From the NCBI GenBank assembly GCA_964652295.1, contig CAZZCL010000007.1, forward strand, positions 1-58,455: a stretch of DNA of 58,455 nt, given 5' to 3'. This DNA is from an uncultured Chthoniobacterales bacterium. Its GTDB lineage: Bacteria > Verrucomicrobiota > Verrucomicrobiia > Chthoniobacterales > CALDSX01. Made by a program: the position numbers and the translations under genes. The notes below the pieces were generated by a model. That model made no database searches, had not been told where the DNA came from, and saw nothing but the letters and a program-made list of their open reading frames with translations. Shown one piece after another: positions 1 to 58,455 of this stretch; the stretch's first letter is position 1; each line of letters opens with the position of its first letter.

Positions 1-82
1 GCCTCGCTGTTTTGCGGCGCCGGGTTCGCCGGGCCTGAGAGGAAGTTCGCTCGGACCGCATCTTGCGACTTATGCGAGGGGA

Positions 83-105
83 GGGGCCCCCGGGGTGGGG
101 GCCCC
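83..105 (+). terminator. GC-only hairpin, possibly the intrinsic terminator of a gene upstream of the window
   Basis: GGGGCCCCC (83-91) pairs with GGGGGCCCC (97-105) across a 5-nt loop GGGGT. The following sequence, CTTTGCATTT, is only weakly T-rich. The hairpin lies about 60 nt before the first gene. Confidence 0.3.
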
Positions 106-163
106 CTTTGCATTTCCGAATCCACCTCCCACCCACCTTCAACCCGTTTCATGCCCTGACTTC

Positions 164-1549
164 ATGACCTCAGACCGCAGCGTCCTGCCTAACATCGTTT
201 ACTTTGTCTGCCACGATCTTGGACGCCATCTGGGTTGCTATCGACTGCCGTTTTCCACGCCGCATTTGGACCGGTTCGCCGGGGAAGCCCGGCGCTTCAC
301 CCAGGCATTCTGCGCGTCTCCGGCGTGCAGCCCGTCGCGGGCCTGCGCCATGACCGGGCGGTATGCCCACTGCACGGGCGCGATCGGGCTGTCGCACATG
401 GGGTGGCCGCTCGACCTCGGCCATCGCACGATCATTGATGATCTGAATACCGCCGGCTACGCGACGATCCACAGCGGAATCAACCACGAGCGGCATCCCC
501 GGACGGACCGGTATGCGGTGGATTTGCCGGAAACCTGGGACGACTTCAGTGCCGCTTCGGCAGTCAGCAAAGCCATTGCGCATCTCGCCCGGCGAGAGTC
601 GAACCGTCCGTTCTATCTCAACGTTAGCACCTCGGAGCCGCATCCCAGCACATGGAAGGAAGTGGGGGATCGCATCCCCGGGCCGGTGCCCCCCGATGAA
701 GTGGTGGTGCCGCTCAACTTCCCCGATTCCCCGCTCGTGCGGGAGACAGTCGGAGCGTTTCAATCGTCGATCATCGAGATGGACCGGCGATTCGGAGAGT
801 TGATGGAGGCGTTGGATCGGTTCGGCCTTCGCGAAACCGCATGGGTCATCTTCACCACCGATCATGGCATCAACGGCCTCGGCGGCAAAGGCACCCTCTA
901 CGACCTCGGCACGCAAACAGCGCTCATGGTGCGCGCCCCCGACGGGAGCGGTGCAGGCACGGTGTGCGATGCGCTGGTCTCTAACATCGACCTGCGACCC
1001 ACGCTGTGCGAACTGGCTGGGGTGCCCGCACCCGATGTCGTCGACGGGAAATCCTTCGCCCCGCTGCTCCGCGGTGAGATACACCGGGAACACGAGGCGA
1101 TCTTCACCGAAAGGAACTTCCACGGCGAATATCGGCAGCGTCCGCAGTCCAAGGATGACACTGGCTTCATCGATCTCTTCGATCCGATCCGCTCGATCCG
1201 CACTTCCCAATACCATTACATCCGATGGTGGCACCCGGATGGGAATCCCCACTACGGGCCGATACCGCCCTGTTTCCCTCCGGGCTACGAGCCGGACGGC
1301 GAGACGTTCTGGAATGCCTGGCCGCCCCCCGATTTTCCCCGTCGCGCCGAGGCACTCTTCGACGTGACCCGCGATGCCCTCGAGTGGGTCGATCTCGCTG
1401 GTCGTCCCGAATACCAGGAGGTGAAGCGGAGCCTGAATTCCCAGCTCGAGGAATGGATGACCGCCACCGATGACTTCCTGCTCACCGGGAAACGGCCCGT
1501 CCGCCCGATGGAGCCGGGATGGGGGCCGAATTGGCCCCTGCAGCAATGA
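164..1549 (+). CDS. Cys-type sulfatase (S1 family), no signal peptide
   Basis: ORF 95..1549 trimmed to the first ATG (164). It carries the sulfatase signature CSPSRACAMTGR (C-x-P-x-R). The N-terminal metal-site motif reads VCHDLG (His-Asp instead of Asp-Asp). No hydrophobic leader is present. Confidence 0.85.
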   Translation: MTSDRSVLPNIVYFVCHDLGRHLGCYRLPFSTPHLDRFAGEARRFTQAFCASPACSPSRACAMTGRYAHCTGAIGLSHMGWPLDLGHRTIIDDLNTAGYATIHSGINHERHPRTDRYAVDLPETWDDFSAASAVSKAIAHLARRESNRPFYLNVSTSEPHPSTWKEVGDRIPGPVPPDEVVVPLNFPDSPLVRETVGAFQSSIIEMDRRFGELMEALDRFGLRETAWVIFTTDHGINGLGGKGTLYDLGTQTALMVRAPDGSGAGTVCDALVSNIDLRPTLCELAGVPAPDVVDGKSFAPLLRGEIHREHEAIFTERNFHGEYRQRPQSKDDTGFIDLFDPIRSIRTSQYHYIRWWHPDGNPHYGPIPPCFPPGYEPDGETFWNAWPPPDFPRRAEALFDVTRDALEWVDLAGRPEYQEVKRSLNSQLEEWMTATDDFLLTGKRPVRPMEPGWGPNWPLQQ

Positions 1550-1556
1550 CCCGTTG

Positions 1557-2846
1557 ATGAATCAGCTTCCCACAGAAGTTGCCGCCGCTATTCCCGTGCT
1601 CAGGGAATTTCTCGCCAGAGACTACCGGGCCCAGTTCCGCCCTGCTGGCGGCAACATGGCGCATCCCTTCTGCACTCCGGGCAGCGCCCAGTATTCGGAT
1701 CAGCTCTGGGACTGGGATTCCTACTTCGTCTGCATCGCCCTCCGCCAGATCATCAGGGACGCCGAGGATCCCTCGCTTGCCGATGAATACGCCCTGCACG
1801 AGAAGGGCACCGTCCTCAACTGGCTGCCGCATATCGGGATGAGCGGCCATATCCCGGTTGTGATGCGGCGCGACGAGCCCTTGCACCGCCCGGAGCCAAT
1901 CCACAGCGAGAACATGCACAAACCGTTTCTCGTGCAGAAGGCGGTCTTCATTTCCGAACAGACCGGAGACTACGAGTGGCTGCGCGAGGATTGCTACAAG
2001 CTGCAGTGCTTCATCAACGCCTACCTCAACCATCACCGCCACGCGCCCACCGGTTTGGTTTACGCCAAAAGCGATGCCGGGAGCATCGGTGACGACGACC
2101 CCTGCTTCTTCGGTCGCCCGCCCGGCACCTGCGCCCCGCTCTACCTGAACGTCCCCCTCTACCGTGAGCTGCTGGCCCTCGCCCGCACCTGCGAACGGCT
2201 GGGGCTCGCGGACACCGCGCCAACCTACCGGCACCAGGCCGCGAGTCTGCGGGAGGCCATCGAGCGCGAGATGTGGGACGACTGGCTGGGGCTCTATTTC
2301 AATGTGGACATCGGCATGGCTCCCTACGAACCGCCAGACCGTCCATGGAGCCTGCACGTCGGGGCACCGCGGAGCTGGAACAGCCTCCTCCAGCGCATCG
2401 GGGTCTGGACCTGTTTCCTTCCGCTTTGGGCCGGCATCCCTTCACAGGAACAGGCGGACCGCATGATCGTTCACCTTCGCGATCCCGAAACCTTCCGCGC
2501 CCGATTCGGCATCCGCACGCTGTCCAAACGCGAGAAGCAATATGCGATCCAAGCCACTGGAAATCCCTCGAACTGGCGCGGCCCGGTCTGGCCCATCGTC
2601 AACTACATCATCTGGCAGGGACTGCTCAACTACGGTTACCACGATGATGCCCGTCGACTCGCCGAAGATACCATTCTGCTTCTAGCCGGAGACGTGAAGC
2701 GGAACGGGGGGATGCACGAATATTACGAACCCGACACGGGCCAGGCGATGCTCAACAAGGGCTTCCTGAACTGGAACTGCCTCGTCGCCAATATGATCGC
2801 TTGGATTGAAGGGCGTCCAGTCGTCGCCGACCACATCCTGAAATGA
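1557..2846 (+). CDS. (alpha/alpha)6 six-hairpin glycoside hydrolase, GH63/trehalase-like
   Basis: ORF 1470..2846 trimmed to ATG 1557, 7 nt after the upstream stop. Motifs QLWDWDSYF and NPSNWRGPVWPIVNY are typical of GH63/GH37-like enzymes. No signal peptide. Confidence 0.6.
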   Translation: MNQLPTEVAAAIPVLREFLARDYRAQFRPAGGNMAHPFCTPGSAQYSDQLWDWDSYFVCIALRQIIRDAEDPSLADEYALHEKGTVLNWLPHIGMSGHIPVVMRRDEPLHRPEPIHSENMHKPFLVQKAVFISEQTGDYEWLREDCYKLQCFINAYLNHHRHAPTGLVYAKSDAGSIGDDDPCFFGRPPGTCAPLYLNVPLYRELLALARTCERLGLADTAPTYRHQAASLREAIEREMWDDWLGLYFNVDIGMAPYEPPDRPWSLHVGAPRSWNSLLQRIGVWTCFLPLWAGIPSQEQADRMIVHLRDPETFRARFGIRTLSKREKQYAIQATGNPSNWRGPVWPIVNYIIWQGLLNYGYHDDARRLAEDTILLLAGDVKRNGGMHEYYEPDTGQAMLNKGFLNWNCLVANMIAWIEGRPVVADHILK

Positions 2847-4198
2847 AACCGACCTTGCCAAACATCCTGCTTTGCACATTGCACGACGCCGGGCGTCAGT
2901 TTGGCTGCTACGGGCATCCGACGGTCGTCACGCCCCACGTGGACCGGCTGGCCGGCGAGGGCGTGATCTTAAGAAACGCCTTCTGCGCCTCGGCCAAATG
3001 CTCGCCGAGCCGCGGTGCGCTGCTCACCGGGCGCTGGCCGCAAAGCAACGGTCTCTACTATCTCTGCCATCCGCCATTCGACTGGCACTTCCATCAGGGC
3101 GAGCGCACCCTCACGCAAATTCTCGCTGATCACGGATACCATTGCGTTCTCCACGGATTCCAGCACGAACACCCGCACCAATCGCCCGAGCGGTTGGGCC
3201 ACCACGAGTTCTACAACCACGAACACCTCGCCCCGACATGGCAGGTGCCTCCCTGCGATGTGATCGCTGAGGGTGCCGCCCGCTGGCTGCGCCAGCAGTC
3301 CGCCCTGCCGGAAGGCGGAGATCGCAAGCCGTTCTTCCTTCAGCTGGGATTCTTCGAGACCCACCGGCCCTACCATTGGGGCGGTGCCGAACCCGACGCG
3401 TCCCTCGGCGTCGAGCTTCCGAGCTGGATCGAGCCTACCCCGGAGCTGGAGAACGATATGGCGGCGCTCCAGGGCATGCTGCGCAAAGCCGACGCCGCCT
3501 TCGGCGTCGTGCTGGATGCTCTGGAAGCCGGCGGCCTCGCGGAGGATACCCTGGTCATCTTCACCGTGGACCACGGCCTGGACCTGCCCGGCGCCAAGGG
3601 CACCTGCTACGAGCCGGGCCTCGAGACCGCCCTCGTCCTGCGCTGGCCCAAGGGCGGAGTGAAGGGCGGACGCAAGGTCGCAGACATGGTAAGCAATGTC
3701 GATCTGCTCCCGTCCCTGATCGAGCTTCTCGGGCTCCCGCAGCAACCCGGCGTGCAGGGAATTTCGTTTGCTCAAGCCCTGCGAGGTGTTCCCAACCCGG
3801 CCAAGCGCACCCTGCTGCCGGGCATGATCGAAGAGGGCGAACGCCGCTCGATCCGTGACGAACGCTGGAAGTTGATCCGCAACTTCACCCAGCTCCACGA
3901 AGTGCTTCGTCCGGTTCGGCTCAAACCGGTCAAGGACCTCTACCTCTCCGGCGGCAGCACCGAAACCTGCGTCCATCACAACCTGCCGCTTGTCGAGTTT
4001 TACGATCTCACGAATGATCCCGACGAACTCCGCAATCTCGCCGACGACCCGGCCTGCACGCCGGAACGCCAGCGCCTCGATGCCGCGCTCTGGCAATGGA
4101 TGGAATCGGTCAACGACCCGGTCCTCGCCCTGCCCCACATCCCCCGCTGGCGCCAAAATCTTGCCGACTACCTCAACTGGAAGAACCACCATGCCTGA
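2843..4198 (+). CDS. Cys-type sulfatase, no signal peptide
   Basis: ATGA start/stop overlap with the upstream gene. Signature CSPSRGALLTGR is present. The N-terminal motif is CTLHDAG (His-Asp variant). Confidence 0.85.
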   Translation: MKPTLPNILLCTLHDAGRQFGCYGHPTVVTPHVDRLAGEGVILRNAFCASAKCSPSRGALLTGRWPQSNGLYYLCHPPFDWHFHQGERTLTQILADHGYHCVLHGFQHEHPHQSPERLGHHEFYNHEHLAPTWQVPPCDVIAEGAARWLRQQSALPEGGDRKPFFLQLGFFETHRPYHWGGAEPDASLGVELPSWIEPTPELENDMAALQGMLRKADAAFGVVLDALEAGGLAEDTLVIFTVDHGLDLPGAKGTCYEPGLETALVLRWPKGGVKGGRKVADMVSNVDLLPSLIELLGLPQQPGVQGISFAQALRGVPNPAKRTLLPGMIEEGERRSIRDERWKLIRNFTQLHEVLRPVRLKPVKDLYLSGGSTETCVHHNLPLVEFYDLTNDPDELRNLADDPACTPERQRLDAALWQWMESVNDPVLALPHIPRWRQNLADYLNWKNHHA

Positions 4199-6758
4199 GA
4201 CCGAGACGAGCCACCTCCATCGCAGCAGCATCCCCCGCAGCGGCCCCGCCCTCGGCGGCATCGGCACTGGCGCTCTCGAAATCCGCGCCGACGGGATTTT
4301 CCGCAATTGGACGATCTTCAACAACGCTCCGTTGTTCGCCGCCGAGCCTCCGCAGGACCGCGAGGAGGAACGCCTGTTCTTCTTCGTGCGCTGGCAGGTC
4401 GCCGATGGCCGTCCCAAATTCCGGCTGCTCCAGGTCCGCACCGACGCGCCCCACACCGCCGGAGCGACCCTTCAGCCTTATACCTTCCGCTGGCTCCGCC
4501 CGATCGAATCGATCACGATGACCTCGCGCTGGCCGCTGGCAGAACTCACGTTTTGCGACGGGGAAATGCCGTTCGAAGTGCGGCTGACCACGTTCAGCCC
4601 GTTCATCCCGGGGCAAGTGAAAGATTCCTCCCTGCCAGGCATCTATTTCGATTTTGAAATCCGCTCCCAATCCGACCTCCCGGTCGAGGTGCTGCTTGTC
4701 GCCACTCTCCGGCACACGGTCGCCTACAATGTGCCCGACCGGCTCTACGGGGGCGGCTTGGCTTCCGGTCAAGGATGGAAAGGCTTCACGTTCACGGCGG
4801 ATGAAGTCCCCGAGGAGGAGGCCACCGCTGGCACCATGACCTTGGCCCATCTCTCTGGAGGCGAACTCAGCTACCACGTGGGTTGGTCGCACCAGCATGT
4901 GTTTCACGAACCGCTGATCTTTGCGAAGCAACTTTCCGGCAAGTGCGAAGTCGAAGGGCAGAACGCCGTCCGCAACCACGACGGACGCAGGGTTGCCACC
5001 CATCCCTGCTTTGGCTCACTGGGCAGCCGGGTTCGGCTCACCCCCGGCCAGGAGGAGTCCGTCCGCCTCGCCATGGCATGGCACTTCCCCAACGCATACG
5101 CCGACCAGACCCGCCAGGCGAAAAAACTCGGCCTGACCGCCGAGACCCGCATCGAGGGCCATGCCTACACGAGGCATTTTTCCGATTCCGGAGCGGTCAT
5201 CGATTATCTCGCCACGAATGCAGGATCCCTCGGCTCGCGATCCCGGGAATTCGTCCGGCACTTCTTTGCGTCCTCTCTCCCGAAATCCGTGCTCGCCACG
5301 GTCAATAGCCAGTTCAATACGTTTGTCACCAGTTGCTGGCACACGGCGGCCGGGGATTTCGGAATCCAGGAAGGTGTCACCCGGGAGCAGCCATGGGGAC
5401 CCCTGGCCACCGTCGATGTCGGCATGTATGGCAGCATCGGCACCCTGCTCCTCTTTCCCGAACTGGACCGCGCCATGTGGGAAGTCCATCACCGTCTTCA
5501 GTCTCCGGATGGCGAGGTCTCACATGGGATCGGGCGCAACTTCGCCCGCAATGATGCAAGCGGGGAGGCGGTCCATAGCCGTCTCGACCTTGTGCCGCAA
5601 TATGTCGTGCAGACAATCCGCCACGCATTCTACACCAGTGACATTGAGGCGCTTCGCACCTTCTGGCCTTCAATCGAGAAGGCGCTGGAATACGTGACCA
5701 CCCGGCGGGACGCCGACGGTGACGGTTTGCCCGAGATGAGCGGCTCGAACTCAAGTTACGACAACTTCCCGATGTTCGGGCCCTCCTCCTACGTCGCATC
5801 GCAGTGGATTTCCGCCCTCGACCACGCCCGGTGCGCCGCCCGGGTGCTCGGGCTGGATGCAACCGGTTGGGACGAACTGCGCGACCGCGCCTGCAAGGCG
5901 TTCGAGGCCAGGCTTTGGAACGGCAGTTACTTCAGCCTTTACAACGACACCGGTGGCAGCAAGGGCGACCGCGACGAGGGCTGCCTCACCGACCAGCTCA
6001 TTGGCCAGTGGGCCAACGACCTTTGCGACCTCGGCCCCATCTGCGATCCGGTCAGGAAGGAGAGCGCTTTCGATGCCATCATGCAGCGCAACTTCCTGCC
6101 CGATGAGGGTCTCTTCAATTGCCGCTGGCCGGGCGATGACTGGCTGCACCCCGTGCCAGATTCGGTCTGGTATGACCAGTCGAATACCTTCTGGACCGGC
6201 GTCCAGCTCGGCTTCGCCTCGCTTATGGCGCTGGAGGGAAGGCCCGCCGCAGCCATCCGCATTATCGAAGCGGTGGATCGAATCCAACGCGCCGAAGGCT
6301 GGCTCTGGGACCACTTTGAATGGGGCGGTCACTACTATCGGGCCATGTCCGCTCTTGCCCTGCCCAACTCGTTCCTCGGTCTGAGCTGGCGGATGGGCGT
6401 GGCCCGCTTCCAGCCCTTCTCAAACGTTCCCTACGAGGGCGTGTTCTTTCTCGCGGGGGGGTATGGCACAGCACGGCGCCATCGGACGGCGAGCGGAGAG
6501 GAGACCCTCCTCCACGTCATCGAAGGCTCCTGCGTGATCCGGGGTATTGCCGTCGCGGGGGCGGGTTCCCTTCGCGCCTGTCATCTCGGGAATCCGCTTG
6601 TCCTGCAGTCCGACGAGGAAGGTGAGCAAGGCTGGTGGCTGCGCGAGCCCATTACCCTGGTTCCCGGCGAATCCCTCCTTATCACCGCAGAATCCATCCG
6701 TAGCGCGGGCAACGAAAGCCCGGGAGACCCGTCCAAAACCTCACGTGCATCGGGATGA
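4191..6758 (+). CDS. GH116-like (DUF608-type) glycoside hydrolase, cytoplasmic
   Basis: ORF 3990..6758 trimmed to ATG 4191, giving an 8-nt overlap with the upstream stop. The N-terminus GPALGGIGTGALEIRADGIFRNWTIFNN resembles the GH116 N-domain. The central region DADGDGLPEMSGSNSSYDNFPMFGPSSYVASQWISAL resembles the DUF608 catalytic domain. Confidence 0.65.
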   Translation: MPETETSHLHRSSIPRSGPALGGIGTGALEIRADGIFRNWTIFNNAPLFAAEPPQDREEERLFFFVRWQVADGRPKFRLLQVRTDAPHTAGATLQPYTFRWLRPIESITMTSRWPLAELTFCDGEMPFEVRLTTFSPFIPGQVKDSSLPGIYFDFEIRSQSDLPVEVLLVATLRHTVAYNVPDRLYGGGLASGQGWKGFTFTADEVPEEEATAGTMTLAHLSGGELSYHVGWSHQHVFHEPLIFAKQLSGKCEVEGQNAVRNHDGRRVATHPCFGSLGSRVRLTPGQEESVRLAMAWHFPNAYADQTRQAKKLGLTAETRIEGHAYTRHFSDSGAVIDYLATNAGSLGSRSREFVRHFFASSLPKSVLATVNSQFNTFVTSCWHTAAGDFGIQEGVTREQPWGPLATVDVGMYGSIGTLLLFPELDRAMWEVHHRLQSPDGEVSHGIGRNFARNDASGEAVHSRLDLVPQYVVQTIRHAFYTSDIEALRTFWPSIEKALEYVTTRRDADGDGLPEMSGSNSSYDNFPMFGPSSYVASQWISALDHARCAARVLGLDATGWDELRDRACKAFEARLWNGSYFSLYNDTGGSKGDRDEGCLTDQLIGQWANDLCDLGPICDPVRKESAFDAIMQRNFLPDEGLFNCRWPGDDWLHPVPDSVWYDQSNTFWTGVQLGFASLMALEGRPAAAIRIIEAVDRIQRAEGWLWDHFEWGGHYYRAMSALALPNSFLGLSWRMGVARFQPFSNVPYEGVFFLAGGYGTARRHRTASGEETLLHVIEGSCVIRGIAVAGAGSLRACHLGNPLVLQSDEEGEQGWWLREPITLVPGESLLITAESIRSAGNESPGDPSKTSRASG

Positions 6759-8083
6759 GTGTGCGGCCCAACATCCTTTTATTGATCGCCGACCAATGGG
6801 GCGCGTGCTCGGCGGACGGCTTCCAGGAGAACCCTGAGGGGGTCTCCACCCCGACTCTCGCGCGTCTTGCCCGCGAAGGCACCAGCTTCGCGAAGACCTA
6901 CGCGCCGTTCCCGGTTTGCACCCCGGCCCGAGCCGCCTTGTTCAGCGGCAACTACCCCTGCCATACCCGCGTGCTCGGCAATATGCCCGACAAAGCTCCG
7001 GGCGAGATCACACCGATCGAGTTGCCTCGGCTTGGCGACCGCCTGCGCGCCGCCGGCTACGACACCGGTTACTTCGGCAAGACCCACGCCGCCGGGCTGA
7101 CAACCGGGTTCGACGACCACGGCGAATTCACTTACGCTGGTCCGGGTTATCTTGCCTGCGGCGGCATCTGGGATCCGCTCTTCACACGTGACGCCATCCG
7201 ATTTGTCGAGCAAAAGCGTTCCCGCCCTTTCGCGGCAGTGGTCTCGCTGATCAATCCGCACGACATCTGCCGTATCCCCGTGCAACAACCGCCGATCCCT
7301 TTTGAAGATGCGTCGGTGGCCGATCTCACAGATCGGTTCAACTGGAGCGATACCTTCACCCGGGGGCGTGACATTCCGCCTCTGCCGCCCAATCACAGTG
7401 CACCGCCACTCGATTGGATGCCTGCGACGCACGGGTCCGCACCCGATTGGGACGAAAAACGCTGGCGCCGTTTTTTGGCAGTCTATCAGCAATTGATTGA
7501 AAACGTGGACTGGCAGATGGGGCTCGTCCTCGATGCCCTCCAGCGCATCGGCCAAGCCGACAACACCCTTGTCATTTTTACCTCCGACCACGGCGACCAT
7601 GCTTCCGCCCACGGGCTGGTGGGCAAAGGAACCTTTTACGAGGAATCGGTCCGGGTTCCGCTTACCCTGCGCTGGCCGGGACGGATCGCCGCCGGACGCA
7701 GAGAGGACGAGCACCCCGTCTCTCTGATTGATCTTCTCCCCACCATTCTCGGTGCGGCCGGAGTCGAGGTGGATGGACCCTGCGACGGACTCGACCTTGC
7801 GCCCCTGCTGGTGCCGGGGACTCCGGAGCCGTGGCAGCGCGCGTTCGTTGCCAGCCAGACTGCGGACGCCCACATGATCCGTTTCGGCCACTACAAATAT
7901 ATTCGGCGGGGAGAAGAAGAAGCTCTCTTCGACCTCAAGGATGATCAAGGCGAGACGCGCAACCTTGCAGCACGCGACGCCGCCGAAGTTCCAATGGCGC
8001 AGGGCAGGGCATTCCTCGAAAGCCATCTCACCGACATGAACGGAGCCCTTCATGCGGAGGGATGTCGGGCACCCATTCCATGA
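6755..8083 (+). CDS. Cys-type sulfatase, no signal peptide
   Basis: ATGA overlap with the upstream gene. Motifs NILLLIADQWG and CTPARAALFSGNYP are present. Confidence 0.85.
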   Translation: MSVRPNILLLIADQWGACSADGFQENPEGVSTPTLARLAREGTSFAKTYAPFPVCTPARAALFSGNYPCHTRVLGNMPDKAPGEITPIELPRLGDRLRAAGYDTGYFGKTHAAGLTTGFDDHGEFTYAGPGYLACGGIWDPLFTRDAIRFVEQKRSRPFAAVVSLINPHDICRIPVQQPPIPFEDASVADLTDRFNWSDTFTRGRDIPPLPPNHSAPPLDWMPATHGSAPDWDEKRWRRFLAVYQQLIENVDWQMGLVLDALQRIGQADNTLVIFTSDHGDHASAHGLVGKGTFYEESVRVPLTLRWPGRIAAGRREDEHPVSLIDLLPTILGAAGVEVDGPCDGLDLAPLLVPGTPEPWQRAFVASQTADAHMIRFGHYKYIRRGEEEALFDLKDDQGETRNLAARDAAEVPMAQGRAFLESHLTDMNGALHAEGCRAPIP

Positions 8084-9231
8084 ATCTCGTTATGATGAAA
8101 ACCACGCTTGCCCTCATGCTGACCGGCACTGCCCTCTGCCTGGCTTCGACCTTCCCAATGGCCTCAGCCGAGGACGCCGGAGAGAGGACCGACCGACCAC
8201 TAACCGTCTATTACATCGGCAACAGCCTCACCCGCAACCTGCCCCTCGAGCGGCTTCAGGCACTCTTCGACGCGTCCGCCATTTCCTACCGTTACGGCAT
8301 GCAGCTCGCCGGAGGTCACACCCTCGAGAAACATCTCTCGCAGCGCAACCACAGCAACAAACCGGGCGAGGGGAAATTCAACACCGATGAAACCTTTGGC
8401 CCCTATGGTGAGGCCTTCCGCAAACACTCCTTCGATGCCGTCGTGCTCCAACCTTACGCAAAGGAACTCGATTCCGAACCCAAAATCACGTCGCAGTGGC
8501 CGTATTTCGAATGCGGAGATCTCCAAGCCGCTTCCGCCTTCATCGACTATGCGCGAGGCAGGACACCCGAGGGCAGCGGACGCTGGGACTATGACAACCC
8601 TAACCGGGGCCACAAGGCCGCAGACCATTTCTTCATCTATGCCACCTGGCCCAACACCTCAGCCGTGCTCGAACAAGCCGACGAAAAAAACTATGCCCAT
8701 TATTACGCCCAACCCTACCGGGGGGACGTCCAGGTCTGCGCGGACTTTTTCAAAAAGTTGGTAGACGGCTTGAATGCTGCATATCCCGACCTCGCGCAGC
8801 CGGTGCGCCTCATTCCAGCAGGCGAGGTAATGGCCGTCCTGGATAAAAAAATTCGCGACCACACTCTGCCAGGCATCGAGGCTTTCTACGACCGCAACCA
8901 GCGTTACTTCCGCAAGGCAAGGCGCAACAACAAAGGAAAGTCCAATTTTGACCCCGAGGAATTCGACCCCGGCGCCGGCGTGCTCAATTTCTACGCCGAT
9001 AACATCCACCTCAACGACCAGCCCCACAACGGCCCCACATCGGGAACCATCGGCTCCTATGTTGCCGCCCTGACCGTCTATGCCGTCCTGACCGGACGGA
9101 GTCCGGTCGGCCTCACCGCAAAACCTTACGAGCAGTTCGACGAAACAGCGGACGCCGATCTCATCGAATCGCTTCAGACCGCGGTCTGGGACGTAGTTCG
9201 CACCAACCCTCTCACCGGAGTTAACCCATGA
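8080..9231 (+). CDS. Secreted SGNH/GDSL-like hydrolase (candidate carbohydrate esterase)
   Basis: ATGA overlap at 8080, with an alternative ATG at 8092. Signal peptide MMKTTLALMLTGTALCLASTFPMASA. Block I-like YYIGNSLT and block V-like DNIHLN (D-x-x-H) are present. Confidence 0.5.
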   Translation: MNLVMMKTTLALMLTGTALCLASTFPMASAEDAGERTDRPLTVYYIGNSLTRNLPLERLQALFDASAISYRYGMQLAGGHTLEKHLSQRNHSNKPGEGKFNTDETFGPYGEAFRKHSFDAVVLQPYAKELDSEPKITSQWPYFECGDLQAASAFIDYARGRTPEGSGRWDYDNPNRGHKAADHFFIYATWPNTSAVLEQADEKNYAHYYAQPYRGDVQVCADFFKKLVDGLNAAYPDLAQPVRLIPAGEVMAVLDKKIRDHTLPGIEAFYDRNQRYFRKARRNNKGKSNFDPEEFDPGAGVLNFYADNIHLNDQPHNGPTSGTIGSYVAALTVYAVLTGRSPVGLTAKPYEQFDETADADLIESLQTAVWDVVRTNPLTGVNP

Positions 9232-10898
9232 TGATACCACATTCCCACGCCCATCCCTTTCCTCGTCCGGGGATGATTCACTCCCCCTCTGGCGGCCAGG
9301 CTCACCGAAAGCATGGCTCCGCAGGTGCCGGACCACTCGCCGCCGCCCTTTTTAGCGTCCTTCTCGCGGGCGGGCCGTCTCCGGCCCACGCAGACGAGTC
9401 CGCAGCGGCCAAGGATCGGCGCCCCAACATTCTCTTCATCCTCGCCGATGATCATGGGACCGGTTCGATCGGTGCCTACGGCAGGAGCCTAGTGCCCACC
9501 CCGAATCTCGACCGCATCGCCAGCGAGGGAGCCATATTTCTCAGCAATACCACCGCAAACTCCATCTGCGGCCCCAGTCGCGCTTCCATCGTGACCGGAC
9601 AGCACGCCAGTCGCCACGGCGTCATCGGCAACCAGGTTCCCTTCGATAACTCTCAGTGGACTTTTCCGCAGTCGCTCCTGGAGGCAGGCTACCGAACAGC
9701 ATTGTTCGGAAAGTGGCACCTCTATTCCCGTCCCGAGGGCTATGAGACCATGGCGGTCAACGGTGGCTACGGTGGCCAGGGGGAATATTACAACCCGGTC
9801 TTCACGGATGCCCATGAGGAGCACACCCCGCACCATGGCCACAGCACTGAGATCATCACCGACTTGGCCATCCATTGGATGAAAAAAAACGAAGGAAGCA
9901 AGCAGCCATTCCTCGTTTCCATTCACTACAAAGCTCCTCACGGACGCTGGGAGCCATCCCCGGAAACGCTCCCGCTTTTCGCCGACGCCCCACTGCCGGA
10001 ACCTCCCGACTTGATCGATACAAATCTTGACCCCGCGTTGGCTCTGGCGAGGTTCCCAAACCGTCCGCGTATCGCCAAGCTTGCCGAAGCCGCCCATCTC
10101 TTTCTGGGGAAATCCCAGACGAGCCCGGTCCATTTCCCACCGAAAATGACCGACGATCAGAAGCCGACGTGGATTGCCGCCTATGGCAGCGAAAATGTGG
10201 ATCACCTGTCCGATCCGCCCGCATCCGAGGAAGACCGCATCCGTTGGAACTATCAACGCCTTATCAAAAACTACCTTCGCACGGTGGCCGGACTCGATCA
10301 ACAGGTCGGACGCATCCTTGCGGAACTCGAACACCTCGGACTCGCGGAAAATACCATCGTGATCTACGCGGGCGATCACGGGTTCTACATGGGCGACCGC
10401 GGGCTCTACAACAAGATGTGGAGCTATGAACCCGGCCTCCTGATGCCCTGCCTCATGCGCTGGCCCGGCCACATCGCCCCGGGCACACGGATCGACGCGC
10501 TGACTCAGAACATCGACTTTGCGCCCACCATCCTCGAAGCCGCCGGACTTCCCGTTCCAGATTCCGTGCAGGGTCACAGTTGGCTGCCCCTGTTCTCCGG
10601 GCAGACTCCCCCGGATTGGCGCGATTCGCTCTACTACGGATACCTTACCGATTACGGAGCACCAAAACACGAGGCCATCCGCACGAAGGATTGGAAACTC
10701 ATCCGCTTCCCAACCTTGGGAACCACTGAAATGTATCATCTCGCCAACGACCCTCGCGAACAACGCAACCTCGCCAACGATCCGAACCTCGCCACCCAGC
10801 GCGAAAAGCTCGAAACTCAACTCGCGCAGCTGCGCACCAAAACCGGGCACGATAACTTTTTTGACCAGCAGCCAACAACCCAGGCTGAAGACCGCTGA
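9228..10898 (+). CDS. Secreted Cys-type sulfatase
   Basis: ATGA overlap with the upstream gene. A hydrophobic leader ends ...AAALFSVLLAGGPSPAHA. Motifs NILFILADDHG and CGPSRASIVTGQ are present. Confidence 0.85.
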   Translation: MMIPHSHAHPFPRPGMIHSPSGGQAHRKHGSAGAGPLAAALFSVLLAGGPSPAHADESAAAKDRRPNILFILADDHGTGSIGAYGRSLVPTPNLDRIASEGAIFLSNTTANSICGPSRASIVTGQHASRHGVIGNQVPFDNSQWTFPQSLLEAGYRTALFGKWHLYSRPEGYETMAVNGGYGGQGEYYNPVFTDAHEEHTPHHGHSTEIITDLAIHWMKKNEGSKQPFLVSIHYKAPHGRWEPSPETLPLFADAPLPEPPDLIDTNLDPALALARFPNRPRIAKLAEAAHLFLGKSQTSPVHFPPKMTDDQKPTWIAAYGSENVDHLSDPPASEEDRIRWNYQRLIKNYLRTVAGLDQQVGRILAELEHLGLAENTIVIYAGDHGFYMGDRGLYNKMWSYEPGLLMPCLMRWPGHIAPGTRIDALTQNIDFAPTILEAAGLPVPDSVQGHSWLPLFSGQTPPDWRDSLYYGYLTDYGAPKHEAIRTKDWKLIRFPTLGTTEMYHLANDPREQRNLANDPNLATQREKLETQLAQLRTKTGHDNFFDQQPTTQAEDR

Positions 10899-11020
10899 AA
10901 TCCGACATCTCACTCTGGACTTCGCGTCCCAGGCTGGACGCTCCGTTGTGCAACAAGATCACTTGGAAATCCCCGCCATCACCTTCTTAGGAAATGCGGC
11001 ACACGAATAATTGCCATATT

Positions 11021-11049
11021 GTAAATACATTAGCGATTCCCCCCATCCC
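11021..11049 (+). promoter_or_regulatory. GTAAATACA box plus C-rich box (ATTCCCCCCATCCC) upstream of the propeller gene
   Basis: The identical 9-mer GTAAATACA recurs at 14570-14578, followed there by ATGTTCCCCCGCATAC. Both copies sit directly upstream of large secreted-protein genes, in AT-rich patches of an otherwise GC-rich window. Confidence 0.3.
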
Positions 11050-11091
11050 TTGAAACGTAAGTCCTCCCGGCCACTCCCTCCCCTTCATTTC

Positions 11092-14000
11092 ATGAGAAAT
11101 AATGTCAATCAAACCGTGCCAACGACCGTCTCTGGCTCTGCGTCCCATACTATCTTGGCGACGGTCGCGCTCGCTCTGTTCGGGTGGGTAGGCGGAGTCC
11201 TTGCGGCTCCGGCTGAATCAGGAAGTGCTCACAATGGCTTGAATGGGGGAGTTGCCTGCTATGTGGGTGCGGAGCACGCCGAAGAGGCTCTCAAACTGGC
11301 CAGGAATGAAAACTGGGTCGTCCACCTGCTCGATACAGATCGCACCAAGGTCGAAGCCATGTCCCGTCAAGCACTCGATGCGGGCCTTATCGGTAAAAAC
11401 ATCTACGTGGAAACATGGAATGGCAAGACCCTCCCTCACGCCGACCACTTGGTCACGACCCTCATGGCCAAAGCGGGAGCGGTGACCAGCGAAGAAGCAT
11501 TACGAGTGATCACTCCGATCCGGGGCGTGGCATCCATTGGCGACCAGACCCTCACCAAGCCCCTGCCGGAGGGTTCCGACGACTGGACGCACAGGATGCA
11601 TGGTCCCGACAACAATCCGGTTTCCGAGGATACGGCCTTCCAGTTGCCGTTTCTCCACCAGTTCGTGGTTCCCCCCAGGGCAAACAGCCTCAATGGTTCC
11701 TTGGTTGTCAGCAACGGAAGGCGCTTCGAACTCACAGATTGGGGACTGAAAAAGACGGATCGTGCCAACATTAGCGGGTGGCTTACGGCCCGTGACGCCT
11801 ACAATGGACAGGTCCTGTGGCGGCGGCGGTTGCCGGAAAAAATCGAGACCGATCGTCAGAACTCCGTTGCCGTCGGGGACCGCTTTTACCTCACCGCCGA
11901 CGACCGGCCCGCAGTGCTGGTTTTCGATGCCGAGACTGGAAACGAGTTGCCCGAGACCGTAGTATCACCGGATCCCGCCCAACGCATCCACTGGATGGGG
12001 ATCGAGAATGGACGGCTCTACGCGCTGCTCGGGCCCGAGATGGAGGTGAGAGGCAACGCGTTCGCGCTCGCCAATCAGCTCGCCCGCTTCAATCAGGCCT
12101 TCTCCGGCAAGGCCGTTGCCTGCTACGATCTCACCCAAGGGAGGCTCCTCTGGACCCATAAAGAGCCTGAAGGCACCATCGACTACCGCACGGTCGGGGT
12201 CCGCGACGGCGCAACGTATTTTTACACCGAAAACACCCGGCTGGCCAAACTCAATGCCAACGGTCAGGTCGAATGGGAAAATCGTGACGCATGGATCGGC
12301 GACCTCGAACGCAATCCCAAGCATCATGGGGCCAATTCCGCCGGTGTTTCCACGCTGCTCATCGGCCCGACGGGTCAGCTCCGGCTCAGTTTGCACGCCG
12401 TGGACGACTCCTATATCTTCGACACCACCTCCGGCAAGCTCCTCTGGCAAGTCCCCGAGGGCCGACGCACCTCGGCGACCAAGTGCTTGCTGGTGGATGG
12501 CAAAGTCGTGCAGGGCAGTGTGGCCTTCGACGCCACCTCCGGGGATGTCCTTGCGGAAGGTCAGGAGGTTCGCGAAGGAGGAGGGTGCGGAGTCATCTCA
12601 TGGGTCCCGGGTGCGGCCAAGGCCATCGGTCACCTCCACTTCGGAGTGAAGTCGCCTTGCGGGCAGCCGATCTTTGCGGCCGGCGGCATGCTGCACCAGG
12701 CCTCTTCGTTTTGCGATTGCCCGGGCCCCGTTCGTGGCGCGGCCGCACTCGCCCCGGGCGGGAAGGTTCTCGCCCAAATTGCCGCCACTGCAGAGCACCC
12801 TCTCGAAACCGGCGATGCGCCGAGTCCCACATTGAAAGCGGGGTCTGGAGACTGGTCGCAATTCCGCTCCAATCCCGAGCGCCAGAGCCATGCCACCACT
12901 CAAGTTCCAGCCCAAGGCAAGATCGCATGGATCTCGACTGAAACCAACCCGCTCCTAGTGCCGGAAGGGCACAACATGCACCGCTTCGAGTGGCTGGACC
13001 GCCCGACGCCTCCGGTCACCGCAGGGGGGTTGGTCTTCCATGGTGGCAGCGACGGAGTCGTCAAGGCCACGCGAATCTCCGATGGCTCTCGCGCATGGTC
13101 CTACGCCACCGCAGGGCCGATTCTCAGCTCGCCCGCATTTGAAGGTGGCCGTCTCTTCGTTGGATCGGGCGACGGTTGGCTCTATTGTTTGGATGCCGCC
13201 ACAGGCAAACTGGCCTGGCGCTACCGCGGAGCCCCCGTCGAGCGGCGCATGATGTGGAACGGCAAACTCTCCAGCAACTGGCCCATTACGAGCATGGTTC
13301 TGCGCGACGGAAAGGTCTACGCCGTTGCCGGCATGCTCAAACAGAGCGGGGTGCATCTTTTCTCCCTCAACGCTGTGGATGGGAAAACCGTGTGGAGCCA
13401 ATGGTCCGAACCCAGCTTCGACGCCGACGAGGCTGCGGAAGGCGGTGAGCCCACCGAACCTGCGGCACCTCCGGCCCATGGCTACGCTCCGAGCGGAACA
13501 ATGGCTCTCAATGGCGACGTTCTTTGGGTTCGGGACTTCATGGGTATTCCGACCCTTTTTAACGCGGCCACCGGAGAGCGGATTCTGCCACCCAGGTCTC
13601 TCGAAGCCGCTGTTGCCAAGCACTACCACCGCATGTGGATGCGGAATCCTGGCAAGGACACCGTCGTCATCGACGCCGACCTCGTCCTCCAGGGAGGGAT
13701 GCACCTCGCCGCCAACCCCGATGAAAGGCGCGATAAATCTACCCTCGGCTTCTTCGCATGGCGGGTTGACGAAAGCGGGAACGCCCCCGGCCTGCCATAC
13801 CCATTCGAAGCTCCACCTCAGGGAACTATTCCTCCGTCGCTCGACCAAAGCGACATCCTCATGGTGGGCGGCCACCTGCCTTCCGAAAAACGCGTCACCT
13901 CGCGGAATGACAGCCTGGATACTCTAGGGGTCAGCCTCTGGTCGCTGCCGGTCTGGCGGCAGGAAATGGAGGACAGCACCATCGCAGAAAGTCGAAACAA

Positions 14001-14355
14001 AGCCAAAGGCCCGAAAAAGGGCAACGAGGACCCTTACTCGGTCAGCAAAAAGTGGAAACCCATCGACTTCGCCAAAGCATCGTGGTCGAAGCCGGATATC
14101 GACGCAAGCGCGGTGGTCCTTGGTGCGGACGCAGCTCTGGTGGCTCATGGTATCGCGGCCAAACAAAAAACCAAATCCGGGCTCTTCCCACCCTACGAAA
14201 CCTGGAAACTATCCGCCTTCGATCGCAAAACCGGCCAGGAGAGATGGACGGTCGATCTGCCGGGTGAACCCATCTTTGACGGAATAGCCCCCGCTGCGGA
14301 CGGATCCTGGGTGGTCGCTCTCCGCGATGGCTCAATCGCCTGCGTAAAACAGTAA
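11092..14355 (+). CDS. Large secreted PQQ-like beta-propeller repeat protein with a degenerate methyltransferase-like N-domain
   Basis: ORF 11011..14355 (TTG start) trimmed to ATG 11092. Signal anchor ILATVALALFGWVGGVLAAPA. PQQ/BamB-like repeats include GGLVFHGGSDGVVKATRISDGSRAWSY and LFVGSGDGWLYCLDAATGKLAWRY. The N-region GGVACYVGAEHAEEALKLARNENWVVHLLDTD resembles a class I MTase fold without a clean GxGxG motif. Confidence 0.6.
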   Translation: MRNNVNQTVPTTVSGSASHTILATVALALFGWVGGVLAAPAESGSAHNGLNGGVACYVGAEHAEEALKLARNENWVVHLLDTDRTKVEAMSRQALDAGLIGKNIYVETWNGKTLPHADHLVTTLMAKAGAVTSEEALRVITPIRGVASIGDQTLTKPLPEGSDDWTHRMHGPDNNPVSEDTAFQLPFLHQFVVPPRANSLNGSLVVSNGRRFELTDWGLKKTDRANISGWLTARDAYNGQVLWRRRLPEKIETDRQNSVAVGDRFYLTADDRPAVLVFDAETGNELPETVVSPDPAQRIHWMGIENGRLYALLGPEMEVRGNAFALANQLARFNQAFSGKAVACYDLTQGRLLWTHKEPEGTIDYRTVGVRDGATYFYTENTRLAKLNANGQVEWENRDAWIGDLERNPKHHGANSAGVSTLLIGPTGQLRLSLHAVDDSYIFDTTSGKLLWQVPEGRRTSATKCLLVDGKVVQGSVAFDATSGDVLAEGQEVREGGGCGVISWVPGAAKAIGHLHFGVKSPCGQPIFAAGGMLHQASSFCDCPGPVRGAAALAPGGKVLAQIAATAEHPLETGDAPSPTLKAGSGDWSQFRSNPERQSHATTQVPAQGKIAWISTETNPLLVPEGHNMHRFEWLDRPTPPVTAGGLVFHGGSDGVVKATRISDGSRAWSYATAGPILSSPAFEGGRLFVGSGDGWLYCLDAATGKLAWRYRGAPVERRMMWNGKLSSNWPITSMVLRDGKVYAVAGMLKQSGVHLFSLNAVDGKTVWSQWSEPSFDADEAAEGGEPTEPAAPPAHGYAPSGTMALNGDVLWVRDFMGIPTLFNAATGERILPPRSLEAAVAKHYHRMWMRNPGKDTVVIDADLVLQGGMHLAANPDERRDKSTLGFFAWRVDESGNAPGLPYPFEAPPQGTIPPSLDQSDILMVGGHLPSEKRVTSRNDSLDTLGVSLWSLPVWRQEMEDSTIAESRNKAKGPKKGNEDPYSVSKKWKPIDFAKASWSKPDIDASAVVLGADAALVAHGIAAKQKTKSGLFPPYETWKLSAFDRKTGQERWTVDLPGEPIFDGIAPAADGSWVVALRDGSIACVKQ

Positions 14356-14569
14356 GACTGAATGTTCCAAGCCCAAGTCAGGATCCATGCAAAGGCATCC
14401 AGGCCATTTCCATCCCCCTCTTTGAGGCCAAAGGGACTTTCTCCAACACCTGCCCGAATGACGGTCAGACTGGAAGTCCATAGAAGTGACACAACATGCA
14501 ACAGGATAACCTTGAAATGCCACATTCACAGGCTCCGCAGGGTTGCGGAGCGAGAATGAAGTATTCATA

Positions 14570-14596
14570 GTAAATACAAGATGTTCCCCCGCATAC
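14570..14596 (+). promoter_or_regulatory. GTAAATACA box immediately upstream of, and C-rich box overlapping, the start of the giant pseudopilin gene
   Basis: GTAAATACA at 14570-14578 lies 2 nt before ATG 14581. ATGTTCCCCCGCATAC matches the C-rich boxes at 11036-11049 and 42778-42800. Confidence 0.3.
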
Positions 14597-17500
14597 TAGA
14601 GAAAAGACTCCCCCTTTCCCGGTCGTCCCGACTTCCGGGACCGCTTGATGTTTCTCCATTCAGACAAGGTTTCACCCTTGTTGCGGTGCTTGCTATTCTG
14701 GCACTCCTGATGGTGTTGATCCTGTCGATTTCGGCCGTGACACGCGTCGAAACTCGTGCGAGTGCCTCGGCGAAGAACCTGCTCATCGCCCGCAACAATG
14801 CGATCATTGGCCTCCAGACCGCCATCGGCCAGCTCCAGCTCTATGCGGGCAAAGACCAGGCGGTCACTTTCCCTGCGACCACGTTCTACCCAACGAAGGA
14901 TATCAACCTCCCCGCTGCCTCCTATCCGGCCCAGGGCCGCGGTGAACTCTTCGACGATGGGACCTTCGGATACCGGCAGTTTGCCCAGACGAGCAACCAA
15001 CGCAGCTACCTTGATCAAGTCGAGACCTACCTGACCCCCAATGAGCGCGAAAACTGGGATACGGCGCTGCAGGTCTATTGGAACGCAAACAAGCACCCAC
15101 ACTGGGTAGGCGTCATGGACTCCTCCCTCCGCGTGGATCGTGCCAGGGATCCGAACGCCCAGCCCGGGGTGCTGCCTCCCCAGCGTTACGAACTCCTTGG
15201 GAATAACACAAAGTTTGGCGAACCCAAGCGCGACCAAATTCCTGTTTGGCTCGTGAGCGGGAACGAACGCTTCCTTATTGACCAGGAGTCCGGCCAAGTA
15301 ACCGGCGCAGACGGCAGCGTAGTGGCCACCAACGAATATCCGGTAGATTACCAGACCCCTTTGACTGACATTCCCAACCCGGCACCTGACAACAATGCCG
15401 TCTGGCTGGTGGGAGAGGGAAGCGCGACGGTCGCGAGCGATTCCTCAGACGGACTCGACGGACGGGTCAAAGTTCGCAAGCAAGAGATCAAACCGGACGC
15501 GCAATCCACCACCAGGCCGATCGGCCACTATGCCTACTGGATCGGCGACGAGTCCACCAAGGCAAACTTTGCCGCCCGCGATCCCTATACCAACGCCTCG
15601 CCGGGCAGCGTCGAATACCGCAACCGGCTCCAGTCCCCCCAGCGCATTGGCTGGGAGAACATCACCGGGTTTGATTCCGCCACATTCAACGCAAATGACG
15701 CCCGGCTCCTGAATGTTTCGTCATCCCGGGATATCGCCCTCCTGGAAGCCACGAATACTGAGGAAATTCAGGATGCCGCCCAGGGGAACTTCCACCACCT
15801 CACCGCCCACTCGAAATCCCTGCTGACCGATGCGGTCCTTGGCGGCCTGAAAAGCGATCTCACCCGTTTCCTGGCAGGGGGAGCCGGTCCCTCCCAGACT
15901 GATCCGATCGCCGATCCTGCGCGCTATACGGTGTCCGATGCGCGCTTCCGCGCTTGGGGGGGCAGCAACGACGGCTTCCCAAACACTGGTGCGACCGCTC
16001 TCGACGGCATCCCGACCTGGGGCCAGGTTAAGGATTGGTATGACCGCGCCGCCGCAGGCACGGGCGGGAGTATTTCTCCCGACCCCGACGCGGGCATCGG
16101 GCCGGTGCTGACATATCTCATGTTCAACGCCGGTTGGTCTTACCATGAGGCCTCCCGGCGAATCCGTTGGCACTGGATGCCCTGTCTCGTGCTCTGGAAC
16201 CCCTTCGACGTGCCCCTGGTCCCCGCTACCTACGAAATCGAACTCGAGTTCTCCCCCGAGCTGGAAAAAGGCTTCGTCGTCAAGGAAAACCCTTCCCTCG
16301 CGGAGTTGCAGCTTCAGGCCGGTGCGGACTGGCGCCCCGATCCCAGTCCCGCCACCGACGAAAATGGGGACGGTGATCCGGCCAACGACTGGCTCTTCAA
16401 AAATAGGGCAGGCAACGACCAAGTCCGGCGGAATCCCGCCAATGCTGACACGACCAATATCACCCCGGAACTTGAAGTGGCCGACGGCGATCTGGCAGAC
16501 GGCGTGACCGATGCCTTTGGGCATCTCTATTATCGCTTAGCAAACCCCGGAGACCCCGATATTCACGTCTCCTACCACAACCCGCCCGGGCCCAGCGGTG
16601 CTCTGGGCCCGACGGGTAGCCGCGCGACCGCCACCCGGCTGGTACCGCACCATGATGCAACCAATTCGGGCTCCAAACGCCCCATCAAGAGAACGATGCA
16701 GTTCCAGCTGACATCAGGATTCTCTGCGGGGGAAGCCTTGGTATTCTCGCTGCCGGCTCAGCAGCAGTGGACTAAGGGAGCCCCCATTCCTCTTGTCAAC
16801 GACTACGTGGCCAATGATCCCAAAGACATGTGGTTTGACGTCCTGGAAGTTGTCAACGGGCCGGCCTCGGCTGAGGCGGATGGCCTGAAATGGATGTTTT
16901 ACAGCGGAGCTACCGGCTTCTCGAACCCCAAGGTCACCATCACGGTGGCTGGACACGCAGTACCCCTTTTTGAGACCGAGGCTTTTGGCGACGTGGGCAG
17001 CAAAAATCCGTGGGACGACCACGCGCTGGGTGAAGACTACCACAACTGGCGAGATGCCAACAAGACTGGCGACGCGGACGGCGATGGAGTTCTGAACGAT
17101 CCGCAACTCGGGGGTGGGGAGCCGATGCCGAAGTTTCTTCAGAATTGGCGACCGCTCTACGATTTTTCCAACTTTGCGGCCAATGTGGTGACCGATTCCG
17201 GCAGGGCGACCCAAGCTTCCAACTGGGGATTTTCTCGCACTTGGATCCAGCCCCTGACCGGGGAAACCGGAGGCTCCATCCAAGAAAGGAATCTCCATCG
17301 ATTTGCTCCGGTGATGAGCCGTTCCAACTTTGCGGCCAGCTATCAGGACCTCCACCCTTTGGTGGAGGCCTTTCGTAATAGGAATGATGATTCGAACTAC
17401 AACCACCTCGGGCAGGAGGATGGCCTGTCCCAGTTTTTCAACACGAGATTCTCTGGAGGCAGTGGGGATAAGTATGTGCAGTGGGACGAGGAGCAGACCG

Positions 17501-19179
17501 CCGGCACCAGCGGGTTTCCACTTCTCACATTCAAGGATGTCGACGGTCCTTACAAAGGGGTTAGCCAACTCATGGTTCGCAATGCCCGCCGAGCCCAGTC
17601 GGAGATCCTCTCGCTGGGTCAGTTTCAACAGGTCAACCTTTCCCGGTACCACTGGCAGCCGGCCTTTCCCATCGGCAACTCCTGGGCTGCGCCTTACACC
17701 GATCGCGAGGCTATCGCGGGTTTGCATTCGCGCCCCGTCGGCACCGACAAGAATCCGGCCCCCACCGGAATCCAGGCCAGCTCCGATTACCCGGCGGCGG
17801 GCTACCGATCCAACAACGCCGACCAGCAAATGGTGAAGATATCTTCACCCAACGGAACGGCTTGGCGTCTCATCAACACACCCGGCAATACGCTCATGGA
17901 TTTGAGCTATTTGCTGAACGAGAATCTTTGGGATCGCTACTTTCTCTCCACCATAGTCGGAACGCCAAATTTTAGCGACCCACTTCCCAACAGCCGTCTG
18001 AGATTTACCTCCGATGCAGCCACGGCGGCTGGCTCAGATGTGACTGGAAGCGAGACCGCTGCCGCATATCTGGAGAATTGGGGTGCCCTCAATGTGAATT
18101 CGACTTCGGTCGAAGCATGGAAAGCCCTGCTCACCGCATTCCGTGACTTGAAATTGGCGACGGGTGGCAGCGCAAATCCCGCCGAAACCGTCCCCGTCAG
18201 CCGCACCCTCGATCCCACCGGGGCCGCCATCGACTTTGCTTTCGATAATTCACTCAACCCCACGATCGACTCGAACCACATCGGCTCACTCGCCTCGGAC
18301 AAGGATTACTCACAGGTGATGAATGGCTTTCGCTACCTCACCGATGGGATGATCCAAGTGCTCGCCGAACGCATCGTGGACGAGGTGCGTCTCCGGGGGC
18401 CATTCCTCTCCCTCGCCGATTTTGTAAACCGCCGACTCGTCGCACCGCAGGGCTCGCGCACCCCCGGCTCCGATTGGTTTCTCGCCCGCACGGTGGGCGG
18501 GCCGGATGCGGTGTGGGATAATGACAACCACCCGGACTATATGAAGCCTTCCTACGATCCCTGCATTGGGCTTCAAGGGCTTTCCGGTTCCATTCAACGA
18601 GCCATCCAAACCTCCGGCATCAATGGGGGGGTGAATGATCCCCGCCTCGGCGCGGACGGTAACGGAGTCGGTTCCGATTTGGACATGATTTATACGATTC
18701 GGATCCGCGATGGCGGTGATGCTGATGACTCCACGACCAGCTACAGTTCCAACGGCATCGGAAAAGCTGCCAACGCTCAACCCGGCAATTCCGTGGAAAG
18801 CAAGCACTTCCGCCACACCCAGGAACCCGCCATGCGAAGCCACCTCGACAGCGAACATGTGGCGGGAGCGCCCGTCGGGGAAGCGGGCCAGCTCTTCGAT
18901 GGGGCCCCCGGCTTCGTGACACAGGGAGACCTCCTCGCGATGATCGGGCCAGCCTTGAACGCGCGGGGCGACACCTTTCTGGTCCGTAGCTACGGCGACG
19001 CTTTGGACTCGCAGGGCCGGGTGCTGGCCCGGGCCTATCTGGAGGCTGTCGTCCAGCGACTTGCGGCACCGGTGCAGCCTGCCGGTTCCGCAGGTCAAGA
19101 CCGCTGGCGCTACACCGACAAATTCGGACGCCGTTTCGAAGTCGTGAAGTTCCGTTGGATCAACCCGGAGGATTTGTAA
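14581..19179 (+). CDS. Giant (1532 aa) GspK/PilX-like pseudopilin; resembles my recollection of 'Verru_Chthon cassette protein A'
   Basis: The N-terminus MFPRILEKRLPLSRSSRLPGPLDVSPFRQG|FTLVAVLAILALLMVLILSIS is a prepilin-like class III signal that lacks Glu at +5, as in GspK. It is followed by a PilX_N-like helix, ARNNAIIGLQTAIGQLQ. The C-terminus GDTFLVRSYGDALDSQGRVLARAYLEAVVQR resembles the closing strands of GspK/PilX. Internal Ca-loop-like motifs are DENGDGDPANDW (16357-16392) and GDADGDGVLND (17068-17100). Confidence 0.7.
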   Translation: MFPRILEKRLPLSRSSRLPGPLDVSPFRQGFTLVAVLAILALLMVLILSISAVTRVETRASASAKNLLIARNNAIIGLQTAIGQLQLYAGKDQAVTFPATTFYPTKDINLPAASYPAQGRGELFDDGTFGYRQFAQTSNQRSYLDQVETYLTPNERENWDTALQVYWNANKHPHWVGVMDSSLRVDRARDPNAQPGVLPPQRYELLGNNTKFGEPKRDQIPVWLVSGNERFLIDQESGQVTGADGSVVATNEYPVDYQTPLTDIPNPAPDNNAVWLVGEGSATVASDSSDGLDGRVKVRKQEIKPDAQSTTRPIGHYAYWIGDESTKANFAARDPYTNASPGSVEYRNRLQSPQRIGWENITGFDSATFNANDARLLNVSSSRDIALLEATNTEEIQDAAQGNFHHLTAHSKSLLTDAVLGGLKSDLTRFLAGGAGPSQTDPIADPARYTVSDARFRAWGGSNDGFPNTGATALDGIPTWGQVKDWYDRAAAGTGGSISPDPDAGIGPVLTYLMFNAGWSYHEASRRIRWHWMPCLVLWNPFDVPLVPATYEIELEFSPELEKGFVVKENPSLAELQLQAGADWRPDPSPATDENGDGDPANDWLFKNRAGNDQVRRNPANADTTNITPELEVADGDLADGVTDAFGHLYYRLANPGDPDIHVSYHNPPGPSGALGPTGSRATATRLVPHHDATNSGSKRPIKRTMQFQLTSGFSAGEALVFSLPAQQQWTKGAPIPLVNDYVANDPKDMWFDVLEVVNGPASAEADGLKWMFYSGATGFSNPKVTITVAGHAVPLFETEAFGDVGSKNPWDDHALGEDYHNWRDANKTGDADGDGVLNDPQLGGGEPMPKFLQNWRPLYDFSNFAANVVTDSGRATQASNWGFSRTWIQPLTGETGGSIQERNLHRFAPVMSRSNFAASYQDLHPLVEAFRNRNDDSNYNHLGQEDGLSQFFNTRFSGGSGDKYVQWDEEQTAGTSGFPLLTFKDVDGPYKGVSQLMVRNARRAQSEILSLGQFQQVNLSRYHWQPAFPIGNSWAAPYTDREAIAGLHSRPVGTDKNPAPTGIQASSDYPAAGYRSNNADQQMVKISSPNGTAWRLINTPGNTLMDLSYLLNENLWDRYFLSTIVGTPNFSDPLPNSRLRFTSDAATAAGSDVTGSETAAAYLENWGALNVNSTSVEAWKALLTAFRDLKLATGGSANPAETVPVSRTLDPTGAAIDFAFDNSLNPTIDSNHIGSLASDKDYSQVMNGFRYLTDGMIQVLAERIVDEVRLRGPFLSLADFVNRRLVAPQGSRTPGSDWFLARTVGGPDAVWDNDNHPDYMKPSYDPCIGLQGLSGSIQRAIQTSGINGGVNDPRLGADGNGVGSDLDMIYTIRIRDGGDADDSTTSYSSNGIGKAANAQPGNSVESKHFRHTQEPAMRSHLDSEHVAGAPVGEAGQLFDGAPGFVTQGDLLAMIGPALNARGDTFLVRSYGDALDSQGRVLARAYLEAVVQRLAAPVQPAGSAGQDRWRYTDKFGRRFEVVKFRWINPEDL

Positions 19180-19202
19180 ACGGAATCAAACCAAATACTG
19201 CG

Positions 19203-20030
19203 ATGCTGACCAGAAATCAGATCAATATCAGTAGCGGCGGATCAACCCTCCTCCGGCTTGCCATCATCCTTTCCCTCGCCTGGAGCCTTTCAATAACGGG
19301 AGCGCTCGCCGAGGCGCCTGTCGTCGAGTTGTCGGCCGCTTCCATCAGGGTTAAGGACCTTCCCCCCCTCTTCTATCTGGAGGTGAGCCAAGACGCAGCC
19401 GGACGCGAGCAGCGGAGGTTTTCTCCTCTTGACGTCTCCAGTTGTAAGCGAGGAGCCCTCGTAAGCCTGCCCTCTCAACGCCCGATTCAAATCTATACAA
19501 AGCACTCCAATACCGAAGGCAGCAATCCTATGAAACCCTTTCTCGACGTGCCTGCGAATGCGACAGCAACCCGGCTGTTGCTCGTCTTTTATTTGGACGA
19601 GCAAGGCAGGACGAAAACCACCTTCCTTGACGACTCAATCGACGCGCATCCACCGGGCACTGTGCGCATGGTTAATTTCAGTTCTCAGAGAATCGCTTTC
19701 ACAGTTGGCGGAGAGCCGATTCTCGTTCCGCCGGACGGAGATGCTGTTGCGCGTCGCGCTGCCGATGCGGACAACCGATTTACATTCAAATACTTTGCCG
19801 AAACCAAAAGAGGCAAAACCTACGAGTCACCCGAGAAGAACTTGGCTTTTCCCAAACCGGACTCCCGAATACTCTTTCTCTATTCCGCCGCACCGAAATT
19901 TTCACCAACCACGGATCCCGAGGAGTCCCCCGCGATTGTCGGCTACTCACCTGTTCTCCAGAGGATGCAGGATCGCGTCACACCACGCATGCTGGCCGGA
20001 GACATCAATAATTTCAGTTCCTCCCCATGA
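19203..20030 (+). CDS. Secreted protein of unknown function (cassette member)
   Basis: ORF 19155..20030 (TTG start) trimmed to ATG 19203. Signal peptide LLRLAIILSLAWSLSITGALAEAP. No recognisable motif. The gene sits between the K-like and H-like pseudopilin genes, and its stop overlaps the next start (ATGA). Confidence 0.55.
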   Translation: MLTRNQINISSGGSTLLRLAIILSLAWSLSITGALAEAPVVELSAASIRVKDLPPLFYLEVSQDAAGREQRRFSPLDVSSCKRGALVSLPSQRPIQIYTKHSNTEGSNPMKPFLDVPANATATRLLLVFYLDEQGRTKTTFLDDSIDAHPPGTVRMVNFSSQRIAFTVGGEPILVPPDGDAVARRAADADNRFTFKYFAETKRGKTYESPEKNLAFPKPDSRILFLYSAAPKFSPTTDPEESPAIVGYSPVLQRMQDRVTPRMLAGDINNFSSSP

Positions 20031-20668
20031 GAATCCCACATCATATATCCTCTGCCAGGAAGGGTTTTTCTCTGATCGAGTTGCTTACGGTGATCGGCAT
20101 TATCGCCATCATGAGCGGCCTTGCCATCATCGCCTCCAATAGCATTGGCCGGGGGAACTCGGTGCGTGGGGCCGTGGATCTTGCGTCGAGCCTTGTACTC
20201 GCTGCCCGAACCGAGGCGATGAGCCATGGACTGGGAGCCAAATTGGCCATCGATCATGGAACCGATCCCAACTACAAACTGCGCCGCATGGCGATCTACC
20301 GGGCCGAGGGCGATCCCGCCAACAAAGAGTGGAAGCTCGCTGGCAATGCCGTCATGCTGCCCCAAGGGGTTTATCTGGCAACCGCTAATGCGGTCGGTGC
20401 AAGCCTCGCCTTTGAAAATGGTGGTGCGGCCTTGGAAACGTTCGAGCTGACACCGGGTATTCAAACTGAGTGCGTTGTGTATGAGTTCGATGGCTCGGGT
20501 CACCTCGTCCAGCCCGGCCGCATACTCTTTGTTGCCGGCATCATGGAAAGCGATGGCACCGTCACGATCCCAGAAAGCATGCTCGACGGAATCAGAGGAT
20601 TCAAGCTGCCTGTGAACGGTCGCCCGGCGCACTTCGACTCAAAGGAACAGATTGAAAACGATGCCTGA
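20027..20668 (+). CDS. GspH/FimT-like minor pseudopilin (prepilin-type N-terminal methylation domain)
   Basis: ATGA overlap with the upstream gene. The class III signal is MRIPHHISSARKG|FSLIELLTVIGIIAIMSGLAI, with Glu at +5. It is followed by VDLASSLVLAARTEAMS, which resembles the GspH helix. Confidence 0.75.
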   Translation: MRIPHHISSARKGFSLIELLTVIGIIAIMSGLAIIASNSIGRGNSVRGAVDLASSLVLAARTEAMSHGLGAKLAIDHGTDPNYKLRRMAIYRAEGDPANKEWKLAGNAVMLPQGVYLATANAVGASLAFENGGAALETFELTPGIQTECVVYEFDGSGHLVQPGRILFVAGIMESDGTVTIPESMLDGIRGFKLPVNGRPAHFDSKEQIENDA

Positions 20669-21278
20669 AACAACCGTCTCCTTGACTGAACCGCGCCATT
20701 TCGGAGGGGTGTCCCCTGTCGGGCGCGACTCCTTTGGATTCTCGCTCATTGAGGTGGTTCTTGCTATTGGAATCGTCTCTTTCGGCCTGCTCGCTCTCCT
20801 CGGGGTCTTTGGAGGGATGCTGGGCAACGCAGGTCAAAATTTCGACCGCCGTGCCTTGAGCGAGTCCGTCGATGCACTCCGCACCGATCTCAACAATAAC
20901 TTCGGCTTCGATGAGGTTTTCGATTGGATTAAAGACGGAGACCCCAAGGACCTTGTGTATCTGACTTATCGAAACGATCCGGCCAGCGGCAGCACCGAGC
21001 CCGCCACCGAAGGCGATCGGGTGCTTGGCAAGTGGTTCGATGATCCTGCGGACGCATCTCTGATCACCGACTATGAACCAGCCCGTGAGGGTCGCTGGTT
21101 GCGGGCGCGTCTGAGCCTCGCCCCGCAGAATGTGCCCGCAACAATTAGCGGGTCGGACCCGACCGACTACCCTTCTGCCCTTCTTCTTTTGAAGGTCGAA
21201 CTTGGAGCAGTTCCCCAACCAAGCGAGGAGTGGCCCGACGGCCCGGCGCTGACAACCATCATCGGAGTCCTGCGATGA
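20661..21278 (+). CDS. GspI-like minor pseudopilin
   Basis: ATG 20661 overlaps the upstream stop by 8 nt. A 26-aa leader ends ...GRDSFG|FSLIEVVLAIGIVSFGLLALLGVF. The protein is small, about 205 aa. Confidence 0.7.
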   Translation: MPETTVSLTEPRHFGGVSPVGRDSFGFSLIEVVLAIGIVSFGLLALLGVFGGMLGNAGQNFDRRALSESVDALRTDLNNNFGFDEVFDWIKDGDPKDLVYLTYRNDPASGSTEPATEGDRVLGKWFDDPADASLITDYEPAREGRWLRARLSLAPQNVPATISGSDPTDYPSALLLLKVELGAVPQPSEEWPDGPALTTIIGVLR

Positions 21279-22153
21279 TTACTAGCCACGACGCCACCAG
21301 TGGATCGAAGGGGACTGCCTCGAATCAGTTTGATCGCCCGGCACATTCCACGGCGGCGTTTACGCTGATCGAATTATTGGTGGCCAGCGCCGTCTCTCTG
21401 CTTCTTGTGGCGGTCTTGCTCAACGCGACATCCAGTGTGCTTTCCGTCTATCGGACCATCGGGGGGAGTATCATCCGAAATGGCGATATCTCTTTCGCCC
21501 TCGATCAGGTGATTCTCGATCTGGAAAGTTTGGTGGTCCCCTCCAGCTTGGGCGCTGAGGCATTGAGGGTGACGCCTGATACTGTTGGTGGTCTGGATTC
21601 GCAGTGGCTCACATTCCTAACGTCGGCAACCGACAAGGACAATTCTGGAACAGTACTCTTCACGGGTGCAACCCGTGCAGTCTCGTACCGCATGGCATTT
21701 CAAAATCCGGTCGATGGTGGCTCTGAGAACCCCGTTTTTGCACTTTATCGCTCGATTTCCTCTGCTCGACACGCGTTCCAGAATGCTCTGGGACAACAGG
21801 ATTTACAGACGGGGTATTGGACGCAGCTTTCAGCCAGCCCGGCGCCAACTCCACGGCACCCAACTCACACGGATAGTTTTCTGGCGGGTAATGTCGTCGG
21901 CTTCAATATTCGGTTTCTGCGCTCTGATAATGGCAATTGGACGCAACCCGCCGACACGATCACCATCGCGAGGGATGGAGTCAAAGTGAATGACGTCCAG
22001 ATACCGGGCGGCTTCGAGCGCGCTGAAGTCTCGATAACGGCACTCACCCCCGAGGGAAGCCAGCGCGTGGCCAATGGCGAATTCGCGCTTTCGGATGCTG
22101 TCTCCCGCCATAGGCGGACATCGATCCGCCAAACCGCATTTCTTGGACAATGA
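21275..22153 (+). CDS. GspJ/PulJ-like minor pseudopilin
   Basis: ATGA overlap with the upstream gene. The leader ends ...PAHSTAA|FTLIELLVASAVSLLLVAVLLN, with Ala rather than Gly at -1. FALDQVILDLESLV resembles the PulJ helix. Confidence 0.7.
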   Translation: MITSHDATSGSKGTASNQFDRPAHSTAAFTLIELLVASAVSLLLVAVLLNATSSVLSVYRTIGGSIIRNGDISFALDQVILDLESLVVPSSLGAEALRVTPDTVGGLDSQWLTFLTSATDKDNSGTVLFTGATRAVSYRMAFQNPVDGGSENPVFALYRSISSARHAFQNALGQQDLQTGYWTQLSASPAPTPRHPTHTDSFLAGNVVGFNIRFLRSDNGNWTQPADTITIARDGVKVNDVQIPGGFERAEVSITALTPEGSQRVANGEFALSDAVSRHRRTSIRQTAFLGQ

Positions 22154-22896
22154 CCCGCAATGGCCCATCCTTCAAAACATCCAACCCCCAGAACAATCGT
22201 CTCATTATGAATCAATATAGCTGGAGATTGTTACTCCCTTTCCTGTGCCTCGCAGTAGCTAGCGGGCTTTCCTTGGCTTCAACCATTGCCGATTCCCTTA
22301 GCCTGGAATTGACCGCAACCGGAAATATTCTGATCATGGGGACGAAGGCAGAGCCTTTGGAAGTCCGTCAGGATGTATCGGAAACCTCTCGGGGTTCTTG
22401 GCGACGAGCGAAGGAGCAACCCCACTTCATGCAGGCTTCCGGAGCGGAAGTGACGCGCAACTCGACATACAATTTTCCTGATGGTTCACTCGTTGATCAC
22501 ACCTTGACCGCTCGCGTCGAGGGGCGGACGGTCTTTGTAGATGCTTCATGGGATACGGACAGCACCGCCCCAGGCTTTGCGAAGTCCGATCTCTGGATTC
22601 CAGAGTCGGTCGCCGAAGACCTGATCGTCACTATCGACGGAAAGGAATGCTTCCGCGACATGGAACTGCTTGGAGGAGCTTATTCAACGCCGCAGGAAAT
22701 CGTCGGGACGCTCGCTTCCACCGGGCAGACTCTCTTCATCATGAGAGGGGAGATAGCCAAGTTCACTCCAATCCTGTCCTCCCGCCAGGCCGAACCCTGG
22801 CTTGTGTTTCGGCTTTGGTCGCTCGACAACCCAAAGGATTCGACCATCAGTGACACGACAAAGCAAAGTTGGAGTATTGATTTCCCGGAGAAATGA
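22150..22896 (+). CDS. Secreted protein of unknown function (last cassette gene)
   Basis: ATGA overlap at 22150, with an alternative ATG at 22207. Signal peptide WRLLLPFLCLAVASGLSLAS. No recognisable motif. Confidence 0.55.
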   Translation: MTRNGPSFKTSNPQNNRLIMNQYSWRLLLPFLCLAVASGLSLASTIADSLSLELTATGNILIMGTKAEPLEVRQDVSETSRGSWRRAKEQPHFMQASGAEVTRNSTYNFPDGSLVDHTLTARVEGRTVFVDASWDTDSTAPGFAKSDLWIPESVAEDLIVTIDGKECFRDMELLGGAYSTPQEIVGTLASTGQTLFIMRGEIAKFTPILSSRQAEPWLVFRLWSLDNPKDSTISDTTKQSWSIDFPEK

Positions 22897-22897
22897 T

Positions 22898-23988
22898 CCT
22901 AAATCCCGCAGTTGGCATGTCACGGTAACGCGTCTGCCAGCCAATGTGAAGGGCTGAGCGGGATATGCCAGCACAGATAACGCTCGGAGGTTTGCTGGAC
23001 ACCCAACTGCGGCGCAGTTGGGTGTCCAGCGTTGGAGTTCTTTGTAGGCTTGGCTGATAGCCGCCCACCATTTTTCTGAGATGGCCAGTTTGAGCGTTTT
23101 CTGCCGTCCGCTTTTGACCAGTTTGGCCAAGACGAGCAAGAGTTCATCACGGCTGGTCACCGCTTCGGTATGCACACCCTGTTCCTTGACCACCCCATCA
23201 TGTCCTTCATACTCTTGTAGGTTTCCCCAGCCATAAAAGCACAAGACTCTTTGAATGCAAAACAGACAAGCCAGCGCGAGCCCCGCAGGGGCACGGCTCG
23301 CGCGCAGGCGTCGAAAACCAAGGCCCGTGGCAGCCGTAACGCGGGCCGGGCACAACACACATAAGGGGATGGTGGCTGCCATGTCCGGGCTTTTCCGGGT
23401 TGTAGCCGACTTTCACCTCCTCCTGGTACCCGTAACGCGTGTTGACCGTTGAGTCCCAGCCCGCAATGAACTGCGGCGGCAGTGCCACGTAAAGATCTCG
23501 CTCGCTGGCAGCCATCCATGAGCGCGTTTTCTGCCGATCAGCCCGGCTCATCATCTGCACGAAAGCATCCTCCCTACACATCTGGCCCCGCTTGAGCCCG
23601 AGGATCGCCGCAGCGGCTCGATCGTCCTGAAGCCGTCTCATGTTGGGCAAATCGCTTGCCACCCATCAGTGCGTTGACCATGAAGGCGTGCAAAACGTCG
23701 CGCGCCGGCGTTGCGTTGGGACTCGTGCGCTCAAACGGAAAACGCCGTGCTAGGTCTTCCACTATGCCCGCACGCTCCAAATAGTGACTCCATGCCGCAA
23801 GCCCTCCGTAGGGTGTCAGCCGGTCTGCGCAGGCTTCCACCCCGATACGGCCACCGCCACACTCAAATCGAAATACATTTTCGCTTTCACCCTCCGACTG
23901 AAGCCCAGCAATCTCCAAGATCCTCTCCATTGGCCCATTCTATCAGCCTGAAAGCTCCTCCAGCGACTTTTCAAATGCGGGTTATAGG
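22898..23988 (-). mobile_element. Decayed IS1380-family insertion sequence (about 1.09 kb; frameshifted and internally deleted transposase) with IRs and a 5-bp TSD
   Basis: Transposase fragments lie in three minus frames. The N-terminus (23930->23574) contains DRLTPYGGLAAW...FERTSPNA. The middle fragment (23662->~23300) contains DSTVNTRYGYQEEVKVGYNPEKPGHGSHHPL, comparable to ISEcp1 IDSSV..EGHQEGASKGYNPKK. The C-terminal fragment (~23170->~23000) contains LAKLVKSGRQKTLKLAISEKWW. The region that should encode the rest of the DDE core is absent. Terminal inverted repeats are CCTAAATCCCGCAGTTGGCATG (22898-22919) and the reverse complement of 23967-23988, CCTATAACCCGCATTTGAAAAG (16/22 identical). 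ATGAT flanks both ends (22893-22897 and 23989-23993). Confidence 0.8.
22995..23029. repeat. 35-nt perfect palindrome inside the IS, at the 3' end of the transposase reading frame
   Basis: In CTGGACACCCAACTGCG-G-CGCAGTTGGGTGTCCAG, all 17 arm positions pair around a single central G. Confidence 0.9.
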
Positions 23989-24128
23989 ATGATCGGTCAG
24001 CCGCGACCATCCTTGATGTTCCTGTCTTTTGTGGAAAGGTACTTTCTTCACTCAATACGCACAAATAAACGCCTTTCCGACGGAGCAAGCCGTTTTGTCA
24101 GCGAGTAGCCACATATCCAGTCTCTCCG

Positions 24129-25835
24129 ATGAGTAACCCCAGCGATCGCCTAGACCGTACCAATCCATCCCCTGCCCCCGTCCAGACCGACCGTCCGGAC
24201 GCATCCACCAAGAGCATTATCTATTATGCCTTGGGGAACATTGAAAACGGAGTGGCCAATAACGCTCTCAACTCATTGCAGAATATCATGGTTGTGGCGA
24301 TGCATATCAATCCTCTCATTGGGGGGTTCATCGTTTCAGTCAAGACGATTATCGATGCTATTACTGATCCAGTGATGGCGCATATCTCCGATAATTTCAA
24401 AAGCCGGTTCGGACGGCGCAAGCCATTTGTTCTGCTGGGTGGGGTCAGCCGCATGCTGTTCCTCATCGCGTTTTTTGCCTTTTTCCCGATTTATCATCAA
24501 ATGTCCAGTAATGCCGAACTGGCAGCGCAGGACCAGGCAACAGCACCAGCTGCAACTGATGTGCAGGCTGCTTCCGCAAGGGGCACGGAAGCTGATACGG
24601 GGGAGGTGACCCCCGAGGGGAATGTTGAGAGCCCGCCTCCGGTCCGCGTCCCGGCAAAGGCTTTGCCCGGTTCCTCCGGGCGACCGGGACTTTTCGACCC
24701 CTTGGTCAAAGGGTTCCAGGCAATGTTCATGAGCACCAACCCCGAGCTGACCCAAGTCGTAATTTACGTGCTCGCTGGGATAATCATTTTCACCCTGCTT
24801 TCCACCATGTCCGGCGTGCCCTATTTTGCTTGGGGCATCGAATTGTGCAGCTCTTACGACGGACGGACGAAACTCACTGTCTATCGTTCGCTCGTGGACA
24901 AAGTCATTGGCATCGTGAATCCATGGGTGCTGCCCTTCTGTTTCTCCTTGGTATGGATCAATGCGATTCACGGTTTATTCTTCTTAGTGGCCGTGGTGGC
25001 CACAGTCGGAATCGCCACCACGGTGTTGATGATTGTCAAAGTGGACGAGCCGAAAACTTACATGACGGTCTCAAAGAAGAAGCTTCCGCTCGGTTTCTTT
25101 AAGTCTTTGTTAATTACGTTGAAAAACCGGAACTTTCTCCGGGTCTTCGCGCTATATCAAATCATTGGCCTCAGCAATGGCCTGTTCCACAGTGTCGGCC
25201 TATACCTCAATATCTATTGGGTCATGAAAGGGGCCGCTCAGGGTTCCACGGTGGTCGCCATCGTGGGAACACTTGGGTGGGCGTTGTCCATTGCTGCCAT
25301 TCCCTTTGTGCTCTGGTTCTCCAAACGCTTCCAAAAACACAACACTGTCCTGCTGGCCGTGGTGCTCATGATGGTCGGTTGCCTGCTTAAATGGTGGCTT
25401 GTGACTCCGGAGGCTCCCTATCTGCAATTGGTTTTGCCAATTTTCTTCTCAATCGGAATTTCGTCGTTCTACACCGTGATGGGCGCCCTGCTGGCCGACG
25501 TGACAGATGACGACGAACTGCAGACCGGAAGGCGACGCGAAGGGATGTTTGCGGCCGTCATGTCGCTACTTGGTAAGGTTCTCGGATCCATCGTCCCGGT
25601 TCTCGCCGGACTCATCCTTGTGATCTCCGGCTTTGAGGCTGCGCTGAAGTTCGACCAGAGCGAGCAAACGATTTTGAACTTGCGGATCGCATTTTCAGTG
25701 GTCCCCGCCTTGATGCTTTCGGTCGCCATTCTGCTCTTGATCCGGTATCCGCTAACCCGGGAACGCATGGCGCAAATCCAGACGGAACTTACCGCCCGTC
25801 GGCAGGCCGACGGTGACGACCCTGCAAACCCCTGA
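24129..25835 (+). CDS. GPH-family (MelB/glycoside-pentoside-hexuronide) sugar:cation symporter
   Basis: The family motif KTIIDAITDPVMAHISDNFKSRFGRRKPFVLLG and multiple hydrophobic helices are present. A low-complexity Ala/Pro/Thr-rich insert of about 75 aa follows the third helix. Confidence 0.75.
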   Translation: MSNPSDRLDRTNPSPAPVQTDRPDASTKSIIYYALGNIENGVANNALNSLQNIMVVAMHINPLIGGFIVSVKTIIDAITDPVMAHISDNFKSRFGRRKPFVLLGGVSRMLFLIAFFAFFPIYHQMSSNAELAAQDQATAPAATDVQAASARGTEADTGEVTPEGNVESPPPVRVPAKALPGSSGRPGLFDPLVKGFQAMFMSTNPELTQVVIYVLAGIIIFTLLSTMSGVPYFAWGIELCSSYDGRTKLTVYRSLVDKVIGIVNPWVLPFCFSLVWINAIHGLFFLVAVVATVGIATTVLMIVKVDEPKTYMTVSKKKLPLGFFKSLLITLKNRNFLRVFALYQIIGLSNGLFHSVGLYLNIYWVMKGAAQGSTVVAIVGTLGWALSIAAIPFVLWFSKRFQKHNTVLLAVVLMMVGCLLKWWLVTPEAPYLQLVLPIFFSIGISSFYTVMGALLADVTDDDELQTGRRREGMFAAVMSLLGKVLGSIVPVLAGLILVISGFEAALKFDQSEQTILNLRIAFSVVPALMLSVAILLLIRYPLTRERMAQIQTELTARRQADGDDPANP

Positions 25836-25907
25836 TCTCAGCCCTTCAGCTCCTCCCGATGCCAGAACATCCCGAATAAAGAGTTCGTCAAAAGTAAAAA
25901 GCCGGCA

Positions 25908-26057
25908 ATGGCAGAGAAGCAAAAGGCCGCGTTTGCCAAAATGGACACGAATCAAGACGGCTCGCTTTCGCCAGAGGAATTTGCGGCAGCACCTGCGAAG
26001 GGTGGAAAAGGCGGAAAGAGTAAGAAGAACGCTAAGTCCGGTGCCGTCGAAGAATGA
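25908..26057 (+). CDS. 49-aa single EF-hand micro-protein (not in the ORF track, which lists only ORFs of 60 aa or more)
   Basis: My own translation is MAEKQKAAFAKMDTNQDGSLSPEEFAAAPAKGGKGGKSKKNAKSGAVEE. DTNQDGSLSPEE fits the canonical 12-residue EF loop (D1, N3, D5, G6, L8, E12) and is flanked by helix-like segments. Whether it is expressed is unproven. Confidence 0.4.
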   Translation: MAEKQKAAFAKMDTNQDGSLSPEEFAAAPAKGGKGGKSKKNAKSGAVEE

Positions 26058-26355
26058 CATGGGCGGACTTTGACGGCGCGACGATGTCGCGGGAAAAAAA
26101 TTCAACGAGACACCGTTTCGCCGCGAGATAAGATCGCGGCGGAACAGGGCCCAAGTTTCATGTCGAAGCTCCATGCTGCCTCGTCCACGGCCTTTACTTG
26201 CGCTTGCAGATACATTGGCTCGCCCCAGTCAATGCTGAAGCCGCTTTCGGCCCCTATGACCGTCGCGGATGACGGAGGGAATCGCTTGCATGTTCCTGGT
26301 CTCAAGTAGCATGAGGAATTGGAAAAACTCGTCTCTGGTGGCCAGATCAGGCGTT

Positions 26356-27456
26356 TCAGCAAGAATCACCGGTCTCCCGCGGCGGGATGGGGTGACCGGC
26401 GTTGCGGATGGTGGTGGCGATGAAGGCGGTTTCGTTGGGGTCGAACGGTGTTCCGTCGATCCGGAAGATGTCGTGGAACCAAAGTTCCGGCTCGGGGATC
26501 GGTTCGCCCGGCTCTAGCGCAGCCCCCACAGCCTTGAGCCTTTCCATTCCATCAACAGTCTGCCAGTTGAAATGGGTCTGGCTTTTGCCGGCAACCAAGC
26601 CCCAATTGAAGCATCCCACACGGTGGTTCCTGAAAAGGGGAAGGCTCAGCTTAAACGTGGTTCCAAGCTCCCGGGCCATGTATTCCGTGCAAATCACAGG
26701 CCTTCCAGAATGGCCCTCCAAATGCCGGAGCATCATCTCCTCCAGTGCTTCGCCTTCATAGCAGTGGAAGGTGATGATGTCCGACCGACTCAGGTTCAGT
26801 GCCAAATTCTGCTCGCCAATTGAGCCTTCCACGCAGGCCGTCAATGGTTGTGAAGGTCTGGCCTCATAAGCCCATTGCCAAGCCAGTTGCAGCAACGCAT
26901 TGCTATCATCCGCGTTACCGCTTTGTCCGGGCTCGTTGTAGATATCCCACATCAGGACCCGATCATCCTGCGCAAACCGGGTCAAAACACCCTGGACATA
27001 ATCCGCCAGTCGCGCCTTCTCCGATGGCGTTGCTGTGCCGTCGTGGAATTTGCGAACGATGTTCTTGCCGGGGCTGTGTTTCCAACCTGAGTTATGCACG
27101 CCGGGCACAGGCAAAGGCTGCTTGCCAAGCTGGGGATCAGGTCTGTGACAGTCGTCAAAAAGTACGAGCAGGACGCTCATTCCATGGCGATTCGCGATGC
27201 CCAGGAAATCATCGATCCGTTTGGCAAAACCATCGCGGTCCGCAGCCCATACCAAGTCGTGCAAGTAGACGCGGACTGCATTGAAGCCGAGGGACCCGGC
27301 CCACCCCAGTTCCCTGTCGATGGTGCGAGGGTCATAGGATTCCTCCTGCCACATCTCCAGTTGGTTGATGGCACTGCTCGGGATGAAGTTACATCCGACT
27401 ATCCACGGCCGCGCCCGGCACCACTGCCTGGCTTTTTCCACTGTCCACTTGCTCAT
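26356..27456 (-). CDS. Clan GH-A (GH5-like) glycoside hydrolase, cytoplasmic
   Basis: WIVGCNFIPSSAINQLEMWQEESYD...GFNAVRVYLH, the acid/base-type motif WDIYNEPG, and a candidate nucleophile region VICTEYMA are present. No signal peptide. Confidence 0.6.
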   Translation of the reverse strand: MSKWTVEKARQWCRARPWIVGCNFIPSSAINQLEMWQEESYDPRTIDRELGWAGSLGFNAVRVYLHDLVWAADRDGFAKRIDDFLGIANRHGMSVLLVLFDDCHRPDPQLGKQPLPVPGVHNSGWKHSPGKNIVRKFHDGTATPSEKARLADYVQGVLTRFAQDDRVLMWDIYNEPGQSGNADDSNALLQLAWQWAYEARPSQPLTACVEGSIGEQNLALNLSRSDIITFHCYEGEALEEMMLRHLEGHSGRPVICTEYMARELGTTFKLSLPLFRNHRVGCFNWGLVAGKSQTHFNWQTVDGMERLKAVGAALEPGEPIPEPELWFHDIFRIDGTPFDPNETAFIATTIRNAGHPIPPRETGDSC

Positions 27457-27610
27457 GCTGACCTCCTAATTCCTTTCCATTTTTACTTCCATGACGTGCG
27501 TCGCCGCCGTTGTCGCGGAACCCGCTCTTGTTGGTCGAAATATCCGTATCGTGAGAGGTCACTCATTAGAAATTAGCAGGATTGGGAGGCGGCACGTCAC
27601 CACGGTCGAA

Positions 27611-28117
27611 TCAAGGCAGGGACTCCTCCCAGGAGTAGACTTTCAGGACGAGACCTTCCGGTCCCTCGAATTCCCCCATGCGCAAACCGTTCTTGTTCGG
27701 TTTGGGCTTGGGCTGGGTGACGATGTTGACCTCCCGTTCAGCGAGGGCGGACATCGCGGCGTCGAGGTCCCCGGCCTCGAATGACAAATGGTGGAATCCG
27801 AGCGGATAGTCCTTAAAGAAGGGTATTTTCCGGGACATCAACTCGATCAGCAAGTCACCGCTTCGCAGAAAGACGAAATCGAGACCGGGGTGACCCGTGG
27901 GAATGCGGCGATGCAGGGTCAGTCCCATAACCTCCATGTAGAATCGGACGGATGCATCGAGATCATCGACCGCAAATGCGATGATGCGGGCGGTGCCCAT
28001 GACGGAGCCGACAGCGGTTTGCTCGGCAGCGCGGACGGCGGCAGGTAACGATACGGCCAAAACGGAGCCCACCGCAAGGAAACGGCGACGACTAACACTC
28101 TGGGGTATGGACTTCAT
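27611..28117 (-). CDS. Tat-exported VOC (glyoxalase/bleomycin-resistance/dioxygenase fold) protein
   Basis: A twin-arginine leader SRRRFLAVGSVLAVSLPAAVRA is present. VOC-like segments are RIIAFAVDDLDASVRFYMEVMGL and FHHLSFEAGDLDAAMSAL. Confidence 0.65.
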   Translation of the reverse strand: MKSIPQSVSRRRFLAVGSVLAVSLPAAVRAAEQTAVGSVMGTARIIAFAVDDLDASVRFYMEVMGLTLHRRIPTGHPGLDFVFLRSGDLLIELMSRKIPFFKDYPLGFHHLSFEAGDLDAAMSALAEREVNIVTQPKPKPNKNGLRMGEFEGPEGLVLKVYSWEESLP

Positions 28118-28183
28118 GGTTACGGAATCGGGTGGGACTGGGATCTGTCGGCGTGATGAACCGCCCGCAGCAAAACGGTGTCT

Positions 28184-29236
28184 CTACTGCCCAAGGTCGC
28201 CACAGGCGAACTGTAGTGCGTCAACCACGGATCGTGCGATATGCGGAACCGAGTAGATGGAGAAATTATGGCCAAACTGGGTGTAGTAGACACGCCCTTG
28301 CCCGTAGGATTTATACCATGCGAGGGCGTATCCGAACGGCTGGGTGTCTTTGGGATATTCAGGGCCGCCCTGGGCGAGCTTTTTGGCGTCGATCGCGACG
28401 ACGACCTTGCTGGCTTCATCCGCATTCGAGAGCGGATTGAAGGTGTAGAGTTCGTCGGAGAACTGCTCTGGCGTCTCGAACTTGACCTTGAAGAGCTTGC
28501 GGTTTTTACCGCTGAGCCACTGGCCTTTCGACTCGATGCTCGCCGTGGGGAGGAGGAAGCCTGCGGCGAGAGGGTGCTCGGGATCGGGGAGGGTGGTCGA
28601 AAAGTTGGCGGCCGCTTTGCCGGGGTGAACCGGATTTTCGGTCACGAACCCGCCGAGCATGCGGTTGTATTCCGCATCGGGATTCTTACGGAAGGGGAGT
28701 CCGCTTCCGTGGGTGGCGAGAATGCCACCTCCCTTTCGCACGTAGTCGGGCAAGACCTCATTATAGAATGCAGCATGATCGGGACGCGCCACCTGGCTGA
28801 TGTTGTTAAGCACGACCGCATCGTATTCCGCGAGCTTGTCCTTGGGGATGTCGTCCACACTGAACGCCTCATCGAACTGGAATTTGCCAGTGGTCTTGGC
28901 GGTATGGCGCAGGAGATGCAGGAGGGCAGCGGCACCCGGAACGTGGAGGGCACCGGCGGTGTCGGTGGTCAGAACGAGCACCTTGCGGTTGGGGGCGGCG
29001 GGCGCGGAGAGCGCTGCGGGGACGGCCGCATGGATGGCCGGGATGGTTTCACGGACGAAATCCGCCACGTTCGAGTCGGTGCCGGATCTGGGTGCCTTGT
29101 CTGGATCGAGCCACGGCTCGATGAGTTGGGTGGTCTTGCGTGCGTGTGGGCCGGGCTCCGCCGCTGGTGCGGGCAGCGGGATGGCGAGGACGAACAGAGG
29201 GAGGAGGAGGTGTGGCAGTGGTGTGTGTTGTTTCAT
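28184..29236 (-). CDS. Secreted ThuA-domain protein
   Basis: Signal peptide LLLPLFVLAIPLPAPAA. ThuA-like segments are VLVLTTDTAGALHVP, YDAVVLNNISQ, GGGILATHGSG and YTQFGHN. Confidence 0.55.
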   Translation of the reverse strand: MKQHTPLPHLLLPLFVLAIPLPAPAAEPGPHARKTTQLIEPWLDPDKAPRSGTDSNVADFVRETIPAIHAAVPAALSAPAAPNRKVLVLTTDTAGALHVPGAAALLHLLRHTAKTTGKFQFDEAFSVDDIPKDKLAEYDAVVLNNISQVARPDHAAFYNEVLPDYVRKGGGILATHGSGLPFRKNPDAEYNRMLGGFVTENPVHPGKAAANFSTTLPDPEHPLAAGFLLPTASIESKGQWLSGKNRKLFKVKFETPEQFSDELYTFNPLSNADEASKVVVAIDAKKLAQGGPEYPKDTQPFGYALAWYKSYGQGRVYYTQFGHNFSIYSVPHIARSVVDALQFACGDLGQ

Positions 29237-29240
29237 GAGA

Positions 29241-30692
29241 TCAGGTCACTATTTCGACTTCGATGTGGGTGGCGGCACCGAGTTTGAGCATAACTGAGCC
29301 GAGGTGACCAACGCACAGGGACATATGGTGAGATATCCCGCTCATCGACCAAGCTCGCAGGAAGGCGGCAACATCCGGCCCGAAATTCCCGCGGGTCACG
29401 GTATTGGCGATTTGAGGAAGGCGACCGGTCATGGATTCGCCTTCGGCGACGACAAATTTGTATTGGTTGCGGTCGTCGATGGCGAGGGAGACCATGGAGA
29501 CGGGGCCTTTCTTGATACTGAACTCAACGGCGATCCCGCGACCTTTTTTGCCATGATAAAGGCTGAGTCCGCGCACCGAGGGGCGACCATCGCAGATTCG
29601 GAGATCATGAGGCCCATCGTGTCCGACATAGACCTGATTTCGTTCGAAATCAACGATAGACAGCTCGCCATACGAACCGCCGGCACCGATGGCAGACGTG
29701 CTTTTCATAGCAATGCAGTTCTTCATGTCCGCTTCACCGGCCAAGGAAATCCCTCTGCTGGTGAGCAGAGTGTTGCCAACGATGAGATTGGATCCGATGC
29801 GCTCGTAGAGGTTGTCATTCTCGCCTTCATAATAGTAGGCGAGTCCGGCGAGATTGTGTTTGTCCACCAAGGTGTCCAGGCCAACAGAGCAGCGGGCGGA
29901 CCACTCGATGTCCGCTTCCGAGGCGGGCTGGGTGATGGGGTCGCCGGACTTTCCCTGAAAATCGAAGACGGTATGCATCTCGGCGATCTTGTCTTTGATC
30001 GCCTGCGCGGAGGCGCTCTGGATGTATTCCGCAAGTTCACACATCTCAATCATACGGCAGTAGGCACCAAACCGCCCGGTGATCGACGTCGGGTCGAAGC
30101 ACATGTCGAGCATCCCGTCGTAGGTGTGCCCCATGTAACCGAAGACCGAGTCGCGCCATGTCCCGAGGACATTGGCGACTGCGCACCATTGGTGGATTTC
30201 ATCCACGACGTAGGGCACCATCTCCGGGTCGCCAAAGACAAGGTCAGCGGGCTTGCGACCGACGCGGACGAGGGCGCTGTAAGCCTCTGGAAGCTGGCAG
30301 GGGCTTCCGCGTTTGATCGCGGTGCCGGTGATGTATTCCTCTTCGAAGTCAAAGTTCTGGGGCAGGCAGACGATCACGATGGGGACATGGAGGTGGAGAA
30401 TGCCGGGAACCCAGAAACCGCTGGCCATGTAGGTGTGGAGATAGACGAAAAGCAGGTCGATATGCGCCTCTTCAAGCAGGTGGCCGACCTCATGGGACTT
30501 GGCGGTACTATCCACGAGGATGTCGGGCATGGCGACATCGATACCGGTCTTCCGAACGATGTCCGCGAAGCGGTGGGCTCCGTTGACGGTGGCCTCGCGC
30601 GAGCCCACAAACTGGCCCCAATAGCGTTCATGGCCGGCGTAGAGGATGCCGACCTTCCCTTGCTTCTCAATGTCTATGATGTTTGGATTCAT
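29241..30692 (-). CDS. L-fucose/L-arabinose isomerase family protein
   Basis: The N-terminus KVGILYAGHERYWGQF and the C-terminus GISHHMSLCVGHLGSVMLKLGAATHIEV are typical of this isomerase family. Length is 483 aa. Confidence 0.7.
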   Translation of the reverse strand: MNPNIIDIEKQGKVGILYAGHERYWGQFVGSREATVNGAHRFADIVRKTGIDVAMPDILVDSTAKSHEVGHLLEEAHIDLLFVYLHTYMASGFWVPGILHLHVPIVIVCLPQNFDFEEEYITGTAIKRGSPCQLPEAYSALVRVGRKPADLVFGDPEMVPYVVDEIHQWCAVANVLGTWRDSVFGYMGHTYDGMLDMCFDPTSITGRFGAYCRMIEMCELAEYIQSASAQAIKDKIAEMHTVFDFQGKSGDPITQPASEADIEWSARCSVGLDTLVDKHNLAGLAYYYEGENDNLYERIGSNLIVGNTLLTSRGISLAGEADMKNCIAMKSTSAIGAGGSYGELSIVDFERNQVYVGHDGPHDLRICDGRPSVRGLSLYHGKKGRGIAVEFSIKKGPVSMVSLAIDDRNQYKFVVAEGESMTGRLPQIANTVTRGNFGPDVAAFLRAWSMSGISHHMSLCVGHLGSVMLKLGAATHIEVEIVT

Positions 30693-30710
30693 AAATAGTG
30701 TGGTTGTGTC

Positions 30711-31052
30711 TCAGGGCTGATAGAATAGGTTTTCTGCTGGCCGAGGCTTACCGGTCGCAGGGTCAAGGTCAACTTCGATGAGTTCACGCATGGTCTCGTT
30801 CCACTGGTGAAAGACGGGGGATTCGGCTTGAGCGGCCCGCGCCGCATCAAGGCCCCGGGTCGCCTCGAAATAACCGAAGAGCCGGTCATCGGCGCACCAG
30901 ATCGAATAGTTGTGAATACCGGCGCTACGCAACAAATCGGCCATCTCGGGGGGAAGATCCCGGTGCAGTCGGATGTAATCGGCCTTGGCCCCCGGTTTGA
31001 GTCGGGCTGTCCAGACATGGCGTTGCGGAAAGAGCTGCGTCTGTTTGTTCAT
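30711..31052 (-). CDS. rhaM: L-rhamnose mutarotase family protein (6-deoxyhexose mutarotase)
   Basis: At 113 aa, YIRLHRDLPPEMADLLRSAGIHNYSIWCADDRLFGYFE parallels E. coli YiiL/RhaM (Y..H..IWPE...G..NY.I...LF). Its start overlaps the stop of the upstream aldolase gene (ATGA). Confidence 0.7.
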   Translation of the reverse strand: MNKQTQLFPQRHVWTARLKPGAKADYIRLHRDLPPEMADLLRSAGIHNYSIWCADDRLFGYFEATRGLDAARAAQAESPVFHQWNETMRELIEVDLDPATGKPRPAENLFYQP

Positions 31053-31987
31053 GACGGAAGGGAGTCCAAGAGAGCATTGATGCGTTGCGAAAGGGCGGGA
31101 CGAAACTCGGCCAGCGTATCGCGGCGGCGTGTGCCAACCGGCTGTCGTCCGGCTCCAAAATCAAAGCCGCGGGACATGACGGCGAGACGGAACGCCTCCG
31201 GCAGGGGGGGGGTCGAAAGAAGGAATTCGAACAGATCACGGATTTGGTCTTGCAAAAGACGTGCGGATGCTTCCTGGCCGTCGCGCACCAGAGCGCGCAG
31301 GCGCAGGGTGGCTTCTGGGACGATACCCGATAGGGCGTTGATGCCTCCATCGCAACCGGCCTCGAGCATCGGCAGCAGGGCGGGATCCCAGCCGGTGTAA
31401 AACGCGAAATCGGACCGCAACGGGCGGACGGCGGCAATCGAACGCATCATGGCAGTGATGTCGCCACTGGAATCCTTGAGACCGATAATGTTCGGGCAAT
31501 CGCGTGCGAGGCGAACAATCGTAGCTGTGTCAATGGGCGACGCGAACATCGGCATGTTGTAGAGCATCACGTTCAGCGGTGATTCTTCGGCGATGCGGGA
31601 GAAATAGTCGTAGAGACTCTCTGCGTCGTAGCGAAAAAATGGCGGGGGTAGCACCGATACGGCTCTAACACCTTGGTCGCAGTAGGCGCGGCAGGCAGAG
31701 ATCGTCTCGCGATGGTTTGCTTCGGGCACGCCAGCCAAAATAGGGACGCGACCTACGCTGGCTTCGATAGCGATGCGGGTGATGGTCCGTCGTTCGTCTG
31801 GGGTGAAGACGAAGAATTCTCCGATGGAGCCGTTGGGGTAGAGACCTTCGATACCCAGCTCTAGGAGCCAGTTAATGTAGCGGCGCAGCTCCGCTTCGTT
31901 GATCGCGCCGTCCTGATGCACCGGCACCATGTGGGGGGTAAACATGCCCGAGAGCCGGGCGGGCGTGGTGTCGAACAGTTTGTTCAT
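31049..31987 (-). CDS. DapA/DHDPS-family class I aldolase (candidate 2-keto-3-deoxy-sugar-acid aldolase)
   Basis: GMFTPHMVPVHQDGAINEAELRRYINWLLELGIEGLYPNGSIGEFFVFTPDER is typical of the DHDPS/NAL family. ATGA overlaps occur at both ends. Confidence 0.7.
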   Translation of the reverse strand: MNKLFDTTPARLSGMFTPHMVPVHQDGAINEAELRRYINWLLELGIEGLYPNGSIGEFFVFTPDERRTITRIAIEASVGRVPILAGVPEANHRETISACRAYCDQGVRAVSVLPPPFFRYDAESLYDYFSRIAEESPLNVMLYNMPMFASPIDTATIVRLARDCPNIIGLKDSSGDITAMMRSIAAVRPLRSDFAFYTGWDPALLPMLEAGCDGGINALSGIVPEATLRLRALVRDGQEASARLLQDQIRDLFEFLLSTPPLPEAFRLAVMSRGFDFGAGRQPVGTRRRDTLAEFRPALSQRINALLDSLPS

Positions 31988-34119
31988 AAGAGCCTGTCAG
32001 TGAATGGGGCCTCGGGTGCGCCGACGCCCGGCGATTCATCCCAACGCGCAACGAAACCGGCTAGCCATGTCGGTTCGCAGGCGAGTCCGATGCCCCCATA
32101 ATAATCATCCACCGGGTCGTGGACATCGGCGAGGATCATATCGTGCGCACCGGAGAGAGCGGCTTCCGAGCGATCTTCGCAGCGCGCCATCCAATCGGCA
32201 TCGCGATGGTCCACCAGCCAGCGCATGCCGGCGATGGCCGCACCGCGCTGGAAAGTCCGCCAATCGAGATCGGGGTCCAAGCTGGCCCAGTCGAAGCCGA
32301 TCTGTCGGCACATATCGAGACCCATGAGGAGATGCCAGATGACGTTGCGGTCGGTCCACGCCATATAATGCCAGCCAGTGGTGCCGAAGAGAGGCGAGGG
32401 CTCATAAAGCAACTCATGGCGAGCAGCGTGTTCGAGGTGGGTAAAGACAAGTATTGAACGCAGGAAGTGGCGGGCACGTTCGCGGTAAACCGGGTTTCCG
32501 GTCACCGTCCAGCCAAGCCAATAGGCCATCGCTCCATGAATGGCACTGAGCAGATTGGCCCCGTGAAAGGGACATTCCCACCAGTCGCCCCCCTCGGGAC
32601 GGGTGAGGTGGAGGGCGAAATCGAGGGTTCCTGCCGCCTTCTCGAAACAGGCCTCGCGACCGAGAGCGTCGCCAAGCAGGAACAGCAAGATGGCAGGCGT
32701 CATGCTCAGATCGAAAACCGTGGTGCCAGGGAGTCCAAAGGGCTTCCATCGGTCGCTGAATTTGGAGTGCTTCGCGAAGTGGGCGGTTTGGCTTTCCGGA
32801 TCGTACGGAAAATTTCCATCCGTTCGTCGGGCAGCGAGGATGGCTTCCGAGAGACTGGTGAGCTGCTCGTCCGAAAACCAGCGGAGCATTTCGTAGGAGC
32901 CCGGCAGGTGTCGTGGGTGACGCTCGATAAATGGCCCCTGGGCCCGGCACCATGCGGCTTTTTCGCCGAGCGAAGCGGCGAGGGTGCGGTCGGCACCGCT
33001 GGCGATGTACCAGTCCACGAAATGGTGATACATATGGGGCTGGCGCAAGTAGCCTGATCCCCACGGTTTGGCGACGATCCAGGAGCGTGGTCTGGTGCTG
33101 CCAAAAGTCCACCCCACGCCCTCCTTCCAGAAATGAGTATCCAGCGCGCTGGCGGTGCGGTCGAGCAATTCGCGGTCGCTCCAACGGGCTTTCGGCAGGG
33201 CGGGCATTCCATCTCGTTGGCGTTTGAGTGCCAGTGCCTCGATGGCCCCTCCCTCCGTGACGGTGATGGCGGCCTCGATGGTAAGACCAGCGTTGCGCGA
33301 AAGCGTATGTTCGGTGCGAGGGAAGACCTCGTTCTCTTTGCCGCCCCAGGCGGCAGTGGGCAGCATGAGCCCCATGAGATGCTCCGCGCGGCGGTCGATG
33401 AAATTCGGTGAGGCCAGCACGGGCTGGGGGGTGCGGAGGCGGGAGAGCGTCTCCACGTTGTTCTGAACAGCCTTCCATTCCAGAGTGACCGAAATCCCGT
33501 TGCGCGTGAGGGTCATGGCCGGGGTGGTGACTTTGTTGGGATGGGGGGCCACCCGGAGCGCGTTCGAGGGGCCAAAAGCCTCGTTGCCGCTTGTCCATTC
33601 GCCACCAAGCGTCCAGTCGATACCGGGAAAGATCGCCTCGTCACAGTTAACACCGCCCGGCTCGTAAGCGCCCAGCCGGAGCCATGGCCCACGCAACCAA
33701 CGATAGAAGACCTTGAATCGGGCGGCGACCCGAAGCCGGAAGCGCACCGAGGGTTCGTCCGCCGCCAAGCTCAACTCCGCCTCGCCGTCGATGGGGTTGA
33801 TGTTATTCCATGCCATGCAAGGCTCCTCCGGGCGTTGCATTTGCACGGCGAAGCGCAGCGTTCGACTTCCCTCAGATTCGATGACATCGCAGTCTTCCGC
33901 CTCAAGGCGCATTGGGTGAGCATATCCCACGATATCAACTTCACCAAGGTGCTCGAGAATCCCTATGTAATCGCGGGAACCGTTGACCTCCGGACCGAAA
34001 AGCTCCCCCCAGCCCCAGCCGCCGAACCTTTTGTGGACGATGAGCCTCAGGTGGCGATTGGACAGTTCGTGGGATTCGCCACCGTAAGCGGCTTCCCGAT
34101 GGATGCGAGGTTCGAGCAT
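31984..34119 (-). CDS. 711-aa cytoplasmic protein of unknown function (candidate glycan-processing enzyme)
   Basis: A long GC3-rich ORF, translationally coupled to the aldolase gene. I cannot assign a family. The C-terminal half has helix-rich segments (GANLLSAIHGAMAYWLGW...) compatible with an alpha/alpha toroid. Confidence 0.4.
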   Translation of the reverse strand: MLEPRIHREAAYGGESHELSNRHLRLIVHKRFGGWGWGELFGPEVNGSRDYIGILEHLGEVDIVGYAHPMRLEAEDCDVIESEGSRTLRFAVQMQRPEEPCMAWNNINPIDGEAELSLAADEPSVRFRLRVAARFKVFYRWLRGPWLRLGAYEPGGVNCDEAIFPGIDWTLGGEWTSGNEAFGPSNALRVAPHPNKVTTPAMTLTRNGISVTLEWKAVQNNVETLSRLRTPQPVLASPNFIDRRAEHLMGLMLPTAAWGGKENEVFPRTEHTLSRNAGLTIEAAITVTEGGAIEALALKRQRDGMPALPKARWSDRELLDRTASALDTHFWKEGVGWTFGSTRPRSWIVAKPWGSGYLRQPHMYHHFVDWYIASGADRTLAASLGEKAAWCRAQGPFIERHPRHLPGSYEMLRWFSDEQLTSLSEAILAARRTDGNFPYDPESQTAHFAKHSKFSDRWKPFGLPGTTVFDLSMTPAILLFLLGDALGREACFEKAAGTLDFALHLTRPEGGDWWECPFHGANLLSAIHGAMAYWLGWTVTGNPVYRERARHFLRSILVFTHLEHAARHELLYEPSPLFGTTGWHYMAWTDRNVIWHLLMGLDMCRQIGFDWASLDPDLDWRTFQRGAAIAGMRWLVDHRDADWMARCEDRSEAALSGAHDMILADVHDPVDDYYGGIGLACEPTWLAGFVARWDESPGVGAPEAPFTDRLL

Positions 34120-34127
34120 CGGAATCC

Positions 34128-35066
34128 TCAGGGCCTAGGAGCAGCTCCTGCAACCTTGGCGGGCAGTTTTAGAAGAGAGGTCTTCGTGGTGATAAAAACC
34201 GTTTTGCCGTCCGGCCCTCCGAAGCAAAGGTTGATCCCCCGAGGGGCGGTCAGGATGCGTCCGATCAATTCACCCTGCGGGGATCGGATTTCCACTCCCG
34301 CCCCGTTCGTTGCCCAGATATTGCCGAGTGCATCACACTTGATTCCGTCCGCGACGGCTTTTTCTACACTGAACAGTTCCCGGGGATTTCCCAGGGTCTT
34401 GTCATTCAGAACATCATAGGCTTTGATATAGCGCCCCTTGCCGGATTGGGCGACATAGAGAATCTTGCCGTCGGGTGAAAGCGCGATCCCGTTCGGGTGC
34501 GAATTATCATCGGCGACCATCGTGACCGAACCGTCTGAGGGATCGAAGCGATAAACGCCGCTGGTACCGGGCCCTGAGGGGTTTGGCTTGGCACCCCACC
34601 AAGGATCGGTAAACCAAACCGTGCCGTCGGCCCCCACCACGAGGTCGTTGGTCGAGTTGAAGCGCTTTCCGCCAATGCCTTCCGCCAGCGCCTTCCAACT
34701 GCGGTCCTCTTCGATTCGGGCCAACCGCTTGTTGGTGGAATCGCAGGCGTAGAGCGTTCCGTCTGGGGCGATTGCAAGGCTATTGATGGTGCCGGAGTCC
34801 TCGATGAAGGGTTTTACCCCCTCCTCGTCGGTCCAACTGCTGATCCGCTTGCGCTCCATCTCGGTAAAAAGGAGGTGTCCGTCCTCCCCTCCAACCCAAA
34901 CCGGCCCTTCGCCAAAACCGATCCCCTCAGCCAGCGTTTCCACCGTCGCCTTTGGATCGAGGATCTGACTAAACTGTTCGTTATCCACCACCTCCAATTG
35001 CGACGCCGTACAGGTCAGAGGGAGGATCAGGAAGAGGACTTTGGGGAATGCAAAAACGGTTTTCAT
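34128..35066 (-). CDS. Secreted SMP-30/gluconolactonase/LRE-family lactonase
   Basis: Signal peptide VLFLILPLTCTAS. EGPVW near the N-terminus, NDLVVGADGTVWFTDP and PNGIALSPDGKILYVA are typical six-bladed propeller lactonase motifs. Confidence 0.7.
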   Translation of the reverse strand: MKTVFAFPKVLFLILPLTCTASQLEVVDNEQFSQILDPKATVETLAEGIGFGEGPVWVGGEDGHLLFTEMERKRISSWTDEEGVKPFIEDSGTINSLAIAPDGTLYACDSTNKRLARIEEDRSWKALAEGIGGKRFNSTNDLVVGADGTVWFTDPWWGAKPNPSGPGTSGVYRFDPSDGSVTMVADDNSHPNGIALSPDGKILYVAQSGKGRYIKAYDVLNDKTLGNPRELFSVEKAVADGIKCDALGNIWATNGAGVEIRSPQGELIGRILTAPRGINLCFGGPDGKTVFITTKTSLLKLPAKVAGAAPRP

Positions 35067-35191
35067 GGTTAAATTACTTCACGAAACCATAATGAGCCCA
35101 TTTCGGGCGATAAAGCTAAGAAGTTGTGATCCTGTTGCGCGTTGAGAGGCTTGGACTACAAAGAGAGACATGGAATGAGGCAGTGGTTTTT

Positions 35192-35199
35192 TGATATCA
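35192..35199. promoter_or_regulatory. TGATATCA palindrome in the divergent promoter region (candidate operator)
   Basis: An 8-bp perfect palindrome about 60 nt upstream of the RHH-LacI regulator gene, in the 192-bp divergent intergenic region. It shares TGATAT with the GTGATAT boxes at 42718 and 44007. Confidence 0.2.
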
Positions 35200-35258
35200 T
35201 TTGAGTCCCTCCTTGGTTCACAATCGTTGGAGTTCTGCTATAGGTAGAAAGGAGAACG

Positions 35259-36539
35259 ATGTCTCCCCGAGATAGCACACCCAGCGGACGGTTTGTTCTG
35301 CGCATCGATCCAATATTGCATGGTGCCTTGGCAGGTCAGGCGCATCAGGCCGGGAAGAGCCTCAACGCGTTGATCACCGAGCGTTTGGAAAGAGGCGTTT
35401 ATGCGTATGACGCCGATTTGGAAATGCCGGGACGCGAGCTAAGCGGGCCGCGGAAACGGGTGACCTTTGCCATGATTGCCCAAGCGGCGGGCTGCTCCAA
35501 AGCAACCGTCTCGCGAGCCTTGGCTGGCGACCTGCGGATAGGAGAGGCGACCCGCCATCGAGTGCAGACAACGGCGAGAGAAATGGGCTATCGCCCAGAC
35601 CCCGCGTTGGGCTCCCTTGCGGCACATCGTTGGGGACGTGGACGCGAGATGAACCGGACCGTCGGCATGGTTGTTCCGAATGAAAACCAGTTTCACCGAG
35701 TGGGAGAAGGGGTCATCGCCAGTGCCAAGCGGATGGGTTATCGGGTGGACACCCTCGCCATGGACACTCTCGGGGGTGCGGAGCGGGTGGTGAAGGTGGC
35801 GCGCGCCAGAGGGCTGTACGGACTTATTTTTCTTCCCGTCCCGGATGACCAGCCGACGCTCCATTACAATTTGGACGGGTTGGCGGGCATCTGCGTGGTT
35901 CGCACTTCGCAGAGTCCACCCGTGCATGGAGTGACCGGGGACATGTTTCTCCCGACTTTGGATTCCATTTTGACGGCGGTGGAACGCGGATACCGGCGGA
36001 TTTCACCCGTTCTTTACGCTTCGCCTCAATTTGAGCATCCCGGAACGAGCACTCTGGCTCAGCAGTGGCGTCCCGTGCAATCGGGGGATATTGCCTTTAG
36101 CAATGCCGAGCAGCACATTCGCCGACGCGCCGCAGTTGCCCTTCTGCGGGAGGAACTAGCGGGCCGGGCCGAGGTGCTACCGAGCTATGAGGGGCCCATC
36201 GGGCGGCAGGGCCGCCGGGACATGGCCAGCTGGGTGCGACAGCAAAATCCCGATTGCGTGGTGGGTTTGAACGACAGCGTTTTCTGGGGTCTCTGGGAGG
36301 CTGGCATGAAGGCACCACACGACTTGGGGTATTGTTCCATCCTGGGTAGCCGCGACAAGCCTGACGTCCTGCCACAATGCACAGGCTTTTTGCCGCACTT
36401 CGACGAAATGGCCGCCCTCGCGGTAAACTGGCTCGACCAATTATTGCGTCATCATGAAACCGGATACCCGGAGCGGCCCCAGACCCTCAGAGTCGAGCCA
36501 GAGTGGAAAGAAGGCGATACTCTTCCCCGGAAATGCTGA
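35259..36539 (+). CDS. Fusion regulator: Arc/HicB-like ribbon-helix-helix N-domain plus a LacI-family HTH and sugar-binding domain
   Basis: Strong SD (AAGGAG 5 nt before the ATG). Residues ~10-45, GRFVLRIDPILHGALAGQAHQAGKSLNALITERLERG, fit the Arc-type RHH pattern. Residues ~68-115, VTFAMIAQAAGCSKATVSRALAG...REMGYRPDP, form a LacI HTH. The remainder is a periplasmic-binding-protein-like domain. Confidence 0.7.
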   Translation: MSPRDSTPSGRFVLRIDPILHGALAGQAHQAGKSLNALITERLERGVYAYDADLEMPGRELSGPRKRVTFAMIAQAAGCSKATVSRALAGDLRIGEATRHRVQTTAREMGYRPDPALGSLAAHRWGRGREMNRTVGMVVPNENQFHRVGEGVIASAKRMGYRVDTLAMDTLGGAERVVKVARARGLYGLIFLPVPDDQPTLHYNLDGLAGICVVRTSQSPPVHGVTGDMFLPTLDSILTAVERGYRRISPVLYASPQFEHPGTSTLAQQWRPVQSGDIAFSNAEQHIRRRAAVALLREELAGRAEVLPSYEGPIGRQGRRDMASWVRQQNPDCVVGLNDSVFWGLWEAGMKAPHDLGYCSILGSRDKPDVLPQCTGFLPHFDEMAALAVNWLDQLLRHHETGYPERPQTLRVEPEWKEGDTLPRKC

Positions 36540-36630
36540 GAGATTGGGTTTCGGGGTGCCAAGGAATCTGGTTTGGAAAACTGCTGACCCCGCACGTGCG
36601 CCAGCACCATTGTACCATCTGGCAAGGGCT

Positions 36631-37467
36631 TCAGGTTGGATGTGCGCCACGGATGGCTTTTCGGTAGCGCATGGGAGACATTCCGTAGCGGCTTTTGAAG
36701 AGGCGGTGAAGCTGGGCCGTCGATTGAAACCCGCAGTCGAGCGCGATATCGCAGATTGAACGCGGGGTGAGGCGCAATTCATGCTCGGCAAAACGCATGC
36801 GCTGCTCCTGCACAAGGGAGACAGGAGGGCGGCCCAGAAAATGCTGGCACACCCGGGAAACATGTTCGTGTGAACGTCCGGCGGCTTTAACAAAGGCTGG
36901 CACGCCTCCGGCAAAGATTTGGGGGTCGATCAAGCGGGTGAGTGCATCGCCAAGCCACTCTGGTGCCCCCGAGGGAATTTTCCATTCCACCCCGGGCTCG
37001 GGCAGGACAGCGCTGAGCAAACCGCAGAAGAGCGCGACGGCCCGGAAGCGAGTGGGATGCCCAACCGCAAACTCTTGGATGAGCAGGCTTGCTTGAAAGG
37101 GGTCATGAATGGGGATGCAGCGTGGCCTCGGGCCACCATCATACAGGAGACCAAACTCCTTCGGGAACTCGCGCTCAAAAATCCGTAGCACATCAGGATG
37201 AAATTCTATGTTGTTGAGTACAAAACGATTGTGCCCCACGGTGGACAAGGCATGCACGTCGCCAGGCCGCATCGCCACGAGTTCACCAGGACGCAAGGGT
37301 TCTCTCGACCCGTTCACCGCATGGTGGCATTTGGCTCCCTTAATCCAAAAAAGTTCTGGATAATCGTGAGTATGAAGCGGATGCAACAGACCACGCTCGC
37401 ATGTGCAGACAACGACTCGATAGGCCTCGTCAGGGCCCATGCGCTTTTTCCAACTCAGGACTAGCAT
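36631..37467 (-). CDS. AraC-family transcriptional regulator with N-terminal cupin
   Basis: The cupin region reads LHPLHTHDYPELFWI. The C-terminal AraC HTH reads ICDIALDCGFQSTAQLHRLFKSRYGMSPMRYRK. Confidence 0.8.
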   Translation of the reverse strand: MLVLSWKKRMGPDEAYRVVVCTCERGLLHPLHTHDYPELFWIKGAKCHHAVNGSREPLRPGELVAMRPGDVHALSTVGHNRFVLNNIEFHPDVLRIFEREFPKEFGLLYDGGPRPRCIPIHDPFQASLLIQEFAVGHPTRFRAVALFCGLLSAVLPEPGVEWKIPSGAPEWLGDALTRLIDPQIFAGGVPAFVKAAGRSHEHVSRVCQHFLGRPPVSLVQEQRMRFAEHELRLTPRSICDIALDCGFQSTAQLHRLFKSRYGMSPMRYRKAIRGAHPT

Positions 37468-37539
37468 GGTGAGTTAATCAAGAAATGATCGAAATTTGTC
37501 AACTGCAAGGACGATTTTTTTTGCGTCAACGATAGTATC

Positions 37540-38526
37540 GTGGAGATGCGCATACTTTTTATTGGTGGAACAGGGAATATCAGCGCTGCTAGCAGCCGCC
37601 TTGTGGTGGAGCGGGGCATGGATTTGTCGCTGCTTCAGCGGGGAAAAAGTCAGAATTCCGTCGATGGTGTCACCAGCATCGTTGGAGATATCAAAACCCC
37701 GGGGGTGGTAGCCGCCGCTCTCGAAGGGCTTCAGTGGGATGCAGTGGTCAATTGGATTGCCTTCACGCCGGAGGATATCGAGCGGGACATCGAACTTTTC
37801 CGGGGAAAAACCCGGCAGTATATCTTCATCAGTTCCGCATCGGTCTATCAGAAGCCGTTGGCAGATCCGGTCATCACGGAATCCACGCCGCTAAAAAATC
37901 CCTTCTGGGAATATTCCCGCAAGAAAATCGAAGCGGAGGAGCGACTCAATCGGGCCTATCGGGACGAAGACTTCCCCGGGGTGATTGTACGGCCGTCACT
38001 GACCTACGACACGGTCATTCCCCTGGCCATCGGATCCTGGGATGATTTCACGATGATCGACCGGATGCGTGCGGGCAAACAGGTCGTCGTGCATGGCGAT
38101 GGCAGCAACCTCTGGACGGTGACACACTCGGAAGACTTCGCGTTGGGTCTCGTGGGACTTCTTGGCAACCCCGCCACAATCGGGCACGCGTTTCATATCA
38201 CATCGGACGAAGTGCTCACCTGGGATGAAATTTGGAGACAGTGCGCTGCTGCCGCAGGGTGCGAGGCAAACATTGTGCATGTGCCAAGCGAAACGATCGC
38301 AAGCATGGATGACTTTCAGAAGGGCAATCTCTTGGGAGACAAGGCCGTGAGCGCGATCTTCGACAACTCGAAGATCAAGCGCTTCGTCCCAGACTTCCAA
38401 GCCCGTATCCCGTGGCGAACGGGCATTCGCCGCACCATCGAATGGTTCGAGGCGAAGCCATCCCGGATGCGGATCGTCGAGGGGCACAACGCGATCCACG
38501 ACAAAATTCTCGCTGCTTACTTATGA
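37540..38526 (+). CDS. NAD-dependent epimerase/dehydratase (extended SDR)
   Basis: The N-terminal Rossmann motif ILFIGGTGNIS is present, and length and pattern fit extended SDRs. Confidence 0.7.
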   Translation: MEMRILFIGGTGNISAASSRLVVERGMDLSLLQRGKSQNSVDGVTSIVGDIKTPGVVAAALEGLQWDAVVNWIAFTPEDIERDIELFRGKTRQYIFISSASVYQKPLADPVITESTPLKNPFWEYSRKKIEAEERLNRAYRDEDFPGVIVRPSLTYDTVIPLAIGSWDDFTMIDRMRAGKQVVVHGDGSNLWTVTHSEDFALGLVGLLGNPATIGHAFHITSDEVLTWDEIWRQCAAAAGCEANIVHVPSETIASMDDFQKGNLLGDKAVSAIFDNSKIKRFVPDFQARIPWRTGIRRTIEWFEAKPSRMRIVEGHNAIHDKILAAYL

Positions 38527-39533
38527 ACACAAAATGCAATCTCGGAATCTTTGGCTGCGGCGATTTTCTTCGCTGGCAGGCGGATGCACTTCAAACAAGC
38601 CAGCGCGTGCAGGTAGCCGCGCTCTACGATCCTGATCGCGCACGCGCCGAAGCTTTTGCAAATCAGGTGGGCGGTCGGGCGGTGGTCGATGGGGAGGAGA
38701 TTTTTGCCGATCCAGAGATCGACATCATCTGTCTCTTCGTGCCACCATGGCTGCGACGCCCGCTCTTTGACCGTGCGGTCGCGGCGGGCAAGCATGTGCT
38801 TGCGACCAAGCCGGTAGCATCCTCAATAGCGGACGCCGAGGCGATGGTAAGTTCGGCGGAGGGCAAAGTGCGCTGCGGAGTGTTCTATGGACGCACCGGC
38901 GACAGATGGGCAGAGGGGGCGAGGGCACTCTTCGAATCGGGTGAGGTAGGCCGCTTGGCCCTCTACAAGCAGGATTGGCTCCACCACTACCCAATGTGGA
39001 ACAACTGGGCGCTCGACCCTGTAAAGAACGGTGGGCCCTTCATGGATGCGATGATCCACAACCTGAATCTCGCGCGCTATCTCATGGGGCGTCCGTTGAC
39101 TGCGGCCACATGGTTCAGCGAACGTCTCTCCCACCCCGATATTCCCTGTGCGGACACGGAAATGGTGAAGGCCGACTTTGAGGCGGGTGGCGCGGCCTAC
39201 CTCTTCATCACATGGGCGGCGGATCTCGAGGTTTTCAACAACACCGGCAACAACCGCGACCACATTGATCTCTTCTATATGGTCAGTGACCAAGGTTGGC
39301 ATTTGACGAAGATGGTCCAAGACAAGTGTCCCGGCATCTTTGCGAAGCGCAACGGCGAGGAGCGGTTTTTCGCTTTCCCCCCACTGGCCGCGACGGCCTA
39401 CGACCGCTTTATCGAGGCGGTCGAGTCCGGTGCCCCCAACCCCGGCGACGTTCCCGATCTCGCCCATGCCGCTTTCGATATCCGGCTGGTGCGCACCCTT
39501 GGCGAAAAGCCCTTCAACCACATCACTCTCTAG
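38523..39533 (+). CDS. Gfo/Idh/MocA-family oxidoreductase
   Basis: ORF 38412..39533 trimmed to ATG 38523 (ATGA overlap). LGIFGCGDFLRWQADAL...AALYDPDRARAEAFA is the typical N-terminal Rossmann region of this family. Confidence 0.7.
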   Translation: MNTKCNLGIFGCGDFLRWQADALQTSQRVQVAALYDPDRARAEAFANQVGGRAVVDGEEIFADPEIDIICLFVPPWLRRPLFDRAVAAGKHVLATKPVASSIADAEAMVSSAEGKVRCGVFYGRTGDRWAEGARALFESGEVGRLALYKQDWLHHYPMWNNWALDPVKNGGPFMDAMIHNLNLARYLMGRPLTAATWFSERLSHPDIPCADTEMVKADFEAGGAAYLFITWAADLEVFNNTGNNRDHIDLFYMVSDQGWHLTKMVQDKCPGIFAKRNGEERFFAFPPLAATAYDRFIEAVESGAPNPGDVPDLAHAAFDIRLVRTLGEKPFNHITL

Positions 39534-39575
39534 CCCGACAAGGCTGGAGATCCGTTTCTGACCGGAGAGAAAAGG

Positions 39576-41009
39576 ATGGCGAGGATGTCAACGTCCGCGC
39601 CTCTCCGGGTCATCCGTGCCCGTCCTGTTCTCCCCCCCTCCCTCGACACCTGCCGCATGAACCAAGGCGGGCCCACCTACATTTTCAATAACGTCGTGCG
39701 CAACCCGGTGGGGTTCGCCAACTAAAAACTGCGGCAAAACAAAACCGACGACCCCAACAACTTCGGTTTCGCCTACTACGTAGACGGCGGGTTTCAGAAA
39801 TACCTCTTCAACAATTTCGCATGGGGCGGCGACAACTCCATCGACGGCAAATACGGCAACCTCTCCGCGTTCCAGACGCTCTGGAGCTTCCAGAATGCGA
39901 TTTTCAACAACACTGCCTATCGCTTTATCCAAGTCTCCCGCAACCAGTCCCCGGCCCTCGGTCGCTGGGCCTACCTTGGAAATATTTATCAGGATGTCTC
40001 TCAATTCGTTTTTCGCCACGGCAACCCAAAAGGGGGGGAGGCGGATGCCAATGCGGCGGATGCAAGTGGAGAGGTTGCGGGCTTTGACTTTTCCACGGCT
40101 GCCTATGCGCGAAACGTCTTCCATGATATCTCGGGAGCCTTCGGTGTCTTCGAGCCGGACGGCTCCGTTTATCTATCCCTCGAGTCGTTCCGGGCGGCGC
40201 TGGAGCGACGGGAAGTGTTGCGTTCCGAAGTTGGGACGATGGCCGGGGCCGCCCCGCTCCGGGACCCGGAGCGTCTGGACATGCGTCCGGTCGCGGGATC
40301 CGGGGTGGAGCATCGGGGTGTCCGCTTTTTTGTTCCGTGGGGCTTGTTCGCAGCCGTCGGCGAGTGGCACTTCTTCGAGGACGAGAACCGCCCGGGGATC
40401 GTCCCCGACTATCATTGGTATATGCAGCCACCCTATCTCGACCGGCGCACTTATATTGAAATGCCCCGCTTCCCCCTTTTCGCGGCTTGGGCGAAGCCCG
40501 ATGACTACAAACCTGGCCTTCTGGAGGACTGGTGCGACGGCGCATTGCTCTTCTCCGGCCATCCCGCCGTGGTGCCACCCGAACCGCTCGTGACCGGAGA
40601 CTGGTATCATCTCGTCGCCGAGACGGATCGGGCCAACTCCTCCGCCCGCATCTTCCTCAATGGGGTCCCAGCCGGGGGTCCTGCGGTCAACGCCGCCGCC
40701 TCACTCTCCAACCCCGCCCCGGTCGAGGTCGGCCGCGGATTCTTCGGACTCATCTACCTTGACGACCTCTGGCCACTGCTCACGGCAACCCCGGGGGCAC
40801 CGCTTCCTCACGACTCCTTCGCCTATTACCGCGCTTCAACAATGGAAGCATTTCGGCACGGGCCTTGGAAATTATTTGTCGCCGGAACCGAAAAGGGAAA
40901 ACTCTACCATCTGGACAGCGATCTCCATGAGACAGCTGGCCTCGCCGATCCATTCCAGAACCCGGACGGCGATGCCAGCGCACCCAGGGACTTCTCTATT
41001 GCTCCGTGA
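39576..41009 (+). pseudogene. Mosaic pseudogene: 5'-truncated right-handed beta-helix, LamG-like domain and sulfatase C-terminal subdomain, ending in a truncated start of the shared C-terminal module
   Basis: A single reading frame runs from ATG 39576 to 41009, interrupted by an in-frame TAA at 39723-39725. Beta-helix turns are YIFNNVVRN, YLFNNFAWGG, AIFNNTAY and GNIYQDV. The LamG-like part is GDWYHLVAETDRANSSARIFLNGV...VEVGRGFFGLIYLDD. This is followed by LWPLLTATPGAPLPHDSFAYYRASTMEAFRHGPWKLFVAG, homologous to residues ~352-391 of the 53011 sulfatase. The ORF then ends AGLADPFQNPDGDASAPRDFSIAP. Confidence 0.65.
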
Positions 41010-42651
41010 TCTCGAAGTCTTGCCGAGGGAGCACGCTCTCAAGCCAATTTCTGTGAATGGATCCAAGTTCCGCTGCCTTCTGCGGGTTGGTCCCAATGAG
41101 ATTATTTGTTTCGCTCACGTCCTCGGGCAGGTGGGTCAGCCGGAACCCGATGCCATAGTCAACTTCGTTCACAATTTTGGAGGGCGTTGAAAAGTAGAGC
41201 TTCCAGTCACCATGGCGCACGGCCCACATGTTTTGCTTGCCTGTGCCAACATCCCAGACCAGCGTCTCATGTCCCACAGTAGAATCTTCACCGGTCAGCA
41301 GTGGCACCAGGTCGATCCCGTCTACGTGCTCGGGAATTGGCGAGCCTGCGAGTCGAGCACTCGTGGGGAGCAGGTCCATGGTGCTCACCACACTGTCGAT
41401 GGTCCGGCCTTCCGGGAAAACTCCTGGCCAGGAAACCAGGAAAGGCGTTCGCAGACCCCCTTCGCACATGCTGAATTTCCCTCCCCGCAAGGGATCATTG
41501 CGGCAGTCGATGGCCAGCGACCCGCCGTTGTCGCTCACATAGATGACAACCGTGTCTTCAAGGAGGTTTGCGGTGTCCAAATGACTGAGGATACGGCCAA
41601 TCGCCCGATCCATAAGTTCGACCTGTCCAATCATGTAGGCCCGCTTCCGTTCCCCTGCATAGACGCGGGCTTTCCATTCATCCAGCTTCTCCTTGGCGGG
41701 ATCCCAATCACCCAGAGGTTCAATACCCTGTTCACGGAGATACTCCTCGGGCAGTTGGGAAGTGTCGTCATGGACCGCGTTGAACGACAGTAGGACGAAA
41801 AAGGGTTTCTTTGAATCTGCGTTGATGAACTCGATGGCCTCGTTAGCGAATAAATCGGTCGAGAAGCCCTCGGGAGCGACCTGCCGGGTGTCGTCCCAGT
41901 AGGGCTGGTAGAACATCGCCGGGTAGCCGGCGCGTTTGGGTTCATGTTCTTGCAGCCGTTGGAGGAAGTCCGTCTCCAATTCCTCGCCGCGACGGAGGTA
42001 ATGAGCGGCTGCAGCGTTGAAGCCGAAAAAGCGGTCAAATCCATGATTCAACGGAAAATTCCGCAAACCGGGACGGAAGTCGCGGTTGACATGGTATTTG
42101 CCGAACATCGCGGTGCGATAGCCCGCCCCGCGCAGCACCTCCGCGATAGTTTTCACCTCAGGGCCGGGAAGACCGGGCCCGCCATACCACCAGTTGCCAT
42201 AGCGTTGCTGGTAGGCGCCCAGAAGCAGGCCCAAGCGGGACGGCGTGCAGATCGGCGACGTGGCATAGCCATTGGTAAAACGCACGCCGGTCCGGGCCAA
42301 GCGGTCGAGATTCGGGGTTTTCACCCCGGTATCCACCTCCGTGTGCGACATGTCGGCAGAGCCGTGGTCATCCGATTGAATGATCAGGATATTCGGTTCC
42401 GCCGGCAGGTCGGGCGAAGCGGATGCCGGTAAAGTCATCAAAATCAAGATTGTCAGGAGCGTAACGGCGCGTCGCGCCCTCCACAGGGTTGTCGCTGGAT
42501 GCAAGGCTTTATTATTCTTCACCAGCGTGGGCTCCGACACCAGTCGGCAATGGAAGTTCAGAGATTCCGAATCGATGCGCAAGGTGCGTGGTCCCGGGCG
42601 ATTTCTTTGTGTGAGTGGGCTGATTTGCATGCTCAACATTAGCGTTCCCAT
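40996..42651 (-). CDS. Secreted Cys-type sulfatase
   Basis: Motifs NILIIQSDDHG and CTPSRLGLLLGAYQQR are present. The signal peptide RRAVTLLTILILMTLPASA begins about 60 aa into the longest ORF, so the real start may be GTG 42522 (MKNNKALHPATTLWRARR...). Confidence 0.8.
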   Translation of the reverse strand: MGTLMLSMQISPLTQRNRPGPRTLRIDSESLNFHCRLVSEPTLVKNNKALHPATTLWRARRAVTLLTILILMTLPASASPDLPAEPNILIIQSDDHGSADMSHTEVDTGVKTPNLDRLARTGVRFTNGYATSPICTPSRLGLLLGAYQQRYGNWWYGGPGLPGPEVKTIAEVLRGAGYRTAMFGKYHVNRDFRPGLRNFPLNHGFDRFFGFNAAAAHYLRRGEELETDFLQRLQEHEPKRAGYPAMFYQPYWDDTRQVAPEGFSTDLFANEAIEFINADSKKPFFVLLSFNAVHDDTSQLPEEYLREQGIEPLGDWDPAKEKLDEWKARVYAGERKRAYMIGQVELMDRAIGRILSHLDTANLLEDTVVIYVSDNGGSLAIDCRNDPLRGGKFSMCEGGLRTPFLVSWPGVFPEGRTIDSVVSTMDLLPTSARLAGSPIPEHVDGIDLVPLLTGEDSTVGHETLVWDVGTGKQNMWAVRHGDWKLYFSTPSKIVNEVDYGIGFRLTHLPEDVSETNNLIGTNPQKAAELGSIHRNWLESVLPRQDFEITEQ

Positions 42652-42717
42652 GAAGATGAGTATTTGTCAATAACGGAGTGAAAAGTGTCACAATGGGGGA
42701 CGATTTGTTCTGTAAAA

Positions 42718-42784
42718 GTGATATGGTAGCATTTTACTCAGGACAGTTTCTCCCTATCCCCCCAACTTTGGTATTCCGTGTTCC
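42718..42784 (+). promoter_or_regulatory. Conserved promoter/5'-leader element, copy 1 (upstream of the DUF1559-type pseudopilin gene)
   Basis: A GTGATAT box is followed, 33 nt from its start, by TCCCTATCCCCCCAACTTTGGTATTCCGTGTTCC. The element is colinear with 44007-44073: the 7-mer box is identical, the spacing is identical, and 28 of 34 positions match in the downstream block. Confidence 0.5.
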
Positions 42785-43023
42785 TCCTCCCCCCCCGCAT
42801 TCTCACCAAGCCATTTATAGGTGGCCTCACCTCTGCGTTTGGCATGGGGGAACGTTGTCGTGGTGGCGGCAGTCATCGGAGCAACGCAGTTCCCGCCAAT
42901 TGCTCAAGAGCTTTTCTCACCGACAGAGAGATCGCAGCTCCAAAACTCACCCGATCTAAAAGCTTTCTACCCAGGTCCTCAGGGTGGACGCCAACCAACC
43001 AGCAGGCTGGATGCACTAAACGA

Positions 43024-43656
43024 ATGAAATCGAGCGGATTGACCCTCACTGAACTGTTGGTGGTCATATCCATTATCGCGATTCTTGCGGCCATCCTGCT
43101 CCCGGTTATGGCTAAAGTCCGCGATCAGGCTCGTCGGACCGCCTGCCTCTCTAACTTGCACGAGGTCGGTCTCGCCTGTCACCTGTTCGCCGCAGAACAT
43201 GAGCAGCACCTGCCGGTCAATAGCCACGTATCCAATCCGCACCTCCGTTTAATTGACTGTCTGACACCCTACCTTAAAAGCCTCGACGTTTTCTACTGCC
43301 CATCAGCGGGGTTTGCCAAACAATCCTACCTGCTCGACACCCCGGAACACCGGGCCCTTGGCAACATCAGCTACTATTACTTCTGCTTTGATGAACTGCC
43401 TTCAACCGCACCCGGCAACGGTAGCGCTCCGACATTTATAGGATGGATCGACAAATGGGTGGCGCGTGAATGGGGCGACCGCCCAAGGAACATGACGATG
43501 CTCTGGGACCGGGATTACTGGTTGGCCTGCTGCTGGTTCGCGGGACCGACAAATGCCAGCAAAATCCACGGCGGAAAATATGCCTCGAATAACATCATCT
43601 ACCTCGGCGGCCATGTGAAATACAACATCGGCCAGGCGCGTGACGCCTTTAAGTGA
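43024..43656 (+). CDS. DUF1559/H-X9-DG-like pseudopilin (GspG-like prepilin-type N-terminal methylation domain)
   Basis: ORF 42778..43656 trimmed to ATG 43024. The class III signal is MKSSG|[23 protein letters not shown], with Glu at +5. [20 protein letters not shown] is typical of the DUF1559 family. The C-terminus [19 protein letters not shown] is a variant of the H-X9-DG motif. Confidence 0.75.
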
Positions 43657-44006
43657 ATCGAGGTGTCCTAAAGGGTGTCATGCACTTTGGGCGGTTCGCC
43701 TCCTTGCTTGCTCGGCCAGTGTGGTTTTCACCAAAGCACTTCGCTCGCGCCTTGATACAACGAGCAAGGAGAAGATGCCGGGCTTGCAAGATCGCCAAAA
43801 TCCTCTCCTGCAAATGCCCGCCATTCAGAGCTGAGAAATTCACGCGTTGCCGGATTTGTGCGCGATGGGTGTGTGCTCCGGCGAAGCACCAGAGCAATTA
43901 TGTTTTGCTGGATTCTTACCACGGCCATGAAGAGGCCGATCAAGTCGATCCTATGTCAAGAATTGAGTAAAGAATGTCAAATAGCAGCACGAATTATCCA
44001 GAAAAT

Positions 44007-44073
44007 GTGATATATTAAACTTTGTTTCCCACTGCTTCCTCCCTATCCCCTCAACCTCGGTATACCATGTCCC
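44007..44073 (+). promoter_or_regulatory. Conserved promoter/5'-leader element, copy 2 (upstream of the giant RCC1 protein gene)
   Basis: A GTGATAT box is followed, 33 nt from its start, by TCCCTATCCCCTCAACCTCGGTATACCATGTCCC. See copy 1 for the comparison. It lies in an AT-rich patch. Confidence 0.5.
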
Positions 44074-44108
44074 CCCCTCAAACATCGACCTCATTAAGCC
44101 ATTGGGCC

Positions 44109-47100
44109 ATGACCCGCATGAGACCGCATTCTGGTATGGCATGTGTGAAAGCGGTCGTGGCGGTGGCTGCGATTTTGATTCCCGGGCTTTGCATGGCCGG
44201 AGGTGGGCCGCACAACTGGATCGCCGTGTATGATCCCGGGGATCCGCACAGTGTCGCGGTCGCGCATTATTACCAACAGGCCCGCAGCTTTCCCGAGGCC
44301 AACATGATGCCCTATCTCTTCCCGCGTGTCGATGATGCGACGAATTCGATCAAGGACAAGCTAACCGCCAGCGAATGCTGGACCTTGATCGGGGCGATCC
44401 GGGCGCACGCGACCGAGCGGGGCATTCTCGATCAAATTCATGGTGTGACGCTGCTCGGGCGGACGCCGACGACGGTGAGCACTGCCAGCGGCTTCAGTGG
44501 GTCGGCTGGCATCACCTCTGCCCTCGCCGTGGCGCCGGGCACCACCACCCAGTCGCAATGGGAGAATCGCGTGGACGATTATTCGATGCTCTTCCGCGGA
44601 ACAGACTTTGCGGGTGCCATCCCAATGCCGACGACGGAAATCCGCAGTGATCTGGAGTTTTTTGGTCAACGCTACTGGCTCTCGACGGTCATGGCCTACA
44701 CCGGGCTGGAGGGGTTGCGTCCTGACGAGGTCTTTCATTGGATTGACCGTGGGGTAGGGGCTGATGGCACCGCGCCGGAGGGGACGGTTTATCGCTGCGT
44801 CAACGACGACCACCTGCGCAGCGGGACAAGGGAGTGGCAGATTGCACCGACCACGGCCGAGTGGGACAGCCTCGGCCTCGCCTACGCCGTCGAGGGCAGA
44901 AGCTACGACGGCACGGTCTATGGCGGGATCGATGACAACGTTTCCGAGCCTCGCAACAAGACCGGCGCGCCGGGTTCCTATCCGGTCAACCAACGTGCGA
45001 TTCAAGGGGTGATCGCCGGAGGACGCGACACGTCGCCGGACACGGCGGGCAGCCTCTATCTGCCGGGGGCCTTGGCCGAGCACATGACCAGCCTTGGCGG
45101 CAAGTTCGGCGATGTTTTCGCATGGGGCCAGATGCCGATCACCGAATGGATCCGCTACGGGGCGACGGGCTCGAGCGGCACGGTCATGGAGCCAACCGCG
45201 CTGTGGTATAAATTCGCTCATGCCCGCCTGCACACGCACTACTTCAATGGGGCAACTCTTGCGGAGGCTTTTGCCCAGGCGCAAAAACTCCAGTATCAGA
45301 ATATCACCCTGGGCGAGGCGCTCTGCCAGCCCTACGCGAAAATCCCGCAGGTGGCCATCGCGAACGTCGCCGATGGCGCGACGCTTTCGGGCAGCATCCC
45401 GCTGCAAGTGTCCGCTTCGGGCGAGAGACCTCTTGAAGCCAACCTGGACCTCGCCATCGACGGACGCGTGATCGCCACGGGCGAGAGCCTGACCCTTGAC
45501 ACCACCACCTTGAGCGATGGCTGGCACGAGCTGCGGGTGATCGCTTACAACGCCGATGCCGTGCGCACCCAAGGGGTGGCGGTGCGCGGGGTTTTCGTCA
45601 ATAATGCGGGCGCCTCCGTCTCACTGACGGGCGATGCGAGCGTGGATCGGGGTGACACGGTCAGCCTCACGGCCACCGTCTCAGGCGTGGCCAACGCGAC
45701 CGGCGTCGAAATTCGTTTCTGTGGTCAGGTGCTGGCCACCCTGTCGGCGGGCGGAGGGTCGGTCGAGATCGATGCCGACCGCCTCGGCTACCAGACGCCC
45801 AACAGGCTTTATGCCGTCGCGCTCACTGCGGACGACCGTCCGGTATCGAGCGGACCTCACACGGTTGCGGTCCATTGGGCACCCAAACCGCCGATCGAAG
45901 ACCTGCGCGTCGCCTCCCGGGCCATCGCCCAGGCGCGGTATTTTCCGAACGCAACCGCTCCCGGTTTCGACTGGGATACCGCATCGCCCGCCGCTGTCCA
46001 GCTCGTTGACGACCGCAACGAACTCCGGTTCACCGGCACCGGCGATTATCCCTTTCTCGAAGACGGCGGCGAGACGGAAACCGGCATTGAATTCATCACC
46101 GGGTTTTTGGCGCGGGAGACCGCGATTTACGACTTCGCGTTTCAAGGCGGGGCGCAGTTCGAGTTTCTTGTTGATGGGGAGAGCCTGATTCGGAAAACCA
46201 AGACCACCTCCGGCATCCATTTCGCCCCGGTTATGCTCGAGGCTGGATGGCACGAGCTGCGGGTCCGCGTGTGGGACACCAATGCACTCTCGGGACTCGA
46301 TGTCGCCGTGCGAGCACCCTACACGATCAAATTCACCGGAAGCGGCGTGAGCGACGACCTGATCTACGACTTCGAATACCTAGCGCTCGAACATGTCCGT
46401 GCCATCCAGCCGGAGACGTTGGGGGGGCCAGAATTGGCGCTCGAAGTCACCTCGCCTGGTTCGCTCGCCTTCGCGTGGCGGGACACCCTCGTCAACGAGA
46501 GTGGATGGGAAGTGGGGCGGGATGTCGCCAGTTCGGGTGTCGAACTGACAGATGTTGGCGCATATCTGGGCACCAATACTCCGCCGGAAATCCACCCGCG
46601 CTTTTCCGACGAAGGCATGCGCCCTGACGCTCGTGTGAGCAATGACGATCCCGAACGCTGGACCAATGTGCCCGCCCTGTATGCAGAGGGCGACCGATTG
46701 ATTACGGCGCGTGCTGACAATGGCGACAAAGGCGCGAATATCCTCTACAAGGTTAATGTCCCGGCAGGTGTGTCCATTTATGCCATCGTCAACTCCTCGA
46801 ATAAGCAGCCGACCTGGATGAGCAATCAAGGGGGGTGGGAGTCCTTCGGTATGAAGCCGGAAAGCGAGCTGACCCGCCGCTATGTCGTCTGGGTCAAGCG
46901 ACCGTCCGCAACCGCCGCCACGGTGGAGCTGGGCGGTCCAGGCACGACCAGCGGCATCGATGCTCACGGCATCTCCTTCGTCTTCCTTCGCGAACCGAGC
47001 CGGCAAGGCTACTCCGGTCCCTCGACAACGCCGAGCTTCGAACTTCTGGATTCCGGTGACTTGCTGAAAAAGGGCGGGTTCGTTGCCATCGATAAACAAG

Positions 47101-50100
47101 GCAGCAACGACGACAAGTGGAAGACGGTGCCGACCTGGCTGCAGGGCGAGCGCCGCCTCTTCACCGCCCAGGCGGACAATGCCGACGGTGGTGCCACTCC
47201 GCTCCACAACATACTCGTCCCACCGGGCTTCAGCGTTTATGCCATTTTCGAGGCGTCGAGCGATTCCGTGCAACCGGCATGGATGAGTGCGCAGAGCGGG
47301 TGGTCTTTCATTGACGAAACCATCGCCAGCAATCAGAGCACCGATTGGAAAATCTGGAAACGCGGTCCGCTTGAGGACCTCGAAAGCCTCGACCTCGGCG
47401 GCCCTCTGGCAGGCAAGCGTGCGATTAGTTATGTCTTCATCCGGGAAGACGATTGGCTGCCCATCGCGACTGCACCTACCAACGCGACCACCGCCGTCGC
47501 CACGGGCCAGCCGGGCGGTCTCCAACGCTATCGCCTGCGTGCGGAGATGGCTCCCGACATTCTCCTGCCCGGCCCGCACATCGCCATCGATCCTTCCGTG
47601 CCCACCGCCGACACCGCTCCGAGTGTGCACGCGGGCGAGGAGTTCTCGACCTCACTCCCGGCTCCCGCAGTGCCCCTGACGGGTTCCGCCACGGACACCG
47701 ACACCCCGTCGGCTTCGCTCACTTTTACCTGGAGCAAACTGGACGGGCCCGGTTCCGTCACCTTTGCCGATGCCTCCTCGGCGACCACCTCCGCCTCGTT
47801 TGGCACGGTCGGCAGCCACACCTTGCAGCTTGAGGCCAGTGACGGCGTCTCGTCCGGATTTGATACCGTGGTGGTCAATGTCGTCGGCGGTGCCGTTGGC
47901 AATACCGCCCCAAGCGTGGAGGCTGGTGCCAACCAGTCGATTCACGTCGCGCAGAGCATCCCTTTGCAGGGCAGCGTTGCCGATGACGGTCTGCCCGCCC
48001 CGGCATCCAGCCTGACCGTTGCATGGCGTCAGCTCAGCGGCCCCGGCACGGTGACCTTCGTGGATCGCCGGAACCCGGTTTCGCTGGCCCATTTCCCCGC
48101 TGCGGGCAGCTACGTGCTCGAACTTTCAGCCTCCGACGGATCGGCGACCAGCACCGACACGGTTACCTTCACGGCTTCCTCCAATCCGAATGCTGCGCCA
48201 TCTGTCGATCTCGGTCCGCCACGCCACGCCTTCTTTGGCGCCCCGCTGGTTCTCAATCCGAGTGTCGCTGACGATGGCAACCCTGCGCCACCCGGAACTT
48301 TGGCAGTGCAGTGGTATGCCATGAGTGGTCCGAGTTGGGCGGAGTTCACTTCCGATGATACGTCCGCGACTTCCGTCAATTTCGGCGCCGTCGGCGATTA
48401 CGTGCTCCGCCTGGTCGCCTCGGACGGAGCACGCACCACTGTGCGCGATTTGCAGGTCAACGTCGCCTACGACGACGGCGAGAACGCCGCGCCCCTGGTC
48501 AACGCTGGTGCGGATACCAGCGTGGATTTTCCCAAGACTCTCCAACTCAACGCCACAGCAACCGATGATGGTCGCCCGGCACCACCGGGAGTGATGACTC
48601 ATGCCTGGAGCAAGCTCTCCGGCCCGGGCGATATCCTCTACGAGTTGATCGACGGTGGCCCGGACGCGCTGATGAAATTCACTGCAGCGGGCAACTACGA
48701 ACTGCAACTCGAATCATCCGACGGCAATCTCTCCGCGACCGACCGCGTTCTCGTCACCGTCCGTCCCGCCGCAGGGCGGGTTGTCTATGCATGGGGCTAC
48801 AATTTTCGCGGACAGGCCGGAGTTCCTACCACAGATTCCTTTGTCACGACCCCGTTCCCGATCGAAGGTGGTGTGCGCGACATGGAGCCCGGCCAAAACT
48901 CGAGCTACGCCGTGCGCGTCAATGGCGAGTTCTCTTCCACCGGGCTAAATTCGCAGGGCAGTCTTGGGGATCCTGGTTTGGCACTCGGCGTCTGGCGTCG
49001 TTCTTTTGTCGCCGTGCCCGGTCTCACCAACATCGTCCAGGCCTCGACCTCCCGCGATGGAGGTGCCGCACTCGATGCCTCCGGGCGGGTCTGGACGTGG
49101 GGCGACAATGACAGTGGACAACTCGGAGACGGCACCACCGCCGACCGCCCGACGCCCGCTCTTGTCCCTGGGCTGGACGGCGTGATCGCCATTGCTTGCG
49201 GTTCCGACCGCGTGCTCGCTCTCAAGTCCGACGGCACGGTGGTTGGTTGGGGCGACAACTATGGCGGCGAACTCGGCACCGGGCTCGAGAAGAACGACTA
49301 CCTCACCCCCATCGCGATGAGCGGGGTGGACGATGCCGTGGCCATCGCCGCCGGCTCGATCATGACGGCGATTCTTCGCGAAGACGGCACGGTCTGGACC
49401 TGTGGCGCTGCCGGCAACAGGGAGCTGGGCCAGGGCGATGGCGTTCTCAAATCGCTCCTTCCCGGTCAAGTAGCTGATCCGCTCGATCCCAGCGGCTATC
49501 TTCAAGATGTCGTCAAGATCGTGATGGACTTGGATCATTGTCTCGCACTGAAAGCCGATGGCACGGTGATGGCCTGGGGCGAGAACTACTATGGGAAGCT
49601 CGGCAACGGAACGACCAACGGAGTCAACACCGCGATTCCTGTGCCGGGCCTGATTGGCATCGTCGATATCGCTGCCAGCGAATCGAACAGCTTTGCCGTG
49701 GCATCCGATGGCACCCTCTACGCATGGGGCAGGGCCGCCACCGGCATGCTCGCCAATGGCATCGCCGGCGGCCCCGATCGCCTCAGCCCTGCCGCCGTCA
49801 CCGGGCTACCTCCGATCGCCCAGATATTTGCCACCTCCGAAACCGCCTTTGCTGTCACCCCGTGGAGCCATGATGCCTACGCAGCGCAGTTCTTTCCACG
49901 GGCCGAGATCGACGCTGGCCTTGCCGCCCCGCTGGTGGATTCAGACGGCGATTCGAGGGTCACACTCCTCGAATACGTGCTGCGCACCGACCCGCGCGCC
50001 CCTGACCGCCCAGCACTCTATCGCGGCATCATCGATGGCGAAGAATTTGTCTTCGAAGTCGAACTTGCGGACGTGCCTGATGCCACTGTCGCGTTCGAGA

Positions 50101-50249
50101 CCTCGACCGATCTCATGCAGTGGGATCCGGCAACACCCGTCCGTCACGACATCCAATCGCGAGGCGACTACGAACGGCATTCCCTGAGGTTTTCCCTCGG
50201 AAGCGATCCCCTTTTCCTTCGCCTGAACGTCAACCTGATTGCAGAATGA
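44109..50249 (+). CDS. Giant (~2050 aa) secreted multidomain protein: unassigned N-domain, 2 Ig-like, PA14-like, FN3-like, 2 copies of an unknown duplicated domain, 4 PKD-like repeats, an RCC1 propeller and the shared C-terminal module
   Basis: The ORF begins at 44022 (TTG). Plausible starts are ATG 44067, 44109 or 44136, ahead of the signal peptide ACVKAVVAVAAILIPGLCMAGG. Ig-like: DGATLSGSIPLQVSAS...DGWHELRVIAYN. PA14-like: GFLARETAIYDFAFQGGAQFEFLVDGESL...AGWHELRVRVWD. RCC1 repeats: VWTWGDNDSGQLGDGTT, VVGWGDNYGGELGTG, VMAWGENYYGKLGNGTT and LYAWGRAATGMLANG. Confidence 0.8.
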   Translation: MTRMRPHSGMACVKAVVAVAAILIPGLCMAGGGPHNWIAVYDPGDPHSVAVAHYYQQARSFPEANMMPYLFPRVDDATNSIKDKLTASECWTLIGAIRAHATERGILDQIHGVTLLGRTPTTVSTASGFSGSAGITSALAVAPGTTTQSQWENRVDDYSMLFRGTDFAGAIPMPTTEIRSDLEFFGQRYWLSTVMAYTGLEGLRPDEVFHWIDRGVGADGTAPEGTVYRCVNDDHLRSGTREWQIAPTTAEWDSLGLAYAVEGRSYDGTVYGGIDDNVSEPRNKTGAPGSYPVNQRAIQGVIAGGRDTSPDTAGSLYLPGALAEHMTSLGGKFGDVFAWGQMPITEWIRYGATGSSGTVMEPTALWYKFAHARLHTHYFNGATLAEAFAQAQKLQYQNITLGEALCQPYAKIPQVAIANVADGATLSGSIPLQVSASGERPLEANLDLAIDGRVIATGESLTLDTTTLSDGWHELRVIAYNADAVRTQGVAVRGVFVNNAGASVSLTGDASVDRGDTVSLTATVSGVANATGVEIRFCGQVLATLSAGGGSVEIDADRLGYQTPNRLYAVALTADDRPVSSGPHTVAVHWAPKPPIEDLRVASRAIAQARYFPNATAPGFDWDTASPAAVQLVDDRNELRFTGTGDYPFLEDGGETETGIEFITGFLARETAIYDFAFQGGAQFEFLVDGESLIRKTKTTSGIHFAPVMLEAGWHELRVRVWDTNALSGLDVAVRAPYTIKFTGSGVSDDLIYDFEYLALEHVRAIQPETLGGPELALEVTSPGSLAFAWRDTLVNESGWEVGRDVASSGVELTDVGAYLGTNTPPEIHPRFSDEGMRPDARVSNDDPERWTNVPALYAEGDRLITARADNGDKGANILYKVNVPAGVSIYAIVNSSNKQPTWMSNQGGWESFGMKPESELTRRYVVWVKRPSATAATVELGGPGTTSGIDAHGISFVFLREPSRQGYSGPSTTPSFELLDSGDLLKKGGFVAIDKQGSNDDKWKTVPTWLQGERRLFTAQADNADGGATPLHNILVPPGFSVYAIFEASSDSVQPAWMSAQSGWSFIDETIASNQSTDWKIWKRGPLEDLESLDLGGPLAGKRAISYVFIREDDWLPIATAPTNATTAVATGQPGGLQRYRLRAEMAPDILLPGPHIAIDPSVPTADTAPSVHAGEEFSTSLPAPAVPLTGSATDTDTPSASLTFTWSKLDGPGSVTFADASSATTSASFGTVGSHTLQLEASDGVSSGFDTVVVNVVGGAVGNTAPSVEAGANQSIHVAQSIPLQGSVADDGLPAPASSLTVAWRQLSGPGTVTFVDRRNPVSLAHFPAAGSYVLELSASDGSATSTDTVTFTASSNPNAAPSVDLGPPRHAFFGAPLVLNPSVADDGNPAPPGTLAVQWYAMSGPSWAEFTSDDTSATSVNFGAVGDYVLRLVASDGARTTVRDLQVNVAYDDGENAAPLVNAGADTSVDFPKTLQLNATATDDGRPAPPGVMTHAWSKLSGPGDILYELIDGGPDALMKFTAAGNYELQLESSDGNLSATDRVLVTVRPAAGRVVYAWGYNFRGQAGVPTTDSFVTTPFPIEGGVRDMEPGQNSSYAVRVNGEFSSTGLNSQGSLGDPGLALGVWRRSFVAVPGLTNIVQASTSRDGGAALDASGRVWTWGDNDSGQLGDGTTADRPTPALVPGLDGVIAIACGSDRVLALKSDGTVVGWGDNYGGELGTGLEKNDYLTPIAMSGVDDAVAIAAGSIMTAILREDGTVWTCGAAGNRELGQGDGVLKSLLPGQVADPLDPSGYLQDVVKIVMDLDHCLALKADGTVMAWGENYYGKLGNGTTNGVNTAIPVPGLIGIVDIAASESNSFAVASDGTLYAWGRAATGMLANGIAGGPDRLSPAAVTGLPPIAQIFATSETAFAVTPWSHDAYAAQFFPRAEIDAGLAAPLVDSDGDSRVTLLEYVLRTDPRAPDRPALYRGIIDGEEFVFEVELADVPDATVAFETSTDLMQWDPATPVRHDIQSRGDYERHSLRFSLGSDPLFLRLNVNLIAE
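46617..47447 (+). repeat. Tandem duplication of an unassigned ~125-aa domain within the giant protein
   Basis: Copy 1 is NDDPERWTNVPALYAEGDRLITARADNGDKGANILYKVNVPAGVSIYAIV...PTWMSNQGGWE...ISFVFLRE. Copy 2 is SNDDKWKTVPTWLQGERRLFTAQADNADGGATPLHNILVPPGFSVYAIF...PAWMSAQSGWS...ISYVFIRE. Confidence 0.7.
47616..48764 (+). repeat. Four tandem PKD/Ig-like repeats (~95 aa each) within the giant protein
   Basis: The repeats start APSVHAG, APSVEAG, APSVDLG and APLVNAG. Each contains a D(D/T)(G/D)-type loop, a W..LSGPG.V.F core and an ..L.L.ASDG motif. Confidence 0.75.
48777..49856 (+). repeat. RCC1-type beta-propeller blades within the giant protein
   Basis: The WG.N..GQLG/ELG/KLG signatures recur about every 50-55 aa, giving roughly seven blades. 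Confidence 0.75.
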
Positions 50250-52984
50250 GTATGGCGATGAAAAACATCCGCCAATTCCTTGGCGGGTTCGCTCCGTTTC
50301 TCTGCATCCACCGAACAACCATGCAGATCGGAGTGCTGATGGCGTGCGCCTTCACCGCCGCCGCCGATCCGATGCTACCGGCGACATTCGAAGTGACAAC
50401 GGAGATCGAAGTGCCCGCCGATCAGGTCAAACCGCTGGGGTTTGGCGGTTGGCTCAATAACGGACCCGTCTGCTGGAGCGGCAACAATCTGATCAAGTGG
50501 GGCGATTTCGAACCTTACTCCTGCCGCCTGTTCGCGCTGGTCACATCGGTCGGTTCCGACGGTGCCGTGCTGGACGATTGGGTGCCGGACAGCAAGGACG
50601 GTTTCATGAACGGTGCCACGGTGCGGGTTTATCGGATCGTGGACCGTGACGGCAGGCCGTTGCCCGAGGCCCAACCGGATAAGTCGGGCGACGCCTACCT
50701 TGACCTGAAAAACGCCGACCGAATCGAATTCGTCGGCACCGGGACGGTCAAGGAATGGCGGATGCTTGGTTCGAGCTGGCGCGATTTCGCAAGCGAAATG
50801 GTCCTTCAGGACGGCCCGGATCTGCGGCCGCATGACGCCGTCTTCGTCGAAAGCCGCTTTGCCCAGCCCGATCCCGAGCTGCTTCTGCCGACCGCACTGG
50901 AGAAGGCCAAGCCGAACCGCGTGGCGGATCGCAGCGGCTGGCAGGCCAGCGACGGCGCGCCCGTGCGTTTCACCCGCGTCATGCACGACGAGGCGACCAA
51001 GGCTCGGTTTGGAGAAACCTTCCGCGACAGTTGCCTGCGCGTCGATGTCTCCGGGGCCAGCGAACAGACGATCAAACAAACCGCCTTCGGCCCGGCGAAA
51101 CAAACCTTCTACGGCCAGCTCGAGCCCGGCAAGAACTACCGCCTTGCCATCTGGATGAAGGCCGAGGGCCTCGCGGGCGGCGATGTCGTTTTCGGTCTCG
51201 GCGACGCCTACCCCAGTGTGAGCCACGCCTTCACCGTGAGTGAGCGATGGGAGTGCCACACCTTCGACTTCGTCGGCCCCGATGTTCCAGAGAAAGGCCT
51301 GGGTGGTGCGCAGTTGACGATCACCGGCCCGGGCACGCTTTGGATGGACAACGCTCGGCTCTTCCGCTGGGACACGCCGGAAGACAAGGAGAAACCGTTC
51401 GTCCCCAACCGAACCATCCTGGATGTCATCCGGGCAAGTCAGCCACCTGCAGGAGAAAAGGGCCTCGCCCGCTGCACGGGCGGCCTTTGGGAAAAGAGCA
51501 TGGATTCGCTCCTGAGCTGGACCTGGCACGGCGACCAGCCCTATCGCGGCAATTTCGGCATGGTCGAGTCCCTGCCGGTTGCGCTGACCTACATGGAACT
51601 CACCGGGGACAGTCCAGAGACGCGCATGCAGCCGATGCTGACGCTCGGCCTGTTCTACAACGAACAGGAGTGGCAAGACCTCATCGAGTATCTGGCCGTC
51701 CCCTACGACCCGGCGACGGACACCCCGGAATCCAAGCCCTACGCCCACCGCCGCTTTACGCAGCGCGGCCACGGCAACCCTTGGACCGACACCTTCCGCA
51801 AGTTCATCATCGAGATGGGTAACGAAAACTGGCACAACCGCAAAATGCAGGAGTTCACTGGCTTCGGCCGCCGCAACGCCATCTGGCAGGACGGACTGCA
51901 ATATGGCATGTTCTGCCGCTACCTCTACGAAAACAGTTGGCGGAAAAGTCCGTATTGGAAGCAGCTCGGACTCGAAGGCAAATTCGATCTCTACGTCACC
52001 GGGGGCTATCAGGATGGTTTGGACAAATCGGGAGTGGCGAAGGGATACGGCCCCGATGCGGTTCGAGGCGCGGCACCGCAGGCACGCTGGTGCAGCATGG
52101 GCCTCTATGTCGGGCCCAAGGGCGAGGTCGGCGAGCAGGGAGAATCCACGCTGAACGACGGCGGTTATCAGAAGTGCCTGTTCGGCTACCAGGTCTACGC
52201 ACGGCATCAGACTCGCGCGGCAGGCGAAGCCCACAAGGTCATGGCCGCGCTGGAGATGCCCTATGACCTGCTGGCCTACGAAACCGGACCGACGGGTTTC
52301 ATTGTCGGCCCCGGACAGGGAGAACTTAAACAGGTGAGCGAATTCTACGGCAAGTCCAAGGCCACCGGCGTCGCCTGCATGGACGCCTGGCTGGATGCAC
52401 CGTCGCACGGGTTTCAGTGGATGGCCTATAGTGCCTTGAACCAGGGCACCGGTTTTTCCAGTCACACCTCCTTCGGGCAGGGCCTGCACCCTACGCCTGC
52501 ATGGCAGGCGATGGTGCTGCGTAACAGTGAAATTCGCGGCGACAAGGTCAAAGTGACGGAGACCTCCCTGCCGACGATGACCCTTGTCCGCACCAACAAG
52601 GCAAAAACGATCCGGCACGAAAACCAACCGCTGGTGCGTTGCTACGCCTTCCGCGATGGAGACCGTTGGATGGTCTGCCTGCTCTCCCTCAAGGCCGACG
52701 GCGAGCATGACGGGATCGATTTTGGAGATGGCGTCACGCCTTGCTCAGTGAAGCTGCCCTTTTCGAGAGCTCAGAAGATCACCTTGCACACGCTCACCGG
52801 TGGCCTGCGTGACACCAATCTGGAGGAGTTGAAAGTGGAGCGCGTGTCCATCGATATCCCGGCGACTGCGCTGGTAGATGGTGTCCTGGCCGTGAATCAA
52901 CATGCGGGTAGTCCGGTCGGAGGATTACCTCCGGGTGAGCTGCTCCTCTACGTTTTTGAAGAAACCTCCGGGTATTCCGAGTAA
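50246..52984 (+). CDS. Secreted CBM-like domain plus clan GH-A-like TIM-barrel hydrolase (family unassigned)
   Basis: ORF 50120..52984 trimmed to ATG 50246 (ATGA overlap with the giant gene stop). The hydrophobic leader is MQIGVLMACAFTAAADP. A beta-sandwich-like region reads QLEPGKNYRLAIWMKAEGLAGGDVVFG. A candidate acid/base motif is FIIEMGNENWHN. Confidence 0.45.
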   Translation: MSMAMKNIRQFLGGFAPFLCIHRTTMQIGVLMACAFTAAADPMLPATFEVTTEIEVPADQVKPLGFGGWLNNGPVCWSGNNLIKWGDFEPYSCRLFALVTSVGSDGAVLDDWVPDSKDGFMNGATVRVYRIVDRDGRPLPEAQPDKSGDAYLDLKNADRIEFVGTGTVKEWRMLGSSWRDFASEMVLQDGPDLRPHDAVFVESRFAQPDPELLLPTALEKAKPNRVADRSGWQASDGAPVRFTRVMHDEATKARFGETFRDSCLRVDVSGASEQTIKQTAFGPAKQTFYGQLEPGKNYRLAIWMKAEGLAGGDVVFGLGDAYPSVSHAFTVSERWECHTFDFVGPDVPEKGLGGAQLTITGPGTLWMDNARLFRWDTPEDKEKPFVPNRTILDVIRASQPPAGEKGLARCTGGLWEKSMDSLLSWTWHGDQPYRGNFGMVESLPVALTYMELTGDSPETRMQPMLTLGLFYNEQEWQDLIEYLAVPYDPATDTPESKPYAHRRFTQRGHGNPWTDTFRKFIIEMGNENWHNRKMQEFTGFGRRNAIWQDGLQYGMFCRYLYENSWRKSPYWKQLGLEGKFDLYVTGGYQDGLDKSGVAKGYGPDAVRGAAPQARWCSMGLYVGPKGEVGEQGESTLNDGGYQKCLFGYQVYARHQTRAAGEAHKVMAALEMPYDLLAYETGPTGFIVGPGQGELKQVSEFYGKSKATGVACMDAWLDAPSHGFQWMAYSALNQGTGFSSHTSFGQGLHPTPAWQAMVLRNSEIRGDKVKVTETSLPTMTLVRTNKAKTIRHENQPLVRCYAFRDGDRWMVCLLSLKADGEHDGIDFGDGVTPCSVKLPFSRAQKITLHTLTGGLRDTNLEELKVERVSIDIPATALVDGVLAVNQHAGSPVGGLPPGELLLYVFEETSGYSE

Positions 52985-53010
52985 GTTTTCTGATGCCATA
53001 ATTTGCAAAC

Positions 53011-54786
53011 ATGAAGAACCATCTCATTCGCTCGACTATCTTGCGGCAGCGAATTTCTCTCTCGTTTGTCGTTGCCGTCGTCGCACTCCTAACATGCCCC
53101 GGCGCAATACCGTTCCTCCGGGGGGCCCCGAATATCATTCTTTTCTACATGGACGACTTGGGCTATGGGGACATCGGCCCTTTCGGTTCCACCATCAACC
53201 GCACTCCCCATCTCGACCAGCTTGCCGCCGAAGGCCGCAAGCTCACGTCGTTTTACGGGGCGCCGGTCTGCACGCCCAGCCGGTCCGCGCTCATGACCGG
53301 CTGCTATCCGCCGCGCGTCGGCATGGGGCAAAACCATTTCCCAGGTCGCACCTTCGGCATCCATCCCGATGAACTCACCCTGCCCGAACTGCTCAAAGAA
53401 CAAGGCTACACCACCCACATGCTCGGCAAATGGCACTTGGGTGACCAGGTTCCGTTCCTGCCCGCCGCGCAGGGGTTCGATACCTACCTCGGCATTCCGG
53501 GGTCGAATAATTTCTGGGAGCCGACCTACCCCCCGATGCCTCTGATTCGCAACACGCGCGTCGTCGACCGCATCACGGAGAACGATCAGCAGCGGGCACT
53601 CACGCGGGCTTTCACGGAGGAGGCGGTCCGCATCATTTTGGAGGCCGGGGACACCCCGTTCTTTCTCTACGTCGCCCATATCGCCGTCCATCTGCCGCTT
53701 CGCCCCGGCTACGAATTTCTCGGCGGCAATCCCAACGGACCCAAAAGCGACTGGATCGAGGAAGTTGACTGGGGCGTCGGCGAGGTGATGCAAGCCTTGC
53801 GCGACCATGACCTCGACGACAACACGGTGGTGATTTTCGCCTCGGACAATGGAGGCACGCAGCCGAGCCAGAACCAACCGTTGAGGGGAGTGAAGTCTGA
53901 GACGCTCGAGGGCGGCATACGCACGCCGTTCATCGCATGGTATCCCGCCGAAATCCCGCCTGGGTCGGAATCCGACGCGATCGTCGCCTCCTTCGACCTG
54001 CTGCCGACCCTGGTGGGCCTGGCGGGCGGACAGCCGCCCCAGGACCGCATCATTGACGGGCGCGATCTTTGGCCGCTTGTCACCGCCGAGCCGGGTGCTT
54101 CACCTCCGCATGACAGCTTCGCTTATTATCGGGCCAACACGCTTGAGGCGGTTCGCTCCGGACCCTGGAAGCTGTTTGTTGCCGGAGCCCAGGCAGGAAA
54201 TCTCTACAACCTCGATACTGACATCCACGAAGATAACAATGTTTACAATGACAACCCCGACATCGTTGCGCAACTGACAGCGCTCGCCAACGCATATATC
54301 GCGGATGTCAACGGCACCGGAGCACGACCTGCGGGCAATTTTACAGATCCGCTTCCTTTGATCAATGACGACGGCACGGTTCGCCCGGACGCCATAGGTG
54401 CCACGTTCGCGGAGTATATGAACACGTTTTTCAAGCCTGCTGAGCGTGTTGCTGGTCTCGCCGACCCTTTGCAGAATTCGGACGGCGATCACAACGTTTT
54501 GCTTCTCGAGTATCTATTTCGGACGAATCCGACGATCGCCGACAAGCCCGCCATTCAAAGCCAGCGAGTGGAGGGCAATCAATTTGTCATGGAGTTTGGC
54601 CTCGCTCCTGTCGCGGACTTCTCTGTCAGTTACCAGGCGTCGGACGACCTTGTCGGCTGGAATCCCGCCGAGCCGATCGAATATGAAATTATTCCCGAGG
54701 GCATCATCGACCGCCATGTTCTAACGTTCCCGTTGGGCAATATCTCCCGATTCTGGCGCCTTCAAGCCGACCCCGTTTCTCCTTAG
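53011..54786 (+). CDS. Secreted arylsulfatase-A-like Cys-type sulfatase carrying the shared ~118-aa C-terminal module
   Basis: Motifs NIILFYMDDLGYGDIG and CTPSRSALMTGCYPPRVGM are present. From residue ~473 (nt 54427) the sequence FFKPAERVAGLADPLQNSDGDHNVLLLEYLFRTNP... is homologous to the last ~118 aa of the giant protein. Confidence 0.85.
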   Translation: MKNHLIRSTILRQRISLSFVVAVVALLTCPGAIPFLRGAPNIILFYMDDLGYGDIGPFGSTINRTPHLDQLAAEGRKLTSFYGAPVCTPSRSALMTGCYPPRVGMGQNHFPGRTFGIHPDELTLPELLKEQGYTTHMLGKWHLGDQVPFLPAAQGFDTYLGIPGSNNFWEPTYPPMPLIRNTRVVDRITENDQQRALTRAFTEEAVRIILEAGDTPFFLYVAHIAVHLPLRPGYEFLGGNPNGPKSDWIEEVDWGVGEVMQALRDHDLDDNTVVIFASDNGGTQPSQNQPLRGVKSETLEGGIRTPFIAWYPAEIPPGSESDAIVASFDLLPTLVGLAGGQPPQDRIIDGRDLWPLVTAEPGASPPHDSFAYYRANTLEAVRSGPWKLFVAGAQAGNLYNLDTDIHEDNNVYNDNPDIVAQLTALANAYIADVNGTGARPAGNFTDPLPLINDDGTVRPDAIGATFAEYMNTFFKPAERVAGLADPLQNSDGDHNVLLLEYLFRTNPTIADKPAIQSQRVEGNQFVMEFGLAPVADFSVSYQASDDLVGWNPAEPIEYEIIPEGIIDRHVLTFPLGNISRFWRLQADPVSP

Positions 54787-54865
54787 TTGGAATCGCCGTA
54801 CCGACACACCAGACCTACCGGAACCAGAAGGCTCAACAGACCATTCCGAAACCCATTCAAAACCT

Positions 54866-57727
54866 ATGAAATCCACAATACTGATGATGAACCGCTTCCG
54901 GGCGGCAACGTTCCTGGCTGCATTTCTGGCGGCAGGATGGACAGCGGCGCAGGCTGCGGACTGGGAAGCCGTGCCCTTCAACCAAACGGATTTGCGATTT
55001 GACGAGGGAGGCGAAGCCGCCTTTGACCTGAAACTCGATCTCGCGGGGCCCAAGAACTCCCAAGCGGTGCTCAAGTCAACTGTTCGTGTCGAAGGGGAGA
55101 CCCGTGTTTGGGCGGGGAGCGTCGATTTCATGAGCGGCCCGCGGGGGGCTCGTAAGGCCATTGCGGAGGCGGACCTCGATTATCGCGTCACGACTGCGGG
55201 CGACCGGCGCGTCGGGATCGATGTCGCTCTCGAAAGCGCCGAGAAGTCCGTGGGCGCAACCATGCGCCTGCTTCCGCGTCGGGTCCTGGCGGGCGAAGCC
55301 AAGGCGGTGGATTCGGCAGGCAAAACGACCACATTTCCCATGCCGACCTTCCAGCAGGAGGATGTCATCGACGAAGCGGTTCTGAACCAGGTGGCCGGTG
55401 GCGCTCAGTTGGATAATCGGACAAAAACCATCGAGCGCGTCGACATCGTGCGCGTCGAGCTGCCGACCGCCGGTGGCCAGCCCGTCGTCCTTTCGTGGGA
55501 CCGACCGGTGCGATTGGTCGCTGAAGCCCACGAACTCAAGTTCGACATCGGAACCGGCGCAAAACTCGAGGTCGAAACGCCGGGAGCCCTGCGCTTCGAG
55601 CCGTCCAATCGCGTGGTGGATACCTCCAGTTGGTTCGAGTTGAAGGTCGAGAACGATCCTGCCGCATCCAGCGTCATTGGGATGGAGAGCTGGATGCATT
55701 TTCCCGCCGGCAAACACGGCCACCTCGTCGAAAAAGGCGACCACTTCGAATTCGCCGACGGCACGCCTGCGGTCTTCTGGGGTGCGGGTATTGTTAATCC
55801 ATTGGCCGACCGAGGGAAGGAGCTCAGCCTCAAGCGGGCGCGGCTTATGAGAAAATACGGGATGAACGTCACCCGCATCGGGGCCTTCCTGAAACCGGTG
55901 GATGGTGGTTGGTGTCACTACGGAAAAATCGAAGGGGCGAAGAACGCCGTGACATTCGACCCCAAAGAACTCGCGTTGTTGGATCAGGACTTCGCGACAC
56001 TCAAGGAGCATGGTGTATATACCTGCCTGACACCGTTCTACGGTCTCTGGCCTTCCGATAACGACGAGCAGCGCTTCGTCAACTACAGTGAGGCGAAGAC
56101 CCTGCTCCGGAAGGACGGGTTCTTCAAAGGCAGTTTCTACGGGCACATGAGTCTGGTGCCCGAAGCGCGTGAAATCATGGCCGAGCGTTTTGTGGCTTTT
56201 CTCAACCACGTCAATCCAAACACCGGCCTGCGCTACGCGGAGGACCCGGCGGTCATCCGCATCGAAATTCAGAACGAGGACAGCGGGTTCCTGACCCTGC
56301 ATAAGCTCGACGCAGCCCTCAAAAATGCGCCGACCTACCGGAAAATGATCAACGAACGGTTCTCCGATTGGCTGAAGGAGAAATATTCGAATCAGGAGGC
56401 TCTGGCCAAGGCCTGGGGCAAGGAATTAAAGAAAAATGAAATTCTTGAGAAGGGCAACGTTTCCCCCTTTCCGGGATGGTTCGACAAAGCCACGCCACGC
56501 ATTGCCGATCAACTGGCGTTCCACACCGACCTCCAGCGGGAGTTCTACGGCAATATCGTCAAAGCCATCCGCAGCACGGGCTACCAAGGCACCATCGTGG
56601 GTTCCAATTGGCATGGCATGGCTTGGCCCGCCCACCTGGCAAACCTCCTGACCGATACCGAGATTGGCCATATCGACCGCCACAGCTATGCCGAGCCCAG
56701 CATGACCCAGCCGGGTCATGGTATGTTGGCCAAGGGGTTCACTCAGGTCGACGGACTTGCGTTTGGGATGTCCGAATGGGCGGGGAGAGGACATCGCACC
56801 GGGCAAAACTCCTTGGATGAAGCCATCTTTGGTGTTTACGGCATGGGCTTGCAGGGCTGGGACCTTTCGCTCCACAACGCCTTACGTCATGGTGACATCC
56901 GCACGTCGCTGTCCCATAACGTCAACGACACCGTCAACTGCTTCAGTGCCATCGTCCAATACCCCGCCCTGGCCCGCATGGTATTTCGGGGCGATGTCAA
57001 AGAAGGCGACGTGCTGGTGAATCGCCGCGTCAGCATCCCCCGCCTGCTGAAAACAGGCGAGGTAGGGTTCGAGGAGCCTTACAGCCCCTTTAGGACGACC
57101 GCAGGTGTTGACTATGCCGCGCCCAAAGCGGCCCTCGCCGCTGGTCGTGTGGTCATGGAATTCGTGGACGGACCGGTGGACCAACCCGTGATCGACAAAT
57201 CCGGGGAATTCATTGACACGGCCAACGGCGTCGTCCGTTCAAACACCGGGCAGCTGCAATGGTTTTGGAAACCGAAAGCCTATTTCACGGTCGACACACC
57301 GGGGACCAAAGGCGTTGTGGGCTACAGCAGCGGGTCCCACGAGCTGGGCGATGTGGTGATCGACTCGAAATTACCCTACGGGCACGTGTTCGTATCCGCT
57401 CTTGACAAGGATGCTGCCACCGCCACCGCTCCTCGCCTGCTGGTCACCGCCTTCGGGCGCACCGTCAACAAGGGAACGGTCTTTGACGAGCTGAGCGACC
57501 GCCCGCTAAAATCGCCCCCGCCCGATGACGGCCCCGTGCTGATCGAGCCAGTCAAGGCCACAATCCTGCTCAAGGGCCGGAACACCGCCAAGGTCTGCGC
57601 CCTCGATCACGAGGGCCGCAAACCCGATAACGCGATGGAAATCCCGACCCAAACCCCCCCCGACGGTCTCAGCATATCCATAGACGGCAGCGTCTCGAAG
57701 ACCGTCTATTACCTCATCGAGTTTTAA
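54866..57727 (+). CDS. Secreted 953-aa clan GH-A-like glycoside hydrolase (family unassigned)
   Basis: Signal peptide FRAATFLAAFLAAGWTAAQA. TIM-barrel-like segments are RARLMRKYGMNVTRIGAF, LKEHGVYTCLTPFYG and AVIRIEIQNEDSGF (NE-type acid/base motif). Confidence 0.45.
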   Translation: MKSTILMMNRFRAATFLAAFLAAGWTAAQAADWEAVPFNQTDLRFDEGGEAAFDLKLDLAGPKNSQAVLKSTVRVEGETRVWAGSVDFMSGPRGARKAIAEADLDYRVTTAGDRRVGIDVALESAEKSVGATMRLLPRRVLAGEAKAVDSAGKTTTFPMPTFQQEDVIDEAVLNQVAGGAQLDNRTKTIERVDIVRVELPTAGGQPVVLSWDRPVRLVAEAHELKFDIGTGAKLEVETPGALRFEPSNRVVDTSSWFELKVENDPAASSVIGMESWMHFPAGKHGHLVEKGDHFEFADGTPAVFWGAGIVNPLADRGKELSLKRARLMRKYGMNVTRIGAFLKPVDGGWCHYGKIEGAKNAVTFDPKELALLDQDFATLKEHGVYTCLTPFYGLWPSDNDEQRFVNYSEAKTLLRKDGFFKGSFYGHMSLVPEAREIMAERFVAFLNHVNPNTGLRYAEDPAVIRIEIQNEDSGFLTLHKLDAALKNAPTYRKMINERFSDWLKEKYSNQEALAKAWGKELKKNEILEKGNVSPFPGWFDKATPRIADQLAFHTDLQREFYGNIVKAIRSTGYQGTIVGSNWHGMAWPAHLANLLTDTEIGHIDRHSYAEPSMTQPGHGMLAKGFTQVDGLAFGMSEWAGRGHRTGQNSLDEAIFGVYGMGLQGWDLSLHNALRHGDIRTSLSHNVNDTVNCFSAIVQYPALARMVFRGDVKEGDVLVNRRVSIPRLLKTGEVGFEEPYSPFRTTAGVDYAAPKAALAAGRVVMEFVDGPVDQPVIDKSGEFIDTANGVVRSNTGQLQWFWKPKAYFTVDTPGTKGVVGYSSGSHELGDVVIDSKLPYGHVFVSALDKDAATATAPRLLVTAFGRTVNKGTVFDELSDRPLKSPPPDDGPVLIEPVKATILLKGRNTAKVCALDHEGRKPDNAMEIPTQTPPDGLSISIDGSVSKTVYYLIEF

Positions 57728-57731
57728 ATCT

Positions 57732-58455
57732 ATGGCAACGAATCATCGCTTCCAATTCCTAAAGAACTTCCCGGCGGCCGTCCTCCTCGCCGGAACGGTC
57801 GTGCCCGTCGCCGCTCCGGCGGAAGATTCCCCGGCCCCCCGCCCAAATATCGTCTTGGTAAATTTGGACGATGCCGGGTATGGCGATTTCGCATGCTTTG
57901 GTGCCACGAAGCAGGAGACACCGAACATCGATCGCCTGGCGGCGGAGGGTGCGCGCCTGACCTCGGTCTATGGCGCACCGGTCTGCACGCCGTCGCGGTC
58001 CGCCTTGATGACGGGTTGCTACCCGCCGCGGGTGGGGATGTCCCGCATTCATTTCCCCGGTCGCACTTACGGGCTGAATCCAGAGGAGACGACCCTGCCG
58101 GAGATGCTCAAGGGCGCAGGCTATCGCACGCACATGGTCGGGAAATGGCATCTCGGCGACCAGCCGGGCGCCATGCCGCCCGATCACGGTTTTGATTCGT
58201 GGTTCGGCATTCCCTATTCCAACGATATGTGGGAACAAGCGGGCTCTCCGCCGTTGCCGCTCATGCGCGACCGCAACGCCATCGAACGGATCGCGACCCA
58301 GGAGCACCAGCAGGCCTTGACCCGCCGCTTCAGCGAGGAAGCTGTCCGCATCATCAACGAATCCGACGGCACGCCCTTCTTTCTGTATCTAGCCCACATG
58401 GCCGTGCACATTCCCGTCAATCCAGGCCCTGAGTTTCATGGCAAGTCCGACAATG
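57732..58455 (+). CDS. Secreted arylsulfatase-A-like Cys-type sulfatase, 3'-truncated by the window edge (not in the ORF track)
   Basis: My own translation from ATG 57732 is MATNHRFQFLKNFPAAVLLAGTVVPVAAPA...NIVLVNLDDAGYGDFACFG...CTPSRSALMTGCYPPRVGM...GKWHLGD...FFLYLAHMAVH. It is a clear paralogue of the 53011 gene. The frame stays open to the end of the window. Confidence 0.85.
   Translation, partial: MATNHRFQFLKNFPAAVLLAGTVVPVAAPAEDSPAPRPNIVLVNLDDAGYGDFACFGATKQETPNIDRLAAEGARLTSVYGAPVCTPSRSALMTGCYPPRVGMSRIHFPGRTYGLNPEETTLPEMLKGAGYRTHMVGKWHLGDQPGAMPPDHGFDSWFGIPYSNDMWEQAGSPPLPLMRDRNAIERIATQEHQQALTRRFSEEAVRIINESDGTPFFLYLAHMAVHIPVNPGPEFHGKSDN

Follow-up and report, generated by a model that had tools for sequence, protein, structure and literature searches.

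The protein encoded by gene A, in the 58,455-nucleotide stretch of DNA analysed here (the window), is in our view probably a giant modular minor pilin of the insertion type, in the functional class of GspK and PilX, which would sit at the tip of a type IV filament. Minor pilins of this class decide the assembly of such a filament and the content of its tip. Gene A is an open reading frame with an ATG start that encodes 1,532 aa at 14581–19179, on the + strand like all the features described below, and no other long open reading frame lies at this site. It is real as the initial annotation had it, and all the strings quoted there were found in their places, including GFTLVAV (aa 30–36), ARNNAIIGLQTAIGQLQ (aa 70–86), GDTFLVRSYGD...VVQR (nt 18967–19059) and RRFEVVKFRW (nt 19129–19158). 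Both termini are kept in 105 homologues (E 0 to 5e-23) and on this basis, as judged from sequence, the features of gene A are not due to chance.

By its C-terminal module the family comprises at least 3,556 protein clusters (50 % identity), and at least 584 copies of the family are present in species-representative genomes of one phylum, so the gene A family is not a curiosity. Its proteins reach lengths of 1,070–2,019 aa and several paralogues are found per genome. No Pfam or NCBIfam model covers the family. The middle of the protein was said to belong to no nameable family, and this is borne out by the absence of any Pfam match, by NCBIfam matches restricted to the first ~60 residues and by a comparison of the family profile with PDB sequences that returned nothing. 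This is a very large Verrucomicrobiota family without a name, often found among sugar-degrading genes.

The N-terminal signal and its likeness to GspK

A leader peptide of 30 residues (aa 1–30; 14581–14670) ends in Gly30, at a putative prepilin-peptidase site G↓FTLVAV. It had been described as a class III-type signal without Glu at position +5, and this is what we found both here (RQG↓FTLVAV, with Ala at +5) and across the family. Among 147 members, position -1 is G in 124 and A in most others, position +1 is mainly F (108 members), with S in 15, and position +5 is I, V, A, L, S, T or M but never E. The G/A-F junction is directly followed by some 21 hydrophobic residues that run into alpha1 (aa 29–89; 14665–14847), which comprises a hydrophobic alpha1N and a conserved alpha1C with invariant residues A70, A74, A81 and Q86, and which is predicted as a single 61-residue helix with pLDDT 92–98 in both AF2 models. 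Behind it lie an invariant G90-x-D92-Q93 turn and a short strand at aa 94–98 (14848–14874), the latter marked by covariation between T96 and V178. With the N-terminal fragment the Pfam N_methyl model gave E = 0.0047, below its cut-off. The PilX_N-like segment proposed in the initial annotation found no counterpart, as a search of aa 1–140 at E <= 10 gave no match to Pfam PilX_N (PF14341). One homologue bears the JGI automatic name 'PilX'.

Profile-profile comparison (hhalign) of the family N-terminus, aa 25–185, with residues 2–170 of a GspK alignment of 46 sequences gave a probability of 95.7 % and an E-value of 8.9e-9, although the generic hydrophobic helix carries most of this score. The N-terminal ~160 residues are thus GspK-like, and weak N-terminal matches to NCBIfam GspK and TIGR02600 recur in many family members. 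In gene A the NCBIfam GspK model NF037980 (cut-off 130 bits) scored 14.3 bits, over residues 29–96 only, and Pfam T2SSK_1st and T2SSK did not match, even with fragments at E <= 10. C-terminal pieces compared with GspK by hhalign gave E 0.01–0.05 at a probability below 5 %, and in concatenation tests the shuffled-order controls scored equally well. Segment aa 273–325 joined to alpha1 can be aligned with the 'D..g.FNLN' strand of GspK, but controls do just as well. A Foldseek search of the PDB with the model of a 997-aa homologue returned nothing significant (GspK 3ci0_K at rank 6, E 0.1, TM 0.16), and with a chimera construct the best match had E 1.1 and GspK fell outside the top 50. Homology to GspK past the N-terminus is therefore not demonstrable, Pfam, NCBIfam, PDB and Foldseek comparisons all being negative.

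A split pilin-like core and its insertions

Covariation was analysed in 147 family sequences (Meff 121–141, about 24,000 pairs). The six strongest pairs, all of them long-range and at 7.7–12.4 SD, are S325-G1463 (12.4 SD), A89-F1519, L292-V1468 (9.5 SD), T96-V178, H316-D1473 (8.1 SD) and L78-A1489. S325-G1463 and H316-D1473 share one antiparallel register (i+j = 1788/1789) between strand 313–325 and strand 1463–1475, and L292-V1468 also ties the region aa 273–325 to the sheet. Couplings from helix to sheet are 89-1519, 78-1489, 79-1520 and 78-1470, with helix residues 78, 79 and 89 coupling to the last two strands (1489, 1519, 1520). The hairpin pairs 1467-1490 and 1473-1484 again fall in one antiparallel register (sum 2957), between AF2 strands 1465–1475 and 1481–1497, and further C-terminal pairs are 1494-1506, 1495-1509 and 1486-1527. 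Thr or Ser at position 89 occurs only alongside Tyr1519 (8/8 sequences), while Ala or Val78 is paired with Met, Leu or Val1489 in 14 sequences. These helix-strand swaps are size-compensating and hydroxyl-pairing and are spread across many independent lineages; within each swap group identity is mostly 28–50 %, with two or three closer pairs of up to 74 %.

An AF2 construct of aa 26–100 joined to aa 1140–1532 (pLDDT 80.7, pTM 0.66) presented the N-terminal 61-residue helix together with a C-terminal helix and three long strands, at pLDDT 74–98. The C-terminal elements are the helix aa 1448–1458 and strands 1465–1475, 1481–1497 and 1517–1527 (18922–19161; pLDDT 74–96, and covariation). Invariant residues concentrate in alpha1C and in the last strands, those at the C-terminus being T1465, F1466, R1469, G1472, E1488, Q1492, R1493 and R1517. 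The remaining element comprises the strands within aa 273–325 and the motif GHYAYWIGDESTKANF (aa 315–330), at 15397–15570, supported by AF2 strands and by covariation. The pilin-like sheet begins with strand 313–325, after which comes the large insertion.

Because the strongest long-range couplings join the helix to the C-terminal strands, and strand 313–325 to strand 1463–1475, we conclude that the pilin-like core is split and that about 1,137 residues are inserted within its sheet, the packing being read from covariation and not from a viewed model. As in an insertion-type modular pilin, covariation and AF2 strands place alpha1, by indirect evidence, against an antiparallel sheet, with a large insert between the strands of that sheet. 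The two ends had been taken for one pilin-type domain of the GspK/PilX kind. Covariation supports a single helix-on-sheet core, but GspK homology beyond the N-terminus is not demonstrable. Similarly, a split core with an insert of more than 1,100 residues stands, but not the single insertion of ~1400 aa: since the sheet also uses strand 313–325, there are two insertions (about aa 100–295 and 326–1462).

Most of the inserted sequence does not vary freely. Mean pairwise identity is highest at the termini (49 % at aa 29–100 and 59 % at aa 1431–1532), and aa 101–560 and 991–1430 are conserved at 42–53 %. The hypervariable part is aa 561–990 only (16261–17550), with low occupancy, low conservation and 24 % mean pairwise identity versus 42–59 % elsewhere. 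Between tandem paralogues of one genome the centre is 42 % identical versus 83–85 % elsewhere, so that the centre diverges fast and the termini stay fixed among homologues and paralogues alike. This region is beta-rich, with beta-strands in the AF2 model of a homologue, at low confidence, and is a candidate ligand-binding part.

Two acidic loops lie in the hypervariable region. The first, DENGDGDPANDW (aa 593–604; 16357–16392), is a DENGDGD loop present in a sub-group of the family only. The second, GDADGDGVLND (aa 830–840; 17068–17100), is a candidate Ca2+ loop with a DxDGDGxxN pattern at aa 831–840 that is semi-conserved in the family, and Ca2+ binding by this predicted loop is possible. Both had been called thrombospondin-type-3-like; the strings are present as two isolated DxDGDG loops, but Pfam TSP_3 (PF02412) does not match and no repeated DxDxDGxxDxxD units of that model were found in gene A. 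Further downstream is a conserved helical module at aa 1140–1300 (17998–18480), GALNVNSTSVEAW...LAERIVDEVRLRGPFxSLADFVNRRL, with pLDDT mostly 81–96, and 69–70 in two 10-residue blocks (AF2). Its only Pfam match is a weak one to HHH_6 (E = 0.066), and its motif-level likeness to the GspK sequence INvNT...R..g..F is not significant by hhalign. No propeller, lectin or CBM was detected in the insert.

Gene neighbourhood and the proposed tip complex

Directly 3' of gene A is a partner gene (19203–20030), whose secreted product of ~275 aa has a Sec-type signal and belongs to no known family. A partner homologue occupies this position in the window and in loci L001, L003 and L006, and a secreted protein of ~250 aa follows gene A in about 62 of the 76 loci with downstream DNA (~80 %). 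The partner protein had no Pfam or PDB match. Three prepilin genes follow, with canonical G/A↓F(S/T)LIE signals, although all their H/I/J assignments lie below curated cut-offs. The first (20027–20668; G↓FSLIELL, Pfam N_methyl 1e-5) is GspH/FimU-like, with sub-threshold NCBIfam matches to GspH (5.5e-6) and Verru_Chthon D (4e-5). The second (20652–21278; G↓FSLIEVV, Pfam N_methyl) is GspI/PilV-like, matching Verru_Chthon B at 3e-4 and GspI and PilV both at 0.011, again below the NCBIfam cut-offs. The third (21230–22153; A↓FTLIELL, Pfam N_methyl 0.0011) is GspJ/PilW-like, with an NCBIfam HpsC match of 0.0047, below cut-off, and a 55 % identical orthologue at the same position in L003. The string is closed by a gene for a 248-aa secreted protein (22150–22896) of no family that we found, which is only tentatively counted with the system.

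L003 keeps the string A-partner-H-I-J. In L033 and L040 the order is LacI/H-I-J-(884-aa secreted protein)-A-partner, the order of gspH-I-J-K, and H-I-J adjoin gene A in few of the loci. A search of the window and of about 85 further, related loci found no genes for a secretin, ATPase, platform or prepilin peptidase (T2SS D/E/F/O). Glycoside-hydrolase (CAZyme), sulfatase and LacI genes surround gene A in all six Opitutales loci examined, and the non-Opitutales copies L005 and L089 have housekeeping neighbours. These genomes are CAZyme-rich anyway, a caveat on the polysaccharide context. In an Opitutales isolate a pseudopilin is over-expressed on alginate, and a PulG-like pseudopilin gene lies in an alginate-induced gene cluster (PMC13274419).

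From these observations we propose the following mechanism. Prepilin peptidase would cut after Gly30 and the hydrophobic alpha1N would hold the protein in the inner membrane. As Glu+5 is missing, the only place open to the protein in a type IV filament would be that of the first subunit, at the top. According to covariation and AF2 secondary structure, the core is built from three distant pieces, alpha1 (aa 29–89), strand 313–325 and the last three strands (1463–1527), and in it a four-stranded antiparallel sheet packs on alpha1C with its final strand supplied in cis. Following the gene neighbourhood and the GspIJK/PilVWX paradigm, this core may dock with the three downstream-encoded prepilins of H-, I- and J-like type, and the resulting tip complex would prime a machine presumably encoded elsewhere to assemble a pilus or pseudopilus. 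The ~1,330 non-core residues would then be carried on the filament tip as a conserved scaffold bearing the hypervariable beta-rich aa 561–990 with its acidic DxDGDG loop; the secreted partner of ~250 aa might be an obligatory accessory. With less confidence, the exposed part would probably be a substrate-specific polysaccharide-binding module, for capture or for positioning of the enzymes of the locus, because the Opitutales copies lie in sulfatase/glycoside-hydrolase/sugar-transporter/LacI clusters and the centre is where paralogues mainly differ.

The same architecture could instead serve a short type II secretion pseudopilus, with gene A as a locus-specific GspK replacement whose bulky tip selects or pushes sulfatases and glycoside hydrolases through the secretin; only the machine used and the output would differ. 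The best sequence similarities are indeed to T2SS GspK and H/I-type pseudopilins, secreted enzymes are co-encoded with gene A, and the final strand would be in cis as in T2SS GspK (PMC13533445). Up-regulation of T2SS on fucoidan and alginase export through T2SS have also been proposed in related PVC bacteria (PMC11685898, PMC13274419). However, more than 1,300 extra tip residues are hard to fit in a periplasmic pseudopilus or secretin vestibule, T2SS core genes are absent nearby, and several paralogues per genome better match exchangeable adhesins, and we regard this alternative as unlikely.

Gene A might also encode no filament subunit at all but a signal-anchored (type II membrane) or Sec-secreted large envelope protein, for which the N-terminal helix is only a tether to the inner membrane and the prepilins are unrelated. 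The sub-threshold N_methyl match, the failure of every pilin family to reach its cut-off, the mostly non-adjacent H-I-J genes and the lack of a pilin among the Foldseek matches would all agree with this. Against it, the conserved G/A-F junction stands exactly ahead of the hydrophobic stretch and long helix, covariation links the helix, in its soluble half, to the strands at the very C-terminus, GspK-type profile matches recur and the H-I-J-(884 aa)-A order appears in L033 and L040, which together make an envelope protein quite improbable. Simple membership of the named TIGR02600 family, 'Verru_Chthon cassette protein A', is suggested by the UniRef names of homologues P0069 and P0102, by N-terminal matches, by neighbours weakly matching cassette proteins B and D and by the same logic of a giant protein with three prepilins in Verrucomicrobia, but is highly improbable given 27.2 bits against a cut-off of 332.3 over profile positions 1–58 of 1,296 only, a similar outcome for 21 other members (17 weak N-terminal-only matches at 10.8–39.6 bits and four without a match) and no match at E <= 1 for the isolated C-terminal module.

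In oceans, mats and guts, Verrucomicrobiota are major degraders of sulfated polysaccharides. If glycans are bound by the exposed and fast-evolving centre of the modular minor pilin proposed here, this would help explain how these bacteria handle such substrates without Sus-like systems. Verrucomicrobiota and Kiritimatiellota are not known to have SusD/TonB capture systems. A bolder idea, which we put forward tentatively and as rather doubtful, is that the genomes of Verrucomicrobiota (and Kiritimatiellota) encode sets of giant tip pilins that can be exchanged for one another, each with its ~250-aa accessory and often in a polysaccharide-utilisation cluster under LacI-type repressors whose regulation it shares, and that a glycan would call up from such a set the matching tip to prime a shared type IV machine as a substrate-specific 'fishing' pilus or secretion piston. 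If true, exchangeable tip pilins would be a pilus-based counterpart of SusD/TonB capture.

Comparison with known systems

A similar arrangement is the Verru_Chthon cassette (TIGR02600 A, TIGR02598 B, TIGR02599 C, TIGR02596 D), which like the gene A locus is specific to Verrucomicrobia and multi-copy and combines one giant protein with a GspK-like N-terminus with three prepilin-type proteins. Its partners reached only 21 bits for B (cut-off 51.4) and 23.7 bits for D (cut-off 70), and C was not detected. A conserved C-terminal module and a conserved ~250-aa partner set the gene A family apart from the cassette. The arrangement is no more than analogous.

In function, gene A may be likened to a PilX/PilY1 fusion, as had been proposed, and this is compatible with the rule that the last strand of a K-type pilin, supplied in cis (GspK, CpaL) or in trans (PilY1), licenses assembly (Ellison et al. 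2026, PMC13533445). The gene A family offers a natural test of this terminal beta-strand rule for filament assembly. PilY1 completes the pilin sheet of PilX in trans with its C-terminus and the CpaL equivalent does so in cis (PMC13533445). PilY1 has a beta-propeller whereas none was detected in gene A; proteins of the PilY1/PilC type carry the PF05567/IPR008707 propeller and no pilin signal, while gene A has no Pfam match and a pilin-type N-terminus. CpaL/TadG of Tad pili would resemble gene A in its minor-pilin-like N-terminus, large middle and C-terminal strand completing the pilin sheet in cis (PMC13533445), but has ~600 aa against 1,532. The Pfam Tad model matched gene A with E = 0.68 only; covariation speaks for a C-terminal strand that returns to the pilin-like core. 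The likeness to CpaL and to the PilX/PilY1 pair is one of function and not of demonstrated homology.

Modular pilins such as PilB (vWA) and PilC (lectin) of S. sanguinis likewise use a pilin carrier to present a tip effector module, and carbohydrate-binding modules are common among them (Raynaud et al. 2021; PMC8179133). There the module is grafted C-terminally and the largest protein has 860 aa, whereas in gene A it is inserted, and the gene A family escapes the IPR012902-based census of modular pilins (PMC8179133). An inserted domain is found in both GspK and ComZ (PMC8179133). According to the summary of PMC6561018 in PMC8179133, the T4aP minor pilin ComZ of Thermus thermophilus has, like gene A, a large functional domain inside the sheet and not appended to it, namely a beta-solenoid, with a proposed tip location and DNA binding; ComZ is much smaller, and the fold and ligand of its insert differ.

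GspK/XcpX (Pfam PF21687 + PF03934, NF037980; PDB 3CI0) resembles gene A in several features: a class III signal without Glu5, an extra domain inserted in the pilin beta-sheet with the last strand in cis, an apparent encoding alongside H/I/J-type minor pilins and a predicted position at the top of the tip. Unlike GspK, gene A has no significant structural match and no T2SS core genes nearby. The two also differ in size, ~330 aa for GspK versus 1,532 aa, and in the insert, an alpha-domain of ~110–150 aa in GspK versus more than 1,100 residues, mostly novel and partly beta-rich, in gene A. The insertion-type modular tip pilin is a known design and the giant Verrucomicrobiota form is new, stretching the domain inserted into the pilin sheet from ~110 residues in GspK to more than 1,100.

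Gene A and the extent of its family

Gene A (14581-19179, + strand) is a genuine open reading frame of 1,532 aa, in a window of 58 kb with about 59 % G+C that belongs to a Verrucomicrobiota-type genome from a microbial-mat metagenome and whose sequence is present in DNA runs only. The peptides quoted in the initial annotation were all located at the nucleotides given there, and the observation itself was confirmed. A Pfam search of the protein returned zero matches, the T2SSK and PilC-propeller models included, and the PilX_N-like segment and thrombospondin-type-3-like loops that had been proposed find no match to Pfam PilX_N or TSP_3. NCBIfam models matched weakly and only over residues ~29-96, with TIGR02600 (Verru_Chthon cassette protein A) at 27 bits (cut-off 332) and GspK at 14 bits (cut-off 130), and the family profile had 0 matches among PDB sequences. 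A promoter and terminator scan stayed at chance level.

A first search found 105 homologues of 1,000-1,680 aa in Opitutales, Kiritimatiellota and other Verrucomicrobiota, of which almost every one is named "hypothetical"; two are called Verru_Chthon cassette protein A in UniRef and one was automatically named PilX by JGI. Searching 1.84 billion representative proteins with a profile of the C-terminal module (aa 1140-1532) yielded 3,556 clusters at E <= 1e-3 (2,615 at E <= 1e-30), mostly proteins of 1,100-1,300 aa carrying the module at the extreme C-terminus. Short matches of this search, considered as natural minimal forms, were all N-truncated fragments; the natural short members (997-1,195 aa) have many small loop deletions and no single block missing. 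Species-representative genomes hold at least 584 copies, in ORFs of 1,070-2,019 aa, and the family is far larger than could have been known from the window. The 80 loci kept, often several per genome, are labelled as Verrucomicrobiota or as related PVC or unclassified bins, with one doubtful exception. The sole member labelled outside Verrucomicrobiota and Kiritimatiellota, on a 7 kb contig (L074) assigned to a Polynucleobacter meluiroseus MAG, seems to be a binning contaminant, not a horizontal transfer. Because 0 of 22 members tested reach the TIGR02600 cut-off, we consider the gene A family a separate, un-modelled one.

Both termini are retained in every full-length member and conservation extends beyond them, mean pairwise identity being 49 % over aa 29-100, 46 % over 101-270, 45 % over 271-560, 24 % over 561-990, 49 % over 991-1139, 53 % over 1140-1300, 42 % over 1301-1430 and 59 % over 1431-1532. 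Within the centre, a DxDGDGxxN loop (aa 831-840) is semi-conserved across the family and may bind Ca2+; a DENGDGD loop is confined to a sub-group. Kiritimatiellota bacterium B1221 carries tandem full-length paralogues of gene A (L005, 5009-9730 and 10001-14698; 1,573 and 1,565 aa) whose ends are 85 % and 83 % identical and whose centres are 42 % identical, and two further paralogues lie elsewhere in its genome.

The prepilin-like N-terminus and the split core

Among the 147 full-length members, residue -1 is Gly in 124 and Ala in most others, position +1 is occupied by Phe in 108 members and by Ser in 15, and Glu at +5 occurs in none, which is the GspK/PilX signature. AlphaFold2 (AF2) predicted aa 29-89 as a single unbroken helix of 61 residues (pLDDT 92-98), and hhalign matched aa 25-185 of the family to a GspK alignment of 46 sequences (probability 95.7 %, E 8.9e-9). 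Past the N-terminus, homology to GspK is not demonstrable, C-terminal hhalign E-values being 0.01-0.05. Collinear motif matches between gene A and GspK can be listed (LNVNST with INvNT, RGPF.SLADF with R..g..F, RGDTF.VR.YG with S.YF, and DESTKANF with D..g.FNLN). However, concatenated "insert-deleted" profiles scored against GspK by hhalign no better than shuffled-order or irrelevant-segment controls, and therefore we do not use these motifs as evidence.

Structure prediction was done with a natural 997-aa homologue (mean pLDDT 61.5, pTM 0.61, the middle poorly modelled) and with a deletion construct of aa 26-100 joined to 1140-1532 (pLDDT 80.7, pTM 0.66). Both models present a confident C-terminal helix and three long strands at 1465-1475, 1481-1497 and 1517-1527. 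Foldseek searches of the PDB gave nothing significant for the homologue, whose matches were beta-sandwiches resembling arrestin, leukocidin or CBM (E >= 0.017), with GspK (3ci0_K) only at rank 6 (E 0.1), nor for the deletion construct (top match VirB8-like, E 1.1). Since the search with this confident construct was empty, the guess that aa 1140-1300 correspond to the SAM-like domain of GspK is unsupported. In its low-confidence part, the homologue model shows the hypervariable centre as beta-rich; the fold of the insert could not be assigned.

Covariation served as an independent test of the core, by mean-field DCA on the alignment of the 147 full-length members. When the run was restricted to putative core segments, the top six among ~24,000 couplings all joined distant segments: S325-G1463 (12.4 SD), A89-F1519 (10.8 SD), L292-V1468 (9.5 SD), T96-V178 (8.4 SD), H316-D1473 (8.1 SD) and L78-A1489 (7.7 SD), followed by Q79-E1520 and L78-S1470. 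The residue swaps at coupled pairs are physically sensible: Leu or Met at 78 goes with Ala1489, and Ala or Val at 78 with Met, Leu or Val at 1489 (14 sequences); Ala89 goes with Phe1519 (119 sequences), and Thr or Ser at 89 exclusively with Tyr1519 (8/8); Asp or Asn at 79 pairs with Lys1520. Members of these variant groups are mostly 28-50 % identical to each other, identity reaching up to 74 % in two or three pairs, and given this low identity the swaps are not one inherited event. Pairs 1467-1490 and 1473-1484 follow one antiparallel register (i+j = 2957) between two of the AF2-predicted strands, the last two strands are linked by 1494-1506, 1495-1509 and 1486-1527, and 325-1463 and 316-1473 share a common antiparallel register (sums 1788 and 1789). 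The resulting core topology is that of a type IV pilin fold, in the order alpha1, strand 313-325, then strands 1463-1475, 1481-1497 and 1517-1527, with alpha1C on the last two strands. It follows from this topology that the central idea of the initial annotation, a pilin fold split by a ~1400-aa insertion, holds in refined form: the core does join both ends of the protein, and there are two insertions, ~1,137 residues separating the first sheet strand from the last three and a further ~195 lying between alpha1 and the first strand.

Gene neighbourhood and polysaccharide setting

Five genes follow gene A on the same strand. The first (19203-20030) encodes the secreted partner, of ~275 aa, which has a Sec-type signal and belongs to a family without Pfam, NCBIfam or PDB relative. 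It precedes three genes whose products carry canonical prepilin signals, with the predicted cut at the slash, and whose best family matches are all sub-threshold: 20027-20668 (G/FSLIELL; GspH or cassette D), 20652-21278 (G/FSLIEVV; cassette B, GspI or PilV) and 21230-22153 (A/FTLIELL; HpsC). The last of the five encodes a secreted protein of 248 aa. A related contig keeps the string of gene A, partner and H-, I- and J-like genes at 41-55 % identity per gene. Using an iterated profile, a ~250-aa partner was found directly 3' of gene A in ~62 of 76 loci (~80 %), sometimes in 2-3 copies; examples lie at 14068-14811 in locus L001, 14487-15260 in L003 and 13898-14638 in L006. The H-I-J genes adjoin gene A in few loci only. 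In two of the loci (L033 and L040) a divergent LacI gene is followed by H-I-J, an 884-aa secreted protein, gene A and the partner, so that gene A lies downstream of H-I-J like gspK, but with one gene between; in L040 this intervening gene (4489-7143, +) encodes a Sec-signal protein without Pfam family. At L088 (Cerasicoccus fimbriatus), a second small cassette ~4 kb downstream of gene A and partner (17391-21843, +) encodes two prepilins of the N_methyl type (182 and 212 aa), a protein of 827 aa that lacks Pfam matches and one of 253 aa, and could represent an additional, shorter tip set.

No secretin, ATPase, platform protein or prepilin peptidase gene was found near gene A in the window or in ~85 loci, and therefore the assembly machine is encoded elsewhere. 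The gene directly upstream (11011-14355, +; 1,114 aa), with a PQQ/BamB-type beta-propeller at aa ~670-860, was considered as a PilY1-like tip partner because PilY1 has a propeller, and was rejected, as it is beside gene A in no other of ~80 loci. Between the pilin cassette and a GPH transporter gene, ~1.2 kb of lower G+C (22900-24100; 0.54-0.57) contain no ORFs other than short, overlapping ones on the minus strand (118-232 aa), with zero Pfam matches, and are perhaps what is left of a decayed gene or of a mobile element.

The window is rich in sulfatases, glycoside hydrolases (GH116, GH63-like, GH5, GH42-like) and sugar-acid enzymes, and also encodes regulators of the LacI and AraC types besides the GPH sugar transporter. 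Six Opitutales loci were examined (the window, Rariglobus, an ENA MAG, Coraliomargarita, an Opitutaceae MAG and Cerasicoccus), and in all of them gene A is surrounded by genes for CAZymes, sulfatases and sugar transporters, often with the gene of a sugar-responsive LacI, AraC or GntR regulator next to it; in a Kiritimatiellota and a Luteolibacter locus its neighbours are housekeeping genes. This association is suggestive only. The neighbourhoods agree with findings on an Opitutales isolate, in which a pseudopilin is over-expressed on alginate and an alginate-induced gene cluster includes a PulG-like pseudopilin gene (PMC13274419). A second pilin-like gene of the window (42778-43656, +; Pfam N_methyl and DUF1559/SBP_bac_10, weak GspG similarity) matches the many PulG-like pseudopilin genes in polysaccharide loci of that isolate (PMC13274419). 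It is followed by a gene for a 2,075-aa protein (44022-50249, +) with Big_7, three K319L-like PKD domains and an RCC1-type propeller, both amid sulfatases.

Comparison with known minor pilins

The initial interpretation is supported as to the split pilin-like core, and not as to GspK homology past the N-terminus or the two Pfam-type features. On balance we favour gene A as a giant insertion-type tip minor pilin which, together with the H/I/J-like pilins, would cap and prime a type IV filament. The centre of the protein, exposed and fast-evolving, is the probable site of substrate binding, and from the neighbourhoods we infer a function in polysaccharide capture or secretion. The main interest lies in the size of the family, its missing annotation, the conserved partner gene and the possibility that pili and the use of glycans are linked in Verrucomicrobiota.

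No paper on the "Verru_Chthon cassette" turned up in a literature search; TIGR02600 together with its cassette partners forms an analogous Verrucomicrobia cassette, from which gene A is excluded on score. Modular pilins have been defined by Raynaud et al., the largest case being 860 aa, and an extra domain is found inside the pilin sheet of GspK (alpha-domain) and ComZ (beta-solenoid) (PMC8179133). According to Ellison et al., the last sheet strand of the K-type minor pilin licenses filament assembly and is provided in cis by GspK and CpaL, and in trans by PilY1/PilC and MshQ; CpaL has ~600 aa, of which a 470-aa middle is dispensable (PMC13533445). The gene A protein fits the cis class of GspK and CpaL, and represents the most extreme case of that class to date.

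Follow-up and report, generated by a model that had tools for sequence, protein, structure and literature searches.

The window considered here, i.e., the whole 58-kb stretch of DNA that was analysed (60% G+C), contains the genes of two exported proteins of otherwise unrelated structure that end with the same domain, as well as a remnant of a third copy of this domain in a dead reading frame. The corresponding features, all of them on the plus strand, are as follows.

39726-41009, plus strand: chimeric pseudogene ORF consisting of a LamG-like piece, a piece of a sulfatase C-terminal subdomain (40764-40930) and a module stub (Pfam Laminin_G_3 and Sulfatase_C fragments)
40935-40973, plus strand: third-copy remnant AGLADPFQNPDGD at the end of the dead chimeric ORF (nucleotide and residue identity)
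44109-50249, plus strand: carrier 1, an exported protein of 2046 aa (Pfam, NCBIfam)
49878-50246, plus strand: module copy 1, C-terminal domain of the giant RCC1/PKD protein (translation, profile, AF2)
49938-49973, plus strand: EF-hand-like loop of 12 residues in copy 1, D-S-D-G-D-S-R-V-T-L-L-E, leading into the helix LLEYVLRTDP; DSDGDSRVTLLE (sequence)
53011-54786, plus strand: carrier 2, an S1 sulfatase of 591 aa that begins with a signal peptide and ends with the module (Pfam Sulfatase, E=4e-56)
54412-54783, plus strand: module copy 2, C-terminal domain of the 591-aa S1 sulfatase (translation, profile)
54475-54510, plus strand: EF-hand-like loop of copy 2, N-S-D-G-D-H-N-V-L-L-L-E; NSDGDHNVLLLE (sequence)

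The tails of the giant protein and the sulfatase share 52 of 118 residues (44%) without gaps (BLASTP, E=1e-33). An earlier note on this DNA had claimed a common C-terminal module of about 118 residues on two unrelated proteins; this was borne out, and its translations of 49887-50249 and 54427-54786 were reproduced exactly. The profile boundaries (49875/49878-50237/50246 and 54412-54774/54783) start slightly upstream of those given earlier. Copy 1 represents the final ~120 residues of the giant protein and is followed by the stop codon at 50247-50249, while the stop codon after copy 2 occupies 54784-54786; both copies cover positions 2-125 of the A2 profile with domain E-values of 2.6e-41 and 6.5e-37, respectively. 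Using a six-frame HMM scan, exactly two full copies were found in the whole window, and the genes at 50246-52984 and 54866-57727 were confirmed to be free of the module. No similarity between the two full copies is detectable at the DNA level, so the duplication is old and visible in protein only, and is not a recent repeat.

Since numerous overlapping spurious ORFs are present in the window, it might be supposed that the ORFs are spurious, or that the tails resemble each other by chance or composition. Such an explanation is extremely improbable: clear catalytic or repeat domains lie in-frame in both carriers, and chance or composition was ruled out by the pairwise E-value, by a family search giving hundreds of homologs, each C-terminal in a called protein, and by a confident AF2 fold.

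Carrier 1 consists of a signal peptide, a TIGR03790-like N-domain, Big_7, four K319L-like PKD domains, an RCC1 propeller and the module. Its database representative P0002 begins at residue M30 of the ORF; in the orthologs P0004/12/15/32/38, both this N-terminus and the module at the C-terminus are retained, and in orthologs from other metagenomes the module is 30-46% identical. In carrier 2, which lies inside a polysaccharide-degradation gene string, the Pfam sulfatase catalytic domain covers residues 40-339 and the tail has no Pfam match. For this protein, the best relatives of solved structure are kappa/iota-carrageenan S1 sulfatases; 6prm (E=3.7e-69) matches query residues 36-420 only. The N-termini of both window carriers are signal-peptide-like.

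The third copy, earlier described as a truncated module in a pseudogene, is real and in-frame, but only as a stub of 13-16 residues. The remnant matches the sulfatase gene in 33 of 39 nt (85%) and sulfatase residues 478-493 in 11 of 16 residues; taken alone, it matches the module profile insignificantly (E=0.15-0.29). Before it, in the same frame, lies a fragment with 65% identity (BLASTP) to residues 352-411 of the sulfatase, and ~66 residues are deleted between the two. The reading frame is lost directly after DGD, and the ORF is cut short at the end of a sulfatase gene that runs towards it on the minus strand (40996-42651). An assembly made independently from the same sample shows no difference in this region, which excludes an assembly error.

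A profile built from the two copies, as had been suggested, was searched against all 1.84 billion (1.84e9) representative proteins at E<=1e-3, and carriers were found in 228 representative clusters beyond the window. In 138 of 146 carriers (95%), at most 10 residues separate the module from the end of the protein; among modules taken from genome loci, 110 of 114 end 10 residues or fewer before the stop codon. Tandem arrays of 2-5 copies are present in 12 of 146 carriers (8%), and two of the 146 have about 300 residues beyond the last copy; both features are unusual for an export signal. The genome loci were obtained by a DNA search for the core motif DPDGDGxxNLLEYALG and are therefore motif-selected. 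Among the at least 120 loci listed, about 115 of 120 carry the label Verrucomicrobiota, the cultured strain IMCC26134 being one of them, and a few belong to Kiritimatiellota and Lentisphaerota; up to at least 4 carrier loci per assembly occur among the matches listed. None of the Pfam, NCBIfam and PDB sequence models matches the module. It belongs to a large family that has no Pfam or NCBIfam model and is spread through Verrucomicrobiota, with few members in Kiritimatiellota and Lentisphaerota.

The structure prediction proposed in the earlier note was carried out with the copy 1 stretch, giving an AF2 model (pLDDT 95.9, pTM 0.84) with three short helices and six strands. According to this model, the module is an autonomous C-terminal domain of ~120 residues, in which a short helical N-terminal part bears one EF-hand-like loop; this loop and its exiting helix (model residues 29-35) are predicted to pack on a six-strand Ig-like beta-sandwich that makes up two thirds of the module. 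No match at E<=1e-3 and no close PDB fold were found with the model in Foldseek, where the matches are generically Ig-like.

The loop shows the ligands of an EF-hand loop at positions 1, 3, 5, 9 and 12 (Glu), Gly at position 6 and a helix thereafter. In 160 copies that were not motif-selected, positions 1, 3, 5, 6, 9 and 12 are conserved as D (84%), D (88%), D (93%), G (76%), N (91%) and E (86%). The family consensus is D-P-D-G-D-G-h-x-N-L-L-E with the exiting helix LLEYALGxxP; the loop of copy 2 departs from it at positions 1 (N), 6 (H) and 9 (L). This conservation and the model agree with the earlier description of a D-x-DGD...LLEY dockerin/EF-hand-like loop followed by a beta-sandwich. The loop is not paired as in a helix-loop-helix pair, one of 50 members weakly matches EF-hand_1 (E=0.009), and calmodulin loops are among the weak PDB matches. 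Judging by the residues at the ligand positions, calcium binding by the loop is putative. The D-x-D-G-D-G...N..E motif is common to the module, EF-hand loops and TSP3_bac (PF18884). The latter is weakly matched by 8 of 50 members (best E=3.5e-4) and is not matched by the window copies at E<=1; unlike in TSP3_bac, the motif in the module is single and continues into a helix specific to the family, LLEYALGxxP, and then a beta-sandwich.

Carriers are diverse and mostly non-enzymatic. In the 50 tested, 63 Pfam families were found; RCC1 propellers occur in 12 carriers, and the other domains include Ig, LamG, S8 (subtilase) and C10 peptidases, cadherin-like, PKD, beta-helix and PMP repeats. By a crude heuristic, N-termini are signal-peptide-like in 30 of 38 carriers against 110 of 274 other ORFs of the same loci (Fisher p=7e-6), so that the enrichment among exported proteins, which had been put forward as a check, is positive. 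With 63 families and a C-terminal position in 95% of cases, the tag is indeed common to otherwise unrelated secreted proteins, and shuffling has placed the module at the very C-terminus of many multidomain proteins that are Sec-exported and unrelated to one another.

No gene family recurs beside the carriers, the largest neighbour cluster among the matches listed being present in 7 of 120 loci, and no candidate translocation or attachment machinery or receptor gene recurs among the neighbours of at least 120 loci. The proposed co-occurrence with pseudopilin cassettes is unsupported: one ortholog of the giant gene has no upstream pseudopilins, and a prepilin-like motif was found in 20 of 120 carrier loci listed, a count that stands without a background rate.

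The module may be considered as a calcium-dependent ligand-binding domain, similar to CBMs or lectins, that tethers its carrier to another cell or to an external substrate, for example a sulfated polysaccharide from algae or mats, and plays no role in sorting. The predicted beta-sandwich with a calcium site would fit, as in many CBMs, and CBM21 is among the Foldseek matches as the only structural hint of this kind (TM 0.41, E=0.02). Tandem arrays are typical of avidity-driven binding modules, many carriers are adhesin-like (Ig, cadherin, PKD, RCC1 propellers), and the window sulfatase belongs to a gene string for polysaccharide degradation. However, neither a CBM family match nor a preference for carbohydrate-active enzymes was found: CBM Pfam families give no sequence match, no Foldseek match reaches E<=1e-3, sulfatase occurs in only 1 of 50 carriers, and no glycoside hydrolase is among the 25 commonest of the 63 families. 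Binding modules normally tolerate any position, whereas 95% of these modules are extreme C-terminal, and the conserved W, F, L, S and calcium-loop residues look like core or loop residues. We regard ligand binding as possible but doubtful.

Another explanation is a dockerin-like assembly, in which the loop-helix would dock, in a calcium-dependent manner, on a scaffold at the cell surface through a cohesin-like receptor, so that complexes of several enzymes or of adhesins would be built up. Type I dockerins (PF00404) are also C-terminal tags on unrelated secreted enzymes with a calcium loop-helix (F-hand) motif, a combination that is the hallmark of dockerins, and several carriers per genome would suit such a system. 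Type I dockerins are all-helical domains of ~70 residues with two duplicated 22-residue loop-helix segments; in contrast, the module has a single loop, and two thirds of it is a beta-sandwich body. Pfam PF00404 (Dockerin_1) is unmatched, and no candidate receptor gene recurs near carriers. The earlier note held that a match to a known carbohydrate-binding or dockerin family would speak against sorting; it was looked for by sequence, and none was found. A loop-helix motif of ~35 residues is also common to the module and the Amuc_1099 family of pilus-like system proteins (NF042425, profile positions 117-152 of 321), weakly matched by 12 of 50 members. The match is confined to this motif, which is internal there, the beta-sandwich is unmatched, and the highest score, 21.4 bits, lies below the 50-bit cut-off, so membership of the module in the Amuc_1099 family was rejected. 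Assembly of the dockerin type is, in our opinion, unlikely.

It is similarly improbable that the module is a passive end-cap, a calcium-stabilised Ig-like domain that shields the C-terminus from proteolysis or aids folding without targeting or binding. The generic Ig-like fold, the frequency of calcium-stabilised domains in extracellular proteins (TSP3_bac-like motif) and the lack of a partner or machinery near carriers are in line with it, but it leaves unexplained why one phylum-restricted family is kept at the extreme C-terminus in at least 63 domain contexts and why the terminal strand F-x-R-L-x-V is so strongly conserved.

This conserved beta-strand, situated 2-6 residues before the stop codon, distinguishes the module from tripartite sorting signals, which consist of a signature motif, a hydrophobic transmembrane helix and a basic C-terminal tail. 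No NCBIfam sorting-signal match (PEP-CTERM, LPXTG, GlyGly-CTERM, MYXO-CTERM) was obtained, and a hydrophobic helix is absent from the module end.

The closest analogy is offered by the T9SS CTD (Por_Secre_tail) of Bacteroidota, an Ig-like beta-sandwich of ~70-120 residues at the extreme C-terminus of unrelated proteins with an N-terminal Sec signal peptide. As with the module, there are many per genome within one phylum-level lineage, and cargo genes are scattered and unlinked to the machinery. A terminal, predicted beta-sandwich on proteins with signal peptides is just what is seen here (138/146 and 110/114 terminal; 30/38 signal-peptide-like). The module differs in having an additional helical subdomain with the EF-hand-like calcium loop and in its ability to form tandem arrays. 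The T9SS CTD models TIGR04183/PF18962 match neither the window copies at E<=1 nor 50 members at E<=0.1, and T9SS CTD is absent from the 50 best Foldseek matches. No T9SS genes (PorK/L/M/N, Sov, PorU/V) were seen in the 58-kb window, and T9SS is not known from Verrucomicrobiota. The best reading is that the module is probably analogous to, and not homologous with, T9SS CTD or dockerins.

The sulfatase Amuc0953 of Akkermansia muciniphila is surface-located, and its last domain, unresolved in the crystal, was said to resemble T9SS CTD; the authors proposed a comparable secretion system in Verrucomicrobiota (PMC13524802). Like carrier 2, Amuc0953 is a verrucomicrobial sulfatase with an extra final domain. 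The module profiles gave no match at E<=10 to PDB chain 9s8x_A (1263 aa), whose identity with Amuc0953 we presume from length and arrangement of domains alone, so homology of the module with the Amuc0953 domain is unsupported.

Summarizing these data, we infer that the module most likely targets exported proteins to the cell surface or retains them there, as a phylum-wide C-terminal domain for surface sorting or retention; we give this reading a probability of about 0.5. The carrier would cross the inner membrane via its N-terminal signal peptide, the module would then fold, stabilised by extracytoplasmic calcium, and would serve as a common handle directing or holding the carrier at the cell surface. 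An outer-membrane system for translocation or attachment, with its genes elsewhere, could recognise this handle; alternatively, the handle could attach non-covalently to some component of the cell envelope. A more specific form of sorting or retention, which we put forward only tentatively, is that the module might mark cargo for an undescribed pathway of translocation across the outer membrane or attachment to the surface, specific to Verrucomicrobiota and close PVC relatives; it would be an independently evolved analogue of T9SS CTD, recognised by its calcium-loop face or terminal strand, and recognition may be followed by cleavage or covalent anchoring. An anchoring or binding module would account for the tandem arrays in 8% of carriers better than a signal for export alone.

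If surface sorting or retention is true, the adhesin-like giant RCC1/PKD protein and one sulfatase of the carrageenan type would be placed on the cell surface, and the untagged neighbouring enzymes would stay periplasmic or be released.

The shared module is real, and its family is considerably larger than can be seen from the window alone. Its two copies, at 49878-50246 and 54412-54783, form the C-terminal domains (about 120 residues) of a giant RCC1/PKD protein (44109-50249, plus strand) and of a 591-aa sulfatase (53011-54786, plus strand). Comparison of the proteins gave a gap-free alignment with 52 of 118 residues identical (E = 1e-33), and the translations of both stretches match letter for letter the tails quoted in the earlier note, where a C-terminal sorting, anchoring or secretion tag had been proposed. 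Because no similarity between the copies was found by nucleotide comparison, they point to an old protein-level duplication or a domain shuffle maintained under selection, not to a recent repeat. Exactly two full copies are present in the whole 58-kb window according to a six-frame HMM scan, in which the two-sequence profile and the 50-sequence profile (A2) agreed. The module is absent from the adjoining genes 50246-52984 and 54866-57727, as had been claimed, and these two genes, compared directly, are unrelated to each other.

The giant protein (2046 aa, counted from the methionine at 44109) has a signal-peptide-like N-terminus and consists of a TIGR03790-like domain, Big_7, four K319L-like PKD domains and an RCC1 propeller, with the module immediately after. 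Five of the module-carrying database representatives (P0004, P0012, P0015, P0032 and P0038) are its orthologs with the same N-terminus and the module at the end; this is a distinct uncharacterised family, always ending in RCC1 and the module. The N-terminal region with the motif 'GNGPHNW(L/I)VVYDPGDP' (window 44109-45300), TIGR03790-like under the cut-off, is kept in the ~1900-2090-aa orthologs P0012, P0015, P0032 and P0038 from several metagenomes. The second carrier, an S1 sulfatase, begins with a signal peptide. Among solved structures, sulfatases for kappa- and iota-carrageenan are its nearest relatives and cover residues 36-420 only. An exact look-up of this protein gave no record. The stop codon of the giant gene overlaps the next start (ATGA, 50246-50249), which suggests translational coupling within the gene string 44109-57727. 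The gene that follows codes for 912 aa and has no Pfam or NCBIfam match.

Both carriers belong to a polysaccharide-utilisation region, the 58 kb of which hold about eight genes or gene fragments for sulfatases (95-10898, 40996-42651 and 53011-54786), GH63-like and GH116 enzymes, genes of sugar-acid catabolism, regulators, and pseudopilin genes of the DUF1559 and Verru_Chthon-cassette types. Such gene content is a PVC/Verrucomicrobiota signature. The plasmid collection gave no DNA or protein match; thus, the window does not come from a known verrucomicrobial megaplasmid.

Further features of the window
1470-2846, GH63-like enzyme, among the sulfatase genes
3990-6758, GH116 enzyme, among the sulfatase genes
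14581-22896, Verru_Chthon-like pseudopilin cassette, all matches under curated cut-offs
20027-20668, GspH/cassette D-like small protein with a prepilin N-methylation motif
20652-21278, cassette B-like small protein with a prepilin N-methylation motif
21230-22153, further small protein of the cassette with a prepilin N-methylation motif
35259-36539, regulator, N-terminal HicB-like segment fused to a LacI-type HTH and a periplasmic-binding-protein-like domain
39726-41009, chimeric dead ORF, LamG-like piece, sulfatase C-terminal-subdomain piece and module stub
42778-43656, DUF1559/N_methyl pseudopilin, plus an overlapping 105-aa ORF (region 42778-43970), directly upstream of the giant gene
57843-58454, plus strand, start of a further sulfatase cut by the window end

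The sulfatase that begins at 57843 is 62% identical over its visible part to residues 40-242 of the module-bearing one, and its C-terminal end lies beyond the window. The truncated pseudogene copy reported in the earlier note exists, but as a mere stub (AGLADPFQNPDGD, 40935-40973), which has 33 of 39 nucleotides and 11 of 16 residues identical to the sulfatase. Upstream of it, in the same frame, lies a piece that has 65% identity with residues 352-411 of the sulfatase, and about 66 residues are deleted in the gap between the two. The frame of the chimeric ORF stops at the 3' end of the convergent sulfatase gene (40996-42651, minus strand), and the stub region is identical in an independent assembly (contig) from the same microbial-mat sample. 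The ORF is a trace left by rearrangement between paralogous genes for sulfatases.

A link between the module and pseudopilin cassettes, which had also been considered, is so far not supported. The ortholog P0015 (genome loci L121-L123) has no pseudopilin genes upstream, so their linkage to the giant gene is not conserved. A prepilin-like motif was found in 20 of the 120 loci listed, or about 2.7 per 100 kb, a figure without a background rate for comparison. The cassette at 14581-22896 holds a 1532-aa protein whose N-terminus matches cassette protein A (TIGR02600).

The wider profile search called for in the earlier note revealed a large family. Exhaustive hmmsearch with the two-copy profile over 1.84 billion 50%-identity representatives gave 228 module carriers at E ≤ 1e-3, including 14 at E ≤ 1e-10. 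A word-indexed protein search is too insensitive for this family: the two-copy profile gave 0 matches in it and the 50-sequence profile only 10 short fragments. When the best 150 of the 228 proteins were re-scored with A2, the full module was found in 146, and in 138 of these (95%) it ends no more than 10 residues from the protein end. Tandem copies, two to five in number, occur in 12 of the 146 carriers (8%), while about 300 residues follow the array in 2. Such arrays are seen in representatives P0114, P0140, P0047, P0028 and P0034 and at loci L067 and L085; P0114 and P0140 have in common a ~300-residue C-terminal region of unknown nature after the array.

Taxonomic distribution was studied with a degenerate DNA pattern for DPDGDGxxNLLEYALG in one genome per GTDB species, which gave at least 120 loci; those listed come from about 91 assemblies. 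About 115 of the 120 loci listed carry a Verrucomicrobiota label and comprise Opitutia, Verrucomicrobiales including Akkermansiaceae, Chthoniobacterales, Limisphaerales and Methylacidiphilales; the others are Tichowtungia of Kiritimatiellota (2), Lentisphaeraceae (1), 'PVC group' (1) and an unclassified bacterium (1). Among these loci, selected by the motif, the distribution is suggestive, but no proof, of absence of the module from other phyla. At least 17 of the about 91 assemblies have 2-4 of the loci listed each, as counted by accession prefix. The same loci include 117 full modules, and of the 114 for which the stop codon is present, 110 finish no more than 10 residues before it. Cultured strains are represented too, 'Verrucomicrobia bacterium IMCC26134' by a full module and Cerasicoccus maritimus NBRC 105382 by a partial match. 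For a named relative close to the window's subfamily, the annotation says no more than 'hypothetical protein [Opitutales bacterium]'.

Prediction of the fold by AF2 was poor with two sequences (pLDDT 67.6) and confident with the 50-sequence alignment (pLDDT 95.9, pTM 0.84). The model contains helices at residues 2-5, 8-12 and 29-35 and strands at 48-53, 56-64, 69-76, 89-95, 98-106 and 113-120, and the conserved loop D-P-D-G-D-G-h-x-N-L-L-E is placed between the second and third helices. In 160 copies not selected by the motif, loop positions 1, 3, 5, 6, 9 and 12 are occupied by D (84%), D (88%), D (93%), G (76%), N (91%) and E (86%), and these residues give the loop the ligand pattern of a canonical EF-hand, with Glu as the twelfth residue; the exiting helix comes next. 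Weak matches to calmodulin loops, EF-hand and TSP3_bac are in agreement with this. The loop of the giant protein's copy follows the pattern except for Ser in place of Gly at position 6 (DSDGDSRVTLLE), and that of the sulfatase's copy is less canonical (NSDGDHNVLLLE). Further near-invariant residues are P42, S80, D82, L83, W86 (99%), F118 and R120. Loop conservation and the confident model thus bear out the EF-hand-like loop and beta-sandwich guessed earlier from the sequence, and a calcium loop of this kind would fit a domain that folds outside the cytoplasm.

Foldseek gave no match against PDB at E ≤ 1e-3; the best matches were generic Ig, FN3, beta2-microglobulin and CBM21 sandwiches (TM ≤ 0.43), and no T9SS CTD was among the best 50. 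Neither window copy has a match in Pfam-A or NCBIfam at E ≤ 1, and no known CBM or dockerin, the kind of match that the earlier note had set against the sorting idea, was recognised. DUF3999 and DUF5033 matched weakly and are marginal after multiple testing. Sequence matches to PDB obtained with three profiles were rejected as homologs, being motif-level only (the calmodulin loop and an 'S-x-D-L-x-x-W' blade motif). The family-wide motif E-x-S-x-D-L-x-x-W (A2 positions 78-86, strand-turn) looks like the blade motif seen in the five-bladed propellers of GH32/GH43/GH130, with E from about 2e-4 to 1e-2 in PDB; we take this for a short motif due to convergence or structure and not for homology of the domains.

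Literature searches found, among the papers covered, no description of the motif or of a verrucomicrobial C-terminal sorting domain. The module profiles gave no match, even with E up to 10, to PDB chain 9s8x_A (1263-aa 'Sulfatase', catalytic domain from near residue 480), which we take to be Amuc0953. According to a study of Akkermansia sulfatases from 2026, the surface enzyme Amuc0953 ends in an unresolved domain that resembles a T9SS CTD in an AF3 model, and a comparable secretion system was proposed there (PMC13524802). The module and this domain cannot be equated; a link is not supported by sequence, and the study offers a precedent in concept alone. With the Amuc_1099 family (MUL2 pilus-like locus; PMC13174399), the module has only the loop-helix motif in common, far under the family cut-off.

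The proteins bearing the module are very diverse. Fifty full-length carriers match 63 Pfam families, including RCC1 propellers (12/50), Ig_3, I-set and Ig_2 (5/50 each), LamG (5/50), S8 subtilases (3/50), cadherin-like domains (3/50) and peptidase C10 (1/50), as well as PKD, beta-helix, Chlamydia PMP repeats, FG-GAP and fn3; the sole sulfatase among the fifty is that of the window. Domains of these kinds are typical of extracellular or surface proteins. By a simple n-region and h-region heuristic, signal-peptide-like N-termini were found in 30 of 38 carriers with a closed 5' end in the loci and in 110 of 274 other ORFs of at least 300 aa from the same loci (odds ratio 5.6, Fisher p = 7e-6), so carriers are enriched among exported proteins, as the tag idea implied. 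Clustering of neighbouring ORFs gave no recurrent partner gene beside the carriers, the largest cluster covering 7 of the 120 loci listed.

Taken together, five features recall cargo tags such as the T9SS CTD: the restriction of one domain to one phylum, its shuffling onto dozens of unrelated architectures, the extreme C-terminal position with a conserved last strand, the many copies per genome, and the Sec signals of the carriers. Some of them are also in keeping with a terminal anchoring module of the dockerin or SLH kind. For these reasons, in our opinion, the module is plausibly a domain for surface sorting or retention. The main rival explanation, a carbohydrate-binding role, is weakened by the positional constraint at the extreme C-terminus and by the small number of carbohydrate-active enzymes among the tested carriers. 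As a sorting or retention domain, the module would be either recognised by a translocon or simply bound to an envelope component, and both variants may be considered because of the tandem arrays (8%) and the lack of a recurrent neighbour gene.

Verrucomicrobiota have a major part in the degradation of sulfated algal and mucin glycans, and little is known about how their large enzymes and adhesins come to lie on the outer membrane or outside it. The T9SS CTD and PEP-CTERM markers led to the discovery of the corresponding sorting machineries. A C-terminal domain that is spread through a phylum and attached to hundreds of otherwise unrelated exported proteins is likewise a searchable marker of shared fate. 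It may be used for predicting the surface-exposed proteome of uncultured Verrucomicrobiota, for phylogenetic profiling aimed at the partner system, and for telling which steps take place at the surface and which in the periplasm in polysaccharide-degradation loci like the one considered here, where only one of about eight sulfatases is tagged. Even as a mere binding module, it would represent a new, apparently well-folded and probably calcium-dependent domain family worth a Pfam entry.
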